IMG/VR virus record: IMGVR_UViG_3300028592_000008
Coordinates: 8,428 to 72,427 of that record
Strand: one strand, 5' to 3'
DNA from: a virus
Length of the DNA: 64,000 bases
Below, piece after piece: positions 1 through 64,000 of this stretch. The notes beneath the pieces are model-generated. The model had not been told where the DNA came from and ran no database searches. It was given only the letters and a program-made list of their open reading frames with translations. A program made the position numbers and the translations under genes. How positions within the stretch are numbered: position 1 is the first letter of the stretch; the number at the start of each line of letters is the position of its first letter.

Positions 1-127
1 TGCGGGCGATCCGGCGGTTCATGGAAGGGCTGCCGATCCTCCCGGATTCGGGATTGACCGACCGGGGTGGGCAGGGGTAGATTTCCGCCGCTGATTTCTG
101 GAACGGGTTTGGACGCTTTGGGGAGAC

Positions 128-2011
128 ATGGGAATGGTCGAGATTCCGTCGTGGCTTTTCTGGTCAGTCTTTGTGTTGGCTTGGCTGCACGTGCTTGTTT
201 CGTTTTGGGTCCTGTGGCAGTGGCGCCGAGAGAAGTCCCGGGCCGATGCGTTCCGCCGAGTTGTTGAGAAGTATGAGGTTATTGTCGATCCAGGGGTCCC
301 GGTGGGGGCACCCGCGGGGCGGAGCGGGGCGAGCGAGCCGGAGTACATGACCGAGGCTTCGCGGCCTTCGGTGGCCGGGGAGGACGGGAAGAAGCTCGCG
401 GAGGACATGGTCGACCGTCAGCGGGAGCTCGATAAGTGCCGGGCGGAACTGACCAGCAAGGAGGAACTGCTCTCGGCTGAGATCGATCGGATCAGCGCGA
501 TCCGGCGGAACCTTGTCGCCGCGATGGAGGGCACCCGGGAGCAACTGAACTGGCTGGCCGGGCATCTCCGCCTGGAGCCACTGAAGATCGACGAGCCGAC
601 AGCGGACGCGGCGAAGCGGGTCGTGGCCGCGGCGGCTGAGAAGATTCGGGCGGCGACGCTGGAATCGCTCCCAGCGCCAGGCCCGGCGATCGTCGCCGTG
701 AAGGGGCTGGCTGAGACTGTTCTGGTCCGCCACGACGGCCGGGACGTGGCGTGCCTGAAGTGGAAGCCGCGACTCTGGGAGCCGCTCCCGGCCGAGTTCT
801 ACCACAAGGCCTCGGGGTCGGCCGGCTGGGCGATTCACAGGACCCAGCCGCAAGTCTCTGGGGAGTGGCTGAAGGTCTTCGGGGACGGGGAATTGGCCGT
901 TCCGCTCTCGGTGCAGGCACACAGCCCGGAACTTGCGGAGATCGCGAAACTGTCCTCCGTGGCCGACCCGCTGAAGGTCCGGGCGATCGAGATCGAGGAA
1001 GCCCTCAAGGCCGTGCGTGAGACCGCCGGGGTGTACCTCAAGGCTCACGACGTCGCGAAGATCGGGGCCGCCCGGAACCGCCTGCAGCGCCGGGTCGATG
1101 GGCAACTGAAGCAGATCCACAAGCTGCTGAAGTGCATCGAGCGGCTGAAGCAGGAGGTCATCTCCGCCGTAGCCCGGGAGGGGACGCAGGTCTCCAAGTT
1201 CAAGGCCGAGGCGGACGACTGGCGGGCGAAGTACGACGAGATGCAGGGGCGGATCGGGACCGAGCGGAACACCGCCCTCGGACAGCTAAACGCCGAGAAG
1301 GAGCGGCTTGAGAAATGCGGTAAGGAGGCGAAAGATCCAGTCAAGGAGGCCTACTTCGCCAGCATGGCTGATGCCTTCCTGCGGGCGTACCAGATCGTCA
1401 ACCGCTGCATCAAGCGGCGGGCCCCGGCGGGCGGATCGGCGGACGCTGGCCGGCGGGCGGCGACGGAGGTGGCCGTGGCCTGCGTGGAGGCGGCGATCGC
1501 GGCGGATGACGCTCCGCGGGAGATTGCTGTCAGAGGCGGATTGACAGCTTTTGCGAAGCCGTGGCACCCGAAGGCCGGAGACCTGCGTCCGGAGTTCTAT
1601 TTCTGGAGGGGGTCGAGGTCGGTGGACAATGCGTGGTGTACGCGAAGCATGCCGGTAAGCGAGGCGATCAACGAATGGGAGCTACAAGACCGGGAACACA
1701 TGGTCCCGTGCGACCATCCGCCGGCCGCGGAAATCGTTTCCCGGGAAACGCCGGCTCCTGGGACCGAGGAAAAAGCCTCTCCGGAGAAACCGAAGATCGA
1801 GCAGGGGGAGGTGTTCCGGGTCGGAACGGGGGAGTCCCTGGGGATCCACCAGTTCGTCCGGCTGAACCCCGGGGAGTGGCGTCCGGCGCCGCACATTGCG
1901 TGGTGTCCCGGGTGGGACCGCTTCTTCCGATTCGAGGTTCCCGGCTGGGTCCGGGAGGCGACGCCGTACCGTTTCTACCGCATTGCCACCGAGGAGGATC
2001 TGCTTCCATGA
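128..2011 (+). CDS. Membrane-anchored coiled-coil hypothetical protein
   Basis: 627-aa ORF; N-terminal TM segment (WLFWSVFVLAWLHVLVSFWVLW); coiled-coil stretches; ATGA overlap with next gene. Confidence 0.75.
   Translation: MGMVEIPSWLFWSVFVLAWLHVLVSFWVLWQWRREKSRADAFRRVVEKYEVIVDPGVPVGAPAGRSGASEPEYMTEASRPSVAGEDGKKLAEDMVDRQRELDKCRAELTSKEELLSAEIDRISAIRRNLVAAMEGTREQLNWLAGHLRLEPLKIDEPTADAAKRVVAAAAEKIRAATLESLPAPGPAIVAVKGLAETVLVRHDGRDVACLKWKPRLWEPLPAEFYHKASGSAGWAIHRTQPQVSGEWLKVFGDGELAVPLSVQAHSPELAEIAKLSSVADPLKVRAIEIEEALKAVRETAGVYLKAHDVAKIGAARNRLQRRVDGQLKQIHKLLKCIERLKQEVISAVAREGTQVSKFKAEADDWRAKYDEMQGRIGTERNTALGQLNAEKERLEKCGKEAKDPVKEAYFASMADAFLRAYQIVNRCIKRRAPAGGSADAGRRAATEVAVACVEAAIAADDAPREIAVRGGLTAFAKPWHPKAGDLRPEFYFWRGSRSVDNAWCTRSMPVSEAINEWELQDREHMVPCDHPPAAEIVSRETPAPGTEEKASPEKPKIEQGEVFRVGTGESLGIHQFVRLNPGEWRPAPHIAWCPGWDRFFRFEVPGWVREATPYRFYRIATEEDLLP
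1735..1750. repeat. 16-bp palindrome CGTTTCCCGGGAAACG, copy 1 (parS/NBS-like)
   Basis: Exact palindrome read from sequence; 10 exact copies found in window. Confidence 0.95.
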
Positions 2012-2406
2012 ACGTCAACCGCGAAATCCTGTTCTTTGGTGGCCCGGCGCACGGGATGGTCCAGACGATGCCAGACAGTGCCTTGAGCATTCCGTGCATT
2101 ATCCAGCAGCGGGACGACGTGGACATCTGCCGGGCGTTCTCGCCGGCTTGGATCGACGTCCCGATGAACTGGCTGCAGCGGCTTGCCGCGACGCTCTTCT
2201 TGATCCCGCGGCGTGTCCTGAAACCATCCGAGCACTTCAAGCCGCGGGAGGTCAGATACCGTGCCGTGGGGCTATACCGCCATCCTGAGACCTGGGCGGT
2301 GATGACCGTCGACGGGAAGCCCCTGGAGGGGCAGGATCTCGCCGACGCAGCCTACTACATCGACTCCCGGAGGCTGCAGCCGGTCGAGCGGTATCCGATA
2401 CGCTGA
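2008..2406 (+). CDS. Hypothetical protein
   Basis: ATG at 2008 with GAGGAGG upstream, overlapping previous stop; FFGGPAHG motif common in small phage proteins. Confidence 0.7.
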   Translation: MNVNREILFFGGPAHGMVQTMPDSALSIPCIIQQRDDVDICRAFSPAWIDVPMNWLQRLAATLFLIPRRVLKPSEHFKPREVRYRAVGLYRHPETWAVMTVDGKPLEGQDLADAAYYIDSRRLQPVERYPIR

Positions 2407-2417
2407 TTCGTGGTCAA

Positions 2418-2491
2418 TGGGGCGTAGCTCAATCGGTAGAGCGATCGAGGTGCATGCCTGAGAGATGCCGGTTCGAGTCCGGCCGCCCCTA
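2418..2491 (+). tRNA. Atypical tRNA or pseudo-tRNA (anticodon ambiguous, possibly CAT)
   Basis: Acceptor GGGGCG/CGCCCC, D arm GCTC-AATCGGTA-GAGC, T arm GCCGG-TTCGAGT-CCGGC; irregular anticodon arm; no CCA. Confidence 0.75.
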
Positions 2492-2528
2492 CTCCCGGAA
2501 TTCCCGGGCAAATTGAAAGGACACTGCA

Positions 2529-2720
2529 ATGCTGGTTCTGAGCCGCAAAGAGGGTGAGTCGATCATCATTGGGGATGGGATCGAGGTGAAGGTCGTCGAC
2601 ATCGACGGCAACAAGGTGCGGATCGGCATCGAGGCGCCGCGGAACGTATCGGTTCACCGCAAGGAGGTTTACGACGCGATGAAGCGTGAAGCGAAGGAAG
2701 GAGGCAGCCGTGGGGCTTGA
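2529..2720 (+). CDS. csrA: Carbon storage regulator CsrA/RsmA
   Basis: [23 protein letters not shown]...[19 protein letters not shown] is the CsrA signature. Confidence 0.97.
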
Positions 2721-3600
2721 AACTGGGATTAGCTGGACCGACTACACATGGAACCCATGGCAGGGCTGCACGAAGATCAGTCCGGCGTGCGCGAATTGCT
2801 ATATGTTCCCGGGGATGTGGCGATGGGGCAAGGACCCGACAGTTGTCCGCCGCTCGTCTCCACAGACTTTCAATCTGCCGCTCAAGCGGAAGTCGGCGAA
2901 GAACGGCGGCGGATACGCGATGGAGCCGGGCAAGTGGGTGTTCACCTGCTCGTGGTCCGACTGGTTCCACAAGGACGCGGACCCTTGGAGGGACGAAGCC
3001 TGGGCAATCGTGAGGGCTCGCCCGGACCTGAACTTCCAGATCGTCACGAAGCGGACGGAGCGGATCAAGGACTGTCTGCCATCCGATTGGGGCGACGGAT
3101 ACCGGAACGTCATCCTGATCGCGACTGTCGAGAATCAGGAGTTCCTCGAAAAGCGGGTTCCGGACCTGTTCTCCGTCCCGGCGTGGCGTCGCGGGTTGTC
3201 GTGCGAGCCGCTGCTGGGGCCGCTCGATTTCCACCGCAGGTGCTTTGCCGACAACTGCCAGGGAGAGTGCGGATGGCCTTCTCCGTTCGATCTCCTTGGA
3301 GACAACAAAAACGGATCCGGCGCACTGATCGACTGGATCATCACCGGCGGGGAATCCGGAACAGGGGCGCGGCCATCGAATCCTCAGTGGTTCCGGGACG
3401 TCCGGGATCAGTGCTTCTTGGCGGGAGTTCCGTTCCACCACAAGCAAAACGGCGAGTGGGTGTCTGTCAGTGAGGTCGAGGGACCCGGGGAGCACTTCGC
3501 CTTCTCGGATCACAGGGTTGTGCGGCGGGTAGGTGTCGCCGCGGCTGGGAGAACGATCGACGGAAAGGTCTATGATGCCTTCCCGTCCATGGGAGCATAG
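2710..3600 (+). CDS. DUF5131 / phage Gp37Gp68 family protein (radical-SAM-like)
   Basis: [49 protein letters not shown] motifs. Confidence 0.92.
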
Positions 3601-3604
3601 GGAA

Positions 3605-4132
3605 ATGCGTCGTTTAAGCTGCGCGATTCTCCCGGACCTGTCGCGGGTCCGGGAGGTGACGGTGTTCTACAGGATGCGTTGGCGTTTCGTGCGGCCGGGG
3701 GACGAAGTCCTGCTGGTCGACCGGATCGCCAATCGATCGGGAGGCGAGGCGAAAGGCCTGTCGGTAGTCCGGGTCGTTTCGATCCGCGAGACCCGGCTTA
3801 TCGAGATGACGGCGGCGGCTGACGGCGGCCGGGCGGAGACGGACAGGTGCGGCTTTTGGGGGAAGACCCCGCAGGAGTTCGTGGACGCGATGTGTGACGC
3901 GCACAAGACCGATCCGTGGTACATGATCTCCCGGATCGAGGTGGAGCACGCGGAGCCGCTTCCGGAGCCGAACTTCCGCGGGTATCTCCCGATGGACGTT
4001 CACCCCGCCCCGGAAGGTCGCGTCGCCAAGGCGATGCGAAACGGGATCGCCGCCATGACGAAGTCTCCCAACGAGGATGACATCGAACGCTGGGATGACG
4101 ACGGCGGCCCGGCAGTGGAGACCGAGCAGTGA
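3605..4132 (+). CDS. ASCH/PUA-like domain protein
   Basis: RWRFVRPGDEV...VVRVVSIRETRL...GFWGKTPQEFVDAMC...ISRIEVE resembles phage ASCH families. Confidence 0.6.
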   Translation: MRRLSCAILPDLSRVREVTVFYRMRWRFVRPGDEVLLVDRIANRSGGEAKGLSVVRVVSIRETRLIEMTAAADGGRAETDRCGFWGKTPQEFVDAMCDAHKTDPWYMISRIEVEHAEPLPEPNFRGYLPMDVHPAPEGRVAKAMRNGIAAMTKSPNEDDIERWDDDGGPAVETEQ

Positions 4133-4632
4133 TCTTGCTGGCAATCGACCCCGGGAGCGCGGAGACCGCCTGGGTCAAAATCGAGCGTGAGACCGGGCGG
4201 ATCTGCGGGAAGGAGATCGTCGAAAACGACGCCTTCCGGCTGCAGCTCTGGCGGCGCGAAATCGACGGGTACGACCGGATCGCGCTCGAGTATTTCCAGC
4301 CGCGCGGGATGCCGACCGCTGCGGAGGAGATGGACACGATCTTCTGGTCCGGCCGCTTCATCGAGGCGGCGGGCCGGGACTGGGACAAGGTGTTCCGGAT
4401 GCAGGAGAAAATCTCCATCTGCGGGCACGGCTCGGCGACGGACTCCAACATCTCCACGGCGCTCCGGGATATGTACGGGGGGCAGAAGGAGGCCAAGGGG
4501 CTCAAGGCGAGCCCGGGGCCGCTGTACGGGTTCAAGGACGACCTGTGGGCGGCCCTGGCAATCGGAGTGACGTGGTTTCGTCGGAACGGGAGCCCGGAGT
4601 GGGTTCCGAACCTCGAGGAGATTCGGAAGTGA
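4129..4632 (+). CDS. RuvC-like Holliday junction resolvase
   Basis: LAIDPG, IALE and C-terminal DLWAALAI catalytic pattern. Confidence 0.8.
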   Translation: MILLAIDPGSAETAWVKIERETGRICGKEIVENDAFRLQLWRREIDGYDRIALEYFQPRGMPTAAEEMDTIFWSGRFIEAAGRDWDKVFRMQEKISICGHGSATDSNISTALRDMYGGQKEAKGLKASPGPLYGFKDDLWAALAIGVTWFRRNGSPEWVPNLEEIRK

Positions 4633-5048
4633 ACTACACGTTGGACGCTCTGGACAGCCAGGCAATCACGATGATCTCGCGCGGCGTCGGGACCCTCCGG
4701 ATTTCGGAGGCTGCGAAGCGGAAGATCATGGCGGCTTGGAAACCGCCGGATCACATGCGGCATCCGCTTATCTCATTCGAGGGGCTGCTCGGCCTGGGGA
4801 TCGACGTCACGGTGGACCCGTCGATGCCGATCTTCGTGAAGTCGAACCGCCTGCGTTCCCGGGACCGCTTCACGCTCTTCGAGGCCGCGGACGCCGATTG
4901 GGCGGTGGCGGCCGGGCTCGCGGAGTGGGAGCTGGACGAGGTCCATGCCGTCTGGTTCGACGAGCTGCGTCTTCAGTTCTACCGCTCGCACTACAACTTC
5001 GGGGTGAAGTTGATGGAGCCGCGGGGATTCATCCGGGGGCTCGCGTAG
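4629..5048 (+). CDS. Hypothetical protein
   Basis: GTGA-coupled ORF with typical codon usage. Confidence 0.6.
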   Translation: MNYTLDALDSQAITMISRGVGTLRISEAAKRKIMAAWKPPDHMRHPLISFEGLLGLGIDVTVDPSMPIFVKSNRLRSRDRFTLFEAADADWAVAAGLAEWELDEVHAVWFDELRLQFYRSHYNFGVKLMEPRGFIRGLA

Positions 5049-5049
5049 C

Positions 5050-5268
5050 GTGAAGCAGTTTCAGATCAGCGAGGAAGACCTGCAGTCCCTCGAGCACATT
5101 CTCCCGGCCGTGCTGTGGAAGCTGACCTGCAGGCCAGATGCGGACCCGCAGGATCGCGTCCACTTCCGTCAGGTCCGGGGCATCCTGACAAACGTGCGAT
5201 GGGGATACTGGCCCCCGGAGAACGTAGAGATCATTCCGCCAGGGGAGACTGACCATGCTGCTGAGTGA
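5050..5268 (+). CDS. Hypothetical protein
   Basis: 72-aa ORF tightly packed in operon. Confidence 0.6.
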   Translation: MKQFQISEEDLQSLEHILPAVLWKLTCRPDADPQDRVHFRQVRGILTNVRWGYWPPENVEIIPPGETDHAAE

Positions 5269-6001
5269 GTTTCAGGCGTTGCCATTTCAGGACGCCGCAC
5301 TGAATTGTGGGCAGAAGATCCAGATCATCCGCGGGGGCAATCGGTCCTCGAAGAGCCTGGTCGCTGCCGTGAAGGTGGCCGCCGCGCTGACCGGGGAGAC
5401 GGTGAAGCTGTCCAACGGGGCGGGCGTGGCGTACACCCCGGCGAAGCGGGTCTACTGCGCCGGGAAGGACTTCGAGCACGTCTCGGAGAAAATGGCGGCG
5501 CCGCTGTTCGGGTCGGCCATCGGAATCGGGGAGGCCCCGGGACTGATCGCCGCCGACAAGATCGAGATGGTTTCGTGGTTCAACAAGACGCTTGGCTGGC
5601 CGGCGATGGTCCGGCTGAAGAGCGGTGCCGAGGTTGTTTTCGGACAGGGATTCAGCAATCACGGGTTCCGCTTCGCGATCATCTGGGCAGACGAGAAGGT
5701 GCTCAGCGACGGGCGGCTCCTGTCGATGGTTGCGCAGGCCGACGTCTTCATCTGGTCGACCTGGCCGGACTCGACGAACGACGAGCTCCGGAGGCTGTGC
5801 AAGCTGGCGGCGGAGACCGGCGCGGAGTTCGTCTTCCGGATGCAGGACAACACCACGATCTCCGAAGAGAAGCGGGCGTCGATCCTGGAGACGTGGGGAG
5901 CATTGGGGTCGCAGCATTTGCAGGCCCGGAACCTCGGCGAATTCCCGGCCGATCCGCCGGCCGAAGAGAAAGCTCTTGACACGGAGAAGCCGGCCCCCTA
6001 G
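5255..6001 (+). CDS. Terminase large subunit ATPase-domain paralog (no nuclease domain)
   Basis: IIRGGNRSSKS, IWADEKV, WSTWPDSTN, LETWGALGSQHLQARNLGEF align by eye with TerL at 15596. Confidence 0.85.
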   Translation: MLLSEFQALPFQDAALNCGQKIQIIRGGNRSSKSLVAAVKVAAALTGETVKLSNGAGVAYTPAKRVYCAGKDFEHVSEKMAAPLFGSAIGIGEAPGLIAADKIEMVSWFNKTLGWPAMVRLKSGAEVVFGQGFSNHGFRFAIIWADEKVLSDGRLLSMVAQADVFIWSTWPDSTNDELRRLCKLAAETGAEFVFRMQDNTTISEEKRASILETWGALGSQHLQARNLGEFPADPPAEEKALDTEKPAP

Positions 6002-6004
6002 TGT
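5976..6004 (+). promoter_or_regulatory. Sigma70-like promoter
   Basis: TTGACA-17 nt-TAGTGT. Confidence 0.65.
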
Positions 6005-6080
6005 TCCGCCGGTGACGCCTTCCTGTCCTCAACCGGGAAGTCGAAAATTTGATTTTGCATTTCGTAGGCTTCGGCCTGCG

Positions 6081-6540
6081 GAAATAAGCCCGTGTGGTTA
6101 GGCGAGTTGAGGCGCCTTCCACGCGGGCTATTTTCGTGGACTGAGGCGAATGAACGAGCCAAAGCTCTCATAGCGCCCATTTGCAGTTCTGGTTAAGCAC
6201 GAACCCCTGGGTGCGACCGGAGCCAAGCATATGGGCACCTTAACGCCCAAGGTATGTCGGGGACGTGAACGCCGGGAAAGGGTTATTTGCTGCCCGTGTC
6301 GATTGCAGGCGAAGGTCGCCGCGAAGCACGGGGTAAGGCGTAATTCCCCGGAGACATGATGTGGCGATGGTAGCCTAAACCTCGCTGGGCAATATCACCT
6401 TCCACCTTGTGTGGACACCGCATTAAGCGGAGCAACCGTCGTGAGGAATCAGGCTGAGTTCGCAGCGACGTTAAACAAATGCGGGGAGTAGCCCCACAAG
6501 CCATCACGCGCCGGGACCAAACCCTTAGCGCTCAAGCCGG
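6081..6540 (+). ncRNA. Candidate large structured non-coding RNA
   Basis: ORF-poor, lower-GC gap downstream of a promoter; many nested helices found by hand (see findings). Confidence 0.6.
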
Positions 6541-6597
6541 GACCGATGGACGCTGTTCTTTTGTTGGACGAACACTGGACTCTTTGAGGATTATGAC

Positions 6598-7029
6598 ATG
6601 CCACGTTACGAGCTTATCAATCCGAGCGACTACTACACCTTCGAAGCCCGGGACATCCTGATCGCCGGCGCGGTGACGATGTTCCTGAGTTCCAACTTCG
6701 GGGCGGTGCAGATCCACCCGGAGGGGGACGAGCGGACGCCGATGCTGTTCGGCTGGGAGGAGTGGTTCAAGTCGAAGGGGGTCGACCTGCATGATCCGAA
6801 GTGGACCCGGGAGAACCTGCAGGCGATCGCGGAGGCTTTCGAGTCGTTCGTCATCGGGGACCGGGCGGAGTACATGGCTGGGCTCGAGGCGACCCTGGAG
6901 GCAGACCGGCCGGCGTTCATCGAGAAGTGGAACAACGAGAAGCGGAGCAGCGTGAACGACATCGGGAAGGCCGCGCGGAGCTACGCGACTCAGTGTCGGA
7001 AGATGCTTGAGGCTGTGGCCGCGGGCTGA
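6598..7029 (+). CDS. Hypothetical protein
   Basis: 143-aa ORF, GAGGA RBS, YELINPSDYYTF N-terminus. Confidence 0.75.
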   Translation: MPRYELINPSDYYTFEARDILIAGAVTMFLSSNFGAVQIHPEGDERTPMLFGWEEWFKSKGVDLHDPKWTRENLQAIAEAFESFVIGDRAEYMAGLEATLEADRPAFIEKWNNEKRSSVNDIGKAARSYATQCRKMLEAVAAG

Positions 7030-7064
7030 GTCGCCCGGGATCGAACACTGGACGCTGGGAGTCG

Positions 7065-7373
7065 ATGATGGTGACGCCGATCGGCCCGGATGACGTGGTG
7101 GCAAACCGCGGGGTGACGACGATCCCGCAGGCGGTGATCCTCGCCTTCAACCGTCTGATCGAGGGGCGGTGGGACGGGGTGCAGGCCCGGTTCACGCGGT
7201 CGGATGCGGTCGGAGCGATCTGGGCGGCGACGGGTCTGTGCGAGCAGGAGATGTTGCACGCCCGGCATCTGGACATTGAGCCGCTGTACCGGGACGCTGG
7301 GTGGAAGGTGACGTACGAGGCCCCGGAGATCGGGGAGACGTGGGAAGCCCATTACGTTTTCGAGGTGCGGTGA
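7065..7373 (+). CDS. Hypothetical protein
   Basis: 102-aa ORF; LDIEPLYRDAGWKVTY motif typical of a small phage family. Confidence 0.75.
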   Translation: MMVTPIGPDDVVANRGVTTIPQAVILAFNRLIEGRWDGVQARFTRSDAVGAIWAATGLCEQEMLHARHLDIEPLYRDAGWKVTYEAPEIGETWEAHYVFEVR

Positions 7374-7783
7374 TGGACCCGGTGTCTTTTCAGATCGCTC
7401 TGCTGTTCGTCGTCCTGGGCGTCTGCGCGGCCGCGGTGTTGCGGAAGATGCAGGAGACCAGGGAGTTCGAGTTGCGGATGTTTCAGATCGCCGAGCGGTG
7501 GGACAATCGCTGCGACTATCGATGGCAGGACCGGGTCGAGATTGACCCTGTGAAGGCCGAGGAGGCGCACGACAAAATCGTCCGAGATCACAAGGCGTAT
7601 TTCATCGAACTCGAGTGGCGCCGTCTCGGCGCGGGAGGATCCAGTGGTGGCGAGAAACCAGAAGACTCAGCCGGACCCGGTGGCGGCGATGATCGGGCCG
7701 ATGCGTCGGGCGGCCCTGGCGGGGACGTATGCCGGGAAGGTGCCGACTCCGTACTTCATGTCGTGCCGCCGGGTGATTCCTGA
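7373..7783 (+). CDS. Hypothetical membrane protein
   Basis: TGATG coupling; N-terminal TM segment. Confidence 0.6.
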   Translation: MDPVSFQIALLFVVLGVCAAAVLRKMQETREFELRMFQIAERWDNRCDYRWQDRVEIDPVKAEEAHDKIVRDHKAYFIELEWRRLGAGGSSGGEKPEDSAGPGGGDDRADASGGPGGDVCREGADSVLHVVPPGDS

Positions 7784-8207
7784 GCTCGGGGTGAGCGTCT
7801 GCTTCACCCGGGACGTCGGGTATCACACGAGCGGCTGGTGGAAGAACCCGGACTACGAACGCTGCTTCCACCTGAGCCTCGCGTTCTACCATCCGTACTC
7901 GAACAACGAGCCACGGCCGCGGGACTACGCGATCACCGATCGGTTCATCCGCGGGTTGTACGGGGACGCCCGGCGGATGATCTGGTGCGAGCCTCCGTAC
8001 TCTGAGAAGGGGAAGCGGGAGGACATCTGGCACTACCGGCTGTTCTGCGACGAGGGGTGGCAGCCGATCAAGCCTCGCGGCGAGGTGTACGAGAAGGAGC
8101 TGACGGAGGCCGGCTGGAAGTCCTACAGCGACGTGCAGGCGGACGCACTGAAGAAGTCGCTCGCCGAACTGAACGGCTACATGCAGGGAGGCCGCGGCCG
8201 ACCATGA
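7644..8207 (+). CDS. Hypothetical protein
   Basis: 187-aa ORF, FTRDVGYHTSGWWKNPDYERCFHLSL. Confidence 0.75.
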   Translation: MVARNQKTQPDPVAAMIGPMRRAALAGTYAGKVPTPYFMSCRRVIPELGVSVCFTRDVGYHTSGWWKNPDYERCFHLSLAFYHPYSNNEPRPRDYAITDRFIRGLYGDARRMIWCEPPYSEKGKREDIWHYRLFCDEGWQPIKPRGEVYEKELTEAGWKSYSDVQADALKKSLAELNGYMQGGRGRP

Positions 8208-8479
8208 TCGAGGAAGGGGAAGTCCAGCCCGGCGTCCTGCGTCGCTGCGAAGCGTGCGGTCACCGGGACGACTACCCGGCCTACGCGGATCGGTGCATCG
8301 CCTGCAGCCATCGGTTCGGGGAAGCGATCTCCCGGGTCCCGGCGAAGGAATTCATGATCCTCTGGCACTGCGGGCCCTGCGATAAGTTTCACGAGTCCGA
8401 CTACCGTTTCGACGCCCGGTGTTCGTGCGGGAAGACGGGGATCATTGGGCGGGCGGAGCTGCCCGGGAGAGAGCCTTGA
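8204..8479 (+). CDS. Small Zn-ribbon protein
   Basis: CEAC, CIAC, CGPC, CSCG motifs; ATGA coupling. Confidence 0.6.
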   Translation: MIEEGEVQPGVLRRCEACGHRDDYPAYADRCIACSHRFGEAISRVPAKEFMILWHCGPCDKFHESDYRFDARCSCGKTGIIGRAELPGREP

Positions 8480-8856
8480 GTCTTTGCCCAGCGTTTGTTC
8501 GCGCCGAGGACGGCAATCTGTACCGGAACCCGACGATCCGCGGGGAGGACTGGTACGTCTGCTTCGATGATGACGATCCGCCGGAGTTGGTCGTCTTCGC
8601 GCCGACGTTCGAGCGAGCGTGGCGGAGGATGTGGACGCTGAAGAGGCAGCACGGATTCATCGGGTCGTTTCAGGAGTACTGGCACCCGGTCAGATATTCC
8701 TGGAGAAACGGCTGCCCGAAGAATCTGTCCGCATGGAGCCGGTTCTTCGGGTTGGCGGCGCCAATCCCTGTTCCTACTGACAGGGGCCCGGTGACAAACC
8801 TGAAGCGGGAGTACGTCCTGTACGATCCTGTGGCCGCTGGCCGAGAGGTGTGGTGA
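8476..8856 (+). CDS. Hypothetical protein
   Basis: TTGA-coupled ORF. Confidence 0.5.
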   Translation: MSLCPAFVRAEDGNLYRNPTIRGEDWYVCFDDDDPPELVVFAPTFERAWRRMWTLKRQHGFIGSFQEYWHPVRYSWRNGCPKNLSAWSRFFGLAAPIPVPTDRGPVTNLKREYVLYDPVAAGREVW

Positions 8857-9194
8857 TGAAGTACCTCGAGTCGATGCGAGCCGGCGACCCCGCGCGGTCC
8901 AAGGCGATGAAGAAGGCCAGGGCACGGTACGGTCGCATGCTCTGGAACGAGATGGCGAGGATGCGAACGGAGGAGGAGCGGAACGCTCTGATCCGGCGGT
9001 GTGGCGAGAAGGCGTGTGAGCGTGGTCTCTACGCCAAGACGTACGGGTGGAAGCTGGCCGGGTGCGCGCTGGTCAGGTGGGCAGTGACCAGGATGTCCAG
9101 CCTTGAGAGCTATCACGAATGGAAGAACCGGGTCGGATTCATTCCTTACGCGGGCGGGTTCACCCGGCTGCGGCTGATGAGGGATGCCGGATAG
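8856..9194 (+). CDS. Hypothetical basic protein
   Basis: TGATG coupling, GAGGT RBS. Confidence 0.6.
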   Translation: MKYLESMRAGDPARSKAMKKARARYGRMLWNEMARMRTEEERNALIRRCGEKACERGLYAKTYGWKLAGCALVRWAVTRMSSLESYHEWKNRVGFIPYAGGFTRLRLMRDAG

Positions 9195-9201
9195 AGATCA
9201 T

Positions 9202-9371
9202 TTCGCCGCGGACTGGAACGGCTTGTAAACAGGTGCCGGGAAAGACCCACCCGGGGGCAATAGGAGCTCCCGGCCGCGGCGAACGTAGGGGCAGTCACCG
9301 ACCCGAAGTGCGAACTCGAGCGCCTGGGGGTGAGCGTGTGGGGGTTGCCGAGCATGGACGCAAAAGCCCCT
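9202..9371 (+). ncRNA. Candidate structured RNA or leader
   Basis: TTCGCCGCGG/CCGCGGCGAA and AGGGGC/GCCCCT each close a multibranch domain in an intergenic gap of about 195 nt. Confidence 0.5.
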
Positions 9372-9390
9372 TGTTTCGTAGGCTGATGCA

Positions 9391-10728
9391 ATGAAAACTC
9401 TGACCTACCATTGTTCCCGGGAACCGAGGCCGCAGGACGTCGAGACTGCCTACCTCGAGGCTCGAGGCCTGGCGGGTCCGGCGAGTTTCTGGGACAGGGC
9501 TGGCGGGAAGAAGGGTCCGTTCACCCAGCGGCGCGATGGCGGCCGGCTGATGGCTGATCTTGGGCCCGGCGACCATGTCGTCTTTCGGTCGATCGGCTCG
9601 GCGTTCGGAAGCCTGGCTGACTGGCGGGACACGGTGCGGCTGATGCTGGTCCGCGGGGCGACGGTCCATTTCATCGGCGAGGGGCTGGTCATCTCCCGGG
9701 AATCTTCGTGGGTCGTGGGGACCGTGCTCGACGTCTACCTCCGCTTCGTGGCCGAGTTCGCGTCGGCGGACCGGCGGCGGCCGACGGAACCGTGCTCACA
9801 GCGGAAGCGGCGGTGTTCCGGAGGTGAAGTGGAGATTCCGGCCGGGAAGTTCGACGAGCTGTTGCGCCAGCAGAAGTGGGGCGACTGCCGGTTCCCGGCG
9901 ACGACCGGGACACGGCACTCATACGCCATGCTGGAGGAGCCGCCGCGTTTCCCGGGAAACGATTTCCGGTACTGGCGCGAGGTGCGATACCTCCACACGC
10001 AGTACCCGTTCATCGAGCGTCCGGAGGGGAAGCGGCTGGTGCTGCGGGCCAAGCCAGGCGACGCGATGTTCGTCTGCGCCGGAAAGGCCTTCCGTTCTGT
10101 CGAAGACATGGTCTCCGCTTCCCGGACGCTTGCCGCCATTGGTGTCTCGGTGACGATCACGGACTTCGGGATCACGACGCTGGCCGAGGAGGGGCGCGCC
10201 CTGATGAACCTGCTGGCGGTGTACGACATCTTGGCCCGGCGGCGGAAGTCGGAAGAACGCAAAGAACGCGGGCAGCGGAAGCAGATAACGATGGAGCTCC
10301 CGTTCTACCTGAAACGGCGGCCGAACGGGCGGGTCGTCATCAACGAGTTCCGGCTGTGGGGCGTCCTGCAGGTTCTCAATCGTCGGGAAATGAGGGGGAT
10401 CGAGCTCGAGGACTGGATGGAAGAGCAGGAGGCCGAGCACTTCGGGGACCGGAAGCTGCCCCGCCACACGATCAACCGGCGGGCCAGGTATCGCTGGCAC
10501 CCGGATCACGGCACGCTGCTTCGGCACCCGGGGCGCGGATACTGCCGGTCGCGATTCTGGCACAAGGCCCGGATCAACGACATCCGTCGCGCGGGGCTGG
10601 AGCCGGTGAAGACCATGCTCGCCCAATACGGAATTCGTTTCCCGGGAAACGATATGCCCCGGCCACCGAAGGCCAGCCGGCGGAAGCGGGGAGTCACGAG
10701 CGGAACTGATTCCAGTCAGCCAGAGTGA
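9391..10728 (+). CDS. Protein with two tandem degenerate serine-recombinase (resolvase) domains
   Basis: PFTQRRDGGRLMADLGPGDHVVF...RGATVHFI and PFIERPEGKRLVLRAKPGDAMFV...EGRALMNLLAVYDILARRRKSE; catalytic YxRxS and DR motifs absent. Confidence 0.7.
   Translation: MKTLTYHCSREPRPQDVETAYLEARGLAGPASFWDRAGGKKGPFTQRRDGGRLMADLGPGDHVVFRSIGSAFGSLADWRDTVRLMLVRGATVHFIGEGLVISRESSWVVGTVLDVYLRFVAEFASADRRRPTEPCSQRKRRCSGGEVEIPAGKFDELLRQQKWGDCRFPATTGTRHSYAMLEEPPRFPGNDFRYWREVRYLHTQYPFIERPEGKRLVLRAKPGDAMFVCAGKAFRSVEDMVSASRTLAAIGVSVTITDFGITTLAEEGRALMNLLAVYDILARRRKSEERKERGQRKQITMELPFYLKRRPNGRVVINEFRLWGVLQVLNRREMRGIELEDWMEEQEAEHFGDRKLPRHTINRRARYRWHPDHGTLLRHPGRGYCRSRFWHKARINDIRRAGLEPVKTMLAQYGIRFPGNDMPRPPKASRRKRGVTSGTDSSQPE
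9946..9961. repeat. 16-bp palindrome, copy 2
   Basis: CGTTTCCCGGGAAACG exact. Confidence 0.95.
10636..10651. repeat. 16-bp palindrome, copy 3
   Basis: CGTTTCCCGGGAAACG exact. Confidence 0.95.
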
Positions 10729-10912
10729 CGTAAACTACGCCGCCGATTTCCTTTGAGCCGAGAATGCGGGTCGAGCCGTTCTGCAATTTGGCTCCAACTT
10801 TGATCCATCGGTAGATCGTCCGAGCGCTCTTGACGATCCCGAATCGCTCCTGCAGGACCCGGACGAAATTCGCCACCGTCCACTCTTCGGGTGCCTTGCT
10901 TCGCTTTGCCAT
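10694..10912 (-). CDS. Excisionase-like winged HTH (DUF1580-like)
   Basis: KSARTIYRWIKVG...LGSKEIGGVVYVT pattern; start taken at MAKRSK. Confidence 0.65.
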   Translation of the reverse strand: MAKRSKAPEEWTVANFVRVLQERFGIVKSARTIYRWIKVGAKLQNGSTRILGSKEIGGVVYVTLADWNQFRS

Positions 10913-11010
10913 TTCGTGACATCCATCGGGGGATGATTGCGTGAAGGGAATCTGGGGAGCCATCGTAATCGCCTGCGGCGGGAAGTTCTAACTCACGGTG
11001 ACACGCGATT

Positions 11011-12303
11011 ATGGCACGTCCAAGATCAACCAAAGGGGCTCAGACAGCGACCGGCCCGGCCGCCGCGCCGAGCGTGAAGGACGAACGGGCTCCGTCCATG
11101 CGGGAGCTCGGCGAGCAGGTTCTCGCCGGCCGCAGCGAGACGGACTCGAACGCCAGCGACGCCGCGGCAAGTGCGGCCCTCGGCGGAGTCCCAGGTGCCA
11201 GCGACGACGTTGAGGAAGACAGTCCGCTCTCGACCGACGATTCGGACTTCGGCGTGCAGGCTCAGGGGCAGGACGGCGACATCTTCGAGGACGACGATGT
11301 CCCTGCTCAGGGGCAGCAGGACGGCCAAGCTCCTCCGTCCCGCGCGATCGCCGAGGCGTTCAAGGCCCGGAACATGGGCTGGGACGAGGACGTCACCGAC
11401 GAAGACATCATCGCGGAATTCCAGCACACGAACACGCTGCTCGCCCAGCAGCAGGAAGAGCTCAACTGGTATCGGCAGCAGGCCGCAGCGGGCGGCCAGG
11501 GGAATCAGGGTGCAGGCTCAGCCGCTCCGGCGCCGGGCACGGGCGCGACCGGGGGGGCGTCACCTGCCCCCGGCGCGCCTAAGTTGCCTGAGTTCAAGGT
11601 AGACGCGCCGGAGTGGGACCCGGCGTGGGAAGCCGGCCTGAAGGTGGACGAAGAGGGCACGATCGTCGCGAAGCCCGGCTGGGATCCGAGCTTGCCCGGG
11701 AAGTACAACCGCTTCAAGCAATGGGAATCGCAGCAGATTTCCACCTTGGCCCGGAACCCGTACCTCCTGCAGATGGCTCAGAATCCGCAGGCGTTCCTCG
11801 AGCAGATCGTTCGCCCGATGGCCGAGCAGATCGCCACCGCCCGGACGAACGAGCTGGCCGGTCAGTACCAGCGTCAGAGCGAGGACGCCTACATCAACCA
11901 GATCCGGGCTCAGGCCGGGTATCTGAACACGAACGCCGCTGGGCAGGTCGTTCGGCACGCGAAGACCGGGCAGGTCATGCTCACCCCGGAGGGGCAGGCG
12001 TTCGAGCGTGAATTCGCCGCGCTCCTTCAGGACGCCCCGGGGATGTCCCGGGTCAAGGCTGCCGAACTCGCCTCCCGTCTGCACCCGCCGCGCAAGGCCG
12101 CGGCCCCGGCCCGGCAGACCAACGGCGGTGCGGCTCCGGCTCAGCGTGCGACGAGCCCGACGTACGGGCAGCGTCTCGGGGGAACCGTTCATCAGCCGCG
12201 GCGGACCCCGGCAAATCGAATCCCGACTGACGGTCGGGGTCTCCCGGATCAGCGAGCTCTCGGAGAAGCGTACCTCCGGGAAAAGCAGTCCGGGGCGCAG
12301 TGA
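11011..12303 (+). CDS. Probable capsid scaffolding protein
   Basis: Acidic, low-complexity and helical; directly upstream of major capsid gene. Confidence 0.7.
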   Translation: MARPRSTKGAQTATGPAAAPSVKDERAPSMRELGEQVLAGRSETDSNASDAAASAALGGVPGASDDVEEDSPLSTDDSDFGVQAQGQDGDIFEDDDVPAQGQQDGQAPPSRAIAEAFKARNMGWDEDVTDEDIIAEFQHTNTLLAQQQEELNWYRQQAAAGGQGNQGAGSAAPAPGTGATGGASPAPGAPKLPEFKVDAPEWDPAWEAGLKVDEEGTIVAKPGWDPSLPGKYNRFKQWESQQISTLARNPYLLQMAQNPQAFLEQIVRPMAEQIATARTNELAGQYQRQSEDAYINQIRAQAGYLNTNAAGQVVRHAKTGQVMLTPEGQAFEREFAALLQDAPGMSRVKAAELASRLHPPRKAAAPARQTNGGAAPAQRATSPTYGQRLGGTVHQPRRTPANRIPTDGRGLPDQRALGEAYLREKQSGAQ

Positions 12304-12370
12304 TCGGTCCGGTTTCACTTTCAGGTTTCATGTAACTGCCGGGTGACCCCGGATCACGAGGAGTCCAGCG

Positions 12371-13528
12371 ATGGCGAACTTGGTGCCGCAGACGACTGAC
12401 GAAGCGACGGAAGTCGCGCGGGCAACAGCTCCGACCTTCATCAAGGGGTTTGCGGACCTCACGATGCGGAAGCGGATTTGGATGGCCCTCCTGCGGAAGT
12501 ACGGTCGGGTCCTGTTCAACCAGGGCGGTCACACGACCGTCTGGGGTGTCCGGGTCCGGGAGGCGACGCCGCACACGATCGGGGCGAACCCGACGTTCGA
12601 CTTCAACTCCATCAACCGGAACGAGCAGCTCTCGCTCGACTGGCGTGGCTACGGGCACGAAGGCGTGCTGTGGGTGAAGGACAAGCTGATGAACGGCCAG
12701 GCTGGCGCGTCGCAGCTTTGGAACATGCTGAACGACCGCACGGAAACGCTCGCGGAAGAGTTCGCCCGCATGTTCAACCGCGAGATTTACGTTGACGGCG
12801 AAGCGGCCGGCAACGGCGAGCGGTTCCACGGTCGCGGGACGTTCCTGAACTACAAGGCCGGGGTGACCTCGGACGACCGCGTCGCTCTTCCGGACGGCAG
12901 TTACGCCGGCCTGTCGATCGAGCTCGGCGGCCTCGGCGGCTCCTGCACCAATGCGATCTCGGCCGGCGAGAAGCCGAACACCGACCTCGGGGCCGACTGG
13001 CCGGAAGGTCAGGCGACGGCGGACTTCGACGCGACGAGCCCGCTGATCCTGAACATCTCGTCGGATCGCTGGACGCCGGACGGCGGCACGACCTGGCGGG
13101 ACAACAACGAGGCGATTCTCTCGTACACCAACGAGATCCAGTCGGCTCGCGGCGCCCGGGAATCCCGGACGGCAGGTGAGGCTCCGATCCTCAACCTGAT
13201 GACGGCGAAGATGAAGAACGAGTTCGAGATGGGACAGCGCGGGCGGTTCCAGATCAACCTGCAGATGCAGGAGATGATCGACCTCGGATTCCCGGACACG
13301 TACCGCTACGAAGGTGCGGTGATCGCGGCGGACTACGAATGCCCGCACGGCGAAATGCACCAGCTTTCCCCGGGCACGATGGAGTACGCGGCGCTGACCG
13401 AGGACTACTGGACCTTCGAAGGTCCGACGTACCTCCCCGGGCAGATGAAGTGGATCTGGCTGCTGTACACCTACGGCAACTTCCGCTTCCAGCCCAAGTG
13501 TGAGGCGTTCGGCAAGAGCATCGCCTGA
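12371..13528 (+). CDS. Major capsid protein
   Basis: 385 aa, strong GAGGAG RBS, highly biased codons, HK97-like pattern (FNREIYVDG...FHG), position after scaffold. Confidence 0.8.
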   Translation: MANLVPQTTDEATEVARATAPTFIKGFADLTMRKRIWMALLRKYGRVLFNQGGHTTVWGVRVREATPHTIGANPTFDFNSINRNEQLSLDWRGYGHEGVLWVKDKLMNGQAGASQLWNMLNDRTETLAEEFARMFNREIYVDGEAAGNGERFHGRGTFLNYKAGVTSDDRVALPDGSYAGLSIELGGLGGSCTNAISAGEKPNTDLGADWPEGQATADFDATSPLILNISSDRWTPDGGTTWRDNNEAILSYTNEIQSARGARESRTAGEAPILNLMTAKMKNEFEMGQRGRFQINLQMQEMIDLGFPDTYRYEGAVIAADYECPHGEMHQLSPGTMEYAALTEDYWTFEGPTYLPGQMKWIWLLYTYGNFRFQPKCEAFGKSIA

Positions 13529-13608
13529 TCCGATCCTGCGTAGGGACCGGCAGTTCTGTTCGATAGAAAACCTGCGGCGAGGGCCGCAAACCTCTGAGGG
13601 GACGAGTC

Positions 13609-14631
13609 ATGGTGGATCAGGTTCAGAACATCACGAAGCTGGGGAGTGTCGACTTCATCGGCACTTCCAGCCGGAAGATGGGGCTGGTCGGGAAGTACAA
13701 GGACAACCAGCCGGACCCGTCCGCGCCGGGTGCTCCGCCGACGACCGATTACGAGCAGTGGATTCACGCTCTGACCGTCGTGAATCGTTCGGGCGGTCTG
13801 CTGCTTCCCGGCCGCCGGGTCATCTTCGAGGACGGCACGACCTACGCCGGTCCGTACCGCGCTATCTCCGGATACGCGGCTGCGGGTCAGCGTGGGGACG
13901 GCGTGGTTCCCTGGACCTGCCCGTCCGCTGGTGTCGGAAACGGGAGCGTCTTCAACATCATCACGAAGGGCCCGGCGAAGCTGGTGTTCGACGGGGTGAA
14001 CGTCGCGATCGCCAAGAACGACCTGATCGGTGGTTCGGCGGACGGGAAGGCGGCGAAGTACGGGTCGACGACTCAGGTCGCCAACTCGGCCACCTTCACC
14101 AACACGACCGACGCCGCGGACGTCGCGACGAAGCAGATCGCCCCGGCGAACGGGCTCAAGAAGTACGACCGCTTCCGGATCGTCATGGCCGGGACCTGCC
14201 CGTCGACGAACTCGACCGACACCCTGACGCTGCTCGCCAAGATCGGCGGACAGACGGCGGGGAGCACGGGCGCGATCGACGTCGCGAACAACGACCCGTT
14301 CGTCGCGGTTCTCGACTGCGTCGTCTGGGCGACCGGAGCGAGTGGTTCGATCCAGGTCACCGGATTCGTGGCCCTCAAGACAACGACCGTCCCGGTCTCC
14401 ACGACGCTGACCGTCGACACCACGGCGGCCGTCTCCGCGGCGGTCAACGCCGACTGGTCCGCGATCAGCACGAGCGACCAGTTCGTGGTGACCGCACTCT
14501 CGGTCGACTTCCAGGCCGGGACGGGACCGTTTGCCCTGCCGTTCGCCCGCGCACTCGAAGTCGTGGCGGCCGATGCGGCGGACGACACGCAGTTCAAGTG
14601 CATGGTCGACTTCGAATCGCCGATCGCCTGA
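13609..14631 (+). CDS. Capsid decoration/cement-like structural protein
   Basis: Follows capsid gene; Thr/Ala/Gly beta-rich; FNIITKGPA...IAKNDLI motif. Confidence 0.6.
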   Translation: MVDQVQNITKLGSVDFIGTSSRKMGLVGKYKDNQPDPSAPGAPPTTDYEQWIHALTVVNRSGGLLLPGRRVIFEDGTTYAGPYRAISGYAAAGQRGDGVVPWTCPSAGVGNGSVFNIITKGPAKLVFDGVNVAIAKNDLIGGSADGKAAKYGSTTQVANSATFTNTTDAADVATKQIAPANGLKKYDRFRIVMAGTCPSTNSTDTLTLLAKIGGQTAGSTGAIDVANNDPFVAVLDCVVWATGASGSIQVTGFVALKTTTVPVSTTLTVDTTAAVSAAVNADWSAISTSDQFVVTALSVDFQAGTGPFALPFARALEVVAADAADDTQFKCMVDFESPIA

Positions 14632-14713
14632 TCGAAGTCTCCCCCGGGGGCGTGAGATCGGATAGAGTTTTTGTGGGGCTCGATTCTGAGCTCAGTCCTC
14701 GAGGGGGTTTGAG

Positions 14714-14887
14714 ATGGCGAACGAAAACATGCAGCTCCGCCCGGACAAGGCGGCCAACAAGTATCCGAAGCTGCCGACTCGGGAGAACGCGACCGGAGGG
14801 GTGACGACCGGCCGGGCGAACGTCGAGCCGAAGTGCGACAAGTCAAGCAACGGGATCAAGGGCGAGTCCACCAAGGGCAAGTATTGA
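14714..14887 (+). CDS. Small basic protein (57 aa; not in ORF track)
   Basis: GAGGGGG RBS; MANENMQLRPDKAANKYPKLPTRENATGG...KGKY. Confidence 0.6.
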   Translation: MANENMQLRPDKAANKYPKLPTRENATGGVTTGRANVEPKCDKSSNGIKGESTKGKY

Positions 14888-14916
14888 TCCTTCTGCACGC
14901 GAAGCACTGAAGGGGG

Positions 14917-14951
14917 GCGGTCTGGGGCGTCAGTCTCAGACCGCTTTTTTC
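14917..14951 (+). terminator. Rho-independent terminator
   Basis: GCGGTCTGGGGC-GTCA-GTCTCAGACCGC followed by T run. Confidence 0.8.
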
Positions 14952-14964
14952 ATTGGGTGACACC

Positions 14965-15615
14965 ATGCCGCGGACGGTCTACGAAACTCCGACGAAGCGA
15001 TGCCAAGCCTGTCAGCGGATGTTGACGGTTCACTGCTTCAAGCCGGCGACGGCGGTCTACTGTGAGGGCTGCACGGAGACCGTACAGCCGATCGCGGTGA
15101 AGCTGGCCGAGGAGAAGGTCGGGGCGGTCGCGATCAGCCTGGCGGACTCCCTGCAGCGCACAGTCGACGCCAGTCAGCCGGACATGGAACAGATCGTCCG
15201 GCTGACGATGAGGGCCATGGGCGGCCCGGATGGCATCGTGGGCATCGTCTCCCGGCAGATCGCGGACCTCGAGGGGCGGCTGATCAACGGGAAGATCGTC
15301 AGCTACGAAGAGGCGGTCCGACTGAACGAGGGAAAGACGAAAGACCGGAAGACGTTGCTCGCGTACCTGAAGCTGTTCACGGCGATGGTCGCGAAGAACG
15401 ACGAGGCGAAGGCGGACGAGCGGAAGCGGACCGCCGGGCTGAATGTCGTCGAGATGGGGAACCGCCTGCTCGACTTCTGCTGGAAGCAGATCAACGGGGA
15501 CAAGTCGTTCCGCGAGCGGCTGATCCGGCTGCTGGTGTCGAAGTTCCGGGACGACGTCGCCCGGGCGATGAACACGATCGAGACGGAGGCGGTCGGTGGG
15601 ACAGCTCAACCTTGA
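14965..15615 (+). CDS. Putative terminase small subunit
   Basis: Directly upstream of and overlapping TerL; CxxC pairs then helical region. Confidence 0.5.
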   Translation: MPRTVYETPTKRCQACQRMLTVHCFKPATAVYCEGCTETVQPIAVKLAEEKVGAVAISLADSLQRTVDASQPDMEQIVRLTMRAMGGPDGIVGIVSRQIADLEGRLINGKIVSYEEAVRLNEGKTKDRKTLLAYLKLFTAMVAKNDEAKADERKRTAGLNVVEMGNRLLDFCWKQINGDKSFRERLIRLLVSKFRDDVARAMNTIETEAVGGTAQP

Positions 15616-17347
15616 GGAGACGGACTACGTACCGTACTCCGAAGACGACCTGCAGTGGATCGCCCAATGGGCGGCCGAAGAGTCGGACGCGATCAAGCTC
15701 TTCCGGCCGATGCCCCCGGAGTTCATGTCGCAGGAGGACGTGCTCCGCGCGGAGTGTCTGCACAAGCTGATCCGCGGCGGAAATCGTAGTGGAAAATCCA
15801 CGATCGCGGCGGTCATGTTCGCCGCGGCGGCCCGGGACATGCCGATCACGACCTGGAGCGGGGAGGAGATCCACGTCCGGCGGCCGTGGCAGCGCGGGAA
15901 GCCGCTGCTGATGTGGGTCGTGGGCTACGATTGGGACCATATCGGCGACACGATTTACCGGCTCCTGTGCGAGCCGAATCACTCGCTGAAGATGATCCGG
16001 GACCTCGAGACGGGGGTCCTTCGCGCGTTCAAGCCGTGGGACCCGTCCGACGCCGCGCGGGAGGACGAGACCGAGCCCTGCCCTCCGCTGATCCCCGGGC
16101 ACGAGATCGAGAGGATCGTCTGGAAGAATGCGGGCGCGCATATCTTCGACCAGATCCGGCTCAGGAACGGCACCGTCATTCACGGTCACAGCTCGAAGGA
16201 GGCCAAGGCAGGGGACCCGGTCGACATCATCTGGGTCGACGAAAAGGTGGAGTACGAGATCAACGTCGCCGAGTGGCAGGCGCGTCTCGGGGACAAGCGC
16301 GGGCAGTTCTGGTGGAGCACCTGGCCGACCTCCACGAACACCGCGCTGCGGTCCATGTCACGAAAGGCGAAGTCGGACGACGTCGAGATCCGGGAGGGAA
16401 AGCGGAAGCGGAGGACGGTGCAGGAATGGGTTTTCAAGATGTACAAAAACCCGTACATGCCCGCCGAGTCCAAACAGGACTTGCTCGAGAACTGGCAGGC
16501 CCTCGGCGCCGGGCACGTCCAGGCTCGAAACGAGGGGGAGTTCGTCGACGAGGGGGACCGCGCGTATCCGATGTTCAACGAGGACACCTGCGCGGCGATC
16601 GTGCATGGGGACCTCGAGGACGTGATCTCCCGGATCCTGCGGAAGCGGAATGGGGAGCCGCCGAGCGATTGGGCCCGGTTCATGATGCTCGACCCCGGGA
16701 CGACGCGACCGGCCCTGCTCTTCGGGGCGATCCCGCCGCCGGCACTCGGGGACTGGCGAGTCATCTACCAGGAGATCATCGCCCCGGGGCACGACGCATT
16801 CCGGCTGATGAAGCTGGCGGAGCCGTTCTTCCAGAACTACTCGTTTCAGACGTTCGTCATCGACATGCAGGCTGGCCGGAAGACGGGCGAAGGCCACCGG
16901 ATCAGCAACGCCGAGAACTACTCGAACGCCATGCGGAAGTACGGAATCCGCTCGGAGAAGACCGGGTTCGGGTTCGTCCCCGGGTCGCCGGACATCAATG
17001 CCCGGCGCGGCATCATCCAGTCGTGGATGCACGTCGGAGCGAGCGGCCTGGCGAAACTGCGGATCGTGAAGGAGCGGTGCAAGATCCTTGTCCACGAGCT
17101 CAGTACGGTCAAAACCAAGGTGACGCAGGCTGGCGCGGAGAAGATCGACGGCCGGGAACACGACGCGACGGACACGCTCGAATACTTCGGCTCGATCGAC
17201 CCGCAGTGGGAACCTCCTGTTCACGTAGAGCGGCAGGTGCTAAAAAATCCTGCGGAAGTGCTCAGGGAATACCTTGAGACTCTGCGTCCCTCGGAACGGC
17301 CGAAGAGCAGCGGAAGCGTCTTCGGCGCATGCGGAAATGGAAGGTGA
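15596..17347 (+). CDS. terL: Terminase large subunit
   Basis: Walker A GGNRSGKST, Walker B IWVDE, nuclease MLDPG...HDATDTLEY. Confidence 0.92.
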   Translation: MGQLNLEETDYVPYSEDDLQWIAQWAAEESDAIKLFRPMPPEFMSQEDVLRAECLHKLIRGGNRSGKSTIAAVMFAAAARDMPITTWSGEEIHVRRPWQRGKPLLMWVVGYDWDHIGDTIYRLLCEPNHSLKMIRDLETGVLRAFKPWDPSDAAREDETEPCPPLIPGHEIERIVWKNAGAHIFDQIRLRNGTVIHGHSSKEAKAGDPVDIIWVDEKVEYEINVAEWQARLGDKRGQFWWSTWPTSTNTALRSMSRKAKSDDVEIREGKRKRRTVQEWVFKMYKNPYMPAESKQDLLENWQALGAGHVQARNEGEFVDEGDRAYPMFNEDTCAAIVHGDLEDVISRILRKRNGEPPSDWARFMMLDPGTTRPALLFGAIPPPALGDWRVIYQEIIAPGHDAFRLMKLAEPFFQNYSFQTFVIDMQAGRKTGEGHRISNAENYSNAMRKYGIRSEKTGFGFVPGSPDINARRGIIQSWMHVGASGLAKLRIVKERCKILVHELSTVKTKVTQAGAEKIDGREHDATDTLEYFGSIDPQWEPPVHVERQVLKNPAEVLREYLETLRPSERPKSSGSVFGACGNGR

Positions 17348-17351
17348 CACT

Positions 17352-17801
17352 GTGGCGAAGAAGGCAGCATCGAAGGGTCGGGCTCCGGCCGGCGGGAGCA
17401 ATCGCGAGACTCCGCGGCAGCTCGGCGACGCGCCGATCGTTGACGCGGCGGGGCTCGTGATTCCGACGCCTGGTTGGCGGGTGAACTACTGGCCGAACGG
17501 TCAGGGGATCGGGGCCCCGCTTCCGGCGGACGTGATCTCGGTGACGGGGTCGCAACTCAACCTGAGCGTCCTGCGGATCAGCGGGGCGGTCCCGGCGGAG
17601 AACGTCTACTGCCGGCACGACAAGCGGGTCGTCGACAATCCGAAGGCGGCGAAGACCGGGGTCTGGGACTGGATGCAGGGGTACGAGCCGGAGAGACTGT
17701 ACGGCGACAAGCTGCAGCCGCGCCCGGCCCTGTTGGACGGGAAGAAGGGCGGCGGCGCGCCGAGCGGCGGATCGACTCCGCCGATCAAGAACGCCGAGTG
17801 A
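17352..17801 (+). CDS. Hypothetical protein
   Basis: GGTGACAC-GTG start; lies between TerL and portal. Confidence 0.65.
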   Translation: MAKKAASKGRAPAGGSNRETPRQLGDAPIVDAAGLVIPTPGWRVNYWPNGQGIGAPLPADVISVTGSQLNLSVLRISGAVPAENVYCRHDKRVVDNPKAAKTGVWDWMQGYEPERLYGDKLQPRPALLDGKKGGGAPSGGSTPPIKNAE

Positions 17802-17830
17802 TTCTGGCGGAGTGATCCGGAGGGGGCGGG

Positions 17831-20176
17831 ATGGACATTTTGCAGAATCGGCAGCCGAACGTGGTGAAGCGGCTCGCGGCGCTTTGGTCGACAAAGATCA
17901 AGGCGGGCGTCGAGGCGCGGAAGACGTTCGACAACATCGCCGACCAGTGCCGCATGTTCATGTACGCCCCCAACGGCTTTCTCTGGGACGAGGGGTATCG
18001 CCGCCGCTTCAAGATCGAGGCGGAGGTGCCGAAGTTCCAGGTCACCATCAACAAGCTGTTCGAGCTTGTCGCGATCGTAGGCCCATACATCTATTGGGAT
18101 TACGCGGACCGCAAGGTGTCGTCACTGGTCCCGGTGGACATCGTCGAAGGGGCTTTCGGCGAGGGGATGGACCAGCAGGTCGAGCAACTCCGGATGGAGC
18201 AGCAGTTCCAAGCGAACCGCATGGAACAGGCCTGCAAGCTGTTCGAGAAGGTTCTGAATCACACGCAGCGGAGCCAGCGGAACGGGGGGCTGATTTCGGA
18301 AGGCCGGCAGATCGTCCAGGACTTCCTCATGACCGGCTGGGGGATTGCCTGGCCGGAGGTGACGAGCAGTCCCGGGCTCCCGCGGAAGATCACCGGCTGC
18401 TACCGCATGGACCCGAAGGAGATGGTCGTCGATCCGGACTGTTCGGATCCGACCCTTGAGAGCGCGGGCTGGGTCGGGCGGCGACGGATCACGCCGCACT
18501 ACCAGCTCGAGCGGATGTTCGGCCGGAAGCCCGGGTCGCTGAAGCAGTACGCCACGGTTCAGGGCACGGACGCGATGGCGGATCAGGCCTCGCGCAAGGG
18601 CCGGAAGTTCAGCCAGTCGTTCGATCACGTCGTCTGGTTCGAGATTTACAGCAAGTGCGGGATCGGGTTCAACCTGTCGAATTCGATCCGCGACGAGCGG
18701 GGGAAGTTCGAGGAGCCGCTCATGTCGCCGGTTGAGCAGATGCTCGACGACGATGTGCAGGACTTCGCCTACGTCTGCGTGATCCCCGGGCACGACGTCA
18801 TCCTCAACCTCGAGAAACCGCTCCCGGAGATGACGAGCGAGGAGGTGCAGGACGCCTTCCGCTGGCCGTTCCAGAGCTACAAGGCGGACCGCTGGCCGTT
18901 CGCGAAGTACGCCTGCTACTCGGATGGCACGGGGCCGTATCCGATCGCCCCGCTGGCCCCAGCGCTCGGCCACCTGATCTGCATCTCCGTCCTGACCGCG
19001 GCCTACGTCGAGAAGGCGTGGACGAACCGGAAGGACATCATCGCGGTTCTCGACACGTACTACAAAGACTTGACCGAGGCGCTCAAGTCGAACAACAGCG
19101 AGACGATCGTCAAACTGTCGAAGGAACTCGGGAAGCCGATCAACGAGCTGATCCAGTTCCTCCAGCGCCCGGATCAGAATTACGACATCCTCAAGGCGCT
19201 CGAGTGGGAGACCCAGAACTTCCGGGAATCCTCGGGGCTGTACGAGGTTCTGTACGCCGCGTCCGCCGGGATCGAGCGTTCCGCGGAGGGGACGAAGCAG
19301 AAGGCCAAGTCCGCGTCGATCCGCCCGGACGATATGTCCGCGCAGTTCGGCCGGTTCATGGGCGAGCTTGCCTACCTGGAGCTCCTGCTGATGTGGGAAA
19401 AGCTGGACCCGGACGACGTGGTCGACATTCTGGGTGTCGGCGGGGACATGCTCTGGCAGGAGTTCGTGCTCTCCCTGCAGGAGACCGAGGTCTACCGGAT
19501 GTGCCGGGTGGAGGTGTCGGCGACGGACATGCGGCGCCCGGACCGGGACAAGGAGCTCGCGGATCTGAAGGAAGTCATCCCGGTCATCATGCCGATGCTG
19601 CAGCTTGCCGCGCAGTCCGGGACGCCGGAGGGGATCGAGCCAATCAACGTGCTGATGCGTCAGTTTGCGAAGGCACTCAACTGGAAGGAGCCGATCCAGT
19701 TCGCTCCGATCCAGCCGCCGGCCCCTCCGCCGGAAGTCGCGGAGCAGCAGACCCGGATGACCGAGGCCGAGATCGCGAAGACGGAAGCCGACGCCGCTCT
19801 CAAGGGTGCGCAGGCTCAGGCCGCGGGTGCGGACGGCGAGGGCGAGATGGCGATGCGAGAGCAGGAACTCGAGCACGACCGGATCCGAATGGACATGGAA
19901 CTCGAGAAGGGTCAGCAGGAGATGGCGCTCGAGGGGGCGAAGGGCGAGCAGCAGATGGCCCTCGATGGAGCCAAGGCCCGGCAGTCGATGATGCTCGCCG
20001 CCGCGCAGGGGCGTCAGCAACTCGACCTGACCAGCGCGAAGGGGGCGCTGGACCTGAAGAGTGCTATCCTGAAGTCGCAGCTCGCTCTCCGGCAGCAGTC
20101 GGAAATGGGCGACGCGAAGGTGGCGACGGCAAAGAAGATGGCCGCCGCCAAGCCGAAGACTTCAACGCAGGGGTGA
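17831..20176 (+). CDS. Portal protein (P22-like, C-terminal coiled-coil)
   Basis: 781 aa after TerL; VTINKLFELV, FLMTGWGIA, MVVDPD, FRESSGLYE; Q/E/M-rich helical tail. Confidence 0.8.
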   Translation: MDILQNRQPNVVKRLAALWSTKIKAGVEARKTFDNIADQCRMFMYAPNGFLWDEGYRRRFKIEAEVPKFQVTINKLFELVAIVGPYIYWDYADRKVSSLVPVDIVEGAFGEGMDQQVEQLRMEQQFQANRMEQACKLFEKVLNHTQRSQRNGGLISEGRQIVQDFLMTGWGIAWPEVTSSPGLPRKITGCYRMDPKEMVVDPDCSDPTLESAGWVGRRRITPHYQLERMFGRKPGSLKQYATVQGTDAMADQASRKGRKFSQSFDHVVWFEIYSKCGIGFNLSNSIRDERGKFEEPLMSPVEQMLDDDVQDFAYVCVIPGHDVILNLEKPLPEMTSEEVQDAFRWPFQSYKADRWPFAKYACYSDGTGPYPIAPLAPALGHLICISVLTAAYVEKAWTNRKDIIAVLDTYYKDLTEALKSNNSETIVKLSKELGKPINELIQFLQRPDQNYDILKALEWETQNFRESSGLYEVLYAASAGIERSAEGTKQKAKSASIRPDDMSAQFGRFMGELAYLELLLMWEKLDPDDVVDILGVGGDMLWQEFVLSLQETEVYRMCRVEVSATDMRRPDRDKELADLKEVIPVIMPMLQLAAQSGTPEGIEPINVLMRQFAKALNWKEPIQFAPIQPPAPPPEVAEQQTRMTEAEIAKTEADAALKGAQAQAAGADGEGEMAMREQELEHDRIRMDMELEKGQQEMALEGAKGEQQMALDGAKARQSMMLAAAQGRQQLDLTSAKGALDLKSAILKSQLALRQQSEMGDAKVATAKKMAAAKPKTSTQG

Positions 20177-20180
20177 CACT

Positions 20181-20948
20181 GTGGGGATTCGTTTTGAGGT
20201 GGTCGATGGTCAAGTCGTTCGCGTCGGGGGTCCGCCCTCGAAGGCCGAGGAAGCCCGGGTTCGGCGCAATCGTCGGGCCCTGGCGGAGTCAAAGCCCGTC
20301 GTGGTCGAGGAAACGCTCGAGGCTCCGCCGGCCGACTTCGCTGGAACGGCCGAGGATTACGCGCGATTCAAGCGGGAAGTCCGCCGCCGGGTGAACGGCC
20401 GGGAAGTCACCGAGGAGGAGTTCCGCGTTTCCCGGGAAACGAAACGGGAGGAGCTCGACGCCAATTTGCAGGGGATCATCGAGTCAAAGAAGTTCCCCGG
20501 GATCAAGGGGGACGACACGACCTTCAACAACGCCACCCGGTACTCCGACCTGGTGAAGCGGTACGGCGAGAAGAAGGTCAAGCGGATGATGGCCAAGGCC
20601 CGGAAGGCGGGCGTTCCTGTCGGCCCGGACTGGACTTACGACGCCGGACTCGCGACGGGGGCGGAGTCGCCGGACGGGTGGATCGCTCCCACGGAAACGC
20701 GGGGGGACATCAAGCGGCGGATCCGGAAGTCCGGGGGAGTGTGCGAGGACTTCGGGGTGAAGGCCCGGCCGCTGGAGAAAGATCCGCACGAGCGGGTCCA
20801 CCGGCTCGCCCCGGATCTCGTGAATGAGCAGGTCGTCCAGAAGCTCCGCGCGGACGGGGACCTGCTGGCGCGGGTGAAGGAGAAGCCCCGGAAGATCCGG
20901 GAACTCAAGGAAGCCGTCATCGATAAGCATGGGGCGAAGGGAAAATGA
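20181..20948 (+). CDS. Hypothetical protein
   Basis: 255-aa basic ORF after portal. Confidence 0.7.
   Translation: MGIRFEVVDGQVVRVGGPPSKAEEARVRRNRRALAESKPVVVEETLEAPPADFAGTAEDYARFKREVRRRVNGREVTEEEFRVSRETKREELDANLQGIIESKKFPGIKGDDTTFNNATRYSDLVKRYGEKKVKRMMAKARKAGVPVGPDWTYDAGLATGAESPDGWIAPTETRGDIKRRIRKSGGVCEDFGVKARPLEKDPHERVHRLAPDLVNEQVVQKLRADGDLLARVKEKPRKIRELKEAVIDKHGAKGK
20426..20441. repeat. 16-bp palindrome, copy 4
   Basis: CGTTTCCCGGGAAACG exact. Confidence 0.95.
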
Positions 20949-22108
20949 GCCAGCGACTCGACGTTGATCGTTCTCAGCCACTTCCGACATGGCAGGATGC
21001 CGTGGACGAAGTGCTGCTGGCGTTTGATGTCGACGCGCGGGGGCGGCACCTGCAGTGGGCCCGGCGGGCCGTACGGCAGGCTGGGCGGGACTTTGCCGGG
21101 AAGTGGAACTGGACGTACTACCTCCGGCATCAGACCGTGCAGACGCTTGCTCCGTTCTCGGACGGGACGATCGCGATGACGACCGGCGGCGTGGTGACGC
21201 TGACCGGCGCGACGTGGCCGGCGGACATGCTCTACCGCCGGCTGCTGATCTCGGATCAGGTCTACTTCGTGACGTCGATCACGAGCTCGACCGTGTTGAC
21301 CGTCTCCGGGCCGCCGATCACCGCGATCGCCTCGGGGAGTTCGTACCAGGCCCTCCTCGCGGAGTACCCGCTCCCGCAGAACACCAGGCGGATCACCGAG
21401 CTTGTCCCGACGTCTGGCGTGACGGCGTGCGTCTACACGCCACCGGATCAAGCCCTGCAGTACCGAAGCTGGCAGAACACCGCGGGCAATCCCTCGAGCT
21501 ACACGATCCGCGGGGACCAGAAGCGAGCCGGCCGCCAGGTCATCGAGTTCTCGCCGATGCCCACTTCGGCCCGGCGGTACGAGTTCATGACCTACGCTTC
21601 GCCAGGGGACGCGGAGCCGAAGATGTATCCCGGCGGTTCGTACCAGTACAACGTCGGGAACGCGACGTGGTCGGACGGCGGGACGACGATCACCGGCGCC
21701 GGGACCGCGTGGACGGAGAGCATGGTCGGTTCGATCATCCGCTTCTCGTCGATCAAGTCGCCGCCGGATGGGGAGTTCGGGAAAAATCCCGCAGTCGCCG
21801 CGAGGGTCGTCACGGCGGTCGGAAGCGGGACGTCGCTGACGGTGGACGAGGCGATGGAGGGGGCCGGGTCGCAGCTTGGCTACTCGATCTCCGATCCGCT
21901 CGATGTCCCCCCGGAGATGTGGAACTTCTTCGTCCGGATGGCGGAGTACGAGTTCGCGAAGGGCACCAAAGGCGGCCCGGAGCTTCAGTTCCGCAGGGAC
22001 AATTACCTGATGGCGCTCGAGGGGGCCATGGTGGCTGACCAGGCGATGCGTCCGCCGCAGTGGGGCTCCTGGGCTTGGATTCCGATTACGCAGGTGCTCC
22101 CGGTATGA
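20945..22108 (+). CDS. Head-tail adaptor protein with beta-sheet insertions
   Basis: KWNWTY, EYPLP, GNPSSY, IEFSPMP, LDVPPE pattern of phage adaptor proteins. Confidence 0.7.
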   Translation: MSQRLDVDRSQPLPTWQDAVDEVLLAFDVDARGRHLQWARRAVRQAGRDFAGKWNWTYYLRHQTVQTLAPFSDGTIAMTTGGVVTLTGATWPADMLYRRLLISDQVYFVTSITSSTVLTVSGPPITAIASGSSYQALLAEYPLPQNTRRITELVPTSGVTACVYTPPDQALQYRSWQNTAGNPSSYTIRGDQKRAGRQVIEFSPMPTSARRYEFMTYASPGDAEPKMYPGGSYQYNVGNATWSDGGTTITGAGTAWTESMVGSIIRFSSIKSPPDGEFGKNPAVAARVVTAVGSGTSLTVDEAMEGAGSQLGYSISDPLDVPPEMWNFFVRMAEYEFAKGTKGGPELQFRRDNYLMALEGAMVADQAMRPPQWGSWAWIPITQVLPV

Positions 22109-22635
22109 GCGAACGAATCTACCAGTGGGAGGCGATCTGCTGGATCCGGACGGAGCTCAAGAACGTCAAGTTCGCGGGCTTCCCTGGCATCGAGGCGATC
22201 CCGGAAGAGAACATCGTCGTCCACCCGTTCACGCTCGACCAGGACAGCAACGACGACTGGCTGCGGGAGTTGCGGCCGGGGGTCGTCATCAGCCCGGCGA
22301 GGACGGCGTCGGTCGGCGGAAGTCTGAACTGCGAAGACGACGTCGATTACCCGATCACGATCCAGTTCTTCGACCGTGACATGAGCACGCGCCCGGACGA
22401 GGAGCGGCTGCAGGGGTGGCTCCTCTGGCAGCAGAAGGCCCGGCAGATTTTCAGCGAGACGGACTGTCGCGGAGAGATCCCGGACCTGCTCTGGATGTCC
22501 GTTCCGAGCCAGCAGTGGGTCGAGAAGCAGCGGTTCCAGCGGCACCGCTTGGCGTTGTGGGCGATGCCCGTTGTCGTGAAGATGCGTGAGCCGCGGGCGG
22601 CGAGCAGCCGGTCCGGCGGGATCAACGGGGAGTGA
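22105..22635 (+). CDS. Putative tail terminator/completion protein
   Basis: About 176 aa between adaptor and tail tube. Confidence 0.5.
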   Translation: MSERIYQWEAICWIRTELKNVKFAGFPGIEAIPEENIVVHPFTLDQDSNDDWLRELRPGVVISPARTASVGGSLNCEDDVDYPITIQFFDRDMSTRPDEERLQGWLLWQQKARQIFSETDCRGEIPDLLWMSVPSQQWVEKQRFQRHRLALWAMPVVVKMREPRAASSRSGGINGE

Positions 22636-22638
22636 GCG

Positions 22639-23526
22639 ATGGCAGACGAAGGTGAACAGTCCGCGTTCGGCCAGTTCGCGATCGGCGGCTACAAGATGTG
22701 CTTCATGCGCATCCTTCCGATCGACACGGCGAAGATCAAGGATCACTCCGACGATCTGAACTGCGGCACCCGCGCGCGGTCCGCCGACGACCAGTCGCCG
22801 TCGATCATCACGCCGGGGCTGAACGTGCTCCTGCAGCCGACCCCGGAGGAGCTGGCCGTCCTGCTGCCCCTGATCGGGTTCACGCTCGACACGACCTACA
22901 AGTGGACGGACACGGCACTTCCGTCGTTCAACATGAAGTGGGACCGCGGGGTGGCGGCGGCGATCCGCGCGTACACGGGGGCCAAGGTCGACCAGGCTCA
23001 GTTCTACAGCGTGAAGGGGTCGGCGCTGATCCTGTCCCTCCGGATCTTCGCCATGACGATCTCGGACGGCGCGACGTTCACGGAGGCGCCGGTCGCCAAC
23101 AACTCGACGCCGTTCGTTCACAGCCAAGGGGTCATCAATCTGGACGGATCCGCCCGGAAGTACACCCGGGTCCAATACTCGGTTTCGAACCGGCTGACGG
23201 TCGAGCACAACAACTCGGTCTACCCCACGAACATCGACGCCGGGGACCGGATCGAGCAGGTCTCCGTCAACTTCCCGGCGAATACCGAGCACGAGGATCT
23301 GATCGCCGAAGGGTGGGGAGCGACTCGCGCGGACGGGATCGCCGGGGATCTGCAGTTCACCCGCGGGGGCAAGAGCGTCCTGTTCGATTGGGACGTCATG
23401 AAGGCGGACGGCAAGGAGCCGCCGATCCCGCCGCGTGGGCAGGAGATCCGATTCGACCAGACTTGGAGCGTCTACAAGGGCGAGGCAGCCTCCTCGACGA
23501 TCGTCACCCTCGACACGACGGCTTGA
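22639..23526 (+). CDS. Tail tube protein
   Basis: 295 aa; LPSFNMKWDRG...YTGAKVDQAQF...YSVSNRL resembles phage tube families. Confidence 0.7.
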   Translation: MADEGEQSAFGQFAIGGYKMCFMRILPIDTAKIKDHSDDLNCGTRARSADDQSPSIITPGLNVLLQPTPEELAVLLPLIGFTLDTTYKWTDTALPSFNMKWDRGVAAAIRAYTGAKVDQAQFYSVKGSALILSLRIFAMTISDGATFTEAPVANNSTPFVHSQGVINLDGSARKYTRVQYSVSNRLTVEHNNSVYPTNIDAGDRIEQVSVNFPANTEHEDLIAEGWGATRADGIAGDLQFTRGGKSVLFDWDVMKADGKEPPIPPRGQEIRFDQTWSVYKGEAASSTIVTLDTTA

Positions 23527-23529
23527 GCC

Positions 23530-24231
23530 ATGGAATTCATCCCGGACGGCTACAATCGGGTGGCCGAGATTTCCGGCGGGCGGAAGCTCGTGTTCCGGCC
23601 GCTCGTCCGCGAGTCCCGGGTGCAGGCCGTGGGGATCGCCAGGTCGCTCGACAAGCCGACCGGCTGGAGCTTCCTCGAGGAGATCGCCCGGACGCGGATC
23701 ATCCATCCGCGCGAGATCGGGGATCTGCTCCCGGAGGACATGAAGATCATTTTCGGCCAGGACTCCTCGGCCGCGCAGCTCGCGGACGTCGAGAACCTCC
23801 GGGCCGGGGTCGAGTTCGCCCTGCAGTACCCGCACCTGATCGACGTCGAGTGCAGCCAGTGCCGGGCGTGGTGGTTCTCTCCGCTGGAAGGTAGGCTGGT
23901 CCGGGATGCGGACGGGAAGCCTTACCGGCGGACGGACGAGCCGCTCCTGTGCGAGACTGGCGATTGCCCGTTGGGGCATTACAGTTCACGCAAAGGGTTT
24001 ACGCCGAAGAATCGGCTGGCCTTCCGTCACTGGCAGCGATGCAAACTGACGGGCGTATTCCCGGACGACGAAATCGTGCGGCGGAATGCGGGAGTGATCC
24101 AGGAGGTTCTCGATGGACGACGATCTCGAAAACTGGCAGGAGGCGGAAGAGCCGCTGCCGGAAGCGGAAGAGATGATCGTTTCCCGGGAAACGCCGGAGG
24201 AGCCATCCGAGGAGGAGCCGTCACCGCCTGA
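23530..24231 (+). CDS. Putative tail assembly chaperone
   Basis: Directly after tube gene; FIPDGY N-terminus; Cys motifs. Confidence 0.5.
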   Translation: MEFIPDGYNRVAEISGGRKLVFRPLVRESRVQAVGIARSLDKPTGWSFLEEIARTRIIHPREIGDLLPEDMKIIFGQDSSAAQLADVENLRAGVEFALQYPHLIDVECSQCRAWWFSPLEGRLVRDADGKPYRRTDEPLLCETGDCPLGHYSSRKGFTPKNRLAFRHWQRCKLTGVFPDDEIVRRNAGVIQEVLDGRRSRKLAGGGRAAAGSGRDDRFPGNAGGAIRGGAVTA

Positions 24232-24622
24232 GCCGGCAGAAATGCCGGAGGGGGAACAAGTTGGGTCTGACGAAGATGTTCCGGTTGATCCGCCAGAGGA
24301 GGACGTCCCGCCGCCACCGGAGGCAACGGGAATGGCGGAGTTCGGACTTCAGGAGGATTCCGCCGCCGAGGCGTCTCCGATGGCGGAGTCTGACGGGCCG
24401 CCCCCGGACCCGGATGCCGTAGACGAGCCGGAGCGGACGGAGGGCCCGGATGATACGACGCTCTTGGAGATGGCGCAGAAGTACACCGACTCGAACATGG
24501 AATACAAGCCGACGCAGTACGAGGCGGAGGAGTCGGCCCGCGGCGGCGGGGTGACCCGGGGCGAAGTGCAGGAGATGCTCAGCCAGTCGCTCTATCAGAA
24601 TCAGGCGGGGGCGTTCGGATGA
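24113..24622 (+). CDS. Highly acidic Pro/Glu-rich protein (contains palindrome copy 5 at 24178-24193)
   Basis: GGAGG RBS; 169 aa; ATGA coupling to next gene. Confidence 0.65.
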   Translation: MDDDLENWQEAEEPLPEAEEMIVSRETPEEPSEEEPSPPEPAEMPEGEQVGSDEDVPVDPPEEDVPPPPEATGMAEFGLQEDSAAEASPMAESDGPPPDPDAVDEPERTEGPDDTTLLEMAQKYTDSNMEYKPTQYEAEESARGGGVTRGEVQEMLSQSLYQNQAGAFG

Positions 24623-25341
24623 TTCTCAAGGTCGGCGCGACGTCACTGCCGCAGAACGAGGTCCGGCTCCGCCAGGTCGAGAAGACGGGGATCATCGGGC
24701 CCCGCGGGTATTTCAACGGCTACCGGATGCGGGCGGTCATCAGCGGGATCGTGCGGGAGGCGACTCAGTCCGCGCTCAAGACGACGGTCGACGCCCGGAT
24801 CGCGCTGTTCAACTCGAAGGACTACAACCGGGACATAGGGCTGTATTTCAACAACGGGACGACGCCGACGAGCGACATCCTCACGGCGACCGGCAGCACA
24901 AACGGCGTGGTGATCCGGAACGTCACCTGGTCCGACGAGGGCTCGGCCCGCGGGGCGATGGTCGAGTGGGTGTACTACCGGCATTACACGTTCGTCGCCG
25001 ACGTCGAGTTCGCGGACGCATCCCAGAGCACGGTCGTCTCTTACAGCGAGGGTCTCGAGATCATCGGGGACGGAAGCTCCGACTACGCGATCCTCGAGTG
25101 CCTCACGGCGACCCCGCAACCACAAACGACAAAGCTGTTCACGAAGCAGGCGTTCCGGCAGTGGGGGAGCGCGGTCGGACTGCTGACATACGAAGCGTTC
25201 CCGCTTCCACTGGCGACGCCGAAGCCGAAGGGGATCCGCCGGTCCCGGCTCAGTCCGCAGGTCCGCGGCCGGCTGGTCGATCGGAACTGGCCTTGTAGCT
25301 GGTCGTATTACGGCGAAGCGACGGGAGGCCTCGATTTCTGA
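24619..25341 (+). CDS. Putative tail tip/distal tail protein
   Basis: Beta-rich ORF within tail operon. Confidence 0.5.
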   Translation: MILKVGATSLPQNEVRLRQVEKTGIIGPRGYFNGYRMRAVISGIVREATQSALKTTVDARIALFNSKDYNRDIGLYFNNGTTPTSDILTATGSTNGVVIRNVTWSDEGSARGAMVEWVYYRHYTFVADVEFADASQSTVVSYSEGLEIIGDGSSDYAILECLTATPQPQTTKLFTKQAFRQWGSAVGLLTYEAFPLPLATPKPKGIRRSRLSPQVRGRLVDRNWPCSWSYYGEATGGLDF

Positions 25342-26972
25342 TGTCACTGAGCGTTTCATTCCCGGGGCTCGTCGGAACGCGGCGGGGGACCTACACCGGC
25401 GTCCATGGGATGCAGCCGGGGGTCGCCGTCGTGGAGACCGTTCCGCAGACGATCTCGACGACGGTCGGAAGCTTGGTCCTGTCGGATGCCTCCACGTCGC
25501 TGACGCTGACCGGGGCGCTCCTGTCCGAGACAGGGGTTCGGGCGAACGGTGAGCGAACGATCCAGGTCAACTACCTGAAGGATCGCCGCTGGCGGTGGCA
25601 GAAGCCGATCTGCGTTGGGGAGTGGAATGTCCCGCTCCCAGACGGAACGGTCGACTCGGCGACGCAGAAGTCCGCCCGGGAGCTGGTGTCGGAACTGTTC
25701 GATTCCATGGGGGAGACCGTCGACTGCACGGCCCTTCCGGCGGACGACTACCCGCACGTCGAGTGGCGGGGGCGGAAGTCCTGGGTTGAGTGCCAGGAGC
25801 TCATGGCGCGGTACGGCTGCGACGTCGCACCGAACTTCTTCACGGACACGTTCGTCGTCGTCCGGCTGAACGCCGGGGCGTCGCTGCCGACCGGCGGGAC
25901 GGAAATGAGCGTCTCGGTGGGGACGAGCTTCGACCCTTGGCCGGACATCATCGGGATCATCTGCGGGCGGTCGATCTGGGAAACGAAGTTCGTCCTGCAG
26001 GCGGTTGCCCCGGACACGGACGGGCAGATCAAGGCGATCGACGATCTGAGCTATGCGCCGGCGGAGGGCTGGGCGGCGCACGGCGGGGTGAACACGACGG
26101 GCGAGGGGGACCTGACGAACCTGATACCGACCGCGGGGGCGCAGGCGTACGGCCTCGCGAATCGGTACATCTACCGGATGTATCAGATCGCCTCGATCGT
26201 CGGAGGGGAGCTCGCGGACGGGACGATCCCGGCGTCGGTCGAGCACTGCCTGCCCCTCGAGCGGGAGAGGCTGCTGACCTACAACACGGCGAACGAGCAG
26301 TACCGAGCGCCGGCGCTGGTGGAGGGGACGTTTTTGATTCAGGCGGCCCCGGACGCGCTCGAGAACTCGGCCGAATTCACGCAGGTCGACACGCCGTTCA
26401 CGATCAACCGGGAGAAGGGGTACATTCTCTTCGCGGTTCCGGTCGTCAAGGTCAGCGAATCGAACGACCAGATCCTCCCGGCGACGCTCTACCTGACCAC
26501 CGCCCATTACGTCCAGGACGAGACGAAGAACTTCCTGCGGTACTACCAGACGCTCACGATCGCGTCGAACGGGGTTCCTTCCGAGGGCCGGCTCCGCGAG
26601 GAGTACCGGGCGATGATCCGCGGCGTCTACACCGGGGAGACGCTGGACGACACGATCACGAACGAGACGGCCCTGACCGGGACGATCGACATTGAGCTGG
26701 CGGCATGGGCGAACAGCTACGTCGTGCAGTCGGCGACGGCGATCACCTACGCGAACCTTCAGGCGATCGGCCTCTCAGGGAAGATTCGGGCGGTGACCTG
26801 GACGGTGGACTGCGGCGACCCCGGGGACGGCTACTGCATCACGCAGGGGACCGAGAACTCGGAGTGCATCATCGGCATCATCCCGCGTTGGGCCCGGTAT
26901 CGGAACGCTATGTCCGAGCCATACTACGCGAGCTCCGGATACCGGCGGCGCAGAATGCGTGGGCGTGAATGA
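25341..26972 (+). CDS. Putative baseplate hub/tail tip protein
   Basis: 543 aa; LKDRRWRW; position in tail operon. Confidence 0.5.
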   Translation: MSLSVSFPGLVGTRRGTYTGVHGMQPGVAVVETVPQTISTTVGSLVLSDASTSLTLTGALLSETGVRANGERTIQVNYLKDRRWRWQKPICVGEWNVPLPDGTVDSATQKSARELVSELFDSMGETVDCTALPADDYPHVEWRGRKSWVECQELMARYGCDVAPNFFTDTFVVVRLNAGASLPTGGTEMSVSVGTSFDPWPDIIGIICGRSIWETKFVLQAVAPDTDGQIKAIDDLSYAPAEGWAAHGGVNTTGEGDLTNLIPTAGAQAYGLANRYIYRMYQIASIVGGELADGTIPASVEHCLPLERERLLTYNTANEQYRAPALVEGTFLIQAAPDALENSAEFTQVDTPFTINREKGYILFAVPVVKVSESNDQILPATLYLTTAHYVQDETKNFLRYYQTLTIASNGVPSEGRLREEYRAMIRGVYTGETLDDTITNETALTGTIDIELAAWANSYVVQSATAITYANLQAIGLSGKIRAVTWTVDCGDPGDGYCITQGTENSECIIGIIPRWARYRNAMSEPYYASSGYRRRRMRGRE

Positions 26973-28060
26973 CCCCGATCAGCTTTCGAAACGACAGCGG
27001 CGAGACGATCCCGTCCTACGCGATCGTCGGGCTGGCGTACGTGGCGTCCCCGGCGACGGGGAGGAAGGTGGCCTCCGGGGACCAGATCGTCAATTCGTCG
27101 AATCCGTGGGTCGTCAACTCCCGGGTCGCGGTGTCGAGTGACGGCCCTGGCTGGGGGTTCGGTTCCGCGAATCGGTACGAGTGGATCGCGTACGAATCGG
27201 CGGATGGGACGCCCGCTGTCGGGGACGAGTGGGGGCCGAAGGCGGACAGTTGGAAGCTCCGGCGCGCGGCGGCCGGGTGCCGGATCGTCTCAGTCGGGAG
27301 CGGCGTCGTCTTTTGCGAGATCATGGGGCGATCCGGGATTCGGGTCGCGTACTGCACGCAGAAGTGCAAGAAGGGGCAGACGAAGACGTTCCAGCTCCGC
27401 GAGGGGTATGGGTCGAGCGAGGCCGGCGCGGAGATCCAGGTCAAGAATCGGATCTACGGGACGATCAGCTCGGGGACTCCCTGTTACGTCTCGGAAATCT
27501 ACGGGACGTGGGAGGTCATCGCTGTCAATGACGACGACGAGTCCGACTCCTCGAGCTCGAACACGGGGACTGGAACGGCGACAGACACCGGGACTGGAAC
27601 GGGCGACACTGGAACGGGCGACACTGGAACGGGCACGGGGACCGGCGACACCGGAACGGGGACCGGCAAGGACACCGCGGTCGTCAAGGCCGACTGGTCG
27701 CCCGGGGGCTACGCGGCTCTGTTCGTCGAGGAATCCCCGGAGGTCCGCTTCAACGATGTGATGGTCGTCGAGATGCGGGAGTTGTCCGGGAGTTTTGACA
27801 TCGACCCGCGGTTCGTGAAGGTTTGCGAGCGGGACACGATTGAGGTCTGCGGCTTCTCCGTGGACGGGGCCGTCGCGGTGGGAGCCCGCGCGAGAAATGG
27901 CCGGGTGACGGTTTCGCACAGCGGCGTTCCCGGGAACACGATGCGGATCGTCCTGCGACTGACCGGCATCCGCAAAGGCTTCAAGGGCGTGCGGTTCCCA
28001 GAACGGACCCGGGACGAGTTCATGGCGAACGAAGCCTGGCTCAAGCGGGGTGCGAAGTGA
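26969..28060 (+). CDS. Virion structural protein with Ser/Thr/Gly linker
   Basis: FRNDSGETIPSYA N-terminus; TGTGD repeats; C-terminal ALFVEESPEVRFND domain. Confidence 0.65.
   Translation: MTPISFRNDSGETIPSYAIVGLAYVASPATGRKVASGDQIVNSSNPWVVNSRVAVSSDGPGWGFGSANRYEWIAYESADGTPAVGDEWGPKADSWKLRRAAAGCRIVSVGSGVVFCEIMGRSGIRVAYCTQKCKKGQTKTFQLREGYGSSEAGAEIQVKNRIYGTISSGTPCYVSEIYGTWEVIAVNDDDESDSSSSNTGTGTATDTGTGTGDTGTGDTGTGTGTGDTGTGTGKDTAVVKADWSPGGYAALFVEESPEVRFNDVMVVEMRELSGSFDIDPRFVKVCERDTIEVCGFSVDGAVAVGARARNGRVTVSHSGVPGNTMRIVLRLTGIRKGFKGVRFPERTRDEFMANEAWLKRGAK
27563..27667 (+). repeat. Coding tandem repeat (15-bp unit ACTGGAACGGGCGAC and variants)
   Basis: Encodes TGTGTATDTGTGTGDTGTGDTGTGTGTGDTGTGTG. Confidence 0.85.
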
Positions 28061-28416
28061 GCGACGGGTCGGCGAAGGAGTCGAGCGACGAGGGGACGGC
28101 GCCGTGCAAGGCCGGCGTTGCAACTCTCGATGTGGCCGGCGAACTGACCGGCACCCTCCTGAGCGGCGGCGGGACGACATACGGCGGCCTCTGCACGCCG
28201 GTCCCGCCGATCGGGTTCTTCCAGTTCCAGATCGGTATCGGCTGCGCGCTGGGGGAGTACAGCGGGACGTACGTCAAATACTCTCTTGGCGGTCCGGCAT
28301 CACCCCCCGAGAGCGGCAGCGTCGCCGTCACGATTGTCAGTGCTGACCCGATCTCCCTGATCTGCAGCTTCACGTCCCCCTCGCTGGGTGGCTTTGACTT
28401 CACGGTGCAAGAGTGA
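28057..28416 (+). CDS. Hypothetical protein
   Basis: GTGA-coupled at both ends. Confidence 0.6.
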   Translation: MSDGSAKESSDEGTAPCKAGVATLDVAGELTGTLLSGGGTTYGGLCTPVPPIGFFQFQIGIGCALGEYSGTYVKYSLGGPASPPESGSVAVTIVSADPISLICSFTSPSLGGFDFTVQE

Positions 28417-30626
28417 GGTACATCGAGGACGTCCTGGCCGGAGACTCCGATCTTCCCCCGGAAACGGTGGAGAAGTACCGCCGTTTCTACGAAGACTGGC
28501 AAAAGCGGGTCGGGGTGGACGTCGGGAACGGTCTGACGGAGGAGCAAGCGGCCGACCGCTGGCCGTGCGCCTTCCGGGTTCCGACCGACGAGATCGTTGT
28601 GTGCCAGCCATGCCAAGGGGCCCGGACGCACACGCTCTGCGACTGCCTGATGCTGAAGAAGAAATGCACGGTCAGAGCCTCCAGTCAGCGGGGCGTCCTG
28701 ACGTGCCTGACGTGTCAAGAAAGGGAGGGGCAGGTGACAGCTCCGATGGACGATGGCCGGTGGGTGGTGGGGGTGACAACGGCGCCGCGGCGCGGGTCGA
28801 CTCTGGGGCAGTGCCTCGCGTCGCTGGTGGCGGCGGGGTGGCGGCCGATCGTCTTCGCGGAACCCGGGACCGACGTCACGGCGGCGAAGCAACTCGGCCT
28901 GCAGGTCGTCCAGTGGAAGAAGCGGATGGGCTGCTGGGGGAACTGGACGGCGATGTCCCGGCACCTGATCGCGTCGTTCCCGGACGCCGAGATCGTCATG
29001 ACCGTCCAAGACGACACGATCTTCCACTTGGAGTCGAAGCGCTTCGCCGAGGCGAACGGGGTGTTCCCGGCGACGCCAGAGACGACCGGGTTCTTCAGTT
29101 TCTACACGGCGAAACACTACCAGTACCGCTACCACGTTGTCCGGCCTGACGGGTCAATGGTGCAGGACTACCCGAGCCTGCTCGCGGCGGACAAGGCGAT
29201 CAAGAATCCGAAGTACCCGGGCCGAAAGCTGAAGTGGGTCCAGAAGCCCCGCGGCGCGCACCAGATTGTCACCCGCGGGTTCTGGGGGGCGTGCGCGCTG
29301 GCTTTCCCGCGGGAGTCCCTTCGGCGGATCATCAATCACCGGATCGCGCTCGAGTGGCGCGGGGCGAACGGGAACCAGAGCGGGGCGGGGATCAAGAACT
29401 CCGACACGGCGATCGGTAAGATTTGTGACACGCTCAACCTGACGATGTGGGTCTGGCAGCCGTCCCTCGCCCAGCATGTCGCGAAGCACTCGACCCTGGG
29501 GCACGGGGACAACTCCGGCCGGCGGGCGGCGCAGATCGTCACGAAGGACCCCTGGAAGGACGGGATCCCGGATCAGCGGATGACGTGGGCCGACATGAAC
29601 GATCTCGACGTCCAGTGCGCGAGGCTGGCCGCGAGACTCCCGAAAGACATCCGCGCCGTGGCCGGCGTCCCGCGGTCCGGACTCCCGGCGGCGGCCCTGC
29701 TCGCGAAGCACCTGCATCTGCCGCTTATCACGATCGACGAGTGCATGGGGCGGACGCAGAACTCCTATCGACCGAAGGTCAGCCGGCCGATCCTGAATCC
29801 CGCGGAGGGGAAGGTTCTGATCGTCGACGACTCCATCGGGAAGGGGAAGACGTGGAAGGAACTCAAGCCGCTGATTAAGGTTCCGTTCTACACGGCGACG
29901 CCGTACTCCCGGGACCAGGGGATTCAGCACACTGACTTCGTCGGATGCGAGATCCAGAATCCTCAACTCTTTCACTGGCAATGGCTTAGCGTGAATTCGA
30001 CCAAGCTGTGCGCGTTCGACATGGACGGGGTGATCTGTGAGGACTGGACGGGTCCAGAGCAGGCACACGAGGTCGCGCGGGTCGCGTACGAGGACTTCCT
30101 GCGGAACGTGCTCCCCTTGCACCTGCCTCGGGTCCGGATCCAGGCGATCGTCACCGGCCGGCGGGAGCGGTATCGCGCCGAGACGGAGGAGTGGCTGTCG
30201 CGGCACGGCGTCGAGCATGGCGGCCTGCATATGCTGCCAGACGACTCCCGGCTCAATCACGCAGAATTCAAGGCCAGGACGCTGCAGCGGCTTACGGGGG
30301 TGGTATGCTTCGTGGAGTCCAGTTCGCGGCAAGCCGAGCACATTGCCCGGGTGACGGGGCGATCGGTCTTGTGCGTTGAGAACTGGCGGATGCTGAACGG
30401 CCTCGCGCCGAAACCCCATGCAGCGACTCAAGCCGGTCATCCTCGACCCAAGAATCAAAAGCCAGTTCCCGCCGCCCCCCGTGTGGTCGATGAAGGAGTT
30501 GTCGATGGCGGCCCCGTTCGTCCAGTCACTCTCGACGCGGCGGGTCTACCTCGAGATCGGGGGTTTTCGCGGCGGCACGCTGCTGCACGCGAGCCAGTGG
30601 GTGAAGCCCGGGGGGCTGCTGATTAG
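28413..30626 (+). CDS. Cys-rich + GT-A glycosyltransferase-like + phosphoribosyltransferase + HAD phosphatase fusion
   Basis: GT: TVQDD, FWGACAL, PSLAQH; PRT: AGVPRSG, VLIVDDSIGKGKT; HAD: AFDMDGVIC, IVTGR, FVESS. Confidence 0.8.
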   Translation: MRYIEDVLAGDSDLPPETVEKYRRFYEDWQKRVGVDVGNGLTEEQAADRWPCAFRVPTDEIVVCQPCQGARTHTLCDCLMLKKKCTVRASSQRGVLTCLTCQEREGQVTAPMDDGRWVVGVTTAPRRGSTLGQCLASLVAAGWRPIVFAEPGTDVTAAKQLGLQVVQWKKRMGCWGNWTAMSRHLIASFPDAEIVMTVQDDTIFHLESKRFAEANGVFPATPETTGFFSFYTAKHYQYRYHVVRPDGSMVQDYPSLLAADKAIKNPKYPGRKLKWVQKPRGAHQIVTRGFWGACALAFPRESLRRIINHRIALEWRGANGNQSGAGIKNSDTAIGKICDTLNLTMWVWQPSLAQHVAKHSTLGHGDNSGRRAAQIVTKDPWKDGIPDQRMTWADMNDLDVQCARLAARLPKDIRAVAGVPRSGLPAAALLAKHLHLPLITIDECMGRTQNSYRPKVSRPILNPAEGKVLIVDDSIGKGKTWKELKPLIKVPFYTATPYSRDQGIQHTDFVGCEIQNPQLFHWQWLSVNSTKLCAFDMDGVICEDWTGPEQAHEVARVAYEDFLRNVLPLHLPRVRIQAIVTGRRERYRAETEEWLSRHGVEHGGLHMLPDDSRLNHAEFKARTLQRLTGVVCFVESSSRQAEHIARVTGRSVLCVENWRMLNGLAPKPHAATQAGHPRPKNQKPVPAAPRVVDEGVVDGGPVRPVTLDAAGLPRDRGFSRRHAAAREPVGEARGAAD

Positions 30627-31044
30627 CATTGACGCCCCGGATGGCCCGGGCGGTGGCGGGGCCCGGGCGTGGGATGACCTGCAGGATTCGGCCAAGATCG
30701 TCCGAGATCGAGGGTTCCGGGTTCACGTCATCGAGGGGCTGTCGTCTTCGCCGGAAGTCATGGAACGGGTCCGGGATATCCTGGGAGAGCGGAAGATCAA
30801 CATCTTGGTGATCGACGGGGACCACGGCCCGGGGGCGGCCTATGCGGACTGGACCCGGTTCTCGCCGCTGCTCGATGGCTTGGGGATCTGGCACGACTGC
30901 GGGGTGCCGAACGGGCTCTACGATCTGTCGACCGAGTCGATTGAGTGCATGCGGTGGACTCGCGCGGGTTTCGACTGCGCGGCGGTCGGCCATTGCTTCG
31001 CCACCCTGCAGGATGACTTCGGAACCGGGCTGATCTGGTCCTGA
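30418..31044 (+). CDS. Class I SAM methyltransferase (Methyltransf_24-like)
   Basis: YLEIGGFRGGT, ISID, LVIDGDH, IWHD. Confidence 0.85.
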   Translation: MQRLKPVILDPRIKSQFPPPPVWSMKELSMAAPFVQSLSTRRVYLEIGGFRGGTLLHASQWVKPGGLLISIDAPDGPGGGGARAWDDLQDSAKIVRDRGFRVHVIEGLSSSPEVMERVRDILGERKINILVIDGDHGPGAAYADWTRFSPLLDGLGIWHDCGVPNGLYDLSTESIECMRWTRAGFDCAAVGHCFATLQDDFGTGLIWS

Positions 31045-31045
31045 G

Positions 31046-31061
31046 CGTTTCCCGGGAAACG
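31046..31061. repeat. 16-bp palindrome, copy 6 (intergenic)
   Basis: CGTTTCCCGGGAAACG exact. Confidence 0.95.
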
Positions 31062-31103
31062 ATTTGCCGGTAGCATGTCCCCCGGGTGACCGAGGAGACG
31101 GCG

Positions 31104-31436
31104 ATGCTTTTCCCGAAATTGTGGCTGGATTTCATCAGCGATCAGCTCGTGAATGCGAAGGCAGTTCGCATGTCCGGCTGCCGCGCCGCGCACGTCCATG
31201 TCCCGGCCTCGACGAGCGTTACGACGCTGACGTGGTACGGGTCACCGACGCGGGACGGGGCGTTCGCCGCGATCCAAGGATCGACCGGAACTGCCATCAC
31301 GTCGACGAACATCGACGGGACGGCCGGCTGCTATGCGGTCCCGGCGGAAGTCCTGGGGGTGCCGTGGGTCAAGGCCGTGGGCAACGCGGACGGGGACATC
31401 ACGCTCTCGGCGGACTACGATAGCGCGGACGTCTGA
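31104..31436 (+). CDS. Small structural-type hypothetical protein
   Basis: GAGGAG RBS; beta-rich. Confidence 0.6.
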   Translation: MLFPKLWLDFISDQLVNAKAVRMSGCRAAHVHVPASTSVTTLTWYGSPTRDGAFAAIQGSTGTAITSTNIDGTAGCYAVPAEVLGVPWVKAVGNADGDITLSADYDSADV

Positions 31437-31457
31437 ACTTTCGCGCGGGGGTAGGTC

Positions 31458-31829
31458 ATGAAGGTCCCGGTCATCCATTTCGATGTCTACGATGAAGCTC
31501 TGACGTGGGAGGAGTTCGAGCTCACGGACGAGGACACCGGGGACCCGATCCTGCTGACGAGCGACGGGACGTCTGGGGGCGTGGCCGACAAGGCGCGGGC
31601 TACCATCTTCGACCCGAACGGCGGCAACGTGCTGTGGACTGCTCAGTCCGACGACGTCAACGCCCAGATTTCGATCACCCCGCTCAGCGGGAAGATTCAG
31701 CTCATGCCGGACTTCAGCAGTGCCGGCCCGCAGTCCTGGCCGGATGGTGCCAAGATCAAGATTGACCGCTTGCGGAACGACGGGGCGGTGATCCCGTTCG
31801 CCCGCGGAACCGCAAAGCTCAATAAATGA
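31458..31829 (+). CDS. BppU-like tail fiber attachment domain protein
   Basis: DEDTGDPI...ARATI...ITPLSGKIQL; precedes fiber gene. Confidence 0.5.
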   Translation: MKVPVIHFDVYDEALTWEEFELTDEDTGDPILLTSDGTSGGVADKARATIFDPNGGNVLWTAQSDDVNAQISITPLSGKIQLMPDFSSAGPQSWPDGAKIKIDRLRNDGAVIPFARGTAKLNK

Positions 31830-34800
31830 CCAATCTGATCCAGCGGACGACGAACATCACGCTCCGGCAGAGCGGCCCGACCCGGCTGACGACTCGCCCG
31901 GTGTCGAACCGGGTGATGGGTCAAACCCGAATGCGGCTCGTCCAGAAGGCCCTCCAGACGCGGACGCTGTACGTCAACCAGGGGCTCCCCGGTCCGCAGG
32001 GCGTTGGGGTGCCGGTCGGCGGGACAACGGGGCAGGCGCTCGTGAAGGCGAGCGGCACCGATTACGACACCGAGTGGGCGACCGTCTCTGGAAGCGGGGA
32101 GGCGAACACCGCGTCGAACGTCGGGGCGGGGCAGGGGGTCTTCAAGGCGAAGTCTGGCGTCGATCTGCAGTTCTTCTCGCTCGCCGCCGCGGCGAACGAT
32201 GTGTCCGTCACGCTGGACGGGGACACAATCAAGATCGGCGTGGTGGAGTCGAATTTCGCGGGCATCCCGCAGTCTGCGGTGACGAACCTCACGACAGACC
32301 TGGCCGGGAAGGTGGACGAGAACCCGGCGATCACTGCGGCGACGAAGACGAAGATCACGTACGACGTCAAGGGGCTGGTGACCGGCGGGGCGGATGCGAC
32401 TACTGCGGACATCGCTCCTTCGACGGACCGGCAGTACCTCACGGACGCGCAGCAGACGGTCGTCCAGAACACCTCGGGGGTGAACACCGGGGACCAGAAC
32501 GCCTTCACGACGCTGGTCGTCGCGGGGCAGTCGAACGTGGTGGCGGATCAGCCCGGGGACACGCTGACGATCGCCGCGGGGACGAGCATTGCGATCACGA
32601 CCAATGCCGGAGCGGACACCGTCACGATCGCGGTGGACGGCCTCGACATCGGCTCCGATGTGCAGGCGTGGGACTCGACGCTGGACGCTCTCGCGGCGTT
32701 CAACACGAACGGGTTCATGGTGCAGACCGCGGCCGACACCTTCGGGGCCCGGACCATGACCGGCACCTCGAACCGGATCACCGTCACGAACGGGGACGGC
32801 ACCGTCGGGAATCCGACCTTCGACATCGCGGCGACGTATGTCGGGCAGAGCTCGATCACGACCTTGGGGACCGTGACGACGGGGACCTGGCAGGCGACGC
32901 AGGTCGGCATCCTCTACGGCGGCACGGGGGCGACGACGGCGAGCGGCGCGCGGACGAACCTCGGCCTGGGGAACTCGGCGACGCGGGACGTGGGGACCGG
33001 CTCCGGGGACGTGGCGGCCGGTGACCACACGCACACGTCGAGTGCGATCACCGACTTCAACTCGGCGGTTGATGCCAGGATCGCGGCCTCGACGCTGGCG
33101 ATCACGGACACGTTCGTCGTGGCGGATGAGACGGCCCGGCTCGCGCTGACGGATGCGGAGCGGGGGGACGTGGCGATCCAGACGGACGACGGGTCGTCGT
33201 GGATCCTCGGCGGGGCGAACGATCCGAGCGACCCGGCTGACTGGTTCCAGCTTGGGGTTCCCGGCTCGGCGCCGGTGACGTCGGTCAATGGGCAGACCGG
33301 GGCGGTCGTGCTGACGACGGCGGACGTGGCCGACAGCACGAATAAGCGGTACGTCACGGACGCGCACCTGACGATCCTCGGGGACACCTCCGGCACCAAC
33401 ACGGGGGACCAGAACACGTTCAGCACGATCGCCGTCTCGGGGCAGTCGAATGTCGTGGCCGACGCGACGACGGACACGCTGACGCTCGCGGCCGGGGCGA
33501 ACATCGCGATCACGACGAACGCCTCGACGGACACGGTCACCTTCGCCGTGACGGGGCTGACGATCGGCTCCGACGTGCAGGCCTTCGACGCGGATCTCTC
33601 GGCCCTGGCGGCGCTGACCGGGACGAACACGATCTACTACCGCTCAGGGGTCTCGACGTGGACCGCGGTGACGGTGGGGACCGGACTCGGCTTCAGCGGC
33701 GGGACGCTCTCGGCGACGGGCGTGTCGGTGACGGACGGCGACAAGGGGGATATCACGGTCTCCTCGACCGGGACCGTCTGGACGATCGACAACGGCGTGG
33801 TGACCTACGCCAAGATGCAGGCCACGTCGACGACGGACGTCCTGCTGGGGCGATCCAGCTCCGGCGGCGGGACGATTCAGGAGATCGCCTGCACCAGTTT
33901 CGCGCGGTCGATTCTGGACGACGTGGATGCGTCAGCAGTCCGGTCGACTTTGGGGCTCGTGATCGGGACCAACGTCCAGGCGTACGACGCGACGCTGGCG
34001 GCGCTGGCGGCCTACAACTCGAACGGGCTGGTCTGCCAGACGGCGGCGGACACCTTCACGTCCCGGACGATTACGGGGACGGCGAGCCGGATCTCGGTGA
34101 CGAACGGGGACGGGGTGAGCGGCCAGCCGACGATCGACATCCACTCCAGCTACGCCGGGCAGACGTCGATCACGACGCTCGGGACGGTGACGACCGGGTA
34201 TTGGGCAGGGACCGCGGTTGACGTGGCCTACGGCGGAACGGGCTCGAACACGCCGGCAGGGGCCCGGTCGGCCTTGCAGCTCGAGTATGGCGTTCACGTC
34301 ATGGCGTACGATGCCGGGCTGCAGGCGCTCGCCGGCAACACCCCGGCGGCGAACAAGCTCCCGTACTACACCGGCTCCACAACGTCGGCCATGACGGACT
34401 TCACCGCCGCGGGGCGGGCGCTGGTCGGGCTCGCGAACGCGGCGTTCCTGGTGTGCGGGCGGCTGACCCTCGAGAGCGGGGTTCCGGTCTCGACTTCCGA
34501 CCAGTCGGCGAAATCAACGATCTATTTCACCCCGGACGGCGGGGACGTGGTCTGCATCTATGACGGGACGCGGTTCGTCCCTCGAACCTTCGCTGAGCTC
34601 AGTCGTTCCATCTCCGGCCTGACCTCCGGCAAGAATTACGACGTCGTGGCGTACTGGTCGGGCTCCGCTGTCGTCATCGACCTGGCCCTCGCATGGACGA
34701 GCGATACCGCCCGGAACACCGCCTTCTCGCTGCTCAACGGGATCTGGGTCAACACGTCGAGTTTCACGACGGTCATGGGGAGCGTGTCGATCTCGGCGAA

Positions 34801-35272
34801 CCAGGCGACTCTCCTCGGGACCATTCGGACGACGGCAACGAATCAGACCGAGGACTCTCAGACGAAGCGGTTTGTGTCGAACTTGTGGCGCCCGGCGATT
34901 CGCCACTTCAACCGCACGGACGCTACGAACCACACCTACAGCTCGACGACCGTGCGCGGCTGGAACAACGCCAGCACGCATTGCCTGGAGTGGGTGACGT
35001 GCATTCCGCGGAACTCGGCCACCCTGACGCTGAACGCTGCCTTTAACGCGAGCGGCGCCGGGTCGCAGGGGGCGCGGGTCGGCGTTGGCAGCGTCACGAC
35101 GGCGCACATCCAGTGGCTCGACTGGAACAGCACAATCATCCCCGGGCTGGCGATCCCGTTGGTCGTCGCCCCGGCTGGTGGCTACAACATTTACTACGTG
35201 ACGGAATCTGCGACGGGGTCCGGGAACTCGAACTACTATTACTACACGTTCGGCGGGGGGGTCTGGAATTGA
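31826..35272 (+). CDS. Tail fiber protein
   Basis: 1148 aa, Thr/Gly/Ala rich; GGTTGQALVKAS, VTSVNGQTG, repeated VQAYD and SGxNTGDQ modules. Confidence 0.88.
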   Translation: MTNLIQRTTNITLRQSGPTRLTTRPVSNRVMGQTRMRLVQKALQTRTLYVNQGLPGPQGVGVPVGGTTGQALVKASGTDYDTEWATVSGSGEANTASNVGAGQGVFKAKSGVDLQFFSLAAAANDVSVTLDGDTIKIGVVESNFAGIPQSAVTNLTTDLAGKVDENPAITAATKTKITYDVKGLVTGGADATTADIAPSTDRQYLTDAQQTVVQNTSGVNTGDQNAFTTLVVAGQSNVVADQPGDTLTIAAGTSIAITTNAGADTVTIAVDGLDIGSDVQAWDSTLDALAAFNTNGFMVQTAADTFGARTMTGTSNRITVTNGDGTVGNPTFDIAATYVGQSSITTLGTVTTGTWQATQVGILYGGTGATTASGARTNLGLGNSATRDVGTGSGDVAAGDHTHTSSAITDFNSAVDARIAASTLAITDTFVVADETARLALTDAERGDVAIQTDDGSSWILGGANDPSDPADWFQLGVPGSAPVTSVNGQTGAVVLTTADVADSTNKRYVTDAHLTILGDTSGTNTGDQNTFSTIAVSGQSNVVADATTDTLTLAAGANIAITTNASTDTVTFAVTGLTIGSDVQAFDADLSALAALTGTNTIYYRSGVSTWTAVTVGTGLGFSGGTLSATGVSVTDGDKGDITVSSTGTVWTIDNGVVTYAKMQATSTTDVLLGRSSSGGGTIQEIACTSFARSILDDVDASAVRSTLGLVIGTNVQAYDATLAALAAYNSNGLVCQTAADTFTSRTITGTASRISVTNGDGVSGQPTIDIHSSYAGQTSITTLGTVTTGYWAGTAVDVAYGGTGSNTPAGARSALQLEYGVHVMAYDAGLQALAGNTPAANKLPYYTGSTTSAMTDFTAAGRALVGLANAAFLVCGRLTLESGVPVSTSDQSAKSTIYFTPDGGDVVCIYDGTRFVPRTFAELSRSISGLTSGKNYDVVAYWSGSAVVIDLALAWTSDTARNTAFSLLNGIWVNTSSFTTVMGSVSISANQATLLGTIRTTATNQTEDSQTKRFVSNLWRPAIRHFNRTDATNHTYSSTTVRGWNNASTHCLEWVTCIPRNSATLTLNAAFNASGAGSQGARVGVGSVTTAHIQWLDWNSTIIPGLAIPLVVAPAGGYNIYYVTESATGSGNSNYYYYTFGGGVWN

Positions 35273-35718
35273 TTCCGACGATCGAGGAGATGCTGCAGTG
35301 CCGGGGCAGTTTTGAGGATCTCAGCCGGCGGCTCGTCGCGGCGGGGGTGCCGTTTGTCGGCATGGCAAAGGACCGGATCGACTTCGCGGAGGGAGCCACT
35401 CCTGAGCAGCAGGCCGCGGGGAACGCGATCCTCGCCGCCTGGGACTGGAACGCTCCGCCCTGCCCGGAGTCGGTCTATATGTTCCAGTTGCGGAAAGCCA
35501 TGCGCGATACCCTGATGGTTGAGGGGGCTCCGCAGTACGGCTACACGCTCCCGGTGCTCGAGGCCTACATCGTGGAAGCGAACGACGAGGATCTGCGGGA
35601 CGACTTCGAGGCGGCCGAAGTGCGGCGGGATCATCAGACCGTTATCGGCCTGGCCCTGATGTTCGGCTGGAACGATGATCGGCTGGACGATCTGTTCCGT
35701 CTCGCGAAGACGAAGTAG
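35269..35718 (+). CDS. Tail fiber-associated protein
   Basis: C-terminal EVRRDH...LDDLFRLA motif typical of post-fiber genes. Confidence 0.65.
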   Translation: MIPTIEEMLQCRGSFEDLSRRLVAAGVPFVGMAKDRIDFAEGATPEQQAAGNAILAAWDWNAPPCPESVYMFQLRKAMRDTLMVEGAPQYGYTLPVLEAYIVEANDEDLRDDFEAAEVRRDHQTVIGLALMFGWNDDRLDDLFRLAKTK

Positions 35719-35720
35719 GC

Positions 35721-35748
35721 TTGATCTGTTCGGGCATGCGGTTAATAT
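35721..35748 (+). promoter_or_regulatory. Sigma70-like promoter for recombination module
   Basis: TTGATC-16 nt-TAATAT. Confidence 0.5.
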
Positions 35749-35783
35749 TTCGCCCGCTGGCTGGAACGGGACACGGGTGACAC

Positions 35784-36737
35784 ATGGACTCTTTTGGCGA
35801 CGAGCCGAATGTTTCCGGCGAAATGGTGAAGTGGGATCACGACACCTACAACGCCGACCGGACGCGGGTTCGATCAACGAGCATGAAGTGGCTGTCGACG
35901 GCGCAGGGGCCGCGGGCTTACTTCTGGAACGTCTTTCATCCGGAGTACGTCGAGTCCGGCCGGCTGTGTGACCGCAAGGTCGGGCCGATGCAGCTCGGGA
36001 CGATTTTCCACGACTTTCTCCTCGAGGGGAACCGGAACTGGCGGGTCCTGAAAAGCCGGCGGAATTCGCACGCCGCTCAGGACGAGATGAATGAGTTCCC
36101 GGACGTCTGGTTCATCAGCGAGCAGCAGCAGAAACAGATCCTCGGGATGCGGGACGGCGCGATGGCGAACGCCACCATCCGCCGGCTGATTGAGACTCCC
36201 CGGAAGAAGGTCGAGCAGACGGTCCTGTTCGACGGGCCGCACGGGATCGCCTCGAAGATCCGCCTCGACATCCTCTGCCGGGAGATGAACGAGGACATGG
36301 GCATCTGGGACCTGAAGACGTCCCTCGCCGAGAGTCGCGACAAGTTCGATCACGAGGTCCGGCGGCTCCGGTACTACCAGTCCGCGGCGCTGTATTCCTA
36401 CGGGCTCCGGACGGTCAAGGAGTGGAAGGATTGGGACCCGACCTTCCGGCACATCGTCGTCTCAAAGAAGTGGCCCTACTACTCTTACGCTTTTGACCTC
36501 GACTTCGAGACCTACATCAAGCCGGGGCTTGTGCAGGTCGCGATGGCGTACACGACGCTCGCCGAAATCTACTCCACCTGCAAGGAAAACGGGGTGGACC
36601 CGGCCTCGATGGAGGCGCTGCCGTTCTGGTACGACCGCGTGGAGCGGAATCAGGGGAACCCGCTGGTCGCCCCGCAGTGGTTCAAGCCGGATCTCTTCGA
36701 CCCGGATTCTGTGATTGGCGAGCCGGAGGATTACTGA
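35784..36737 (+). CDS. PD-(D/E)XK exonuclease (DUF3799/RecE-like)
   Basis: MQLGTIFH, KIRLD, IWDLKT, YYQSAALY; adjacent to RecT. Confidence 0.88.
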   Translation: MDSFGDEPNVSGEMVKWDHDTYNADRTRVRSTSMKWLSTAQGPRAYFWNVFHPEYVESGRLCDRKVGPMQLGTIFHDFLLEGNRNWRVLKSRRNSHAAQDEMNEFPDVWFISEQQQKQILGMRDGAMANATIRRLIETPRKKVEQTVLFDGPHGIASKIRLDILCREMNEDMGIWDLKTSLAESRDKFDHEVRRLRYYQSAALYSYGLRTVKEWKDWDPTFRHIVVSKKWPYYSYAFDLDFETYIKPGLVQVAMAYTTLAEIYSTCKENGVDPASMEALPFWYDRVERNQGNPLVAPQWFKPDLFDPDSVIGEPEDY

Positions 36738-36738
36738 G

Positions 36739-37701
36739 ATGGGTGAGATGATCGTCCTGCCGGCCGTAAAGCACTCGATGGCCGCGCAGTTCAAAACCGA
36801 CCTGATCCGGCTCGACCCGTTCGTACCGGAGCACATGCGGCAGGCTTTCTATCCGTCGTTTCTGGCCGAGGTCAACAACCTCAAGCCGAACGTCGACTAT
36901 CGCTCCGTCATGGTCGCGGCGATGAACTGCGCCGTCGTTGGCCTGGCCCCGGGCGCGGCGAGGGGGCACTGCTACTTAGTTCCGTTCTGGGACAAAGACA
37001 AGGAGGTCGCATGCGCTCAGCTCGTGATGGGCTACAAGGGGTGGATGGAGCTCGGGTATCGGTCGAACCATCTGGGTATCATCCACACGCCGCAAGTCGT
37101 TCTCGAGGGGGAGGAGTTCGAGCTCTGGAGCGACGAGAACGGCCACCACTTCCGGCATCGCCGTCCGCCGACGCGGAGGGACAAGGGGTCCCGGAGGAAT
37201 GTCGTCGGGGCGTACGTCGCCTATGGGACGACGAGCGGGCACAACTCGTACACCTACGTTGACCGCGGGGAACTGGACGAGGTCGACAGCCAGAAGAACG
37301 TCTGGAAGTCCGACTACATCGCCATGTGCATGAAGACCGCGATCCACCGGGCGGCGAAGACCTGGCGGACGACGTCGGAACTTTCGGCGGCGCATCGCTC
37401 GGACGAGACGATGGAGTACGCGAACGACGAGGTCGCTGCGGCGGCCGATGCGATCCTGACCACAGCCAAGGAGCAAAACCAAGGGGCCCGGGTGAAGGCG
37501 ATGTTCGAGGCCGAAATGCAGGCCATCACGCCGAAGCGGGAGAAGTGGGTCGACTTCTGCCGCTGGGTACTTGGCGACCCGACCGTTGACCGTCCACATC
37601 TTGACGATCCGTACTTCTGCCAGCGGGTCATGGATGAACTGGAGCAGCGCAAGGCTCCTCCAGAAGACTTGGCCCGGCAGAGCGGAGTGATGAGCGAATG
37701 A
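36739..37701 (+). CDS. recT: RecT-family ssDNA annealing protein
   Basis: GLAP, CYLVPF, QLVMGYKG, VVGAY, MCMKTAIHR motifs. Confidence 0.9.
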   Translation: MGEMIVLPAVKHSMAAQFKTDLIRLDPFVPEHMRQAFYPSFLAEVNNLKPNVDYRSVMVAAMNCAVVGLAPGAARGHCYLVPFWDKDKEVACAQLVMGYKGWMELGYRSNHLGIIHTPQVVLEGEEFELWSDENGHHFRHRRPPTRRDKGSRRNVVGAYVAYGTTSGHNSYTYVDRGELDEVDSQKNVWKSDYIAMCMKTAIHRAAKTWRTTSELSAAHRSDETMEYANDEVAAAADAILTTAKEQNQGARVKAMFEAEMQAITPKREKWVDFCRWVLGDPTVDRPHLDDPYFCQRVMDELEQRKAPPEDLARQSGVMSE

Positions 37702-38606
37702 GCCGACCCCCACGTCTGAACGAGTGGAAGTACGAAAACCTGCATCCCCACCCGCTGAACGCCGAAGTGTTCGGCCCCCTCGAGCCGGGGATCGACGCCC
37801 TGGTCGAGCGGATCCGGGAGCACGGGCAGCAGCGGCGGACGGAGATCCTGCCCCAGAAGACGATCGCGTCGGACGGCACGGAGCTCCCGGCGGGGACGAT
37901 CATCAAGGGGCACCGCGGCTCGCTCGCGACGCATCTGGCCGGGTTCGCGGACGTGAAGGTCATCGAGCGGTGGGATCTGATCGACAGCCCGATGGAGGCC
38001 GAATTCGAGCTCCTGTCGGACAACGATGTTGAGCTCTACCGGAAGATCACGGACAAGATCAAGGTCCGGATGATCGCCGAGATGCGGAAGCGGACCGGCA
38101 AGAGCATGTCGGACGTGGCGGAGGCCATGGGGACCAGCAAGTCGACGGTCCACCGGGCCGAGAAGATTGCCGAGGCTCAGGAGGTCGCGCACCCGGAAGA
38201 CAAGGCGGCCATCGACGCCGTGCTCGAGGAGGAGGGGATTCGCCCGGCGATGGACCTGGCCGAGACCGTCCTGAAAGAGCGGGACCGGATCGAGGCGGCG
38301 GAGCCGAAGAAGAGGCGGACCACAACGAGCAAGCCGGCCGAGGAGAAGCCGCGGAAGAACCCGGCCCCCGTCGTCGCCCCGCGGGAGACCCCGGCGGACT
38401 TGCCGGTCAGCCAGGCGTTCGGGATCGCGACCGACATGAAGCGGATCATCCGGGACACCCTCGGCTCCAAGATCAAGAAGATCGAGGAACTGATCGGCGC
38501 TCCCGGAGGGACTCCGAACACGCTGGCCGTGCAGACGTCGCTCGAGCGGGCGGCGGAACTCGTCCAAGACCTGATCGACGCGCACCTGACCGACTTCCAG
38601 GGATAG
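37698..38606 (+). CDS. ParB-like protein with HTH
   Basis: LHPHPLN...LVERIREHGQ...IIKGHRG; HTH SMSDVAEAMGTSKSTVHR. Confidence 0.75.
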   Translation: MSRPPRLNEWKYENLHPHPLNAEVFGPLEPGIDALVERIREHGQQRRTEILPQKTIASDGTELPAGTIIKGHRGSLATHLAGFADVKVIERWDLIDSPMEAEFELLSDNDVELYRKITDKIKVRMIAEMRKRTGKSMSDVAEAMGTSKSTVHRAEKIAEAQEVAHPEDKAAIDAVLEEEGIRPAMDLAETVLKERDRIEAAEPKKRRTTTSKPAEEKPRKNPAPVVAPRETPADLPVSQAFGIATDMKRIIRDTLGSKIKKIEELIGAPGGTPNTLAVQTSLERAAELVQDLIDAHLTDFQG

Positions 38607-38609
38607 GCA

Positions 38610-40661
38610 ATGTCCGATTGGGACGACATGCAGCGCGACGGGGTTGATCGGCTGATCGACCGCGCGCAGTCGAAACTCGCCGTCGTCGGCTCTTCACCCA
38701 CCGGGTCCGGCAAGACGACGATGGCTGCCATGTGCGTTCAGGACTGGTGCGTCCCGTCCAATCTGTCGTGGGAGTTCATGACGAACCGGCGGACGCTGCT
38801 GGATCAGACGGTCGATGCCTTCCGGCAGTTCCGCGAGAAGGGGCTGGAGTTCGGCGTTCGAGGGGCAGGGTATCGCCCCAACCTCGAGCGCCGGGGGCAG
38901 GTGACGATCGTCCAGACGGACGCGAAGGCGGTGAAGGAGAAGCGGTGGGAGCCACATCAGGCGGACGTCCTGATTATCGACGAGGTCCACAACAACATGC
39001 CGGAGTACCTGCAGTGGCGGGTGCAGCGGCAACTCGACCGCGGGTATCCGGTCATCGGTCTCTCGGCGACGCCGATCGGCCTCGGACGCTGGTTCCGGCA
39101 TCTGGAGCCGCTTTGCACGCTGTCCATGCTTCGGGAGGTCAAGGGAGCGCTGATCGCCGAGTGCCACACGCCGAACGAGCTCGACCTGAAGCACATTCGC
39201 CGGGTGAAGTACGGGGAGAAGAAGGACGAGATGGCCCGGCTGTTCACGCAGCAGCAGGTCGTCGGCTCGATCATCGACACATGGCGGGCCCTGAATCCGA
39301 AGGCGCTCCCGACGATCCTCTTCGCGCCGTGCGTCGAGTCGTCGAAGTGGTTCTGCGAGGAGTTCAACCGCCAGGGAATCCCCGCCGCCCACATCGACGG
39401 GGGGAACATTTACTACGGCCGGAAGAAGGACGGCGAGCGGGAGTACATTCCGTCCACCCGCGCGTCCCGGAAGGAACTGAAGAAGCAGGTCCGACAGGGG
39501 CACATTAAGGTTGTCACGAATCGCTTCGTTATGAGAGAGGGCGTGGATTGGCCGTTCCTGTATCACGCGATCTTCGCGACGAAGATGGGGGGCGTCGTCC
39601 CGTGGGTGCAGTCCTGCGGGCGAGTCCTGCGCGCGGACCACAATCGCCCGTGGATGGACCACGTCATCATTCAGGATCACGGCGGGAACCTGTATGGCCT
39701 CGGCCTGGGGAGCCCGAACGCCGACCGGGTTTGGGAGCTCGGGGACACGGCGAAGATCCTGAAGGACAAGGCCAGGGAGCGGCTCAAGGAAGGACTTGAC
39801 CATCAGCCGGTGTGCTGCCCGCGGTGCCATCGCCCGGTGAAATGGGAGGTCTGGACCAAGCTGGGGAACACCTGCCCGTACTGCAAGAACAAGTTCGACG
39901 CCAGCGAGCGGATCGTCATCCAGAAGGACGGGCGACTGCTGCCGGTGGAGGGGGACGCGATCAAGATCCGGGTCCGAACGGATCAGAAGGACATGCAGAA
40001 GGCGTGGGACGGCCTGTTCTACCCCTCCTCGAAGAGTAAGGGCGTCCGGGCGAATACGTTCGGCCAGCTATGCGGGCGGCTCAAGTCGGCGCACCCGCAC
40101 CTGCAGGTCTGCGACGACGTTGTGGCGATTCAGAACGGGGTCCGGAAGCGGGTCTCCGGGATACGAGACATGCGGTCGATGAAGTTCTACGTCATCGACA
40201 ACATGCCCAAACCGGGCAGTCCGGTTTGGAAGCAAGAGGTCCGGCGAACGAGCCGGGACATCCTTCAGAGGTACGAGGGCAAGTATGGCGGATCAGCAGG
40301 TGACGCAGGATCAGGCAACGGAGAAGCAGGCGGAGGAGAGCGGCCGGCAGAAGTCGGCGCCGCGCAAGGCTCCAACGCTGGTGACGGATCGGGTGGAAAT
40401 GGCCTACGGTCACGTCTGCCAGATCAAGGGCGTGGTGGTGAAGTACCAGCTCAAGGGGGGGCAGGAGCTCTTCGCGGTGGCGGCAACACCCGGCGCCGCC
40501 AAGGAAGCCTTTCTTTTGGAAATGGTGACCAAGGAGGAGCCGCTCACACAGGCGGAGCTCACGGCGGAGATGCACGCGGCGATGGTCCGGCGGTGGGAAG
40601 CGGACCGGCGGCCGGCGAATCCGCTGCCGGATCTGGGGTCGGTGATGGATCCGTTGGGTGA
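38610..40661 (+). CDS. Superfamily 2 helicase (RadD/YejH-like) with Zn finger
   Basis: PTGSGKT, IIDEVH, GLSATP, EGVDWP, QSCGRVLR, CPRC/CPYC. Confidence 0.92.
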   Translation: MSDWDDMQRDGVDRLIDRAQSKLAVVGSSPTGSGKTTMAAMCVQDWCVPSNLSWEFMTNRRTLLDQTVDAFRQFREKGLEFGVRGAGYRPNLERRGQVTIVQTDAKAVKEKRWEPHQADVLIIDEVHNNMPEYLQWRVQRQLDRGYPVIGLSATPIGLGRWFRHLEPLCTLSMLREVKGALIAECHTPNELDLKHIRRVKYGEKKDEMARLFTQQQVVGSIIDTWRALNPKALPTILFAPCVESSKWFCEEFNRQGIPAAHIDGGNIYYGRKKDGEREYIPSTRASRKELKKQVRQGHIKVVTNRFVMREGVDWPFLYHAIFATKMGGVVPWVQSCGRVLRADHNRPWMDHVIIQDHGGNLYGLGLGSPNADRVWELGDTAKILKDKARERLKEGLDHQPVCCPRCHRPVKWEVWTKLGNTCPYCKNKFDASERIVIQKDGRLLPVEGDAIKIRVRTDQKDMQKAWDGLFYPSSKSKGVRANTFGQLCGRLKSAHPHLQVCDDVVAIQNGVRKRVSGIRDMRSMKFYVIDNMPKPGSPVWKQEVRRTSRDILQRYEGKYGGSAGDAGSGNGEAGGGERPAEVGAAQGSNAGDGSGGNGLRSRLPDQGRGGEVPAQGGAGALRGGGNTRRRQGSLSFGNGDQGGAAHTGGAHGGDARGDGPAVGSGPAAGESAAGSGVGDGSVG

Positions 40662-40722
40662 CGAAATCGTTTCCCGGGAAACGATTGAAGAGCCCACCAG
40701 TCAAAATGCTGGGGCAGAGTAG
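40285..40722 (+). CDS. Hypothetical protein overlapping helicase 3' end (contains palindrome copy 7 at 40668-40683)
   Basis: GAGGG RBS; this frame has normal codon usage while the helicase frame becomes Gly-rich. Confidence 0.65.
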   Translation: MADQQVTQDQATEKQAEESGRQKSAPRKAPTLVTDRVEMAYGHVCQIKGVVVKYQLKGGQELFAVAATPGAAKEAFLLEMVTKEEPLTQAELTAEMHAAMVRRWEADRRPANPLPDLGSVMDPLGDEIVSRETIEEPTSQNAGAE

Positions 40723-40789
40723 GCGGCGCGGCCCGGGGTCATGGTGACACCGGAGGAGTTTTTCGGATCCAGACTCAACAGGTGACACT

Positions 40790-42304
40790 GTGACTCAGAA
40801 ATCAGCGAATTCGCTTCACATCCAGAACGTCCGGGCGATCGAGAACCTGCACATCCCCATCCCGGATGAGGGGGGCGTGGTCGTCCTGCAGGGGTATCAC
40901 GGGACCGGGAAGTCGACGGCGCTCCTCGCGGTCGACATGGTCGCGGGGCGGGGCCCGGCCAAGCTGGAGAAGCACGACGGCTCGCTCCGCGGGGAGGTCG
41001 TCGGCCTGGGCGTGACGATCAAGATGGACAAGACGACCCGGCGGGAGGGGGAGTGTCCCTTCCAGCAGCTTGACGGGGCGTCCATCGCGCGGCTCGTGAA
41101 CCCCGGTATCAAGGATCTGAAGGCGGCGGACGCGGACCGGACGAAGGGGCTGTTGGAGATCACCGGGGCGTCGATCACGGTGGCGGACTTCAAGGACTGC
41201 GGTCTCGACCAGCCGGAGATCATCTCGGCCACGAAGGGGACCGATGGGGCCCCGGTGGCGGCCGTGCAGGGCGTGAAGGAGGCGCTCAACGCCAAGGCCT
41301 TGAAGCTCGAAAAGGAGGCCGCAGAGCTCACGGGCGAGCACGACGCGATCAGCAAGCGGCTGAACGAGGCCGGCGTCGGCAGCGAGGCGGAGCTGCGGAC
41401 GGACGCGGAGATCGACAAGGACCTGGAGGATTGCCGCGCGAAGATCCGGGTGGCGGAGACCGACAAGAAGTGGGTCGACGAGAACCGGGCCGCGTACGAG
41501 GAGGCCAAGGGGGCGGCGGATTCGGATGAGACGGTCGAGTCCGTGCAGGACCGCATCACCGAGCTCGGCGACAGAATCAAGGCTGGGACGGCGAAGATCG
41601 ACGCGCTGACCGAGGAGCGGAACCTCAAGCTGGCGGAGATCAGCAAGGAGTACGCCGCCAAGATTAAACTGGCGGAGGACGCTCAGGACGAGTTGATTGC
41701 CGAGAAGAGAGCCGAGTCTGCTCGCCTGGAGGTCGTGCAGCAGAACGTCGCCGCGGCGGCCTCCCGGAAGTCGCTGCTCGCGATGTTCGAGTCCCGGATG
41801 ACGACCGACAACCAAGGTGTGATCGACGGAGAGCGGGCGAAGGAGGAGACGCTGCTCAAGGAGCGGACCGACAATGCCGCCGCCCGGGTCCGGCTGGCCG
41901 ACGCGAAGCTGCAGAAGGAGATCGTCGCCAAGATCAAGGCCGCGCAGGAGGGAGCGAAGGCGCTCCGCGAGAAGGCGAAGGGAGTGGAGAAGCTGCTCGG
42001 GAAGATCATCCCGGAGACGTCGCCGATCAAGTTCGACGAGTCCGGCCGGCTGGTGGTCAAGACCGACCGGGCGGATCAGGAATACTTCACGGAGCTCTCG
42101 GACGGCGAGCGGTGGGGGCTGGCGATCGACATCGCCGTCTCGACCATGAAGACCGGGGGGATCATGACGATCCCGCAAACGGCGTGGCAGGAGCTTGCGC
42201 CTACGGTGCAGGCCGAGATCGCGGCGAAGTGCCGGGAGCGGAAGGTGACCGCCGTCACTGCGGCGATCACGGACGACCCGGCGATTGTTCCGAAGGTGAT
42301 GTAG
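40790..42304 (+). CDS. SMC/Rad50-like coiled-coil ATPase
   Basis: GYHGTGKST Walker A, long coiled coil, LSDGE signature; Walker B degenerate. Confidence 0.8.
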   Translation: MTQKSANSLHIQNVRAIENLHIPIPDEGGVVVLQGYHGTGKSTALLAVDMVAGRGPAKLEKHDGSLRGEVVGLGVTIKMDKTTRREGECPFQQLDGASIARLVNPGIKDLKAADADRTKGLLEITGASITVADFKDCGLDQPEIISATKGTDGAPVAAVQGVKEALNAKALKLEKEAAELTGEHDAISKRLNEAGVGSEAELRTDAEIDKDLEDCRAKIRVAETDKKWVDENRAAYEEAKGAADSDETVESVQDRITELGDRIKAGTAKIDALTEERNLKLAEISKEYAAKIKLAEDAQDELIAEKRAESARLEVVQQNVAAAASRKSLLAMFESRMTTDNQGVIDGERAKEETLLKERTDNAAARVRLADAKLQKEIVAKIKAAQEGAKALREKAKGVEKLLGKIIPETSPIKFDESGRLVVKTDRADQEYFTELSDGERWGLAIDIAVSTMKTGGIMTIPQTAWQELAPTVQAEIAAKCRERKVTAVTAAITDDPAIVPKVM

Positions 42305-42368
42305 GGGTAAACTCCCTCCTTCGCTGAAGTCGGACGGTTTCTGTTTTCCTTGGATTCTGGAGGGTCTC

Positions 42369-42728
42369 ATGAGCACGAAAGCGGCGTTGAATCGGCAGGA
42401 CGTCAATCTGTCCCAGCTCGCCGGTATGGACAGCGAGAAGCTGTCCCGGGTGGTGCAGCAGCAGATCGGCATCGCGTCGGCGGACATCTACAACCGCCCG
42501 AACGAGAAGAAGCCGCGGGAGGTGACGATCAAGCTCAAGTTCGCCCCGGCGGACGACGAGGGCGATCGGGTCCTGTTCGAGTTCGAGGTGTCCGGGAAGA
42601 CGCCGCCCCGGAAGTCGAAGTCCTACGGGATGGAGAACAACGGCGCGATGAAGAAGATGGTGTTCAACGACATCACGCCGGGTGACGATGAGGATGAGTC
42701 GCAGGAGGGCGACGACGACAAGGAGTGA
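42369..42728 (+). CDS. Phage protein (YfdP-like, partner of downstream gene)
   Basis: KKPREVTIKLKFAP motif; conserved phage gene-pair arrangement. Confidence 0.55.
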   Translation: MSTKAALNRQDVNLSQLAGMDSEKLSRVVQQQIGIASADIYNRPNEKKPREVTIKLKFAPADDEGDRVLFEFEVSGKTPPRKSKSYGMENNGAMKKMVFNDITPGDDEDESQEGDDDKE

Positions 42729-42791
42729 GTAGCCCCGGCCGGTGTTCGGCTTGGCGGTAGGTGATTACTCAGGCATTTCGGAGGGTTCTCA

Positions 42792-43634
42792 GTGAGTCAG
42801 GAACAGGAGAAGGTGACGTCGCAGCAGACCGTTGCGCGCGGCGTCGTGACGGAGATTCGGGATCTAGTGAAGGAGCAGCAGCACAGCGGCGGCCTGCACT
42901 TTTACACGACCGTCCCCGGCATGGTGATCGTCAAGGTCCCGGGCAAGGAGGACTACGAAAAGATCCCGGTCCAGCAGAAGCGGCGTTACAACTTGGAGAC
43001 GCTGCAGGGCGTGGCCGAGGCCGCCAAGGTCGCCAAGGAAAAGTTCGGCGGCGACCCGGTCATCTTCGTGGATCGGAACGAAGTCGTCCTGTCGTTTCAG
43101 GAGAACGCGGCATCGCTGCACCTGGCCTCCGGTGTCTACAAGCACCGACTGTCCCCGGAGTGGAAGTGCCTGCTCGGCCTGAAGCAGCAGCCGACGATGG
43201 GGGTCGAAGGCGTCCGGAAGTGGCTCCGGATCGACATGCGGGCCGGGGCGACCGATTCGTCCAAGGCGCTCGAGCGGTCCCTGCAGAGTCTCTCTGCGAA
43301 GACCGAGCAGCGGACGCGGTCGATGCGCGAGGGCGGCAAGGAGAGCCTCGGCCGGGACATCGACGCGGAGGTGACGTCGGCGAACGGGGAGATCCCGAAC
43401 GCCTGCGCCTTCCATGTCCGTCCGTTTCTCGATCCGGACGTCTCCGCTGGTGACGCCGTCGAGGTGTTTGTCGACGTCGAGCCGCGGAACCTGGACGTGA
43501 CCCTGGTCGCTCAGGAAGCCGACATGGAGGAGGTGCTCGTCGGGGCTGTGCTGAAGGCCGTGGAGGTCCTGAAGCTGCGTCTCAGCGAGGTCGACCTGCC
43601 GGATGTCCCGGTGATCTTGGGATCGGCTTCGTAA
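42792..43634 (+). CDS. Phage protein (DUF2303/YfdQ-like)
   Basis: 280 aa; SPEW motif; ends VILG; follows YfdP-like gene. Confidence 0.5.
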   Translation: MSQEQEKVTSQQTVARGVVTEIRDLVKEQQHSGGLHFYTTVPGMVIVKVPGKEDYEKIPVQQKRRYNLETLQGVAEAAKVAKEKFGGDPVIFVDRNEVVLSFQENAASLHLASGVYKHRLSPEWKCLLGLKQQPTMGVEGVRKWLRIDMRAGATDSSKALERSLQSLSAKTEQRTRSMREGGKESLGRDIDAEVTSANGEIPNACAFHVRPFLDPDVSAGDAVEVFVDVEPRNLDVTLVAQEADMEEVLVGAVLKAVEVLKLRLSEVDLPDVPVILGSAS

Positions 43635-43660
43635 TCTGTCCGCGGTTTTGTTGAACGAGC

Positions 43661-43697
43661 GCCCGGGTGTCGGAAGGAACCGCACCCGGGTTTCTTT
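43661..43697 (+). terminator. Rho-independent terminator
   Basis: GCCCGGGTG...CACCCGGGT followed by TTCTTT. Confidence 0.7.
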
Positions 43698-43712
43698 ACG
43701 GGGAGCGGCGTC

Positions 43713-44339
43713 TTGGGAAAAAACCGAGGCGCAACGCTGGTCTACCCCCGGGACGAGTGGGCGGAGTCTGTTCTCCTGAGCGCGGCGGTCACCGGCTGGT
43801 GGTGGGAGCCTGCGCTCGCGGAGGAGTGGACGGACGAGCTATTCCCGGATCCGATTGACAGGTCCATCCTGCGGGCAGTGCGGGTGGTGCGGTTTCATGG
43901 CGGCCGGCGGCGAGTCCGCTTCGACATGATGGCGCTGAACGTCTTCATCCGGCGGCACTTCGGGGAGAATCCCGGCAAGATTCGGGAGCGTTTCCTCGAG
44001 CTGATCGACCCGGTGTTCGCGTGGGACGTGGATTATCACTGGCCGGTGTGGTCGTCTCGGGCGATCCATCGCTGGCGGGATCGGGCGGCGGTAGATCATG
44101 CGGTTGCGGTTGTCCGGCTGGCTCGCGCCGGGCAGCACAAGGAGATTCGCGAGCTGGTGAGGTGCTTCAGTGCCGAAGATGAGCGAGCAAGACAAGCGGG
44201 AGATGCGGCGGGAATATCTGGACGCCTTCCCGGAATGCCAATACTCAGCGGCATTCGGGCCGGATCTCCAGTGGCCACGGATCAAGAGGGGGCAGGTTTG
44301 TGTGGAGCACATATGGGCTCGACACGGGGCGGCGAGTGA
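43713..44339 (+). CDS. Hypothetical protein with DnaB N-terminal-like pattern
   Basis: AESVLLSA...ELFPDPIDRSILRAV resembles the DnaB N-domain. Confidence 0.45.
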   Translation: MGKNRGATLVYPRDEWAESVLLSAAVTGWWWEPALAEEWTDELFPDPIDRSILRAVRVVRFHGGRRRVRFDMMALNVFIRRHFGENPGKIRERFLELIDPVFAWDVDYHWPVWSSRAIHRWRDRAAVDHAVAVVRLARAGQHKEIRELVRCFSAEDERARQAGDAAGISGRLPGMPILSGIRAGSPVATDQEGAGLCGAHMGSTRGGE

Positions 44340-44628
44340 GCACTGGTCGAATTACGCGACGGTGTGGATGACGCCGGGGGGCCCGCACGACTGGAAGCAT
44401 GACAACTCCGTCGAGGCCCGGATCGTCATCACGGCGTTCAAGTTCGATCTGTACCTGGCAACGAAGGACGAGCGGCATTTCGACATCGAGGCGCTCCGCG
44501 CGGCTTCCGGGGTGTACGTCCCGGGCTGGGTCGAGGTGAAGCTGGAGACCCAGGGGCACCGGCTCCCGGAATACGTTTTGCGGATCGGCCAAGACTTCAT
44601 CGAAAGGTTCAACGCTTCGCGAGGGTGA
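44170..44628 (+). CDS. HNH-like protein
   Basis: ECQY...VEHI...SNYATV...HDWKH. Confidence 0.5.
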   Translation: MPKMSEQDKREMRREYLDAFPECQYSAAFGPDLQWPRIKRGQVCVEHIWARHGAASEHWSNYATVWMTPGGPHDWKHDNSVEARIVITAFKFDLYLATKDERHFDIEALRAASGVYVPGWVEVKLETQGHRLPEYVLRIGQDFIERFNASRG

Positions 44629-44685
44629 CCGCGGGTCGGAGTTTGTCTATGGTGTCTTCGGAGGATTGAATCCCCGGAGGGCAAC

Positions 44686-45081
44686 ATGATCGGTTTTCTG
44701 CCACATTTGATTGCCCAAACCCCAGTCGCTTCACAAATGCCGACGACTCTTGAGGGGGCGATCATCTTTATTGCGGTTAGTGCTGTAGTGGCGTCGCTGA
44801 CCTTCATCAACAAACTTTCGACCGACAACCGGCTAGACCGGCAGGAGGAGCGGAAGAACATCGAGAAGATCGCTGATGCCGTAACTGCTGCGACCAACGA
44901 GTTTAAGACAGCGTCAGTTAAGATGCTGGACGAGCACAAGGAGGACCGCGAGGTCTACCAGGACTCTATGGCTGAACTGCAGCGGGAAATCTCCGCCGGA
45001 TTCGCCTCCATGAAGACCGAGATGGCGGGCGTCAAAGATGCACTCAGGGAAAGCCGTCGCCTCCAAGGGGGCGGCGGATGA
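44686..45081 (+). CDS. Membrane protein with coiled coil (holin-like)
   Basis: One TM segment then coiled coil; GGAGG RBS. Confidence 0.6.
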   Translation: MIGFLPHLIAQTPVASQMPTTLEGAIIFIAVSAVVASLTFINKLSTDNRLDRQEERKNIEKIADAVTAATNEFKTASVKMLDEHKEDREVYQDSMAELQREISAGFASMKTEMAGVKDALRESRRLQGGGG

Positions 45082-45377
45082 ATCCCGTGCTCGAGGAACT
45101 GTTGAGGAACCTCCAAGTCACACAATCGCGTATCTCCTGGCGGCACTCGATGCTCGTTCTGTGTGTGTCGACGGTGGTTACGTCGCTGGCCTGCGCGTAC
45201 TTCACGCTCAAGTCAGAGCGGGATGTCTACATGCTGCTCGGCGAGGTGCGCGCGTTGCGGGACACAGTCGAGTCTTCCCGGTGCAACTGTCACTCGCTAT
45301 CCAGGGGGCTGGGCAGCTTGAAGGGGGCGGGCGTGCGTGGGCATATGTCACTGGACGTTAAGCCGGGCGTCGAGTAG
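45078..45377 (+). CDS. Membrane protein
   Basis: One TM segment; ATGA coupling. Confidence 0.55.
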   Translation: MNPVLEELLRNLQVTQSRISWRHSMLVLCVSTVVTSLACAYFTLKSERDVYMLLGEVRALRDTVESSRCNCHSLSRGLGSLKGAGVRGHMSLDVKPGVE

Positions 45378-45413
45378 CGTGATACCTGCTTTCTCTTTCC
45401 AGCAGGTGACGTG

Positions 45414-45635
45414 ATGCAGAAGACGACTCTCCTCGGGATCATGGGCATCATCGGCGTCGTGATGGGCTTTCTCACGGCGACCTTCGATGGAAACCCGGCA
45501 ACGGTTCCGGATTCGCTTCCCTCGGTCATCCAGCAGATCACTACGCTCTGCGTGAGCGCGGGGCTGATCGTCTCGCGTGACAACAAGGTCTCCGACGAGC
45601 AGGCCGGAGCCGGGGACCTCGGGAAGAAGAAGTAG
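45414..45635 (+). CDS. Holin-like two-TM protein
   Basis: KTTLLGI...GLIVSRDNKVS; basic C-terminus. Confidence 0.6.
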   Translation: MQKTTLLGIMGIIGVVMGFLTATFDGNPATVPDSLPSVIQQITTLCVSAGLIVSRDNKVSDEQAGAGDLGKKK

Positions 45636-45648
45636 CTGGACCGTCCAG

Positions 45649-45664
45649 CGTTTCCCGGGAAACG
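45649..45664. repeat. 16-bp palindrome, copy 8 (intergenic); one-mismatch variant at 46094-46109
   Basis: CGTTTCCCGGGAAACG exact. Confidence 0.95.
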
Positions 45665-45692
45665 AATCTCAGCCGGCCAAGGGGAGAGAGTC

Positions 45693-46262
45693 ATGCGCGT
45701 CACATACTTCACGGGCAACGACCGCCAGGGCACCAAGGCCTACGATGGCGAGATCGTCAGCGAGAACGATTCGATTCTCGTGGTCCACAACGACCGGGGC
45801 GGGAACCGGACGATCGACAAGAGCCTGATCGTCAGCCGGTCGGACCAGCCGGACCTCCCGAAAGCGAAGAGCTCGACGGAGCTGGAGGCTGAGCGGAAGC
45901 GTAAGGTCGCCGCCCAGCAGGCACAGATCGCCCCGGCGATCGAAGTGGCGAACCCGGAGGCCAAGCCGCTCGAGCCTGGCCCGCTTGTCCCGATAGACAT
46001 TGAGACGCCCGTCGCAAGCAACACGGAGTCCGGCGCGGAAAGCGAGTCGGTCGTGGGGGCCGCGTCGGACTCCGGTTCTTCCGAGGAAGCCAGCGTTTCC
46101 CGGGAAGCGACCGAGCAGGAAGCGGAAGCTCCGGCCGGCGGTTCGGGCGAGCCGGCGCCGCCTGCGACGGAAGGCGAGGGCAGCGACACGATTTCCGGGT
46201 CCGGCGAGGATCGTCCCTCCCCGGAGGCCTCGGAACTGAACACGTCGATGAAGGTCGACTGA
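45693..46262 (+). CDS. Small beta-barrel-like domain plus acidic tail
   Basis: N-domain paralogous to next ORF. Confidence 0.7.
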   Translation: MRVTYFTGNDRQGTKAYDGEIVSENDSILVVHNDRGGNRTIDKSLIVSRSDQPDLPKAKSSTELEAERKRKVAAQQAQIAPAIEVANPEAKPLEPGPLVPIDIETPVASNTESGAESESVVGAASDSGSSEEASVSREATEQEAEAPAGGSGEPAPPATEGEGSDTISGSGEDRPSPEASELNTSMKVD

Positions 46263-46272
46263 GGGTAGAGCG

Positions 46273-46461
46273 ATGGCCGTCTTCGTGTATGACAAGGGCG
46301 ACGGTGGTAAGCCGAAAACTTACACCGGCGAGATCATCACGGAGACGCCAACGCATCTCATCATCCGAAACAACGCGGATGGCGTGCCGCGGAACTTTGT
46401 GAAGAGCAAGCTGGTGAGCCGGTCGGATCAGCCGCCGGCCGAGAAGCCGAAGGACGGGTGA
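46273..46461 (+). CDS. Small beta-barrel-like domain protein (paralog of upstream N-domain)
   Basis: Shared KxYxGEI...VSRSDQP. Confidence 0.7.
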   Translation: MAVFVYDKGDGGKPKTYTGEIITETPTHLIIRNNADGVPRNFVKSKLVSRSDQPPAEKPKDG

Positions 46462-46462
46462 C

Positions 46463-46750
46463 ATGAACTGGATCCAGCAGCATCCCTACATCACGGGGAG
46501 CCTCGGCGTTCTCCTGACGCTCATCGGGACGGTCGTCGTTCCGTTCGGCGACAAGATTATGGCCGGCGTGAAGGGGCTCCGGCGGGCTCCGGCGGCGGCC
46601 GAGGGCACCGACGAGGATCAGATGTCCGCAGACCTGTTCCGGATCGAGAAACACGCCCGGGACGAGTTGAAGGACCAGCAGCTCGTCGACCTCCTGGGGC
46701 AGGCCCGGTCGCGGCTCATGATGGTCCGGACCACGAACGCTGCAGGGTGA
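46463..46750 (+). CDS. Membrane protein
   Basis: N-terminal TM segment. Confidence 0.65.
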   Translation: MNWIQQHPYITGSLGVLLTLIGTVVVPFGDKIMAGVKGLRRAPAAAEGTDEDQMSADLFRIEKHARDELKDQQLVDLLGQARSRLMMVRTTNAAG

Positions 46751-46751
46751 C

Positions 46752-47174
46752 ATGCGAGTCTTCGGTGCGATTTGTACGACGCTTGGCGGCTTCCTCCTGA
46801 TCGCCCTCGCGGTGTCCGGCGGCGGTGGCGGACTTCTCCCCGCCACCCCTCCGCCGATTCCAGGAATCGCGAAGGCGTTTCTTGTCGTGCATGACCAGGC
46901 GAACCGCCGGAACCTCAAGCCGGACCAGCTCGCCGTCCTGACGTCGACGATCCTTGTCGACAAGCTGAATCAGAACGGCTTCCAGTCCCGGTATTGGGAC
47001 AAGTCCAACGTCTTGAACGGCACGGGCCCCATTGCCGAGGCCGGCAAGAAAGTCCTGGCCGAGAACAAGCCCCTCCCGTGGATGCTGATCTCCAACGAGA
47101 CGGCCGGGAAGGGGTACTCCGGCCCGGTGGAGACGCTGGACGGGGCATTGAAGCACGTCGACGAGGTCAAGTGA
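46752..47174 (+). CDS. Membrane-anchored protein with Pro linker
   Basis: Signal/TM, PATPPPIP linker, globular domain. Confidence 0.65.
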   Translation: MRVFGAICTTLGGFLLIALAVSGGGGGLLPATPPPIPGIAKAFLVVHDQANRRNLKPDQLAVLTSTILVDKLNQNGFQSRYWDKSNVLNGTGPIAEAGKKVLAENKPLPWMLISNETAGKGYSGPVETLDGALKHVDEVK

Positions 47175-47175
47175 G

Positions 47176-47994
47176 ATGCCGCAGTCATTCTTCTCGGACC
47201 TGCACAACCGGCTCGTCATCGACGACTCGAACTTCCAGAAGTACGTCCAGCCGGTGATCGACGGGGACGTACGGTTCCGCGGGTACAAGCCGCGCGACTG
47301 GAACGCGGAGCCGTACGGGTCGAGCGGCGTCGCGGTGCCGATGTCCATGCCGCTGATCCCCCGAACGGAGTGGGTCGAGCGGATCCGGGACATCAACAAG
47401 GCGAAGGGGCTGCTCAGCCAGCGGCGGAAGCAGGCCGGCATCGGTCCGTTCAACCAGCAGAACACGAACTTCTGCTGGGGCAACGGCGTCCTCAAGTGCT
47501 TCCAGATCCTCCGGATGCTGCAGGGGGAGGATTTCGTCGATCTCTCCCCGGCGTCCATCTGCTGCATGATCACGAACTTCCAGAACGTCGGGGGCTGGGG
47601 GACGCAGTTCCTCAAGTACCTGAACTTGAAGGGGGCGGTCCCGGCGCAGTTCTGGCCGCACAACGCGATCAACCGGAAGTACAACACCGCCGAGACGATG
47701 GCGATGCGGGCGAAGTTCCGCGTCCCGGACGGCGGGTGGTACGACATCGACCCCCGGCAGAGCTTCGATGCAACGATGACGCTGGTCCTGCTCGGGATCC
47801 CGGTTGCCGTGGCCTACAACTGGTGGGGGCACCTTGTCCTGGCGGAAGATCCAATCGTTGACAAGGACGGCCGCTTCGGTCTGGGCGAACTGAATTCGTG
47901 GGGGCCGTGGGGCGAGAATGGCGACGGGACGTTCGTCCTGATGGAAGGCAAGGGGACGCCTTCGGAAGCCGTGGCCCCGGCCCTCGCGGTCTGA
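47176..47994 (+). CDS. Papain-like (C1) cysteine peptidase
   Basis: NQQNTNFCW, LSP, WWGHLV, LNSWG catalytic motifs. Confidence 0.85.
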   Translation: MPQSFFSDLHNRLVIDDSNFQKYVQPVIDGDVRFRGYKPRDWNAEPYGSSGVAVPMSMPLIPRTEWVERIRDINKAKGLLSQRRKQAGIGPFNQQNTNFCWGNGVLKCFQILRMLQGEDFVDLSPASICCMITNFQNVGGWGTQFLKYLNLKGAVPAQFWPHNAINRKYNTAETMAMRAKFRVPDGGWYDIDPRQSFDATMTLVLLGIPVAVAYNWWGHLVLAEDPIVDKDGRFGLGELNSWGPWGENGDGTFVLMEGKGTPSEAVAPALAV

Positions 47995-47999
47995 AGTAC

Positions 48000-48073
48000 A
48001 CCCCGTTAGCTCAATCGGGAGAGCACCGGTCTCCAAAGCCGGCGGTTGCCAGGTTCGATTCCGGCACGGGGTG
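48000..48073 (+). tRNA. trnW: tRNA-Trp (CCA)
   Basis: ACCCCGT/ACGGGGT acceptor, CCGGT-CTCCAAA-GCCGG anticodon arm, G73; bulged T stem; no CCA end. Confidence 0.9.
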
Positions 48074-48103
48074 CTGAGTTCCTTTCTCTTTCGGAGGTTT
48101 GCG

Positions 48104-49087
48104 ATGTTGCGAAGGATGTTGTCTGGGCTCGTGATGGCCTGCGCGGGGCTGGTGTTTGGTGCGATCAGCGTGTCGACTCCGGGGCCGGGGGTCTCCGGCA
48201 ATCTCAGCGCCCGGGAGTACCAGCCGGCGGACACGATTGGTCAGTACCCGGTGAATCCCAACGTCACGGTCGCCGATGACGTCGTCAGTCAGGGGGAGGT
48301 GGCCCCGGCGGCGAACACCTTTCCCGGTGAGGTACAGCTCCAGGCAAACGCGGAGGGAGCGTCGCCGGGCGTCGCCGCCTCGAGCTCGCCGCAGGTCTCG
48401 GCAATCCATGCAGTTCGCGTCATCGGCCGCAGTTCCGATCCCCGCAGCTACGGGCAGCGGGCAGAAGCCGGAGGAACCGCCGTCGCCGTGAAGGCCGACA
48501 AGCTCCACACGGCAAGCCATCTGACAGCCAGGCTGATGCCCGGGTGGACGATCGAGGTCGAGGTCGACGGAAAGTGGGTGGCTGCGACGTATGCCGGGGT
48601 CCCGGGAAAGGACCTGGCCGTGCTGACGATCCCAAACGGAAGCCTGCAGGGGGTCCCGGTGCGGGAGCCGATCTACGGCGAGCGGCTGACAGTGTACGGC
48701 CTCAAGACGAAGTCCTTCTCTCAGGGGACATACGCTGGGGACATGAACAAAGCCATCGGAAGTGGGCACGTCCCGCTCGACGTCGGACAGGCCCCGGCAT
48801 TGGAAGGCGACAGCGGCGGCGGCGTCTTTGGGGATGACGGCGCTCTGGTCGGGACGATCAGTGGGAGCCCGGTGGACTCGCCGATGGTCGTCACGATGGT
48901 TCCGATCGTCAGTTCGCCCCCGGCCGCCGCGGCTGCACCGAAGCGAACGTCGAGCGTCTACGTCTCGGCGGACCTGGCTCCGTCTTCCGGGAACTGCGTG
49001 AACGGGGTATGCTCGGCGCCACCCCAGCAGATGTACCAGCCCACCTTCGGGAAGCAGCGGCGGGGGGGCTTCGGCTTCAAGAAGTAA
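48104..49087 (+). CDS. Secreted trypsin-like serine protease
   Basis: Signal peptide; TASHL, DLAVL, GDSGGG triad. Confidence 0.88.
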   Translation: MLRRMLSGLVMACAGLVFGAISVSTPGPGVSGNLSAREYQPADTIGQYPVNPNVTVADDVVSQGEVAPAANTFPGEVQLQANAEGASPGVAASSSPQVSAIHAVRVIGRSSDPRSYGQRAEAGGTAVAVKADKLHTASHLTARLMPGWTIEVEVDGKWVAATYAGVPGKDLAVLTIPNGSLQGVPVREPIYGERLTVYGLKTKSFSQGTYAGDMNKAIGSGHVPLDVGQAPALEGDSGGGVFGDDGALVGTISGSPVDSPMVVTMVPIVSSPPAAAAAPKRTSSVYVSADLAPSSGNCVNGVCSAPPQQMYQPTFGKQRRGGFGFKK

Positions 49088-49530
49088 TGTCCGCCACACG
49101 GCTCGATTCAAAGCAAGCCGCGGTTGCCCGGGATTGGATCCCTCGGGTGATCGCGGCTTGTTCCTCTTCCGGGGCTCAGTTCGGCGGCGCGGGGTTCAAG
49201 CTGTTTGGGCTCCCGGCGCCGCAGCGGGTGGCCGGGGCGGTGATCCTCGAGCTCATGTTCGGGGAGATCCGGCTGACGGACCAGTGGTTCCTCGATTGGG
49301 CGGCGGGGAAGCCGGTGCCGGTCGGGTCGCACACGATCGAGTTCCCGAAGCCGATGCCGATGCTGAAAACGCTGGCCGGCGGGGTGCGGCTGCAGTGGGA
49401 GGAGTCGCCGCGGATCGTCACGAACTTCGCGACCCGGCTGGTGGGAGTAGCCATCGCACACATCGACGCATATCCTTCCCGTGCTGTTGCTGTCATCGAA
49501 CGGGGTCCGGACCAAGTCTGGGAGTGGTAA
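49087..49530 (+). CDS. Hypothetical protein
   Basis: TAATG coupling. Confidence 0.6.
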   Translation: MSATRLDSKQAAVARDWIPRVIAACSSSGAQFGGAGFKLFGLPAPQRVAGAVILELMFGEIRLTDQWFLDWAAGKPVPVGSHTIEFPKPMPMLKTLAGGVRLQWEESPRIVTNFATRLVGVAIAHIDAYPSRAVAVIERGPDQVWEW

Positions 49531-49531
49531 A

Positions 49532-49795
49532 ATGTCGCGGGATATGCATGTTCTCGTGTTCGCTTTCGCTGTTTGCGTGGTCGCGTGGAGGCACAACGAC
49601 CGGGTCGACGCGCTCGAGAAGGCGGAGACGGCCAGGGCGGCGGCCGAGGCCCGGCAGAAGGAGCCGGCCCTCGAGCACAGGCTGACCCGTGTCGAGCGGC
49701 AGATCATCATCCTCCAGCCGGTGATCGACGCGATCCATGGTGACGCGGAGAGTGTCCCGGAGCCGGCGGCAGATCCGAAGGGGGTAGAGCTGTGA
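49532..49795 (+). CDS. Membrane-anchored coiled-coil protein
   Basis: N-terminal TM then heptads. Confidence 0.55.
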   Translation: MSRDMHVLVFAFAVCVVAWRHNDRVDALEKAETARAAAEARQKEPALEHRLTRVERQIIILQPVIDAIHGDAESVPEPAADPKGVEL

Positions 49796-50139
49796 ACTTG
49801 AGACGCAGGATGTTGCGGGCTGGGCGGCGGTCGTCGAAGTCGATGATGACGCTCTTGGAACTGGAGAAGGCCGGGGCGGTCAAGCCGGAGGAGCCGGAAC
49901 CGCCGCGGCAGATCCTTCCTAAGCTGGTCATGGATATGGCGAACGACCGCATCCGTGGCGGGGCGTCGACGGCGGAGGCCCGGCAGTTCATCCTCGAGAT
50001 GACGAAACCGGAGGGAGGCGAGCATGAAGGTCCGGGAGTGGAAGATCGTCAACCCGGTGTACCACTACGTCATCCTCATCAGGCAAGGCGGGACGCTGAA
50101 GCAGGCGATCGCGTGGGCGAAGAAGAAGTTGGGGTGTGA
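49792..50139 (+). CDS. Hypothetical protein
   Basis: GTGA coupling. Confidence 0.5.
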   Translation: MNLRRRMLRAGRRSSKSMMTLLELEKAGAVKPEEPEPPRQILPKLVMDMANDRIRGGASTAEARQFILEMTKPEGGEHEGPGVEDRQPGVPLRHPHQARRDAEAGDRVGEEEVGV

Positions 50140-50377
50140 GTTCCGGATTAAGGGGCATGTGACTGTCGGCCGGATCTTCATCAAGGATGACGAGATCACG
50201 CACTGCATCTGGTTCCCGGAGAAGCCCGGGGGCGGGACGGTGGCGCACGAGGCGTACCACTCGATCATGCACGTCATGGAGTCCGTTGGCATGGAGCGGC
50301 CGACGCGGGAGAACGAGGAGGCCTACGCCTATCTGTTGGCGTGGACAGTGATTGAAATCGGGAGGCTGCTCTGGTGA
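50024..50377 (+). CDS. Small HExxH zincin-like protein
   Basis: VAHEAYH...EEAYAYL. Confidence 0.7.
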   Translation: MKVREWKIVNPVYHYVILIRQGGTLKQAIAWAKKKLGCEFRIKGHVTVGRIFIKDDEITHCIWFPEKPGGGTVAHEAYHSIMHVMESVGMERPTRENEEAYAYLLAWTVIEIGRLLW

Positions 50378-50563
50378 CGCACGGACTCTTTTCACCGGAG
50401 CTCGCCGAGAAGTGGAAGCGGGCCGATCTCGCCGAGAGTCTCCGGTGCCATCGAGTGTGGACGGGGATCGCCACGGGCCGGATTCGCCAAGTGAAGCATG
50501 ACCCGCCTTGCACGGTGCAGGACGGGAAGATTTCGTGCCGGTCATTCCCGGCGGGAGGTTGAG

Positions 50564-51001
50564 ATGGAACGACGCGGGTTTCTGAGGACGATGGCGGCGG
50601 TGGCGCTCGGGGCCCTCGGCTTCCGGGCAGCGAAGGGGGCGAATGGAACGCACCATGAATACTCCGCTTCGCATGTTCGGCCGTACCAGCCGAGCGCCGC
50701 TGGGGGCGACTTCGGAGGTTGGAATTGCAAGACCTACATCCCGGACAAGGAGTGGTTCGAGATGCGAAAGCTCCCGGCCGGGTATTCATGGAAGAGGTGG
50801 GTCGGGAAGTGCCAGTTGCTTTGCCACCCGGACCGCCGCATGGTGGAGATCCGCTTCAACCGGATCGAGGACTCGCCGATGCTGGATCAGCTATGCGGGT
50901 TCTACGTCGTCCGGATCGACGAGTTCGTTCGTCGGCACGTCTACCGATTCCCCAGGGGCGGCCAGTCCGAGTGGGGGCCTGGCTGGCACCGTCCGGAGTA
51001 A
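50564..51001 (+). CDS. Protein with twin-arginine signal peptide
   Basis: MERRGFLRTMAAVALGALG; GGAGG RBS. Confidence 0.6.
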   Translation: MERRGFLRTMAAVALGALGFRAAKGANGTHHEYSASHVRPYQPSAAGGDFGGWNCKTYIPDKEWFEMRKLPAGYSWKRWVGKCQLLCHPDRRMVEIRFNRIEDSPMLDQLCGFYVVRIDEFVRRHVYRFPRGGQSEWGPGWHRPE

Positions 51002-51118
51002 GGTGGCCTTGCCATGCATGAGGGGGTGACGTAGACTTCCGCCGCTCGGTGTCGAATGCCCGGTGGGAGTACAGGTTAGTTCCTCTCGCCAAGCCCTTGT
51101 CGACCATGAGCCCCTCCA

Positions 51119-51148
51119 AAGCCGCCCGATCTGGGCGGCTTCTTTTTT
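51119..51148 (+). terminator. Rho-independent terminator
   Basis: AAGCCGCCC-GATCT-GGGCGGCTT followed by CTTTTTT. Confidence 0.85.
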
Positions 51149-51160
51149 GCCCGGGCGTTC

Positions 51161-51188
51161 TTGACGCTCCGGGAACCGGCGATAGAGT
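51161..51188 (+). promoter_or_regulatory. Sigma70-like promoter
   Basis: TTGACG-16 nt-TAGAGT just after the terminator. Confidence 0.55.
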
Positions 51189-51343
51189 TGCCGCGCCGGC
51201 GCGATGCCATCCCTTCAGCAAGGAACCATTGCACTAAGCGTGGAAGGTGGGGCCAGACTGGTTTGGTGGCTTACGTCCCATGTTCGCCAGTCCGCCCTGC
51301 CTTCCTCGCCGGCGCTGAAGCTGAAAAACGAACGGGTGACATC

Positions 51344-52078
51344 TTGGAACTGATCGACAGGGAGGCCCGGCTGGGTCTCGAGAAACGGCGTGCCATCTAT
51401 TCCGCGGACGAGCGGTTCCGGTACGCGCTGCACATCGAATTCGGGGACGACCTGTTCCCGGGAGTGAGCCCCTCCTACGTCGCGTACATCGGCCTCAATC
51501 CATCGACCGCCACAGAGAACGAGGACGACCCGACCGTCAGGCGGTGCAAGGAGCGGGCGCGGCGGATGGGGTTCGGCGGGATGGTGATGCTGAACCTCTA
51601 CGCCTTCCGGGACACTGATCCCCGGAAGCTCAAGGAGGCGGGGTATCCCGTGGGCCCGGCGAATGACCGAACTGTCCGAGCTGTCTGCGAAGAGGCCGGG
51701 ATGGTTATCCTTGCCTACGGTCAGCTTGGCGAGGCGGAGCGGGTGAAGGCCCTCTTGAGCGTGCTCGAGGGGATTCCTTGCCACTGCCTCGGGGTGACTC
51801 AGTCGGGGCGGCCGAAGCATCCGCTCTATCTGTCGTACGACGTCAAACCAGTCCCTTACGAGTTTGGAGCCGGCGATGCGGTCGATCGAAGAGATTCAGG
51901 CGCAGCTCGTGGCGAGCTACGGGTCGGAGAAGACGACGTCGTCGATGGCGGCGGCGAACAGCGCGTCCCGGGAAGGGGTGGCGATTGTCATGGCGATCGC
52001 GGAGAAGGAAGGTTTCTCTGGGGATCGCTCCCGGCGGACGAATCGCAAGCTGAATCGGGAGATGTCCCATCGGTATGA
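51344..52078 (+). CDS. DUF1643 family protein
   Basis: RFRYAL, IGLNPSTA, DDPTVRRC, NLYAFR, PKHPLY. Confidence 0.92.
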   Translation: MELIDREARLGLEKRRAIYSADERFRYALHIEFGDDLFPGVSPSYVAYIGLNPSTATENEDDPTVRRCKERARRMGFGGMVMLNLYAFRDTDPRKLKEAGYPVGPANDRTVRAVCEEAGMVILAYGQLGEAERVKALLSVLEGIPCHCLGVTQSGRPKHPLYLSYDVKPVPYEFGAGDAVDRRDSGAARGELRVGEDDVVDGGGEQRVPGRGGDCHGDRGEGRFLWGSLPADESQAESGDVPSV

Positions 52079-52259
52079 CGCGGCGAAGGGGGCGTTCCTC
52101 GATGCCGAGCGAGTCCGTTACGGGATGATCGGCGGGAGTTGGCTGGCCTCGATGGGGCTATGGTTCGCCTGGGTGGCGCTCCGGACCGTGCTGACGGAAC
52201 TGTTCGATGCGTATTGGGAAGAGCAGCAGGTCGCCCGCGGGATCGAGGTGCTCGACTGA
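51876..52259 (+). CDS. Hypothetical membrane protein
   Basis: GGAG RBS; hydrophobic segment near C-terminus. Confidence 0.55.
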   Translation: MRSIEEIQAQLVASYGSEKTTSSMAAANSASREGVAIVMAIAEKEGFSGDRSRRTNRKLNREMSHRYDAAKGAFLDAERVRYGMIGGSWLASMGLWFAWVALRTVLTELFDAYWEEQQVARGIEVLD

Positions 52260-52630
52260 TGCGAGTCACCCCTCGGCAGCGCGAGGCGGCGGCGGACATG
52301 ATCCTGGAGCTGGAGGGAACCCGGCTGCAGGTGGCGAAGATCCCGTCCGGGGACGGCTACATCCGGGTCGTCCTGCAGGAGAATCCCCGGTGGTACTGCA
52401 AGTTGTGCGCGGAGCACCTTTCCGTCCGGCGACGGTTTCCGCGGCCTCGGCCGTTCATCAAGCGGCGAGACACGCTGAATGCCTTGCGACGGATCTCTGA
52501 AGGTCATGCGAATCCCGGCGGGGCGTACTTCGAACGGTTGATGCCGCTGGTCCGGAAGCGGGCGTTGGAGCTGAGGCGGCGGCCGGTTGTCGAGCTGGCC
52601 CCGGCAATGGAGGCGGTTTATGACTGGTGA
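52259..52630 (+). CDS. Hypothetical basic protein
   Basis: TGATG coupling. Confidence 0.55.
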   Translation: MRVTPRQREAAADMILELEGTRLQVAKIPSGDGYIRVVLQENPRWYCKLCAEHLSVRRRFPRPRPFIKRRDTLNALRRISEGHANPGGAYFERLMPLVRKRALELRRRPVVELAPAMEAVYDW

Positions 52631-53324
52631 CCAGATGATCGTGATGCCGTCGAACAACAAGAAGATGGAGGTTGGCTACATGGCGGGGAAGTATCCCGGC
52701 CGGGTCGGTCACCTTTACGCCCCCGGGGGCTACCCGGCGACGCCGTACGGAGACTGGCTGCCGTACGCGCTCGACAACGGGATGTTCGGGGCGTTCCTGA
52801 AGACGCAGGAGTTCGGCAAGACTCAGCGGGAGTGGTGGCCGGAGCACGACTTCGACCGGATGGTCGCGCAAATGTGCTCGTTCAGCCAGAAGCCCCGGTG
52901 GATCGTCGTTCCGGACTGCGTTTGCGATCCTGGCGAAACGCTCCGAATGTGGGCTGAGTTCGCCCCGAAGCTCCGGAAGTACGGGGTCCCGCTGGCGATC
53001 GCCGTCCAGGACGGGATGACGGTGGCCGATGTCCCCGGGGACGCGGACGTCGTCTTCGTGGGCGGCTCGACGGAATGGAAGTGGTGCTACTTCGACGTCT
53101 GGCCTCGCGCGGGTTTCCGGACGCACGTCGGCCGGGTCAATTCGTATCGCTATCTCGTCGACTGCCACAAGGCGGGGATCGAGTCCGTCGACGGGACGGG
53201 GTGGTTCCGCGGGGACCAGAAGCAGGTCCGCGGGCTCCGGGCGTATCTCGAGCAAGCCGCCAACGACAATTTCGGCCCGGAACAGATGACGCTGTTCCAA
53301 GCCACGGAGTTCTCGAATGTCTAG
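52620..53324 (+). CDS. TGT-fold / DpdA-like putative DNA base-exchange enzyme
   Basis: ALDNG, VVPD, AVQDG, FVGGS, HVGRVN, SVDGT motifs. Confidence 0.7.
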   Translation: MTGDQMIVMPSNNKKMEVGYMAGKYPGRVGHLYAPGGYPATPYGDWLPYALDNGMFGAFLKTQEFGKTQREWWPEHDFDRMVAQMCSFSQKPRWIVVPDCVCDPGETLRMWAEFAPKLRKYGVPLAIAVQDGMTVADVPGDADVVFVGGSTEWKWCYFDVWPRAGFRTHVGRVNSYRYLVDCHKAGIESVDGTGWFRGDQKQVRGLRAYLEQAANDNFGPEQMTLFQATEFSNV

Positions 53325-53586
53325 CTACCAGAGCATCCTCGAGCGCGAGTGCGGCTACAACACCTGCCCGCCGCCGCGCACAGAGTTTTTCCCAAAGCTG
53401 GAGCCGGTTCTGCAGAAGGGGACGATGGCCGAACATCTGGGCGTCGATCTTGCTCCGGAGCTCGCCGGAGGTACGCCCAATGAGTTCATTGAAGTCGTTT
53501 TGCCTGTCCGTCCGCGCCGAATTGCCATGCTTCCCGGGGACCGGCCACACCTTCACCCTCGCGATCACGGCCCGGACGGAGCTTGA
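53317..53586 (+). CDS. Hypothetical protein
   Basis: 89-aa ORF with GGAG RBS. Confidence 0.4.
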   Translation: MSSYQSILERECGYNTCPPPRTEFFPKLEPVLQKGTMAEHLGVDLAPELAGGTPNEFIEVVLPVRPRRIAMLPGDRPHLHPRDHGPDGA

Positions 53587-53681
53587 GGCGATCCAAATTG
53601 CCCAGCGTCGCCGGCTCACTGTGTTGGCGGTGATCTGACGGGACTGGTAGCATTGCACCCGGCTTTCAACTGGAGGGTGCG

Positions 53682-55841
53682 ATGGCGAGCTATCCCGGAT
53701 CTGCAATGCGTGGTTACCCGAACCGGGCCGGCGTCCCCAAGTTGGGGGGCGTTCGCCGTGGCGGCCGTTCGACCGGAGTGGGCGGGAATGCGATGCTCGG
53801 CCGGCGTCGGTTCGCGGGTCCGATGACGGAATACGATCAGGAGTCGGACGGGTTCATCGGCGACCCGGGACCGTCGTTCCGTCAGAGTGGGGCTGATCGG
53901 TACATGCCGATGGGCAGTTACGGCTACGCTTCTGGCGCGTCCAAGTTCGACACTGGCCCTCTCGGGTACGGGTACAACAGTGATCCGGCCCGGGTCATCA
54001 GCACGATGGCCGGGCGTCCCCGGCTTGACGAACAGCTCCAGCGTGGGCAGGGCGTGCTCGACGAGGCGAATGCGGCTTACGGTCGCATGATGGCTCCGCG
54101 GTACGACTCTGGCCCGGGGCAGGCGTTCTACAGCATTCCGGCTGCACCGCTGCGTCGACGATTTCAGGGGCCCCAGACGGCACAAGATGCACAGTTCGAC
54201 GTCCCGCAGAAAGACTCTATCGCCTTTCCGGGATTCAATGGTTATGACACTACGGCGGCGGATCGGCAGAACTACGCCTTTCCGGACCCCGGCGGAGGCG
54301 TTTACGGAGACCCTTTTTCGATCGCCACTGCTCAACAGTATCCCTTGGGTGGTATTCGTGGCGTGAACGCTCCCCCTGTCACATTGGCTGGGCGTTCTGT
54401 TCGTTCCACAAATCGCTCCGCCACCCCACCGGCACCGGGTGCTGTCCCGCCGTCCGCTCCGATCCGACTGAACGGGGTTGGCGGCGCGATGGGCGGGCAG
54501 GGGTCGATGCTGGCTCCCCCGGCGGGACCGATGCAGTCCGTGCCGCCGATCGGTTCGCCGATCACTCCTCAGCAGGGCTGGTGGGATTCGATGTTCCGTC
54601 CCGGGCCGGCGATGCAGGCCTCTCCGGGCGTAATGCCGAATCAGGGCAGCGGGTTCAGCCCCTCGCGCGGCATGACGCGGATGGGCGATCCGTACGACCT
54701 GGCGATGCAGGGCGTGCAGAACGTCCGGGAGCGATTCCGCGGCTACGTCCCGCAGCCGTACGTCTCTCCCCCTCCGCCGCCGACGCCTGGCACTCCGTTC
54801 GATGCGGGTCGGGGCGGGTACGGTTTCGGCGGTCCGCCGCAGCCGTCGCCTGTTGCACCGTACGGTGCAGGTGGGGCGGGTGACGTGATGGAGCGGTCCC
54901 GGATGCCGAGTCAGCCGGTCGACGGCCGGTACGCTGTCGCTCCACGGGGGCAGTATGCGCAGGGCGGACGGTACGTTCAGCCAGGCCCGGCGGGTCGGTC
55001 TCAGTCGGCGGCAGTCCCGGACACGCGGAGCATCCCTGGGATCGGCCCGGATGGAACGGGTTTCATGATGATCGGCGGCCGGCGGCGTCAGTTCGTACAG
55101 CTCCCGGGACGGGACACTCCGACCATGGTCCCGGACGGCATGATGGTGCGGCAGAATCCGGACGGCGGGATGGAGATCGTCGACGCGCAGGGGAATGTCG
55201 ACCCGCGGTACAACCGCGCTCTCCCGGGCTCGGCTGTCGACGGGCAGGTCCGCGGCGGCATCGTGAATCCGGTCATGCGAACCGCGAACGCCGCGGGGCA
55301 GTACGTCCCGGTGGGGGCGATTCCGCCGGAGGAGTGGGCGTATCGCCGGACGGCGGCTCGAGCAGCGAGGGAGGAACGGGCGGCGTCCCGGCAGCAGTCG
55401 CTCACTCAAAATCGTTTCCCGGGAAACGGCGGCGGGTTTGGGGCAATGAATCCATTCACGTCGGACGCCTCCCCTCCTGGCCCGGAGGTTGCCAGCGCGG
55501 ACGCTGGGGCTCCCCCGCCGCCGGCTCTGACCGCGGAGAACAATCCGATCACGATGGCGGTTGCGTCCGCAATGCGAATCCCTGGGTTGGCTGGGAATCC
55601 GACCCGGATGCGGCAGTTCCTTGTCGCTCAAGGGTTCCCGGAACAGGAAGTCGACGCCTGGATCGCGGCGCAGGAATCCGACATGAGCGGTCCGTGGGAC
55701 TCGACGTTCGGTCGGATGACGAACAGCGCGTTCCGGCGACGTTGGGGGAGCCAGCGGGGATCGTTTATTCCTGGGCAGGCCCCAGCTGCACCGTCGCGGC
55801 CCGGAGGCTACATCCAGAGCTACGGCATGGGACAGCGTTGA
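53682..55841 (+). CDS. Gly/Pro/Met/Arg-rich disordered protein, probable internal virion protein (palindrome copy 9 at 55413-55428)
   Basis: 719 aa, GGAGG RBS, low complexity, precedes giant gene. Confidence 0.65.
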   Translation: MASYPGSAMRGYPNRAGVPKLGGVRRGGRSTGVGGNAMLGRRRFAGPMTEYDQESDGFIGDPGPSFRQSGADRYMPMGSYGYASGASKFDTGPLGYGYNSDPARVISTMAGRPRLDEQLQRGQGVLDEANAAYGRMMAPRYDSGPGQAFYSIPAAPLRRRFQGPQTAQDAQFDVPQKDSIAFPGFNGYDTTAADRQNYAFPDPGGGVYGDPFSIATAQQYPLGGIRGVNAPPVTLAGRSVRSTNRSATPPAPGAVPPSAPIRLNGVGGAMGGQGSMLAPPAGPMQSVPPIGSPITPQQGWWDSMFRPGPAMQASPGVMPNQGSGFSPSRGMTRMGDPYDLAMQGVQNVRERFRGYVPQPYVSPPPPPTPGTPFDAGRGGYGFGGPPQPSPVAPYGAGGAGDVMERSRMPSQPVDGRYAVAPRGQYAQGGRYVQPGPAGRSQSAAVPDTRSIPGIGPDGTGFMMIGGRRRQFVQLPGRDTPTMVPDGMMVRQNPDGGMEIVDAQGNVDPRYNRALPGSAVDGQVRGGIVNPVMRTANAAGQYVPVGAIPPEEWAYRRTAARAAREERAASRQQSLTQNRFPGNGGGFGAMNPFTSDASPPGPEVASADAGAPPPPALTAENNPITMAVASAMRIPGLAGNPTRMRQFLVAQGFPEQEVDAWIAAQESDMSGPWDSTFGRMTNSAFRRRWGSQRGSFIPGQAPAAPSRPGGYIQSYGMGQR

Positions 55842-55852
55842 AAGGGTGAGCG

Positions 55853-58800
55853 ATGGCTCAGTCGGTTTTCTCCCAGCGTCGCAAGAAAGCCCCGGCGCCG
55901 GCAGTCGCCCCAAAGGAGGAGGCGTCGCTGCTGGCGGCGGCAGGTCGCGGGGCGCTCTCCAGTCTGGCCTGGGGGGCTGGCGCTCTCGGCAAGTTCTCCC
56001 GGGCAACCTGGGGGACGGCAAGCGGCCTGACGGGGGGCGAGTGGGGCGGCGGCCTTCTCAACGCGATTCCGTTCTCTGACACGCTTGGCCTGACCGACGA
56101 GTCGAAGGGGATCCAGGCCGGGGACTTCGCAGAGAAGCGGCTGGGAATCCTCCCGGCGAATCAGCCAGGTTTCGACCGCTGGGACATCCCGCGGTTCGCC
56201 CTTGACGTGGCCGGGGACCCGCTGACGTATCTCGGCTCCGGGCTGCTCGGGAAGGCGGGCGGCGCGGCCCGGTCGACCGGCGTGGCGGACGACGTGGTGC
56301 GGTCCACGATGGCGAAGTCCGGTGTCGGCTGGCGCGAGGGGCTGTCGAAGACGACCGGCCGGGACGTGCTGAAGTACGCATCGGAGGTTGGCGTAGGTCC
56401 GGCGGCGCGCCGCGCGTACTTCGGGGCGGCCAAGAAAGCCGGGGTGAAGGTCCGGGACATCATCGACCAGCCGATTGGCGGTCTGGGGTACGGTCTGCCG
56501 GGACAGTCGAATGTCCGGTTCGCAGGCAAAGCGGCCGAAGTCGCATCCCGGATCATCGACAAGCCTGGACAGCTCTTCCGGAACGTCCGGGGCCGCGCGC
56601 TCGGCAAGACGGGGGCGGAGCTTGTCCAGGCGGCATCGGAGGGGGTCGAGCGGAACCGCGTCGCTCAAGAGGCATCGCAGGCGTTCGGAAAGCAGGCCGA
56701 TCAGGTCATGCGACAGCACGACGCCTATGCGGTCCAGTGGGCTCAGCGGACGAAGTCGACGCCGGAGGACTACTTCAGCAGGCTCGACGTTAAGACCGGG
56801 GACCTGGTGGACGATATCACCCCCAAGGTCGGGGACGAGGTGCAATGGACCGTCAACGGGTCGGACCAGTTCAAGACCCCGCAGGTCATCAAGGACATCC
56901 AGGACGGCCCGGATGGGAAACAGTACGCGATGTTCGATGGGCAGGGGACAGGCGTCCCGCTTGAGCAGGTTTCGAAGATTCGCGGGACGGACACGCTCTA
57001 CCAGCCGGACATCGAGCAGCTTGCCGCCCGGATGCCGGACACCCCGCGCGTCCGTCAGTTCCTCGACGAGTTTCGGGTCGGCCAAGCGAGCGGGAACGGC
57101 GTTCCGGATGCGACGATCGGTGAGGGGCTGGCGAAGGCTGCCTCGGATGCGTGGGGCAAGGCCGGGTCCAAGGCTGACGACGCCCTCACGAAACTCCAAT
57201 TCAAGCTCAGCGACGAGGCATGGGGGGCGGTCGAGAAGGCGATCGGCCGCGATGGCATGGAGGCGCTCGATGACACGGATCGGTTCATCGAGCTGGCTCG
57301 GCCGCAGGTCAACAAGATCGCAACGGCGGCGGAGGAGGCTCTCAGGAAGCACCGTCCGTGGGAGAACGTGACGGGGAAGCAGCTCCTCGACGAAGGGCGG
57401 AAAATCCTTGCGGCCGGCGAGGCGGATGATCTGATCGGGGCCATCTCCCAGGCGGCCGGGCGGCGTCTCGGGGACATCGATGGGTACTACTCGCGGGCGA
57501 ACGATCTCATCAGCCAGAGCGCCGGGGACCTGCTGTACCAAGCGGGGCGGGGGGCGGTGCAGTTCAAGCCGGGGATGAAGGCGACGATCTCGGCGTTCAA
57601 GGCCCGGGACATCTCCACGTTCGTCCACGAGTCCGCGCACGTCTTCCGGCGGTTCCTCGGGGAAGGGAACCCGGCACTGCTCGACGCGGTCGAGAAGGCG
57701 CTCGGCATCAAGGACGGGCAGTGGACGAAGGACGCGGAGGAGGTGTTCGCCAGGGCATTCGAGAAGTACATCGCCGAAGGGAAGGCGCCGTCGCCAGTCT
57801 TGCAGCGCGCTTTCGAAAAGCTGAAGGGGTGGCTGCAGTCGATCTACAAGAACACGGCGGGGAGCCCGCTCGGGGACGAGATCAGCCCGGAGATGCGGAA
57901 GGTCTTTGACTCGATGCTGTCCCCCCTCGAGCCCCGCGGGACGTGGACGAACTCCCGGGTAGGGAACGCGATCCGCGCGCTGTTCGACCCGGCGTCGGGC
58001 GGGCGGTGGGATCGTGCCGGCCAGGAGGTCAGCCAGCTCGCTTACGCGGCGAACCGGCGGAACGCTCCCCGCGCGGTGGAGGCGCTCGAGCGCGTGATCG
58101 ACGAGGTCCGGGCTCCGCTGGCGGCGTTCGAGCAGACGTTCGAGTCGGCGTTCCGCGGCGGTGCGAAGGGCGGATTGTCCGAGGGCATGCGGGTCAGCGT
58201 TGGCGGCCTCCAGGGGGAGATCAGCCGGATCGGGAAGAAGACGGCGAGCGTGTTCTTCAAGAATCCCAAGACGGGGGAGGAGTCGTTCCGCCGCGTTCCC
58301 ATCGGGCAGATCGTCCCGGACACGGGGAAGGCACTCCAGTCGTCCCGGATGTATGCCGGATTCAACAAGGTTCTCCGGCTCGTCGCGGAGGGGGGCAGCT
58401 TTGACGACGGTCTGCGGATCGTCGAGCAGGAACTCAAGCTCCGCCCGGGATCGCTGACCGGGCGGCAGAACACCGCCGCGGTGAAGCAGGCGATGGAGAC
58501 CGCGGTCAACAAGATGCGGACGGAGCGGGACCCGCTCTTCGAGTCGTGGCTGGCGAAGGGCGGCAACAGCCAGTTCCTCGACAATCACGCCCCCCGGTAC
58601 GTCGACACTGACGATGTGGCGGCGATCGAGGCGGCCCGGCAGCGGGTGACAAAGAACATCCCGGCGGCCTACGTCAACGAGATGATGAACGACAAGGCGC
58701 TCCGGAGCGGGGACGCCGCGGCGATGGACCGCCTGATGTCGGAGTACGTCACAACCGGCCGGGTGAAGCTGGACAACGACTACGTTTCGGAGCTCCGGCC

Positions 58801-60625
58801 GAAGATGACGGGGGCTCAGGTTCACGCCGAGGACATCCTCTCGTACGTCAACGATCACCCGCTCAAGTCCATGTATATCCGGGACTTCCTCGCGGACAAC
58901 GCGAAGTACCTGCAGGCGGCGATCCGCGGAAACTCGACGCTGGACGCGATTCACGAGATGGTGAAGCGGTCGGCGAGCGAGGGCGGGGATGTCTCGCTCC
59001 GCCAAGCGTTCGTCTCCTCGGGGATGGACGTCGATTCCGCGCTGAAGTGGCAGTCGAAGGTCACTGGAATCCCGGTCGAGCAACTCGAGCGGATGCGTCT
59101 GCCGGAGGAGGTCGTCAAGGCCCTCAAGGGCATGGCGAAGATGGAGACGGACCCGGAGTGGTTCAAGCGGGTCGGGGGGTGGATCGACTCCTTCCACAAG
59201 CTCTTCAAGGAGTCGGTGACGATCCAGCCGGCGTTCGTGGGGTACTTCTTCCGGAACCATGTCTCCGGGCTGTTCATGAACTTCGCCTCGGGGAACATCG
59301 AGAACCTGTCCGATGCCCGGCTCTACCGGAAGGCGTACCAGTCGACGATCCAGGACATCAAGAACGGGTTCTCCTCGGTGACGCAGGACGAGCTCAAGGA
59401 TCTGCAGCGATACCGGGTTCTCGGGGACACGGGATTCGAGGGGGTGGATACGTACCAGGCCGCGCCGCCGGACCCCTTCGCGTGGGGGAACAACGTCGAG
59501 CAGGTCCGGCCGCAGAATCCCCTGCAGTTCCGGGAGACGTGGCGGGAGTCGCAGCAGGCGGTCGCGCAGAATCCCATCGGCGGCGTCGCGGGGGCGATCG
59601 GCGAGCAGTTCCCGGCGCTGGGGCGAGCGGGCCAGGCGGCGAGGACGGCGTGGAATGCCAACGTCCGGACCGGCGGCAAGATGAACCAGAACGTCGAGTG
59701 GGTGAACCGGGTCAGCCTGTACCGCTACCTCAAGGAGAAGGGGTACTCCTCCGCGGCGGCGGCGATGGAAGTCCACCGGGCCCACTTCGACTACGGCGAC
59801 CTGACGCAGTTCGAGAAGGGGGTGATGAAGCGGGTGATCCCGTTCTACTCGTTCAGCCGGAAGATGGCCGAGCAGTTCGCGGACACGCTGATCTCGCGCC
59901 CCGGGGGTCTGATGGCTCAGTCGATCAAGGCCTCGGCCGGCGAACAGGAGCCAGGGACCCCGGATCACGTCGCCTCGACCGCGGCGATCCCGCTGGGGGA
60001 CCTCCCGGACGGCTCCCGGCGCTACCTCACGGGCTTCGGCCTTCCAACCGAGGATCCAGTCGGGTTTCTGGGCGGCGGCGTCCGTGGCGCTCTGCTGGAG
60101 GGGCTCAGCCGCACGAGTCCGCTCATCAAGGGGCCGCTGGAGTGGGCGACCGGGGAATCGTTCTTTCAGACGGGACCGTCCGGCGGCCGGGATCTGCGGG
60201 ACATGGACCCGGCGCTCGGCCGGCTGATCTCCAACGTCACGGGGGCGGAGGAGGCGTACCGTCTGCCGGAGGGAGTCGAACAGGTCATCTCGAACTCCCC
60301 GCTGACCCGGTACATCACGCTCGGCCGGACGCTGACGGACTCCCGGAAGGGGCTGGGGGCGAAAGCGGCCTCGGCCTTCACGGGGCTCCGGATCGCGGAC
60401 GTCTCGCCGGCAGCCCGGGATGCAACGCTGCGGGAGACGATCAACGACGCGGCCCGGCGAGCTGGGGCCAGGGCTTTCGAGCGTGTCAGCTTCGAGAAGG
60501 GGGCGGACCTGACCCCGGATCAGAAGGAGCTGCAGGACGCGATCAACGCTCTGGTCCGCAGGGCGAAGGATCGGGCGGCGAAGCGGAAGGCGCCGGAGAA
60601 GAAGGCCACGTCCAAAAAGAAATAA
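55853..60625 (+). CDS. Large polyvalent / DNA ejection protein
   Basis: 1590 aa; zincin STFVHESAH...EEVFARAFEKY; C-terminal FDYGDLTQFEK..MKRVIPFYSF motif of phage ejection/LPD proteins. Confidence 0.75.
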   Translation: MAQSVFSQRRKKAPAPAVAPKEEASLLAAAGRGALSSLAWGAGALGKFSRATWGTASGLTGGEWGGGLLNAIPFSDTLGLTDESKGIQAGDFAEKRLGILPANQPGFDRWDIPRFALDVAGDPLTYLGSGLLGKAGGAARSTGVADDVVRSTMAKSGVGWREGLSKTTGRDVLKYASEVGVGPAARRAYFGAAKKAGVKVRDIIDQPIGGLGYGLPGQSNVRFAGKAAEVASRIIDKPGQLFRNVRGRALGKTGAELVQAASEGVERNRVAQEASQAFGKQADQVMRQHDAYAVQWAQRTKSTPEDYFSRLDVKTGDLVDDITPKVGDEVQWTVNGSDQFKTPQVIKDIQDGPDGKQYAMFDGQGTGVPLEQVSKIRGTDTLYQPDIEQLAARMPDTPRVRQFLDEFRVGQASGNGVPDATIGEGLAKAASDAWGKAGSKADDALTKLQFKLSDEAWGAVEKAIGRDGMEALDDTDRFIELARPQVNKIATAAEEALRKHRPWENVTGKQLLDEGRKILAAGEADDLIGAISQAAGRRLGDIDGYYSRANDLISQSAGDLLYQAGRGAVQFKPGMKATISAFKARDISTFVHESAHVFRRFLGEGNPALLDAVEKALGIKDGQWTKDAEEVFARAFEKYIAEGKAPSPVLQRAFEKLKGWLQSIYKNTAGSPLGDEISPEMRKVFDSMLSPLEPRGTWTNSRVGNAIRALFDPASGGRWDRAGQEVSQLAYAANRRNAPRAVEALERVIDEVRAPLAAFEQTFESAFRGGAKGGLSEGMRVSVGGLQGEISRIGKKTASVFFKNPKTGEESFRRVPIGQIVPDTGKALQSSRMYAGFNKVLRLVAEGGSFDDGLRIVEQELKLRPGSLTGRQNTAAVKQAMETAVNKMRTERDPLFESWLAKGGNSQFLDNHAPRYVDTDDVAAIEAARQRVTKNIPAAYVNEMMNDKALRSGDAAAMDRLMSEYVTTGRVKLDNDYVSELRPKMTGAQVHAEDILSYVNDHPLKSMYIRDFLADNAKYLQAAIRGNSTLDAIHEMVKRSASEGGDVSLRQAFVSSGMDVDSALKWQSKVTGIPVEQLERMRLPEEVVKALKGMAKMETDPEWFKRVGGWIDSFHKLFKESVTIQPAFVGYFFRNHVSGLFMNFASGNIENLSDARLYRKAYQSTIQDIKNGFSSVTQDELKDLQRYRVLGDTGFEGVDTYQAAPPDPFAWGNNVEQVRPQNPLQFRETWRESQQAVAQNPIGGVAGAIGEQFPALGRAGQAARTAWNANVRTGGKMNQNVEWVNRVSLYRYLKEKGYSSAAAAMEVHRAHFDYGDLTQFEKGVMKRVIPFYSFSRKMAEQFADTLISRPGGLMAQSIKASAGEQEPGTPDHVASTAAIPLGDLPDGSRRYLTGFGLPTEDPVGFLGGGVRGALLEGLSRTSPLIKGPLEWATGESFFQTGPSGGRDLRDMDPALGRLISNVTGAEEAYRLPEGVEQVISNSPLTRYITLGRTLTDSRKGLGAKAASAFTGLRIADVSPAARDATLRETINDAARRAGARAFERVSFEKGADLTPDQKELQDAINALVRRAKDRAAKRKAPEKKATSKKK

Positions 60626-60695
60626 GCCCCGGTGTTATCCGGGGCTCAGGACGCAGGAGTTTCAGGCACGGGGCAATCTTACACCCGCGCGCGCA

Positions 60696-60732
60696 AAAAA
60701 GAAGCCCGCCCGGGGGTGATCCGGGCGGGCTT
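60696..60732 (-). terminator. Terminator between convergent operons
   Basis: AAAAAAG-AAGCCCGCCCGG..CCGGGCGGGCTT; second hairpin AGCCCCGG/CCGGGGCT just after 60625. Confidence 0.8.
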
Positions 60733-60736
60733 GCGA

Positions 60737-60943
60737 CTAGCACCGCATTTCGAACTCGAGGCCTTGGTGTTCGTAGATGACATCGGCCAGGCGATTCATC
60801 TCCGCCTTGAAGTCGATCGGGATGACGATCCCTCCTCCTCCGCGGCGTGACATCATGTCCCGGAGGACGGCGGCGGCTTGCGGGCAAAGCGTGATGCTGC
60901 CGTCTTTGTGCTGGCCGGCTTTGTTGGGCGGGCTGTAGTCCAT
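60737..60943 (-). CDS. Hypothetical protein
   Basis: AGGTGA RBS; 68 aa. Confidence 0.6.
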   Translation of the reverse strand: MDYSPPNKAGQHKDGSITLCPQAAAVLRDMMSRRGGGGIVIPIDFKAEMNRLADVIYEHQGLEFEMRC

Positions 60944-60946
60944 TGG

Positions 60947-61021
60947 TCACCTTTGGTTGAATCGCTGCCAGGCTTGGTCGAGCCCGGCGAGCAGGAACAG
61001 GATCAGAAGTAGATTGCCCAT
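60947..61021 (-). CDS. 24-aa hydrophobic micropeptide
   Basis: MGNLLLILFLLAGLDQAWQRFNQR fills the gap between neighbours. Confidence 0.4.
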   Translation of the reverse strand: MGNLLLILFLLAGLDQAWQRFNQR

Positions 61022-61025
61022 CGAT

Positions 61026-61041
61026 CGTTTCCCGGGAAACG
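61026..61041. repeat. 16-bp palindrome, copy 10 (intergenic)
   Basis: CGTTTCCCGGGAAACG exact. Confidence 0.95.
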
Positions 61042-61044
61042 CGG

Positions 61045-61332
61045 TTACTGCATCATCCAGTCGAGGTTCGGCGGCGGGATGCACTTGTCGTACTCCGCAG
61101 CCGGGCGGAACGGGTCCTTCAGCAGTGCCGCCCGGAAGCTCGCCTCACTCACGAACGGTCCGAGGCAATCCCCGCGGGGCTCCTCCGGCCGGGCGGTCGA
61201 GCGGCGCCAGCACCAGTAGAACGGCACGGTGGCGGTTTCCATGTCGATCCGCAGCTCGAAAACCGCCTTGGTGGTCTCGAGGATGATCGTCGGCTGGGGT
61301 TCAGTCATCGGGTCCGGAGAATCGGGACTCAT
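61045..61332 (-). CDS. Hypothetical protein
   Basis: 95-aa ORF in minus-strand operon. Confidence 0.55.
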   Translation of the reverse strand: MSPDSPDPMTEPQPTIILETTKAVFELRIDMETATVPFYWCWRRSTARPEEPRGDCLGPFVSEASFRAALLKDPFRPAAEYDKCIPPPNLDWMMQ

Positions 61333-61413
61333 ACTGGCCTCGGTTGCGGGGTTTGGGTTTGCGGAAACGTCTGGAGCCCTTGGACTTCTTGTGCCTCAGT
61401 GGCCCGGATTCAT

Positions 61414-61779
61414 TCAGGGGGATTTGGACGAACTGGTTCCTTCCATCGGTGAAGCGGGGAGCGGACTTTCCCCGGCCGCGGCTACCTCCTTTCCGCCGCC
61501 AGTTGACGAGGGCCGCGAGCGGGATCCTCGAGATGGTTTTGTCGGTTTGGGTTCGTTCGGAACGCTTGCGATGGGTAGCCATTGCTCGTCCTGGGTCTCC
61601 TTGAGGATGCTGTCGAGCTTGTCAATGAAGGCCGCGAACTGCAACGAGGGATAGCGCTCTGTCCGGGTGTCGGACGTGTACTCTCTCCACTCATGAACGA
61701 CCTGATGCGCGGCGACCCGGATCTTCCTTCCGATCTCAATCAACCGCTCAGGCGTCACGGTCTCCTTTGGCTTGGACAT
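61414..61779 (-). CDS. Hypothetical protein
   Basis: GAGGT RBS; 121 aa. Confidence 0.55.
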   Translation of the reverse strand: MSKPKETVTPERLIEIGRKIRVAAHQVVHEWREYTSDTRTERYPSLQFAAFIDKLDSILKETQDEQWLPIASVPNEPKPTKPSRGSRSRPSSTGGGKEVAAAGESPLPASPMEGTSSSKSP

Positions 61780-61842
61780 GGGAACCTCGGGTTGGGGTGA
61801 ACGTGAGTCCCTGCCGGCCCGGCGGCCGGCAGGTGGTCTCGG

Positions 61843-62613
61843 TCACTCGTCGCCGTTGATGTCCTGCTCTTCGGTCGGCATGAAAGCCTGCGTGCCGAGG
61901 AACTCCGCGGCGGTCGGGTCAACCTCGACGAGCAGGCCGGTCAGGACCCGGGCCAGGTCGGCTTCCTTCTGGTCGCCACGGAGCCGCTCGTGGTCGACCG
62001 CCATCGACAGCCGGGCGATCACCCCGCCGATCGTGTCCAGCGGGGCCCGGTAGCCTCGCTGGTAGAACTTCAGCAGCCGGAGGATCGACCCCCCGGCGTC
62101 TTCATTTCGGACCGGGCGGAGGTACACCAGCCGCTTCGCAGCCAGGTCGGCGTAGAAGTCGCCGTCGCAGCAGGACAGCCACGTCTTCCGGGGAACGGTC
62201 GGTCCGTCGTCGATCTTGTCGACCCAGACCGCGGCACAAGCGATCGTGAAATCGAAGGACTTCACAAGTTGCTCGGCGTTGGCGAAGGTCCAGCGGCGGA
62301 TGAACTGGACCGGCAGGTGGCACCCCAGAATCGTGATCGCGTTTGGCGTCTCGATCCGCCGGGCCGCGCCGTGGTGCTCGCTGTCGCCCAGCATCACCAT
62401 GAACTCGTTCGCCCACTCGAACGCGGTTTCGGCGGACGGGCAGAAGATGTCGATGTCGGCCGGCGTCTCTCCGGCGACGCAGGCCCGGATGAATCCCCCT
62501 CCGAGGATGGCTCCGGTCTTCTCCATGAACTCCCGGACGATCCCGGGCAGACGACGTCGAATCCATGCGACGTCCCGTTGATTGAGGCGTTTCAAGGCAA
62601 ATCTCCAAAGCAA
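61843..62613 (-). CDS. Nucleotidyltransferase (polyA-polymerase/CCA head-like)
   Basis: GGGFIR...DIDIF...FDFTI...RLLKFYQRGY. Confidence 0.8.
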   Translation of the reverse strand: MLWRFALKRLNQRDVAWIRRRLPGIVREFMEKTGAILGGGFIRACVAGETPADIDIFCPSAETAFEWANEFMVMLGDSEHHGAARRIETPNAITILGCHLPVQFIRRWTFANAEQLVKSFDFTIACAAVWVDKIDDGPTVPRKTWLSCCDGDFYADLAAKRLVYLRPVRNEDAGGSILRLLKFYQRGYRAPLDTIGGVIARLSMAVDHERLRGDQKEADLARVLTGLLVEVDPTAAEFLGTQAFMPTEEQDINGDE

Positions 62614-62635
62614 GGGCGAAACAGGAAAACGTGGT

Positions 62636-62917
62636 TCAGACCATCAACGGGGACTGGAGCATCGCGGCCATCGCCAAGATGTTCTTCTCACGGGCGATGG
62701 CGGCCCGGCAAGCCAGCTCGTCGTCGTAAAGCCGGAGGATCTTCCCGGCGTTCTCGGCGATCAGGCGCCACTGTCCCCGGGCCATGGGGGTCGTGGCGGT
62801 TCCGTCTTTCTTCGGCTGGGAGTAGCCGACGTACTTGTGGCCCCGGATCTCAACGGTGCCGTTGACGAACAGGTGCAGCGGGGTCTTCTGGTCCGGCGGG
62901 ACCGTGCATCGTGCCAT
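62636..62917 (-). CDS. Hypothetical protein
   Basis: GGAG RBS; about 93 aa. Confidence 0.5.
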   Translation of the reverse strand: MARCTVPPDQKTPLHLFVNGTVEIRGHKYVGYSQPKKDGTATTPMARGQWRLIAENAGKILRLYDDELACRAAIAREKNILAMAAMLQSPLMV

Positions 62918-62981
62918 GCTGGGCTCCAAAGGGGGAAGTGAACAGCCACGGTGCCGGTGGATGTCCCGGCACGCTGGTAGG

Positions 62982-63656
62982 TCACTGACCCAGAAGGCGC
63001 TCGAGGGCTTTCAGATCCTCGGTCGCGTTCTGACACTCGACATCGGCCGCATCCTCCTCCACGATCGTATATTGCTGCTTTTCGAGGGAGGCGATCTCGT
63101 CCTTGAGGGCGTTCATTTCGGCCGTTTTTGCGGCGATCACAGCGTCGATCTCCGTGATCTTCTCCTTCCGGGTGTGGGCCCGGCTGGCGATCGACTCAAG
63201 CCTGGCGAGCTTCTCTGACAGCGACAGCTTGGGTGGCTCCGGAACTGGCGGCTGTTCCGGTATGGCGATTTCGATGGTCACCGGCTCTTCTTGAGGGGCG
63301 ATCGACGCCAAGTCGAACCGCTCGAAGTGGAGATGGATGTCCCGGGCGCTCCAGTCCTTAAATTCGCCGATGATGAGGGCTTCGTAGATCCCGCCGTTGT
63401 CCATTCCGTCCGGCCGCAGCAGGACGACGATGGCGTTTCGTTGGTAGGGTCGCAGTCGAACCTCCCCGGGCGGAAGGCTCGATCGAACCCGGCGTGAGAT
63501 CCGGACGAAGTAGTCACCAGGTGGGGCGTCTCGTTCCTGCAGGAAATCGAGGACTTGCTCCCGGTATGGGCTCCAGTTCTTTAGGACGAGATTCCCCGTC
63601 TCGAACTTCGAAATTCGGTGCCGGCCGTGCGCAGCGGCGCCGTTCTTCCCGTTCAT
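62982..63656 (-). CDS. Hypothetical protein with C-terminal coiled coil
   Basis: GGGAGG RBS before MNGKNG. Confidence 0.7.
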   Translation of the reverse strand: MNGKNGAAAHGRHRISKFETGNLVLKNWSPYREQVLDFLQERDAPPGDYFVRISRRVRSSLPPGEVRLRPYQRNAIVVLLRPDGMDNGGIYEALIIGEFKDWSARDIHLHFERFDLASIAPQEEPVTIEIAIPEQPPVPEPPKLSLSEKLARLESIASRAHTRKEKITEIDAVIAAKTAEMNALKDEIASLEKQQYTIVEEDAADVECQNATEDLKALERLLGQ

Positions 63657-63721
63657 AAAACCTCCCGTGGTCAGAAAAAGTGAACAACCGTCGCGCCGGT
63701 GGCGGTCCCGGCGAAGGGCGG

Positions 63722-63916
63722 TCACTCAGCGGCGCGGTCTCTCCACTGGAGGTAGGGGAGGATCGGTTGGGAAATAAGCTGCTGCTCAGCGACGTATCGC
63801 CAGTAGTCCTGGGTCGTGCAGGATCGTCTCAGGACGGCCCGGTCTTCACGGTCTTGGTGTTCGAGGTGATCCATCTCGGCGCTCGCATTGCGGCCGGCTT
63901 CGGTGCTTCTGGACAT
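63722..63916 (-). CDS. Hypothetical protein
   Basis: GGAG RBS; 64 aa. Confidence 0.5.
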   Translation of the reverse strand: MSRSTEAGRNASAEMDHLEHQDREDRAVLRRSCTTQDYWRYVAEQQLISQPILPYLQWRDRAAE

Positions 63917-64000
63917 GGGAATCTCCCGGGTTAGGTGAACATCCTGGGCCGGGACCGTCTGACGGTCCCGGCGAAAAGGTCTCCCGCGCCGTGCCGGCCT

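What the first reader, a model, noticed from the sequence alone, without database searches (positions are those of the whole stretch)
6010..6560. Candidate large, highly structured ncRNA of about 450-550 nt with its own promoter
Seen: the only large ORF-poor gap, directly after TTGACA-17-TAGTGT. Hand-found helices: 6081-6097/6119-6135; GCCCATTTGC 6175-84/GCATATGGGC 6227-36 with nested stems; ACCTT 6237/AAGGT 6249; ATGTC+GGGGA 6254-63/TCCCC+GACAT 6345-57; CCCGTG 6293/CACGGG 6327; CTTGTG 6406/CACAAG 6495; CCGCATT 6418/AATGCGG 6478; CGTCG 6437/CGACG 6466. Possible pseudoknots: GCCCA 6245/TGGGC 6386 and AAGGGTT 6278/AACCCTT 6520. G-U pairs favour RNA on the plus strand. A 7-codon mini-ORF (6150-6173) with a GAGG RBS precedes the core. 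I did not see tmRNA, RNase P or group I/II intron signatures. Inference: a new large phage RNA comparable in scale to ROOL or GOLLD.
Basis: partly seen in the sequence, partly recalled or inferred. Interest (0 to 1): 0.78.

Follow-up and report, generated by a model that had tools for sequence, protein, structure and literature searches.

The report
Structured untranslated leader RNA in a soil phage
A 590-base non-coding stretch in an uncultivated soil phage starts at a good promoter and holds the strongest RNA hairpin in the genome, so it is probably a structured leader RNA for the genes downstream, but nothing yet shows it is one large folded RNA like ROOL or GOLLD.

Summary
The gap 6002-6597 is real and non-coding. 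It has no codon-position GC periodicity and the lowest GC of the window. A TTGACA-17-TAGTGT promoter sits at its start, one of four TTGACa/TAGNNT sites in the 72-kb phage, all on the + strand. Two hairpins stand out. Hairpin A (6061-6154, 38 bp, -58 kcal/mol, z -8) is the strongest local fold in the genome. Hairpin B (6175-6236) has z -4.8. Both are much better on the + strand (10 G-U pairs against 1 C-A mismatch). No Rfam family matches. No homolog turned up in GenBank phages or in the loci fetched from IMG/VR, JGI metagenomes and GTDB. One diverged relative in a soil run keeps 6182-6331 and 6401-6538 at about 91% identity, against about 84% for flanking coding pieces, and its visible changes spare or re-form helices. 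No + strand terminator follows, so I read it as a structured 5' leader running into gene 6598 and the head and packaging genes. A free-standing large ncRNA is not excluded. The upstream gene is a stand-alone paralog of the terminase ATPase domain.

The parts
5255..6001 (+). Upstream gene (248 aa): a stand-alone paralog of the terminase large-subunit ATPase domain. Walker A- and Walker B-like motifs are kept; there is no nuclease domain.
   Evidence: BLASTP to the phage's own TerL residues 57-316 gives 30% identity, E 2e-21. hhalign to TerL alignment A1 gives 99.8% probability. tblastn hits the TerL genes of 32 of the 81 related loci searched (80 IMG/VR loci plus the JC1 locus L002). Pfam and PHROGs give no hit. 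It finds only itself among proteins of 136-434 aa.
5976..6004 (+). Sigma-70-type promoter, TTGACA-17-TAGTGT. The -10 overlaps the TAG stop of the upstream gene. The inferred transcription start is near 6011.
   Evidence: The start site is inferred from the usual -10 to +1 spacing and was not measured.
6025..6032 (+). 8-nt segment perfectly complementary to 6584-6591, which holds the Shine-Dalgarno GAGGA of gene 6598. A possible anti-SD; a lead only.
   Evidence: It is in the MFE structure, but its ensemble probability is only 0.24. It was found post hoc.
6061..6154 (+). Hairpin A: 38 bp in five helices, 7 G-U pairs, one C-A mismatch, 8-nt loop.
   Evidence: -58 kcal/mol, z -8.0 on +; -36 kcal/mol, z -4.2 on -. 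Pair probabilities 0.88-1.0. Strongest 100-nt fold in the genome.
6150..6173 (+). 7-codon mini-ORF. Not supported as a gene.
   Evidence: Sequence. It lies partly inside hairpin A. The 6152-6181 stretch is only 17 of 30 identical to the X6 relative's loose end (my alignment by eye).
6175..6236 (+). Hairpin B: 22 bp, 3 G-U pairs.
   Evidence: -32.5 kcal/mol, z -4.76 on +; z -1.22 on -. Probabilities 0.94-0.96. The X6 changes at 6215 and 6216 keep both pairs, and the same structure scores -31.7 on the variant.
6237..6253 (+). Small hairpin. It changes at 5 stem positions in the relative and re-forms in a register slipped by one base.
   Evidence: Probability 0.61. Energy -3.1 in the window against -7.9 in the variant.
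6253..6358 (+). Domain C. The outer helices are uncertain. The inner hairpin 6293-6332 with tip 6308-6320 is robust.
   Evidence: z -2.4. Outer helices have probability 0.2-0.3; the inner ones 0.89 and 0.95.
6182..6538 (+). Core kept in a diverged relative from soil run X6. The pieces laid are 6182-6331 and 6401-6538. 6332-6400 was not covered.
   Evidence: 14 differences in 150 nt, and 11 differences plus 1 gap in 138 nt. Loose ends lie at 6182 and 6538. Noncoding identity 91.3% against 84.5% for coding pieces, Fisher p 0.012.
6401..6495 (+). Three small local hairpins: 6401-6415, 6418-6430 and 6483-6495.
   Evidence: Probabilities 0.77, 0.92 and 0.90. The region as a whole is not better than shuffles: z -1.48 for 6400-6500 and -0.26 for 6431-6556.
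6586..7029 (+). Shine-Dalgarno GAGGA 6586-6590 and downstream gene 6598-7029 (143 aa, PHROG 10705, function unknown).

Best explanation
The gap is the template of a structured, untranslated leader of about 590 nt.

A host-type sigma-70 promoter overlaps the stop codon of the upstream gene and starts transcription near 6011. The RNA folds into a string of hairpins. It runs, with no intrinsic terminator, into gene 6598 and on towards the capsid-like, terminase and portal genes.

I propose that it acts in cis on this transcript in three ways:
- Hairpin A, a nearly continuous 38-bp duplex 50 nt from the start, is a processing or stability site of the RNase III kind, or a pause or attenuation signal.
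- The conserved core 6182-6538 sets how much of the transcript, or of gene 6598, is expressed.
- The 5' segment 6025-6032 may mask the ribosome-binding site.

Shown: the region is non-coding; the promoter motif family; the + strand-specific hairpins; sequence constraint on the core in one relative; and the absence of a terminator-like site on the + strand.

Inferred: the transcript itself, its ends, the processing and the regulatory effect.
For: 1. Non-coding. There is no codon-position GC periodicity between about 6000 and 6597, while both flanking genes reach 0.9-1.0 at third positions. GC is 0.568, the lowest 500-nt bin of the window. The small ORFs have no family match. The X6 differences in the gap show no third-position excess (5/4/2). 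In the upstream gene 17 of 29 fall on third positions.
2. Promoter.
3. RNA-level hairpins on the + strand. Hairpins A and B hold 10 G-U pairs against 1 C-A mismatch, binomial p 0.006.
4. Constraint. The core is 91.3% identical in the X6 relative against 84.5% in coding pieces. The 30 nt outside each end of the core are much more diverged.
5. Three visible changes keep predicted pairs, all through G-U wobble: 6215 and 6216 in robust hairpin B, and 6265 in an outer domain-C pair whose ensemble probability was not computed (neighbouring outer helices 0.2-0.3). The small hairpin 6237-6253 re-forms.
6. No + strand terminator-like site between 6004 and 7340, and no strong one in 1-20000 (10 found, 11.8 expected). 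The phage does use a canonical hairpin plus U-run near 51118-51150.
7. Capsid-like, TerL and portal genes lie downstream on the same strand.
Against: No transcript data: no RNA run was listed as a holder, which says nothing either way. There is no set of homologs, so no covariation test is possible, and one relative gives only a handful of informative sites. That relative comes from low-depth contigs (2.8-5.5x). Only pieces at least 80% alike are laid, which biases the identity comparison, and phage mosaicism could also produce sharp identity boundaries. Hairpin A was not covered in the relative, so its conservation is unknown. The 3' third has no thermodynamic signal. The anti-SD helix has probability 0.24. 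A conserved core of about 360 nt is long for a simple leader and would also fit a processed stable RNA.
Confidence: 0.45

Rival explanations
1. A free-standing, trans-acting large non-coding RNA. The promoter makes a discrete RNA of 360-590 nt, or one is cut out of the leader. It folds into a defined architecture and works away from its own transcript, possibly with a phage protein.
For: It has its own promoter. The conserved core is about 360 nt and is more conserved than the neighbouring coding DNA. An invariant block of about 34 nt at 6266-6299 lies in the relative between variable, structure-compatible sites. No Rfam family explains it. GC is low relative to the genome, as is usual for RNA genes in high-GC genomes (the comparison is from general knowledge).
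Against: There is no terminator or other defined 3' end. No global fold is supported: long-range helices have probability about 0-0.3 and the 3' third has z about 0. No homologs were found in GenBank phages or among the 92 related or pattern-matched loci and 5 whole records searched, nor by exact patterns in IMG/VR and JGI metagenomes. ROOL and GOLLD are widespread families. The nearest tRNA gene is 3.5 kb away.
Confidence: 0.22
2. The functional part is only an intercistronic RNA hairpin pair (A and B) that processes or stabilises a polycistronic message arriving from upstream. The rest of the gap is spacer shared with the relative through recent common descent or recombination.
For: No terminator separates the upstream genes from the gap, so read-through is likely. 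The signal is concentrated in A and B. Mosaic boundaries are visible in the relative: sequence unlike the window begins directly upstream of 5255.
Against: It does not explain the promoter family member placed exactly at the start of the gap. It also does not explain why 6266-6299 and 6401-6538 are kept at 91-100% while 6152-6181 and 6539-6568 have drifted to roughly half identity.
Confidence: 0.15
3. A DNA-level element, such as a replication origin (possibly with a primer transcript), a packaging site or a protein-binding control region.
For: It is a long non-coding stretch with lower GC. It lies next to a terminase-ATPase paralog. A promoter that fires into a structured 550-nt region recalls plasmid primer RNAs (recalled analogy, not tested).
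Against: There are no iterons or repeat families; only two 9-nt two-copy repeats. One DnaA-box-like site lies in the gap, with 6 in the window against 6.7 expected; the box consensus is recalled. Cumulative GC skew shows no turn. The G-U bias shows selection on one RNA strand, not on duplex DNA. The real TerL and its upstream partner lie 9 kb away.
Confidence: 0.06
4. A decayed remnant of coding sequence, for example the lost nuclease half of the duplicated terminase gene, with no present function.
For: The upstream ORF is the ATPase half of a TerL paralog and stops where the nuclease half would begin.
Against: With all filters off, the TerL profile finds nothing in the six frames of 5900-6700 beyond the end of the upstream ORF; the best other E-value is at least 1. 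The composition is unlike coding DNA. The core is more conserved than coding flanks. Hairpin A is an extreme outlier.
Confidence: 0.05

Closest known systems
ROOL and GOLLD large phage- and prophage-associated RNAs
   Same: Several hundred nucleotides, non-coding, phage-borne, no known function.
   Different: No match to any Rfam model at gathering score, and no ROOL or GOLLD match even at E up to 10. No homolog family was found. No supported global fold. Not next to tRNA genes. The oligomeric-cage property reported for ROOL and GOLLD (abstract of bioRxiv 10.1101/2024.12.08.627333, seen in the listing) cannot be tested here.
Promoter-proximal leader RNAs of phage operons: lambda PR'-tR' 6S transcript, HK022 put RNA, P1 c4 and P4 CI RNAs processed from leaders (all recalled, not fetched)
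   Same: A constitutive-looking promoter followed by a structured untranslated RNA ahead of a long operon. A possible pairing between a leader segment and a downstream ribosome-binding site, as in c4-type control.
   Different: No Rfam hit to C4 or any other family. No terminator within the leader. At about 590 nt it is much longer. No antiterminator gene was recognised nearby.
RNase III processing hairpins of phage polycistronic mRNAs, such as T7 intergenic sites and lambda N leader or sib (recalled)
   Same: Hairpin A offers more than 20 bp of nearly continuous duplex in an intergenic position on the sense strand.
   Different: Cleavage is untested and the host is unknown.
phi29 packaging RNA (pRNA)
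   Same: A phage non-coding RNA in a genome that also encodes a packaging ATPase without a nuclease domain; here the 248-aa TerL-ATPase paralog lies directly upstream.
   Different: No Rfam match of any kind at E up to 10. This phage has a complete TerL. No evidence links the RNA and the paralog beyond adjacency.

Membership tests
Any Rfam 15 family (including ROOL, GOLLD, tmRNA, RNase P, group I and II introns, 6S, C4, pRNA, riboswitches) | Covariance-model score at or above the family's gathering score | tested here: not met
   Whole window: only two tRNAs. Region at E up to 10: best are MIR173 24.6 bits against 70, SAM_alpha 13.1 against 36, MIR3454 14.9 against 142. All are generic long-hairpin or short matches.
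ROOL/GOLLD-type large ornate RNA | A family of homologs with covariation-supported multi-domain structure | tested here: not met
   No homolog in GenBank phages, in 81 TerL-related loci, in 11 GTDB loci or in 5 whole records. Exact-pattern scans gave only chance hits. One partial relative came from reads only.
ROOL/GOLLD-type large ornate RNA | Location beside tRNA genes in phages or prophages (recalled feature) | tested here: not met
   The nearest tRNA (Cys, 2418-2492) is 3.5 kb upstream.
Independent sRNA/ncRNA gene | Own promoter and own terminator | tested here: inconclusive
   The promoter is present. There is no + strand terminator-like site before 7340. Processing could still create a 3' end.
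Cis-acting 5' leader | Promoter upstream, no terminator, same-strand gene with a ribosome-binding site directly downstream | tested here: met
   The transcript itself was not observed.
Replication origin | Iterons or DnaA boxes, an AT-rich unwinding element, a skew switch | tested here: not met
Protein-coding gene or pseudogene | Codon-position composition, an ORF with family match, or residual similarity to TerL | tested here: not met

The most novel reading that the evidence does not exclude
The conserved core 6182-6538, with or without hairpin A, is a new lineage-restricted large structured phage RNA. It is released from the leader and works in trans, possibly as the RNA partner of the adjacent stand-alone terminase-ATPase paralog. 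That would be an RNA-protein device loosely parallel to the phi29 pRNA and its packaging ATPase.
Probability: 0.1. Interest if true: 0.75.

Novelty: new variant of a known kind. Interest (0 to 1): 0.35.

Why it matters
If the reading holds, this is an unusually long and strongly structured leader at the head of the head and packaging genes of a phage lineage with no cultured member. It would be a handle on how such phages time or dose late gene expression.

The pairing of a terminase-ATPase paralog with a conserved structured RNA is odd enough to deserve a look if closer relatives can be fetched.

It does not yet add a new large RNA class. The evidence stops at two exceptional hairpins, a promoter and one partial relative.

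Tried and rejected
- **Relatives of the virus record:** they cannot be drawn.
- **Close relatives of the flanking proteins:** none in IMG/VR. The protein collection returned only the query itself. The 248-aa protein has none in GenBank phages. The 143-aa protein has four distant hits, and the one context checked (Burkholderia phage JC1) has no similar gap.
- **TerL as a single query:** no IMG/VR relative and no GenBank phage match.
- **TerL profile:** it gave 80 IMG/VR loci at 39% identity or less and 11 GTDB loci at 40% or less. nhmmer with the gap found nothing in them. BLAST in five whole records gave only 15-22-nt matches with E of 0.065 or more.
- **Exact-pattern scans:** the 17-mer 6274-6290 in IMG/VR gave 4 hits with no wider similarity. 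The 20-mer 6274-6293 in JGI metagenomes gave 1 hit, inside what I read by eye as an aminoacyl-tRNA-synthetase-like coding region. An 18-mer from hairpin A and a 20-mer from 6467-6486 gave 0 hits.
- **Sequencing runs:** no RNA holder was listed.
- **Runs X2-X4:** they gave identical pieces only, plus short pieces of 37-51 nt at about 80% identity that I treat as noise.
- **Genome-wide 588-nt fold scan:** it timed out and was repeated more sparsely.
- **Repeats of the gap elsewhere in the genome:** none longer than 13 nt exact or 15 nt with one mismatch.
- **Remnant of the TerL nuclease domain in the gap:** none.
- **Covariance model:** I did not build one, because only one full sequence exists.
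- **Null distribution for the re-formed small hairpin:** I did not enumerate random mutants; I chose to leave that step out.
- **Published catalogue:** Fremin et al. 2023 (PMC10690425, passages read) lists 8,495 candidate structured RNAs from IMG/VR. The catalogue keeps only motifs that match unique regions in several genomes, which makes inclusion unlikely.

Full report
**Context.** The window is bases 8428-72427 of a 72,427-base IMG/VR virus record that CheckV rates complete. GC is about 65%, and almost all genes in the window lie on the + strand. Logan contigs of four soil-metagenome runs hold the stretch as identical sequence: X1, the possible source, which holds all the sampled words, and X2-X4, which gave identical pieces when laid. 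The phage is isolated. Its large terminase has no tblastn match in GenBank phages. IMG/VR relatives are at most 39% identical. Relatives binned in GTDB MAGs of several phyla, four of them Planctomycetes-labelled, are at most 40% identical. The nearest relatives, at 51-55%, occur only in Logan assemblies that I could not fetch.

**Promoter.** TTGACA-17-TAGTGT at 5976-6004 is the only exact TTGACA-N16-18-TANNNT in the window, with 0.10 expected. Allowing one mismatch in the -35 gives four sites in the whole genome, at 54, 5976, 51009 and 51161. All are on the + strand, all carry TAGNNT and all sit at gene starts or in gaps. In 200 Markov simulations, 3% gave four or more sites on one strand and none gave four TAG-type sites. 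I therefore accept the promoter and infer a transcription start near 6011.

**Structure.** The 588-nt + strand fold has z -2.96, with 0 of 100 shuffles as good. Five coding windows of the same length gave +1.12, -1.30, +2.15, -1.48 and +0.90. Another gap, 51002-51589, gave -2.35.

The 25 kcal/mol advantage of the + strand over the - strand is not evidence. Across 160 windows of this genome the + strand is on average 25.0 kcal/mol better (sd 20), because of its G excess.

The signal is local:

| Element | Coordinates | + strand | - strand |
|---|---|---|---|
| Hairpin A | 6061-6154 | -58 kcal/mol, z -8.0 | -36 kcal/mol, z -4.2 |
| Hairpin B | 6175-6236 | z -4.76 | z -1.22 |
| Domain C | 6237-6372 | z about -2 | z about -2 |
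| 3' part | 6431-6556 | z -0.26 | z -0.04 |

In a scan of 2411 100-nt windows, hairpin A gives the two strongest + strand outliers, at -6.05 and -5.17 sd. The next is -3.6. From the helix list, hairpins A and B hold 10 G-U pairs and one C-A mismatch (p 0.006 under a symmetric null). This is the signature of selection on + strand RNA rather than on a DNA palindrome.

Ensemble probabilities are 0.88-1.0 for A, B, 6293-6332, 6308-6320, 6418-6430 and 6483-6495. The picture is a string of hairpins, not a demonstrated global fold.

**Known families.** Rfam 15 gives nothing at gathering score. At E up to 10 it gives only sub-threshold long-hairpin or short matches. ARAGORN finds no tmRNA.

**Rivals at the DNA level.** There are no iterons. 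DnaA-box-like sites are not enriched, using a recalled consensus. GC skew does not turn. No part of the gap is repeated elsewhere in the genome.

**Pseudogene rival.** The upstream ORF turned out to be a paralog of the ATPase half of the phage's own terminase: 30% identity, E 2e-21, hhalign 99.8%. The gap keeps no trace of the nuclease half.

**Comparative evidence.** No homolog of the gap was found in GenBank phages, in the 92 related or pattern-matched loci searched, in five whole related records or by four exact-pattern scans.

The only relative came from laying Logan contigs of run X6:

| Pieces | Differences | Identity |
|---|---|---|
| Gap 6182-6331 | 14 in 150 | |
| Gap 6401-6538 | 11 plus 1 gap in 138 | gap pieces together 91.3% |
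| Coding 5255-5467 | 36 plus 2 gaps in 213 | |
| Coding 7067-7099 | 2 in 33 | |
| Coding 7241-7304 | 10 in 64 | coding pieces together 84.5% |

Fisher's test on gap against coding pieces gives p 0.012. In the upstream gene, 17 of 29 listed differences fall on third codon positions. The 11 listed in the gap show no periodicity.

Just outside the core the relative drifts to roughly half identity: 17 of 30 matches before 6182, aligned by eye from the loose end. The core therefore looks constrained.

Of the 11 visible changes:
- 6215 and 6216 turn U-G into U-A and U-A into U-G in hairpin B.
- 6265 turns G-U into A-U.
- 6224 and 6244 lie in unpaired positions.
- Five changes in the small hairpin 6237-6253 re-create a 5-bp stem in a slipped register, with energy going from -3.1 to -7.9 kcal/mol.
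- The partner of 6255 was not covered.

Caveats apply. The contigs have low depth (2.8-5.5x). Only pieces at least 80% alike are laid. Some differences are not listed. 6332-6400 and all of hairpin A are uncovered. Phage mosaicism can mimic conservation boundaries. This is suggestive, not a covariation test.

**Mechanism.** No + strand terminator-like site lies between the promoter and 7340, and none of note lies in 1-20000. The phage does use a canonical hairpin plus U-run near 51118-51150. The simplest reading is therefore a leader that runs into gene 6598 (PHROG 10705, function unknown) and on to the capsid-like, TerL and portal genes.

Hairpin A, a nearly continuous 38-bp duplex, is the kind of substrate RNase III cuts (established knowledge; not tested here). 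The 5' segment 6025-6032 is perfectly complementary to 6584-6591, which holds the Shine-Dalgarno sequence. This helix has only 0.24 ensemble probability and was found post hoc.

I put 0.45 on a cis-acting structured leader. The rivals get 0.22 for a free-standing or processed trans-acting RNA, 0.15 for a hairpin-only processing element with the rest as spacer, and about 0.1 together for a DNA element or a decayed gene.

**Comparison and novelty.** It is not a member of any curated RNA family. It works most like promoter-proximal leader RNAs of phage operons and RNase III processing hairpins (recalled analogies). The ROOL/GOLLD comparison fails on every testable defining feature. It is a lineage-restricted, unclassified structured leader, that is, a new variant of a known kind. 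A published IMG/VR catalogue of candidate structured RNAs (PMC10690425, passages read) could not be checked, because its tables are in closed supplements.

Noticed in passing
window 5255-6001: A stand-alone 248-aa paralog of the terminase large-subunit ATPase domain. Walker A-like GGNRSSKS and Walker B-like IIWADE motifs are kept and the nuclease domain is absent. The genome also has a complete 583-aa TerL at 15596-17347. No other protein of 136-434 aa in the 5.8-billion-protein collection matched it.
   Followed up: partly
window 51009-51150: TTGCCA-17-TAGACT promoter, followed about 75 nt later by a canonical GC-rich hairpin and a run of six U (about 51118-51150). This is a candidate small RNA of about 105 nt with its own promoter and terminator. 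No Rfam family matched it in the whole-window scan.
   Followed up: partly
window 51161-51372: A second promoter of the same family (TTGACG-16-TAGAGT), followed by a structured leader of about 180 nt before coding periodicity resumes. The 588-nt window 51002-51589 has fold z -2.35.
   Followed up: no
G000:C1 about 5507-6649 (window coordinates -2921 to -1779, outside the window): A 1143-nt stretch without codon-position GC periodicity, near the switch from - strand to + strand genes. It also holds some of the strongest - strand local folds in the genome. Not examined further.
   Followed up: no
window 53611-56046: A series of 220-345-nt stretches without codon periodicity at normal or high GC (0.60-0.72), just upstream of the 1590-aa ORF 55853-60625.
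   Followed up: no
window 2418-2492 and 48000-48074: Two phage tRNA genes, Cys(GCA) and Trp(CCA). A TTGACA hexamer lies at 47858, 140 nt upstream of tRNA-Trp.
   Followed up: no
window 6480-6498, - strand: A terminator-like hairpin with a T-rich tail on the - strand inside the gap. The scan expected 1.6 such sites by chance in 5000-7500, and I did not see a sigma-70-like - strand promoter when reading the adjacent sequence by eye, so I treat it as chance.
   Followed up: partly
window 28413-30626: A 737-aa protein with a polynucleotide-kinase-like C-terminal part (PHROG 415, E 2.7e-13) and a weak phosphoribosyltransferase-like middle part (Pfam score below the cut-off). It may be an RNA or nucleotide repair or modification enzyme.
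   Followed up: no
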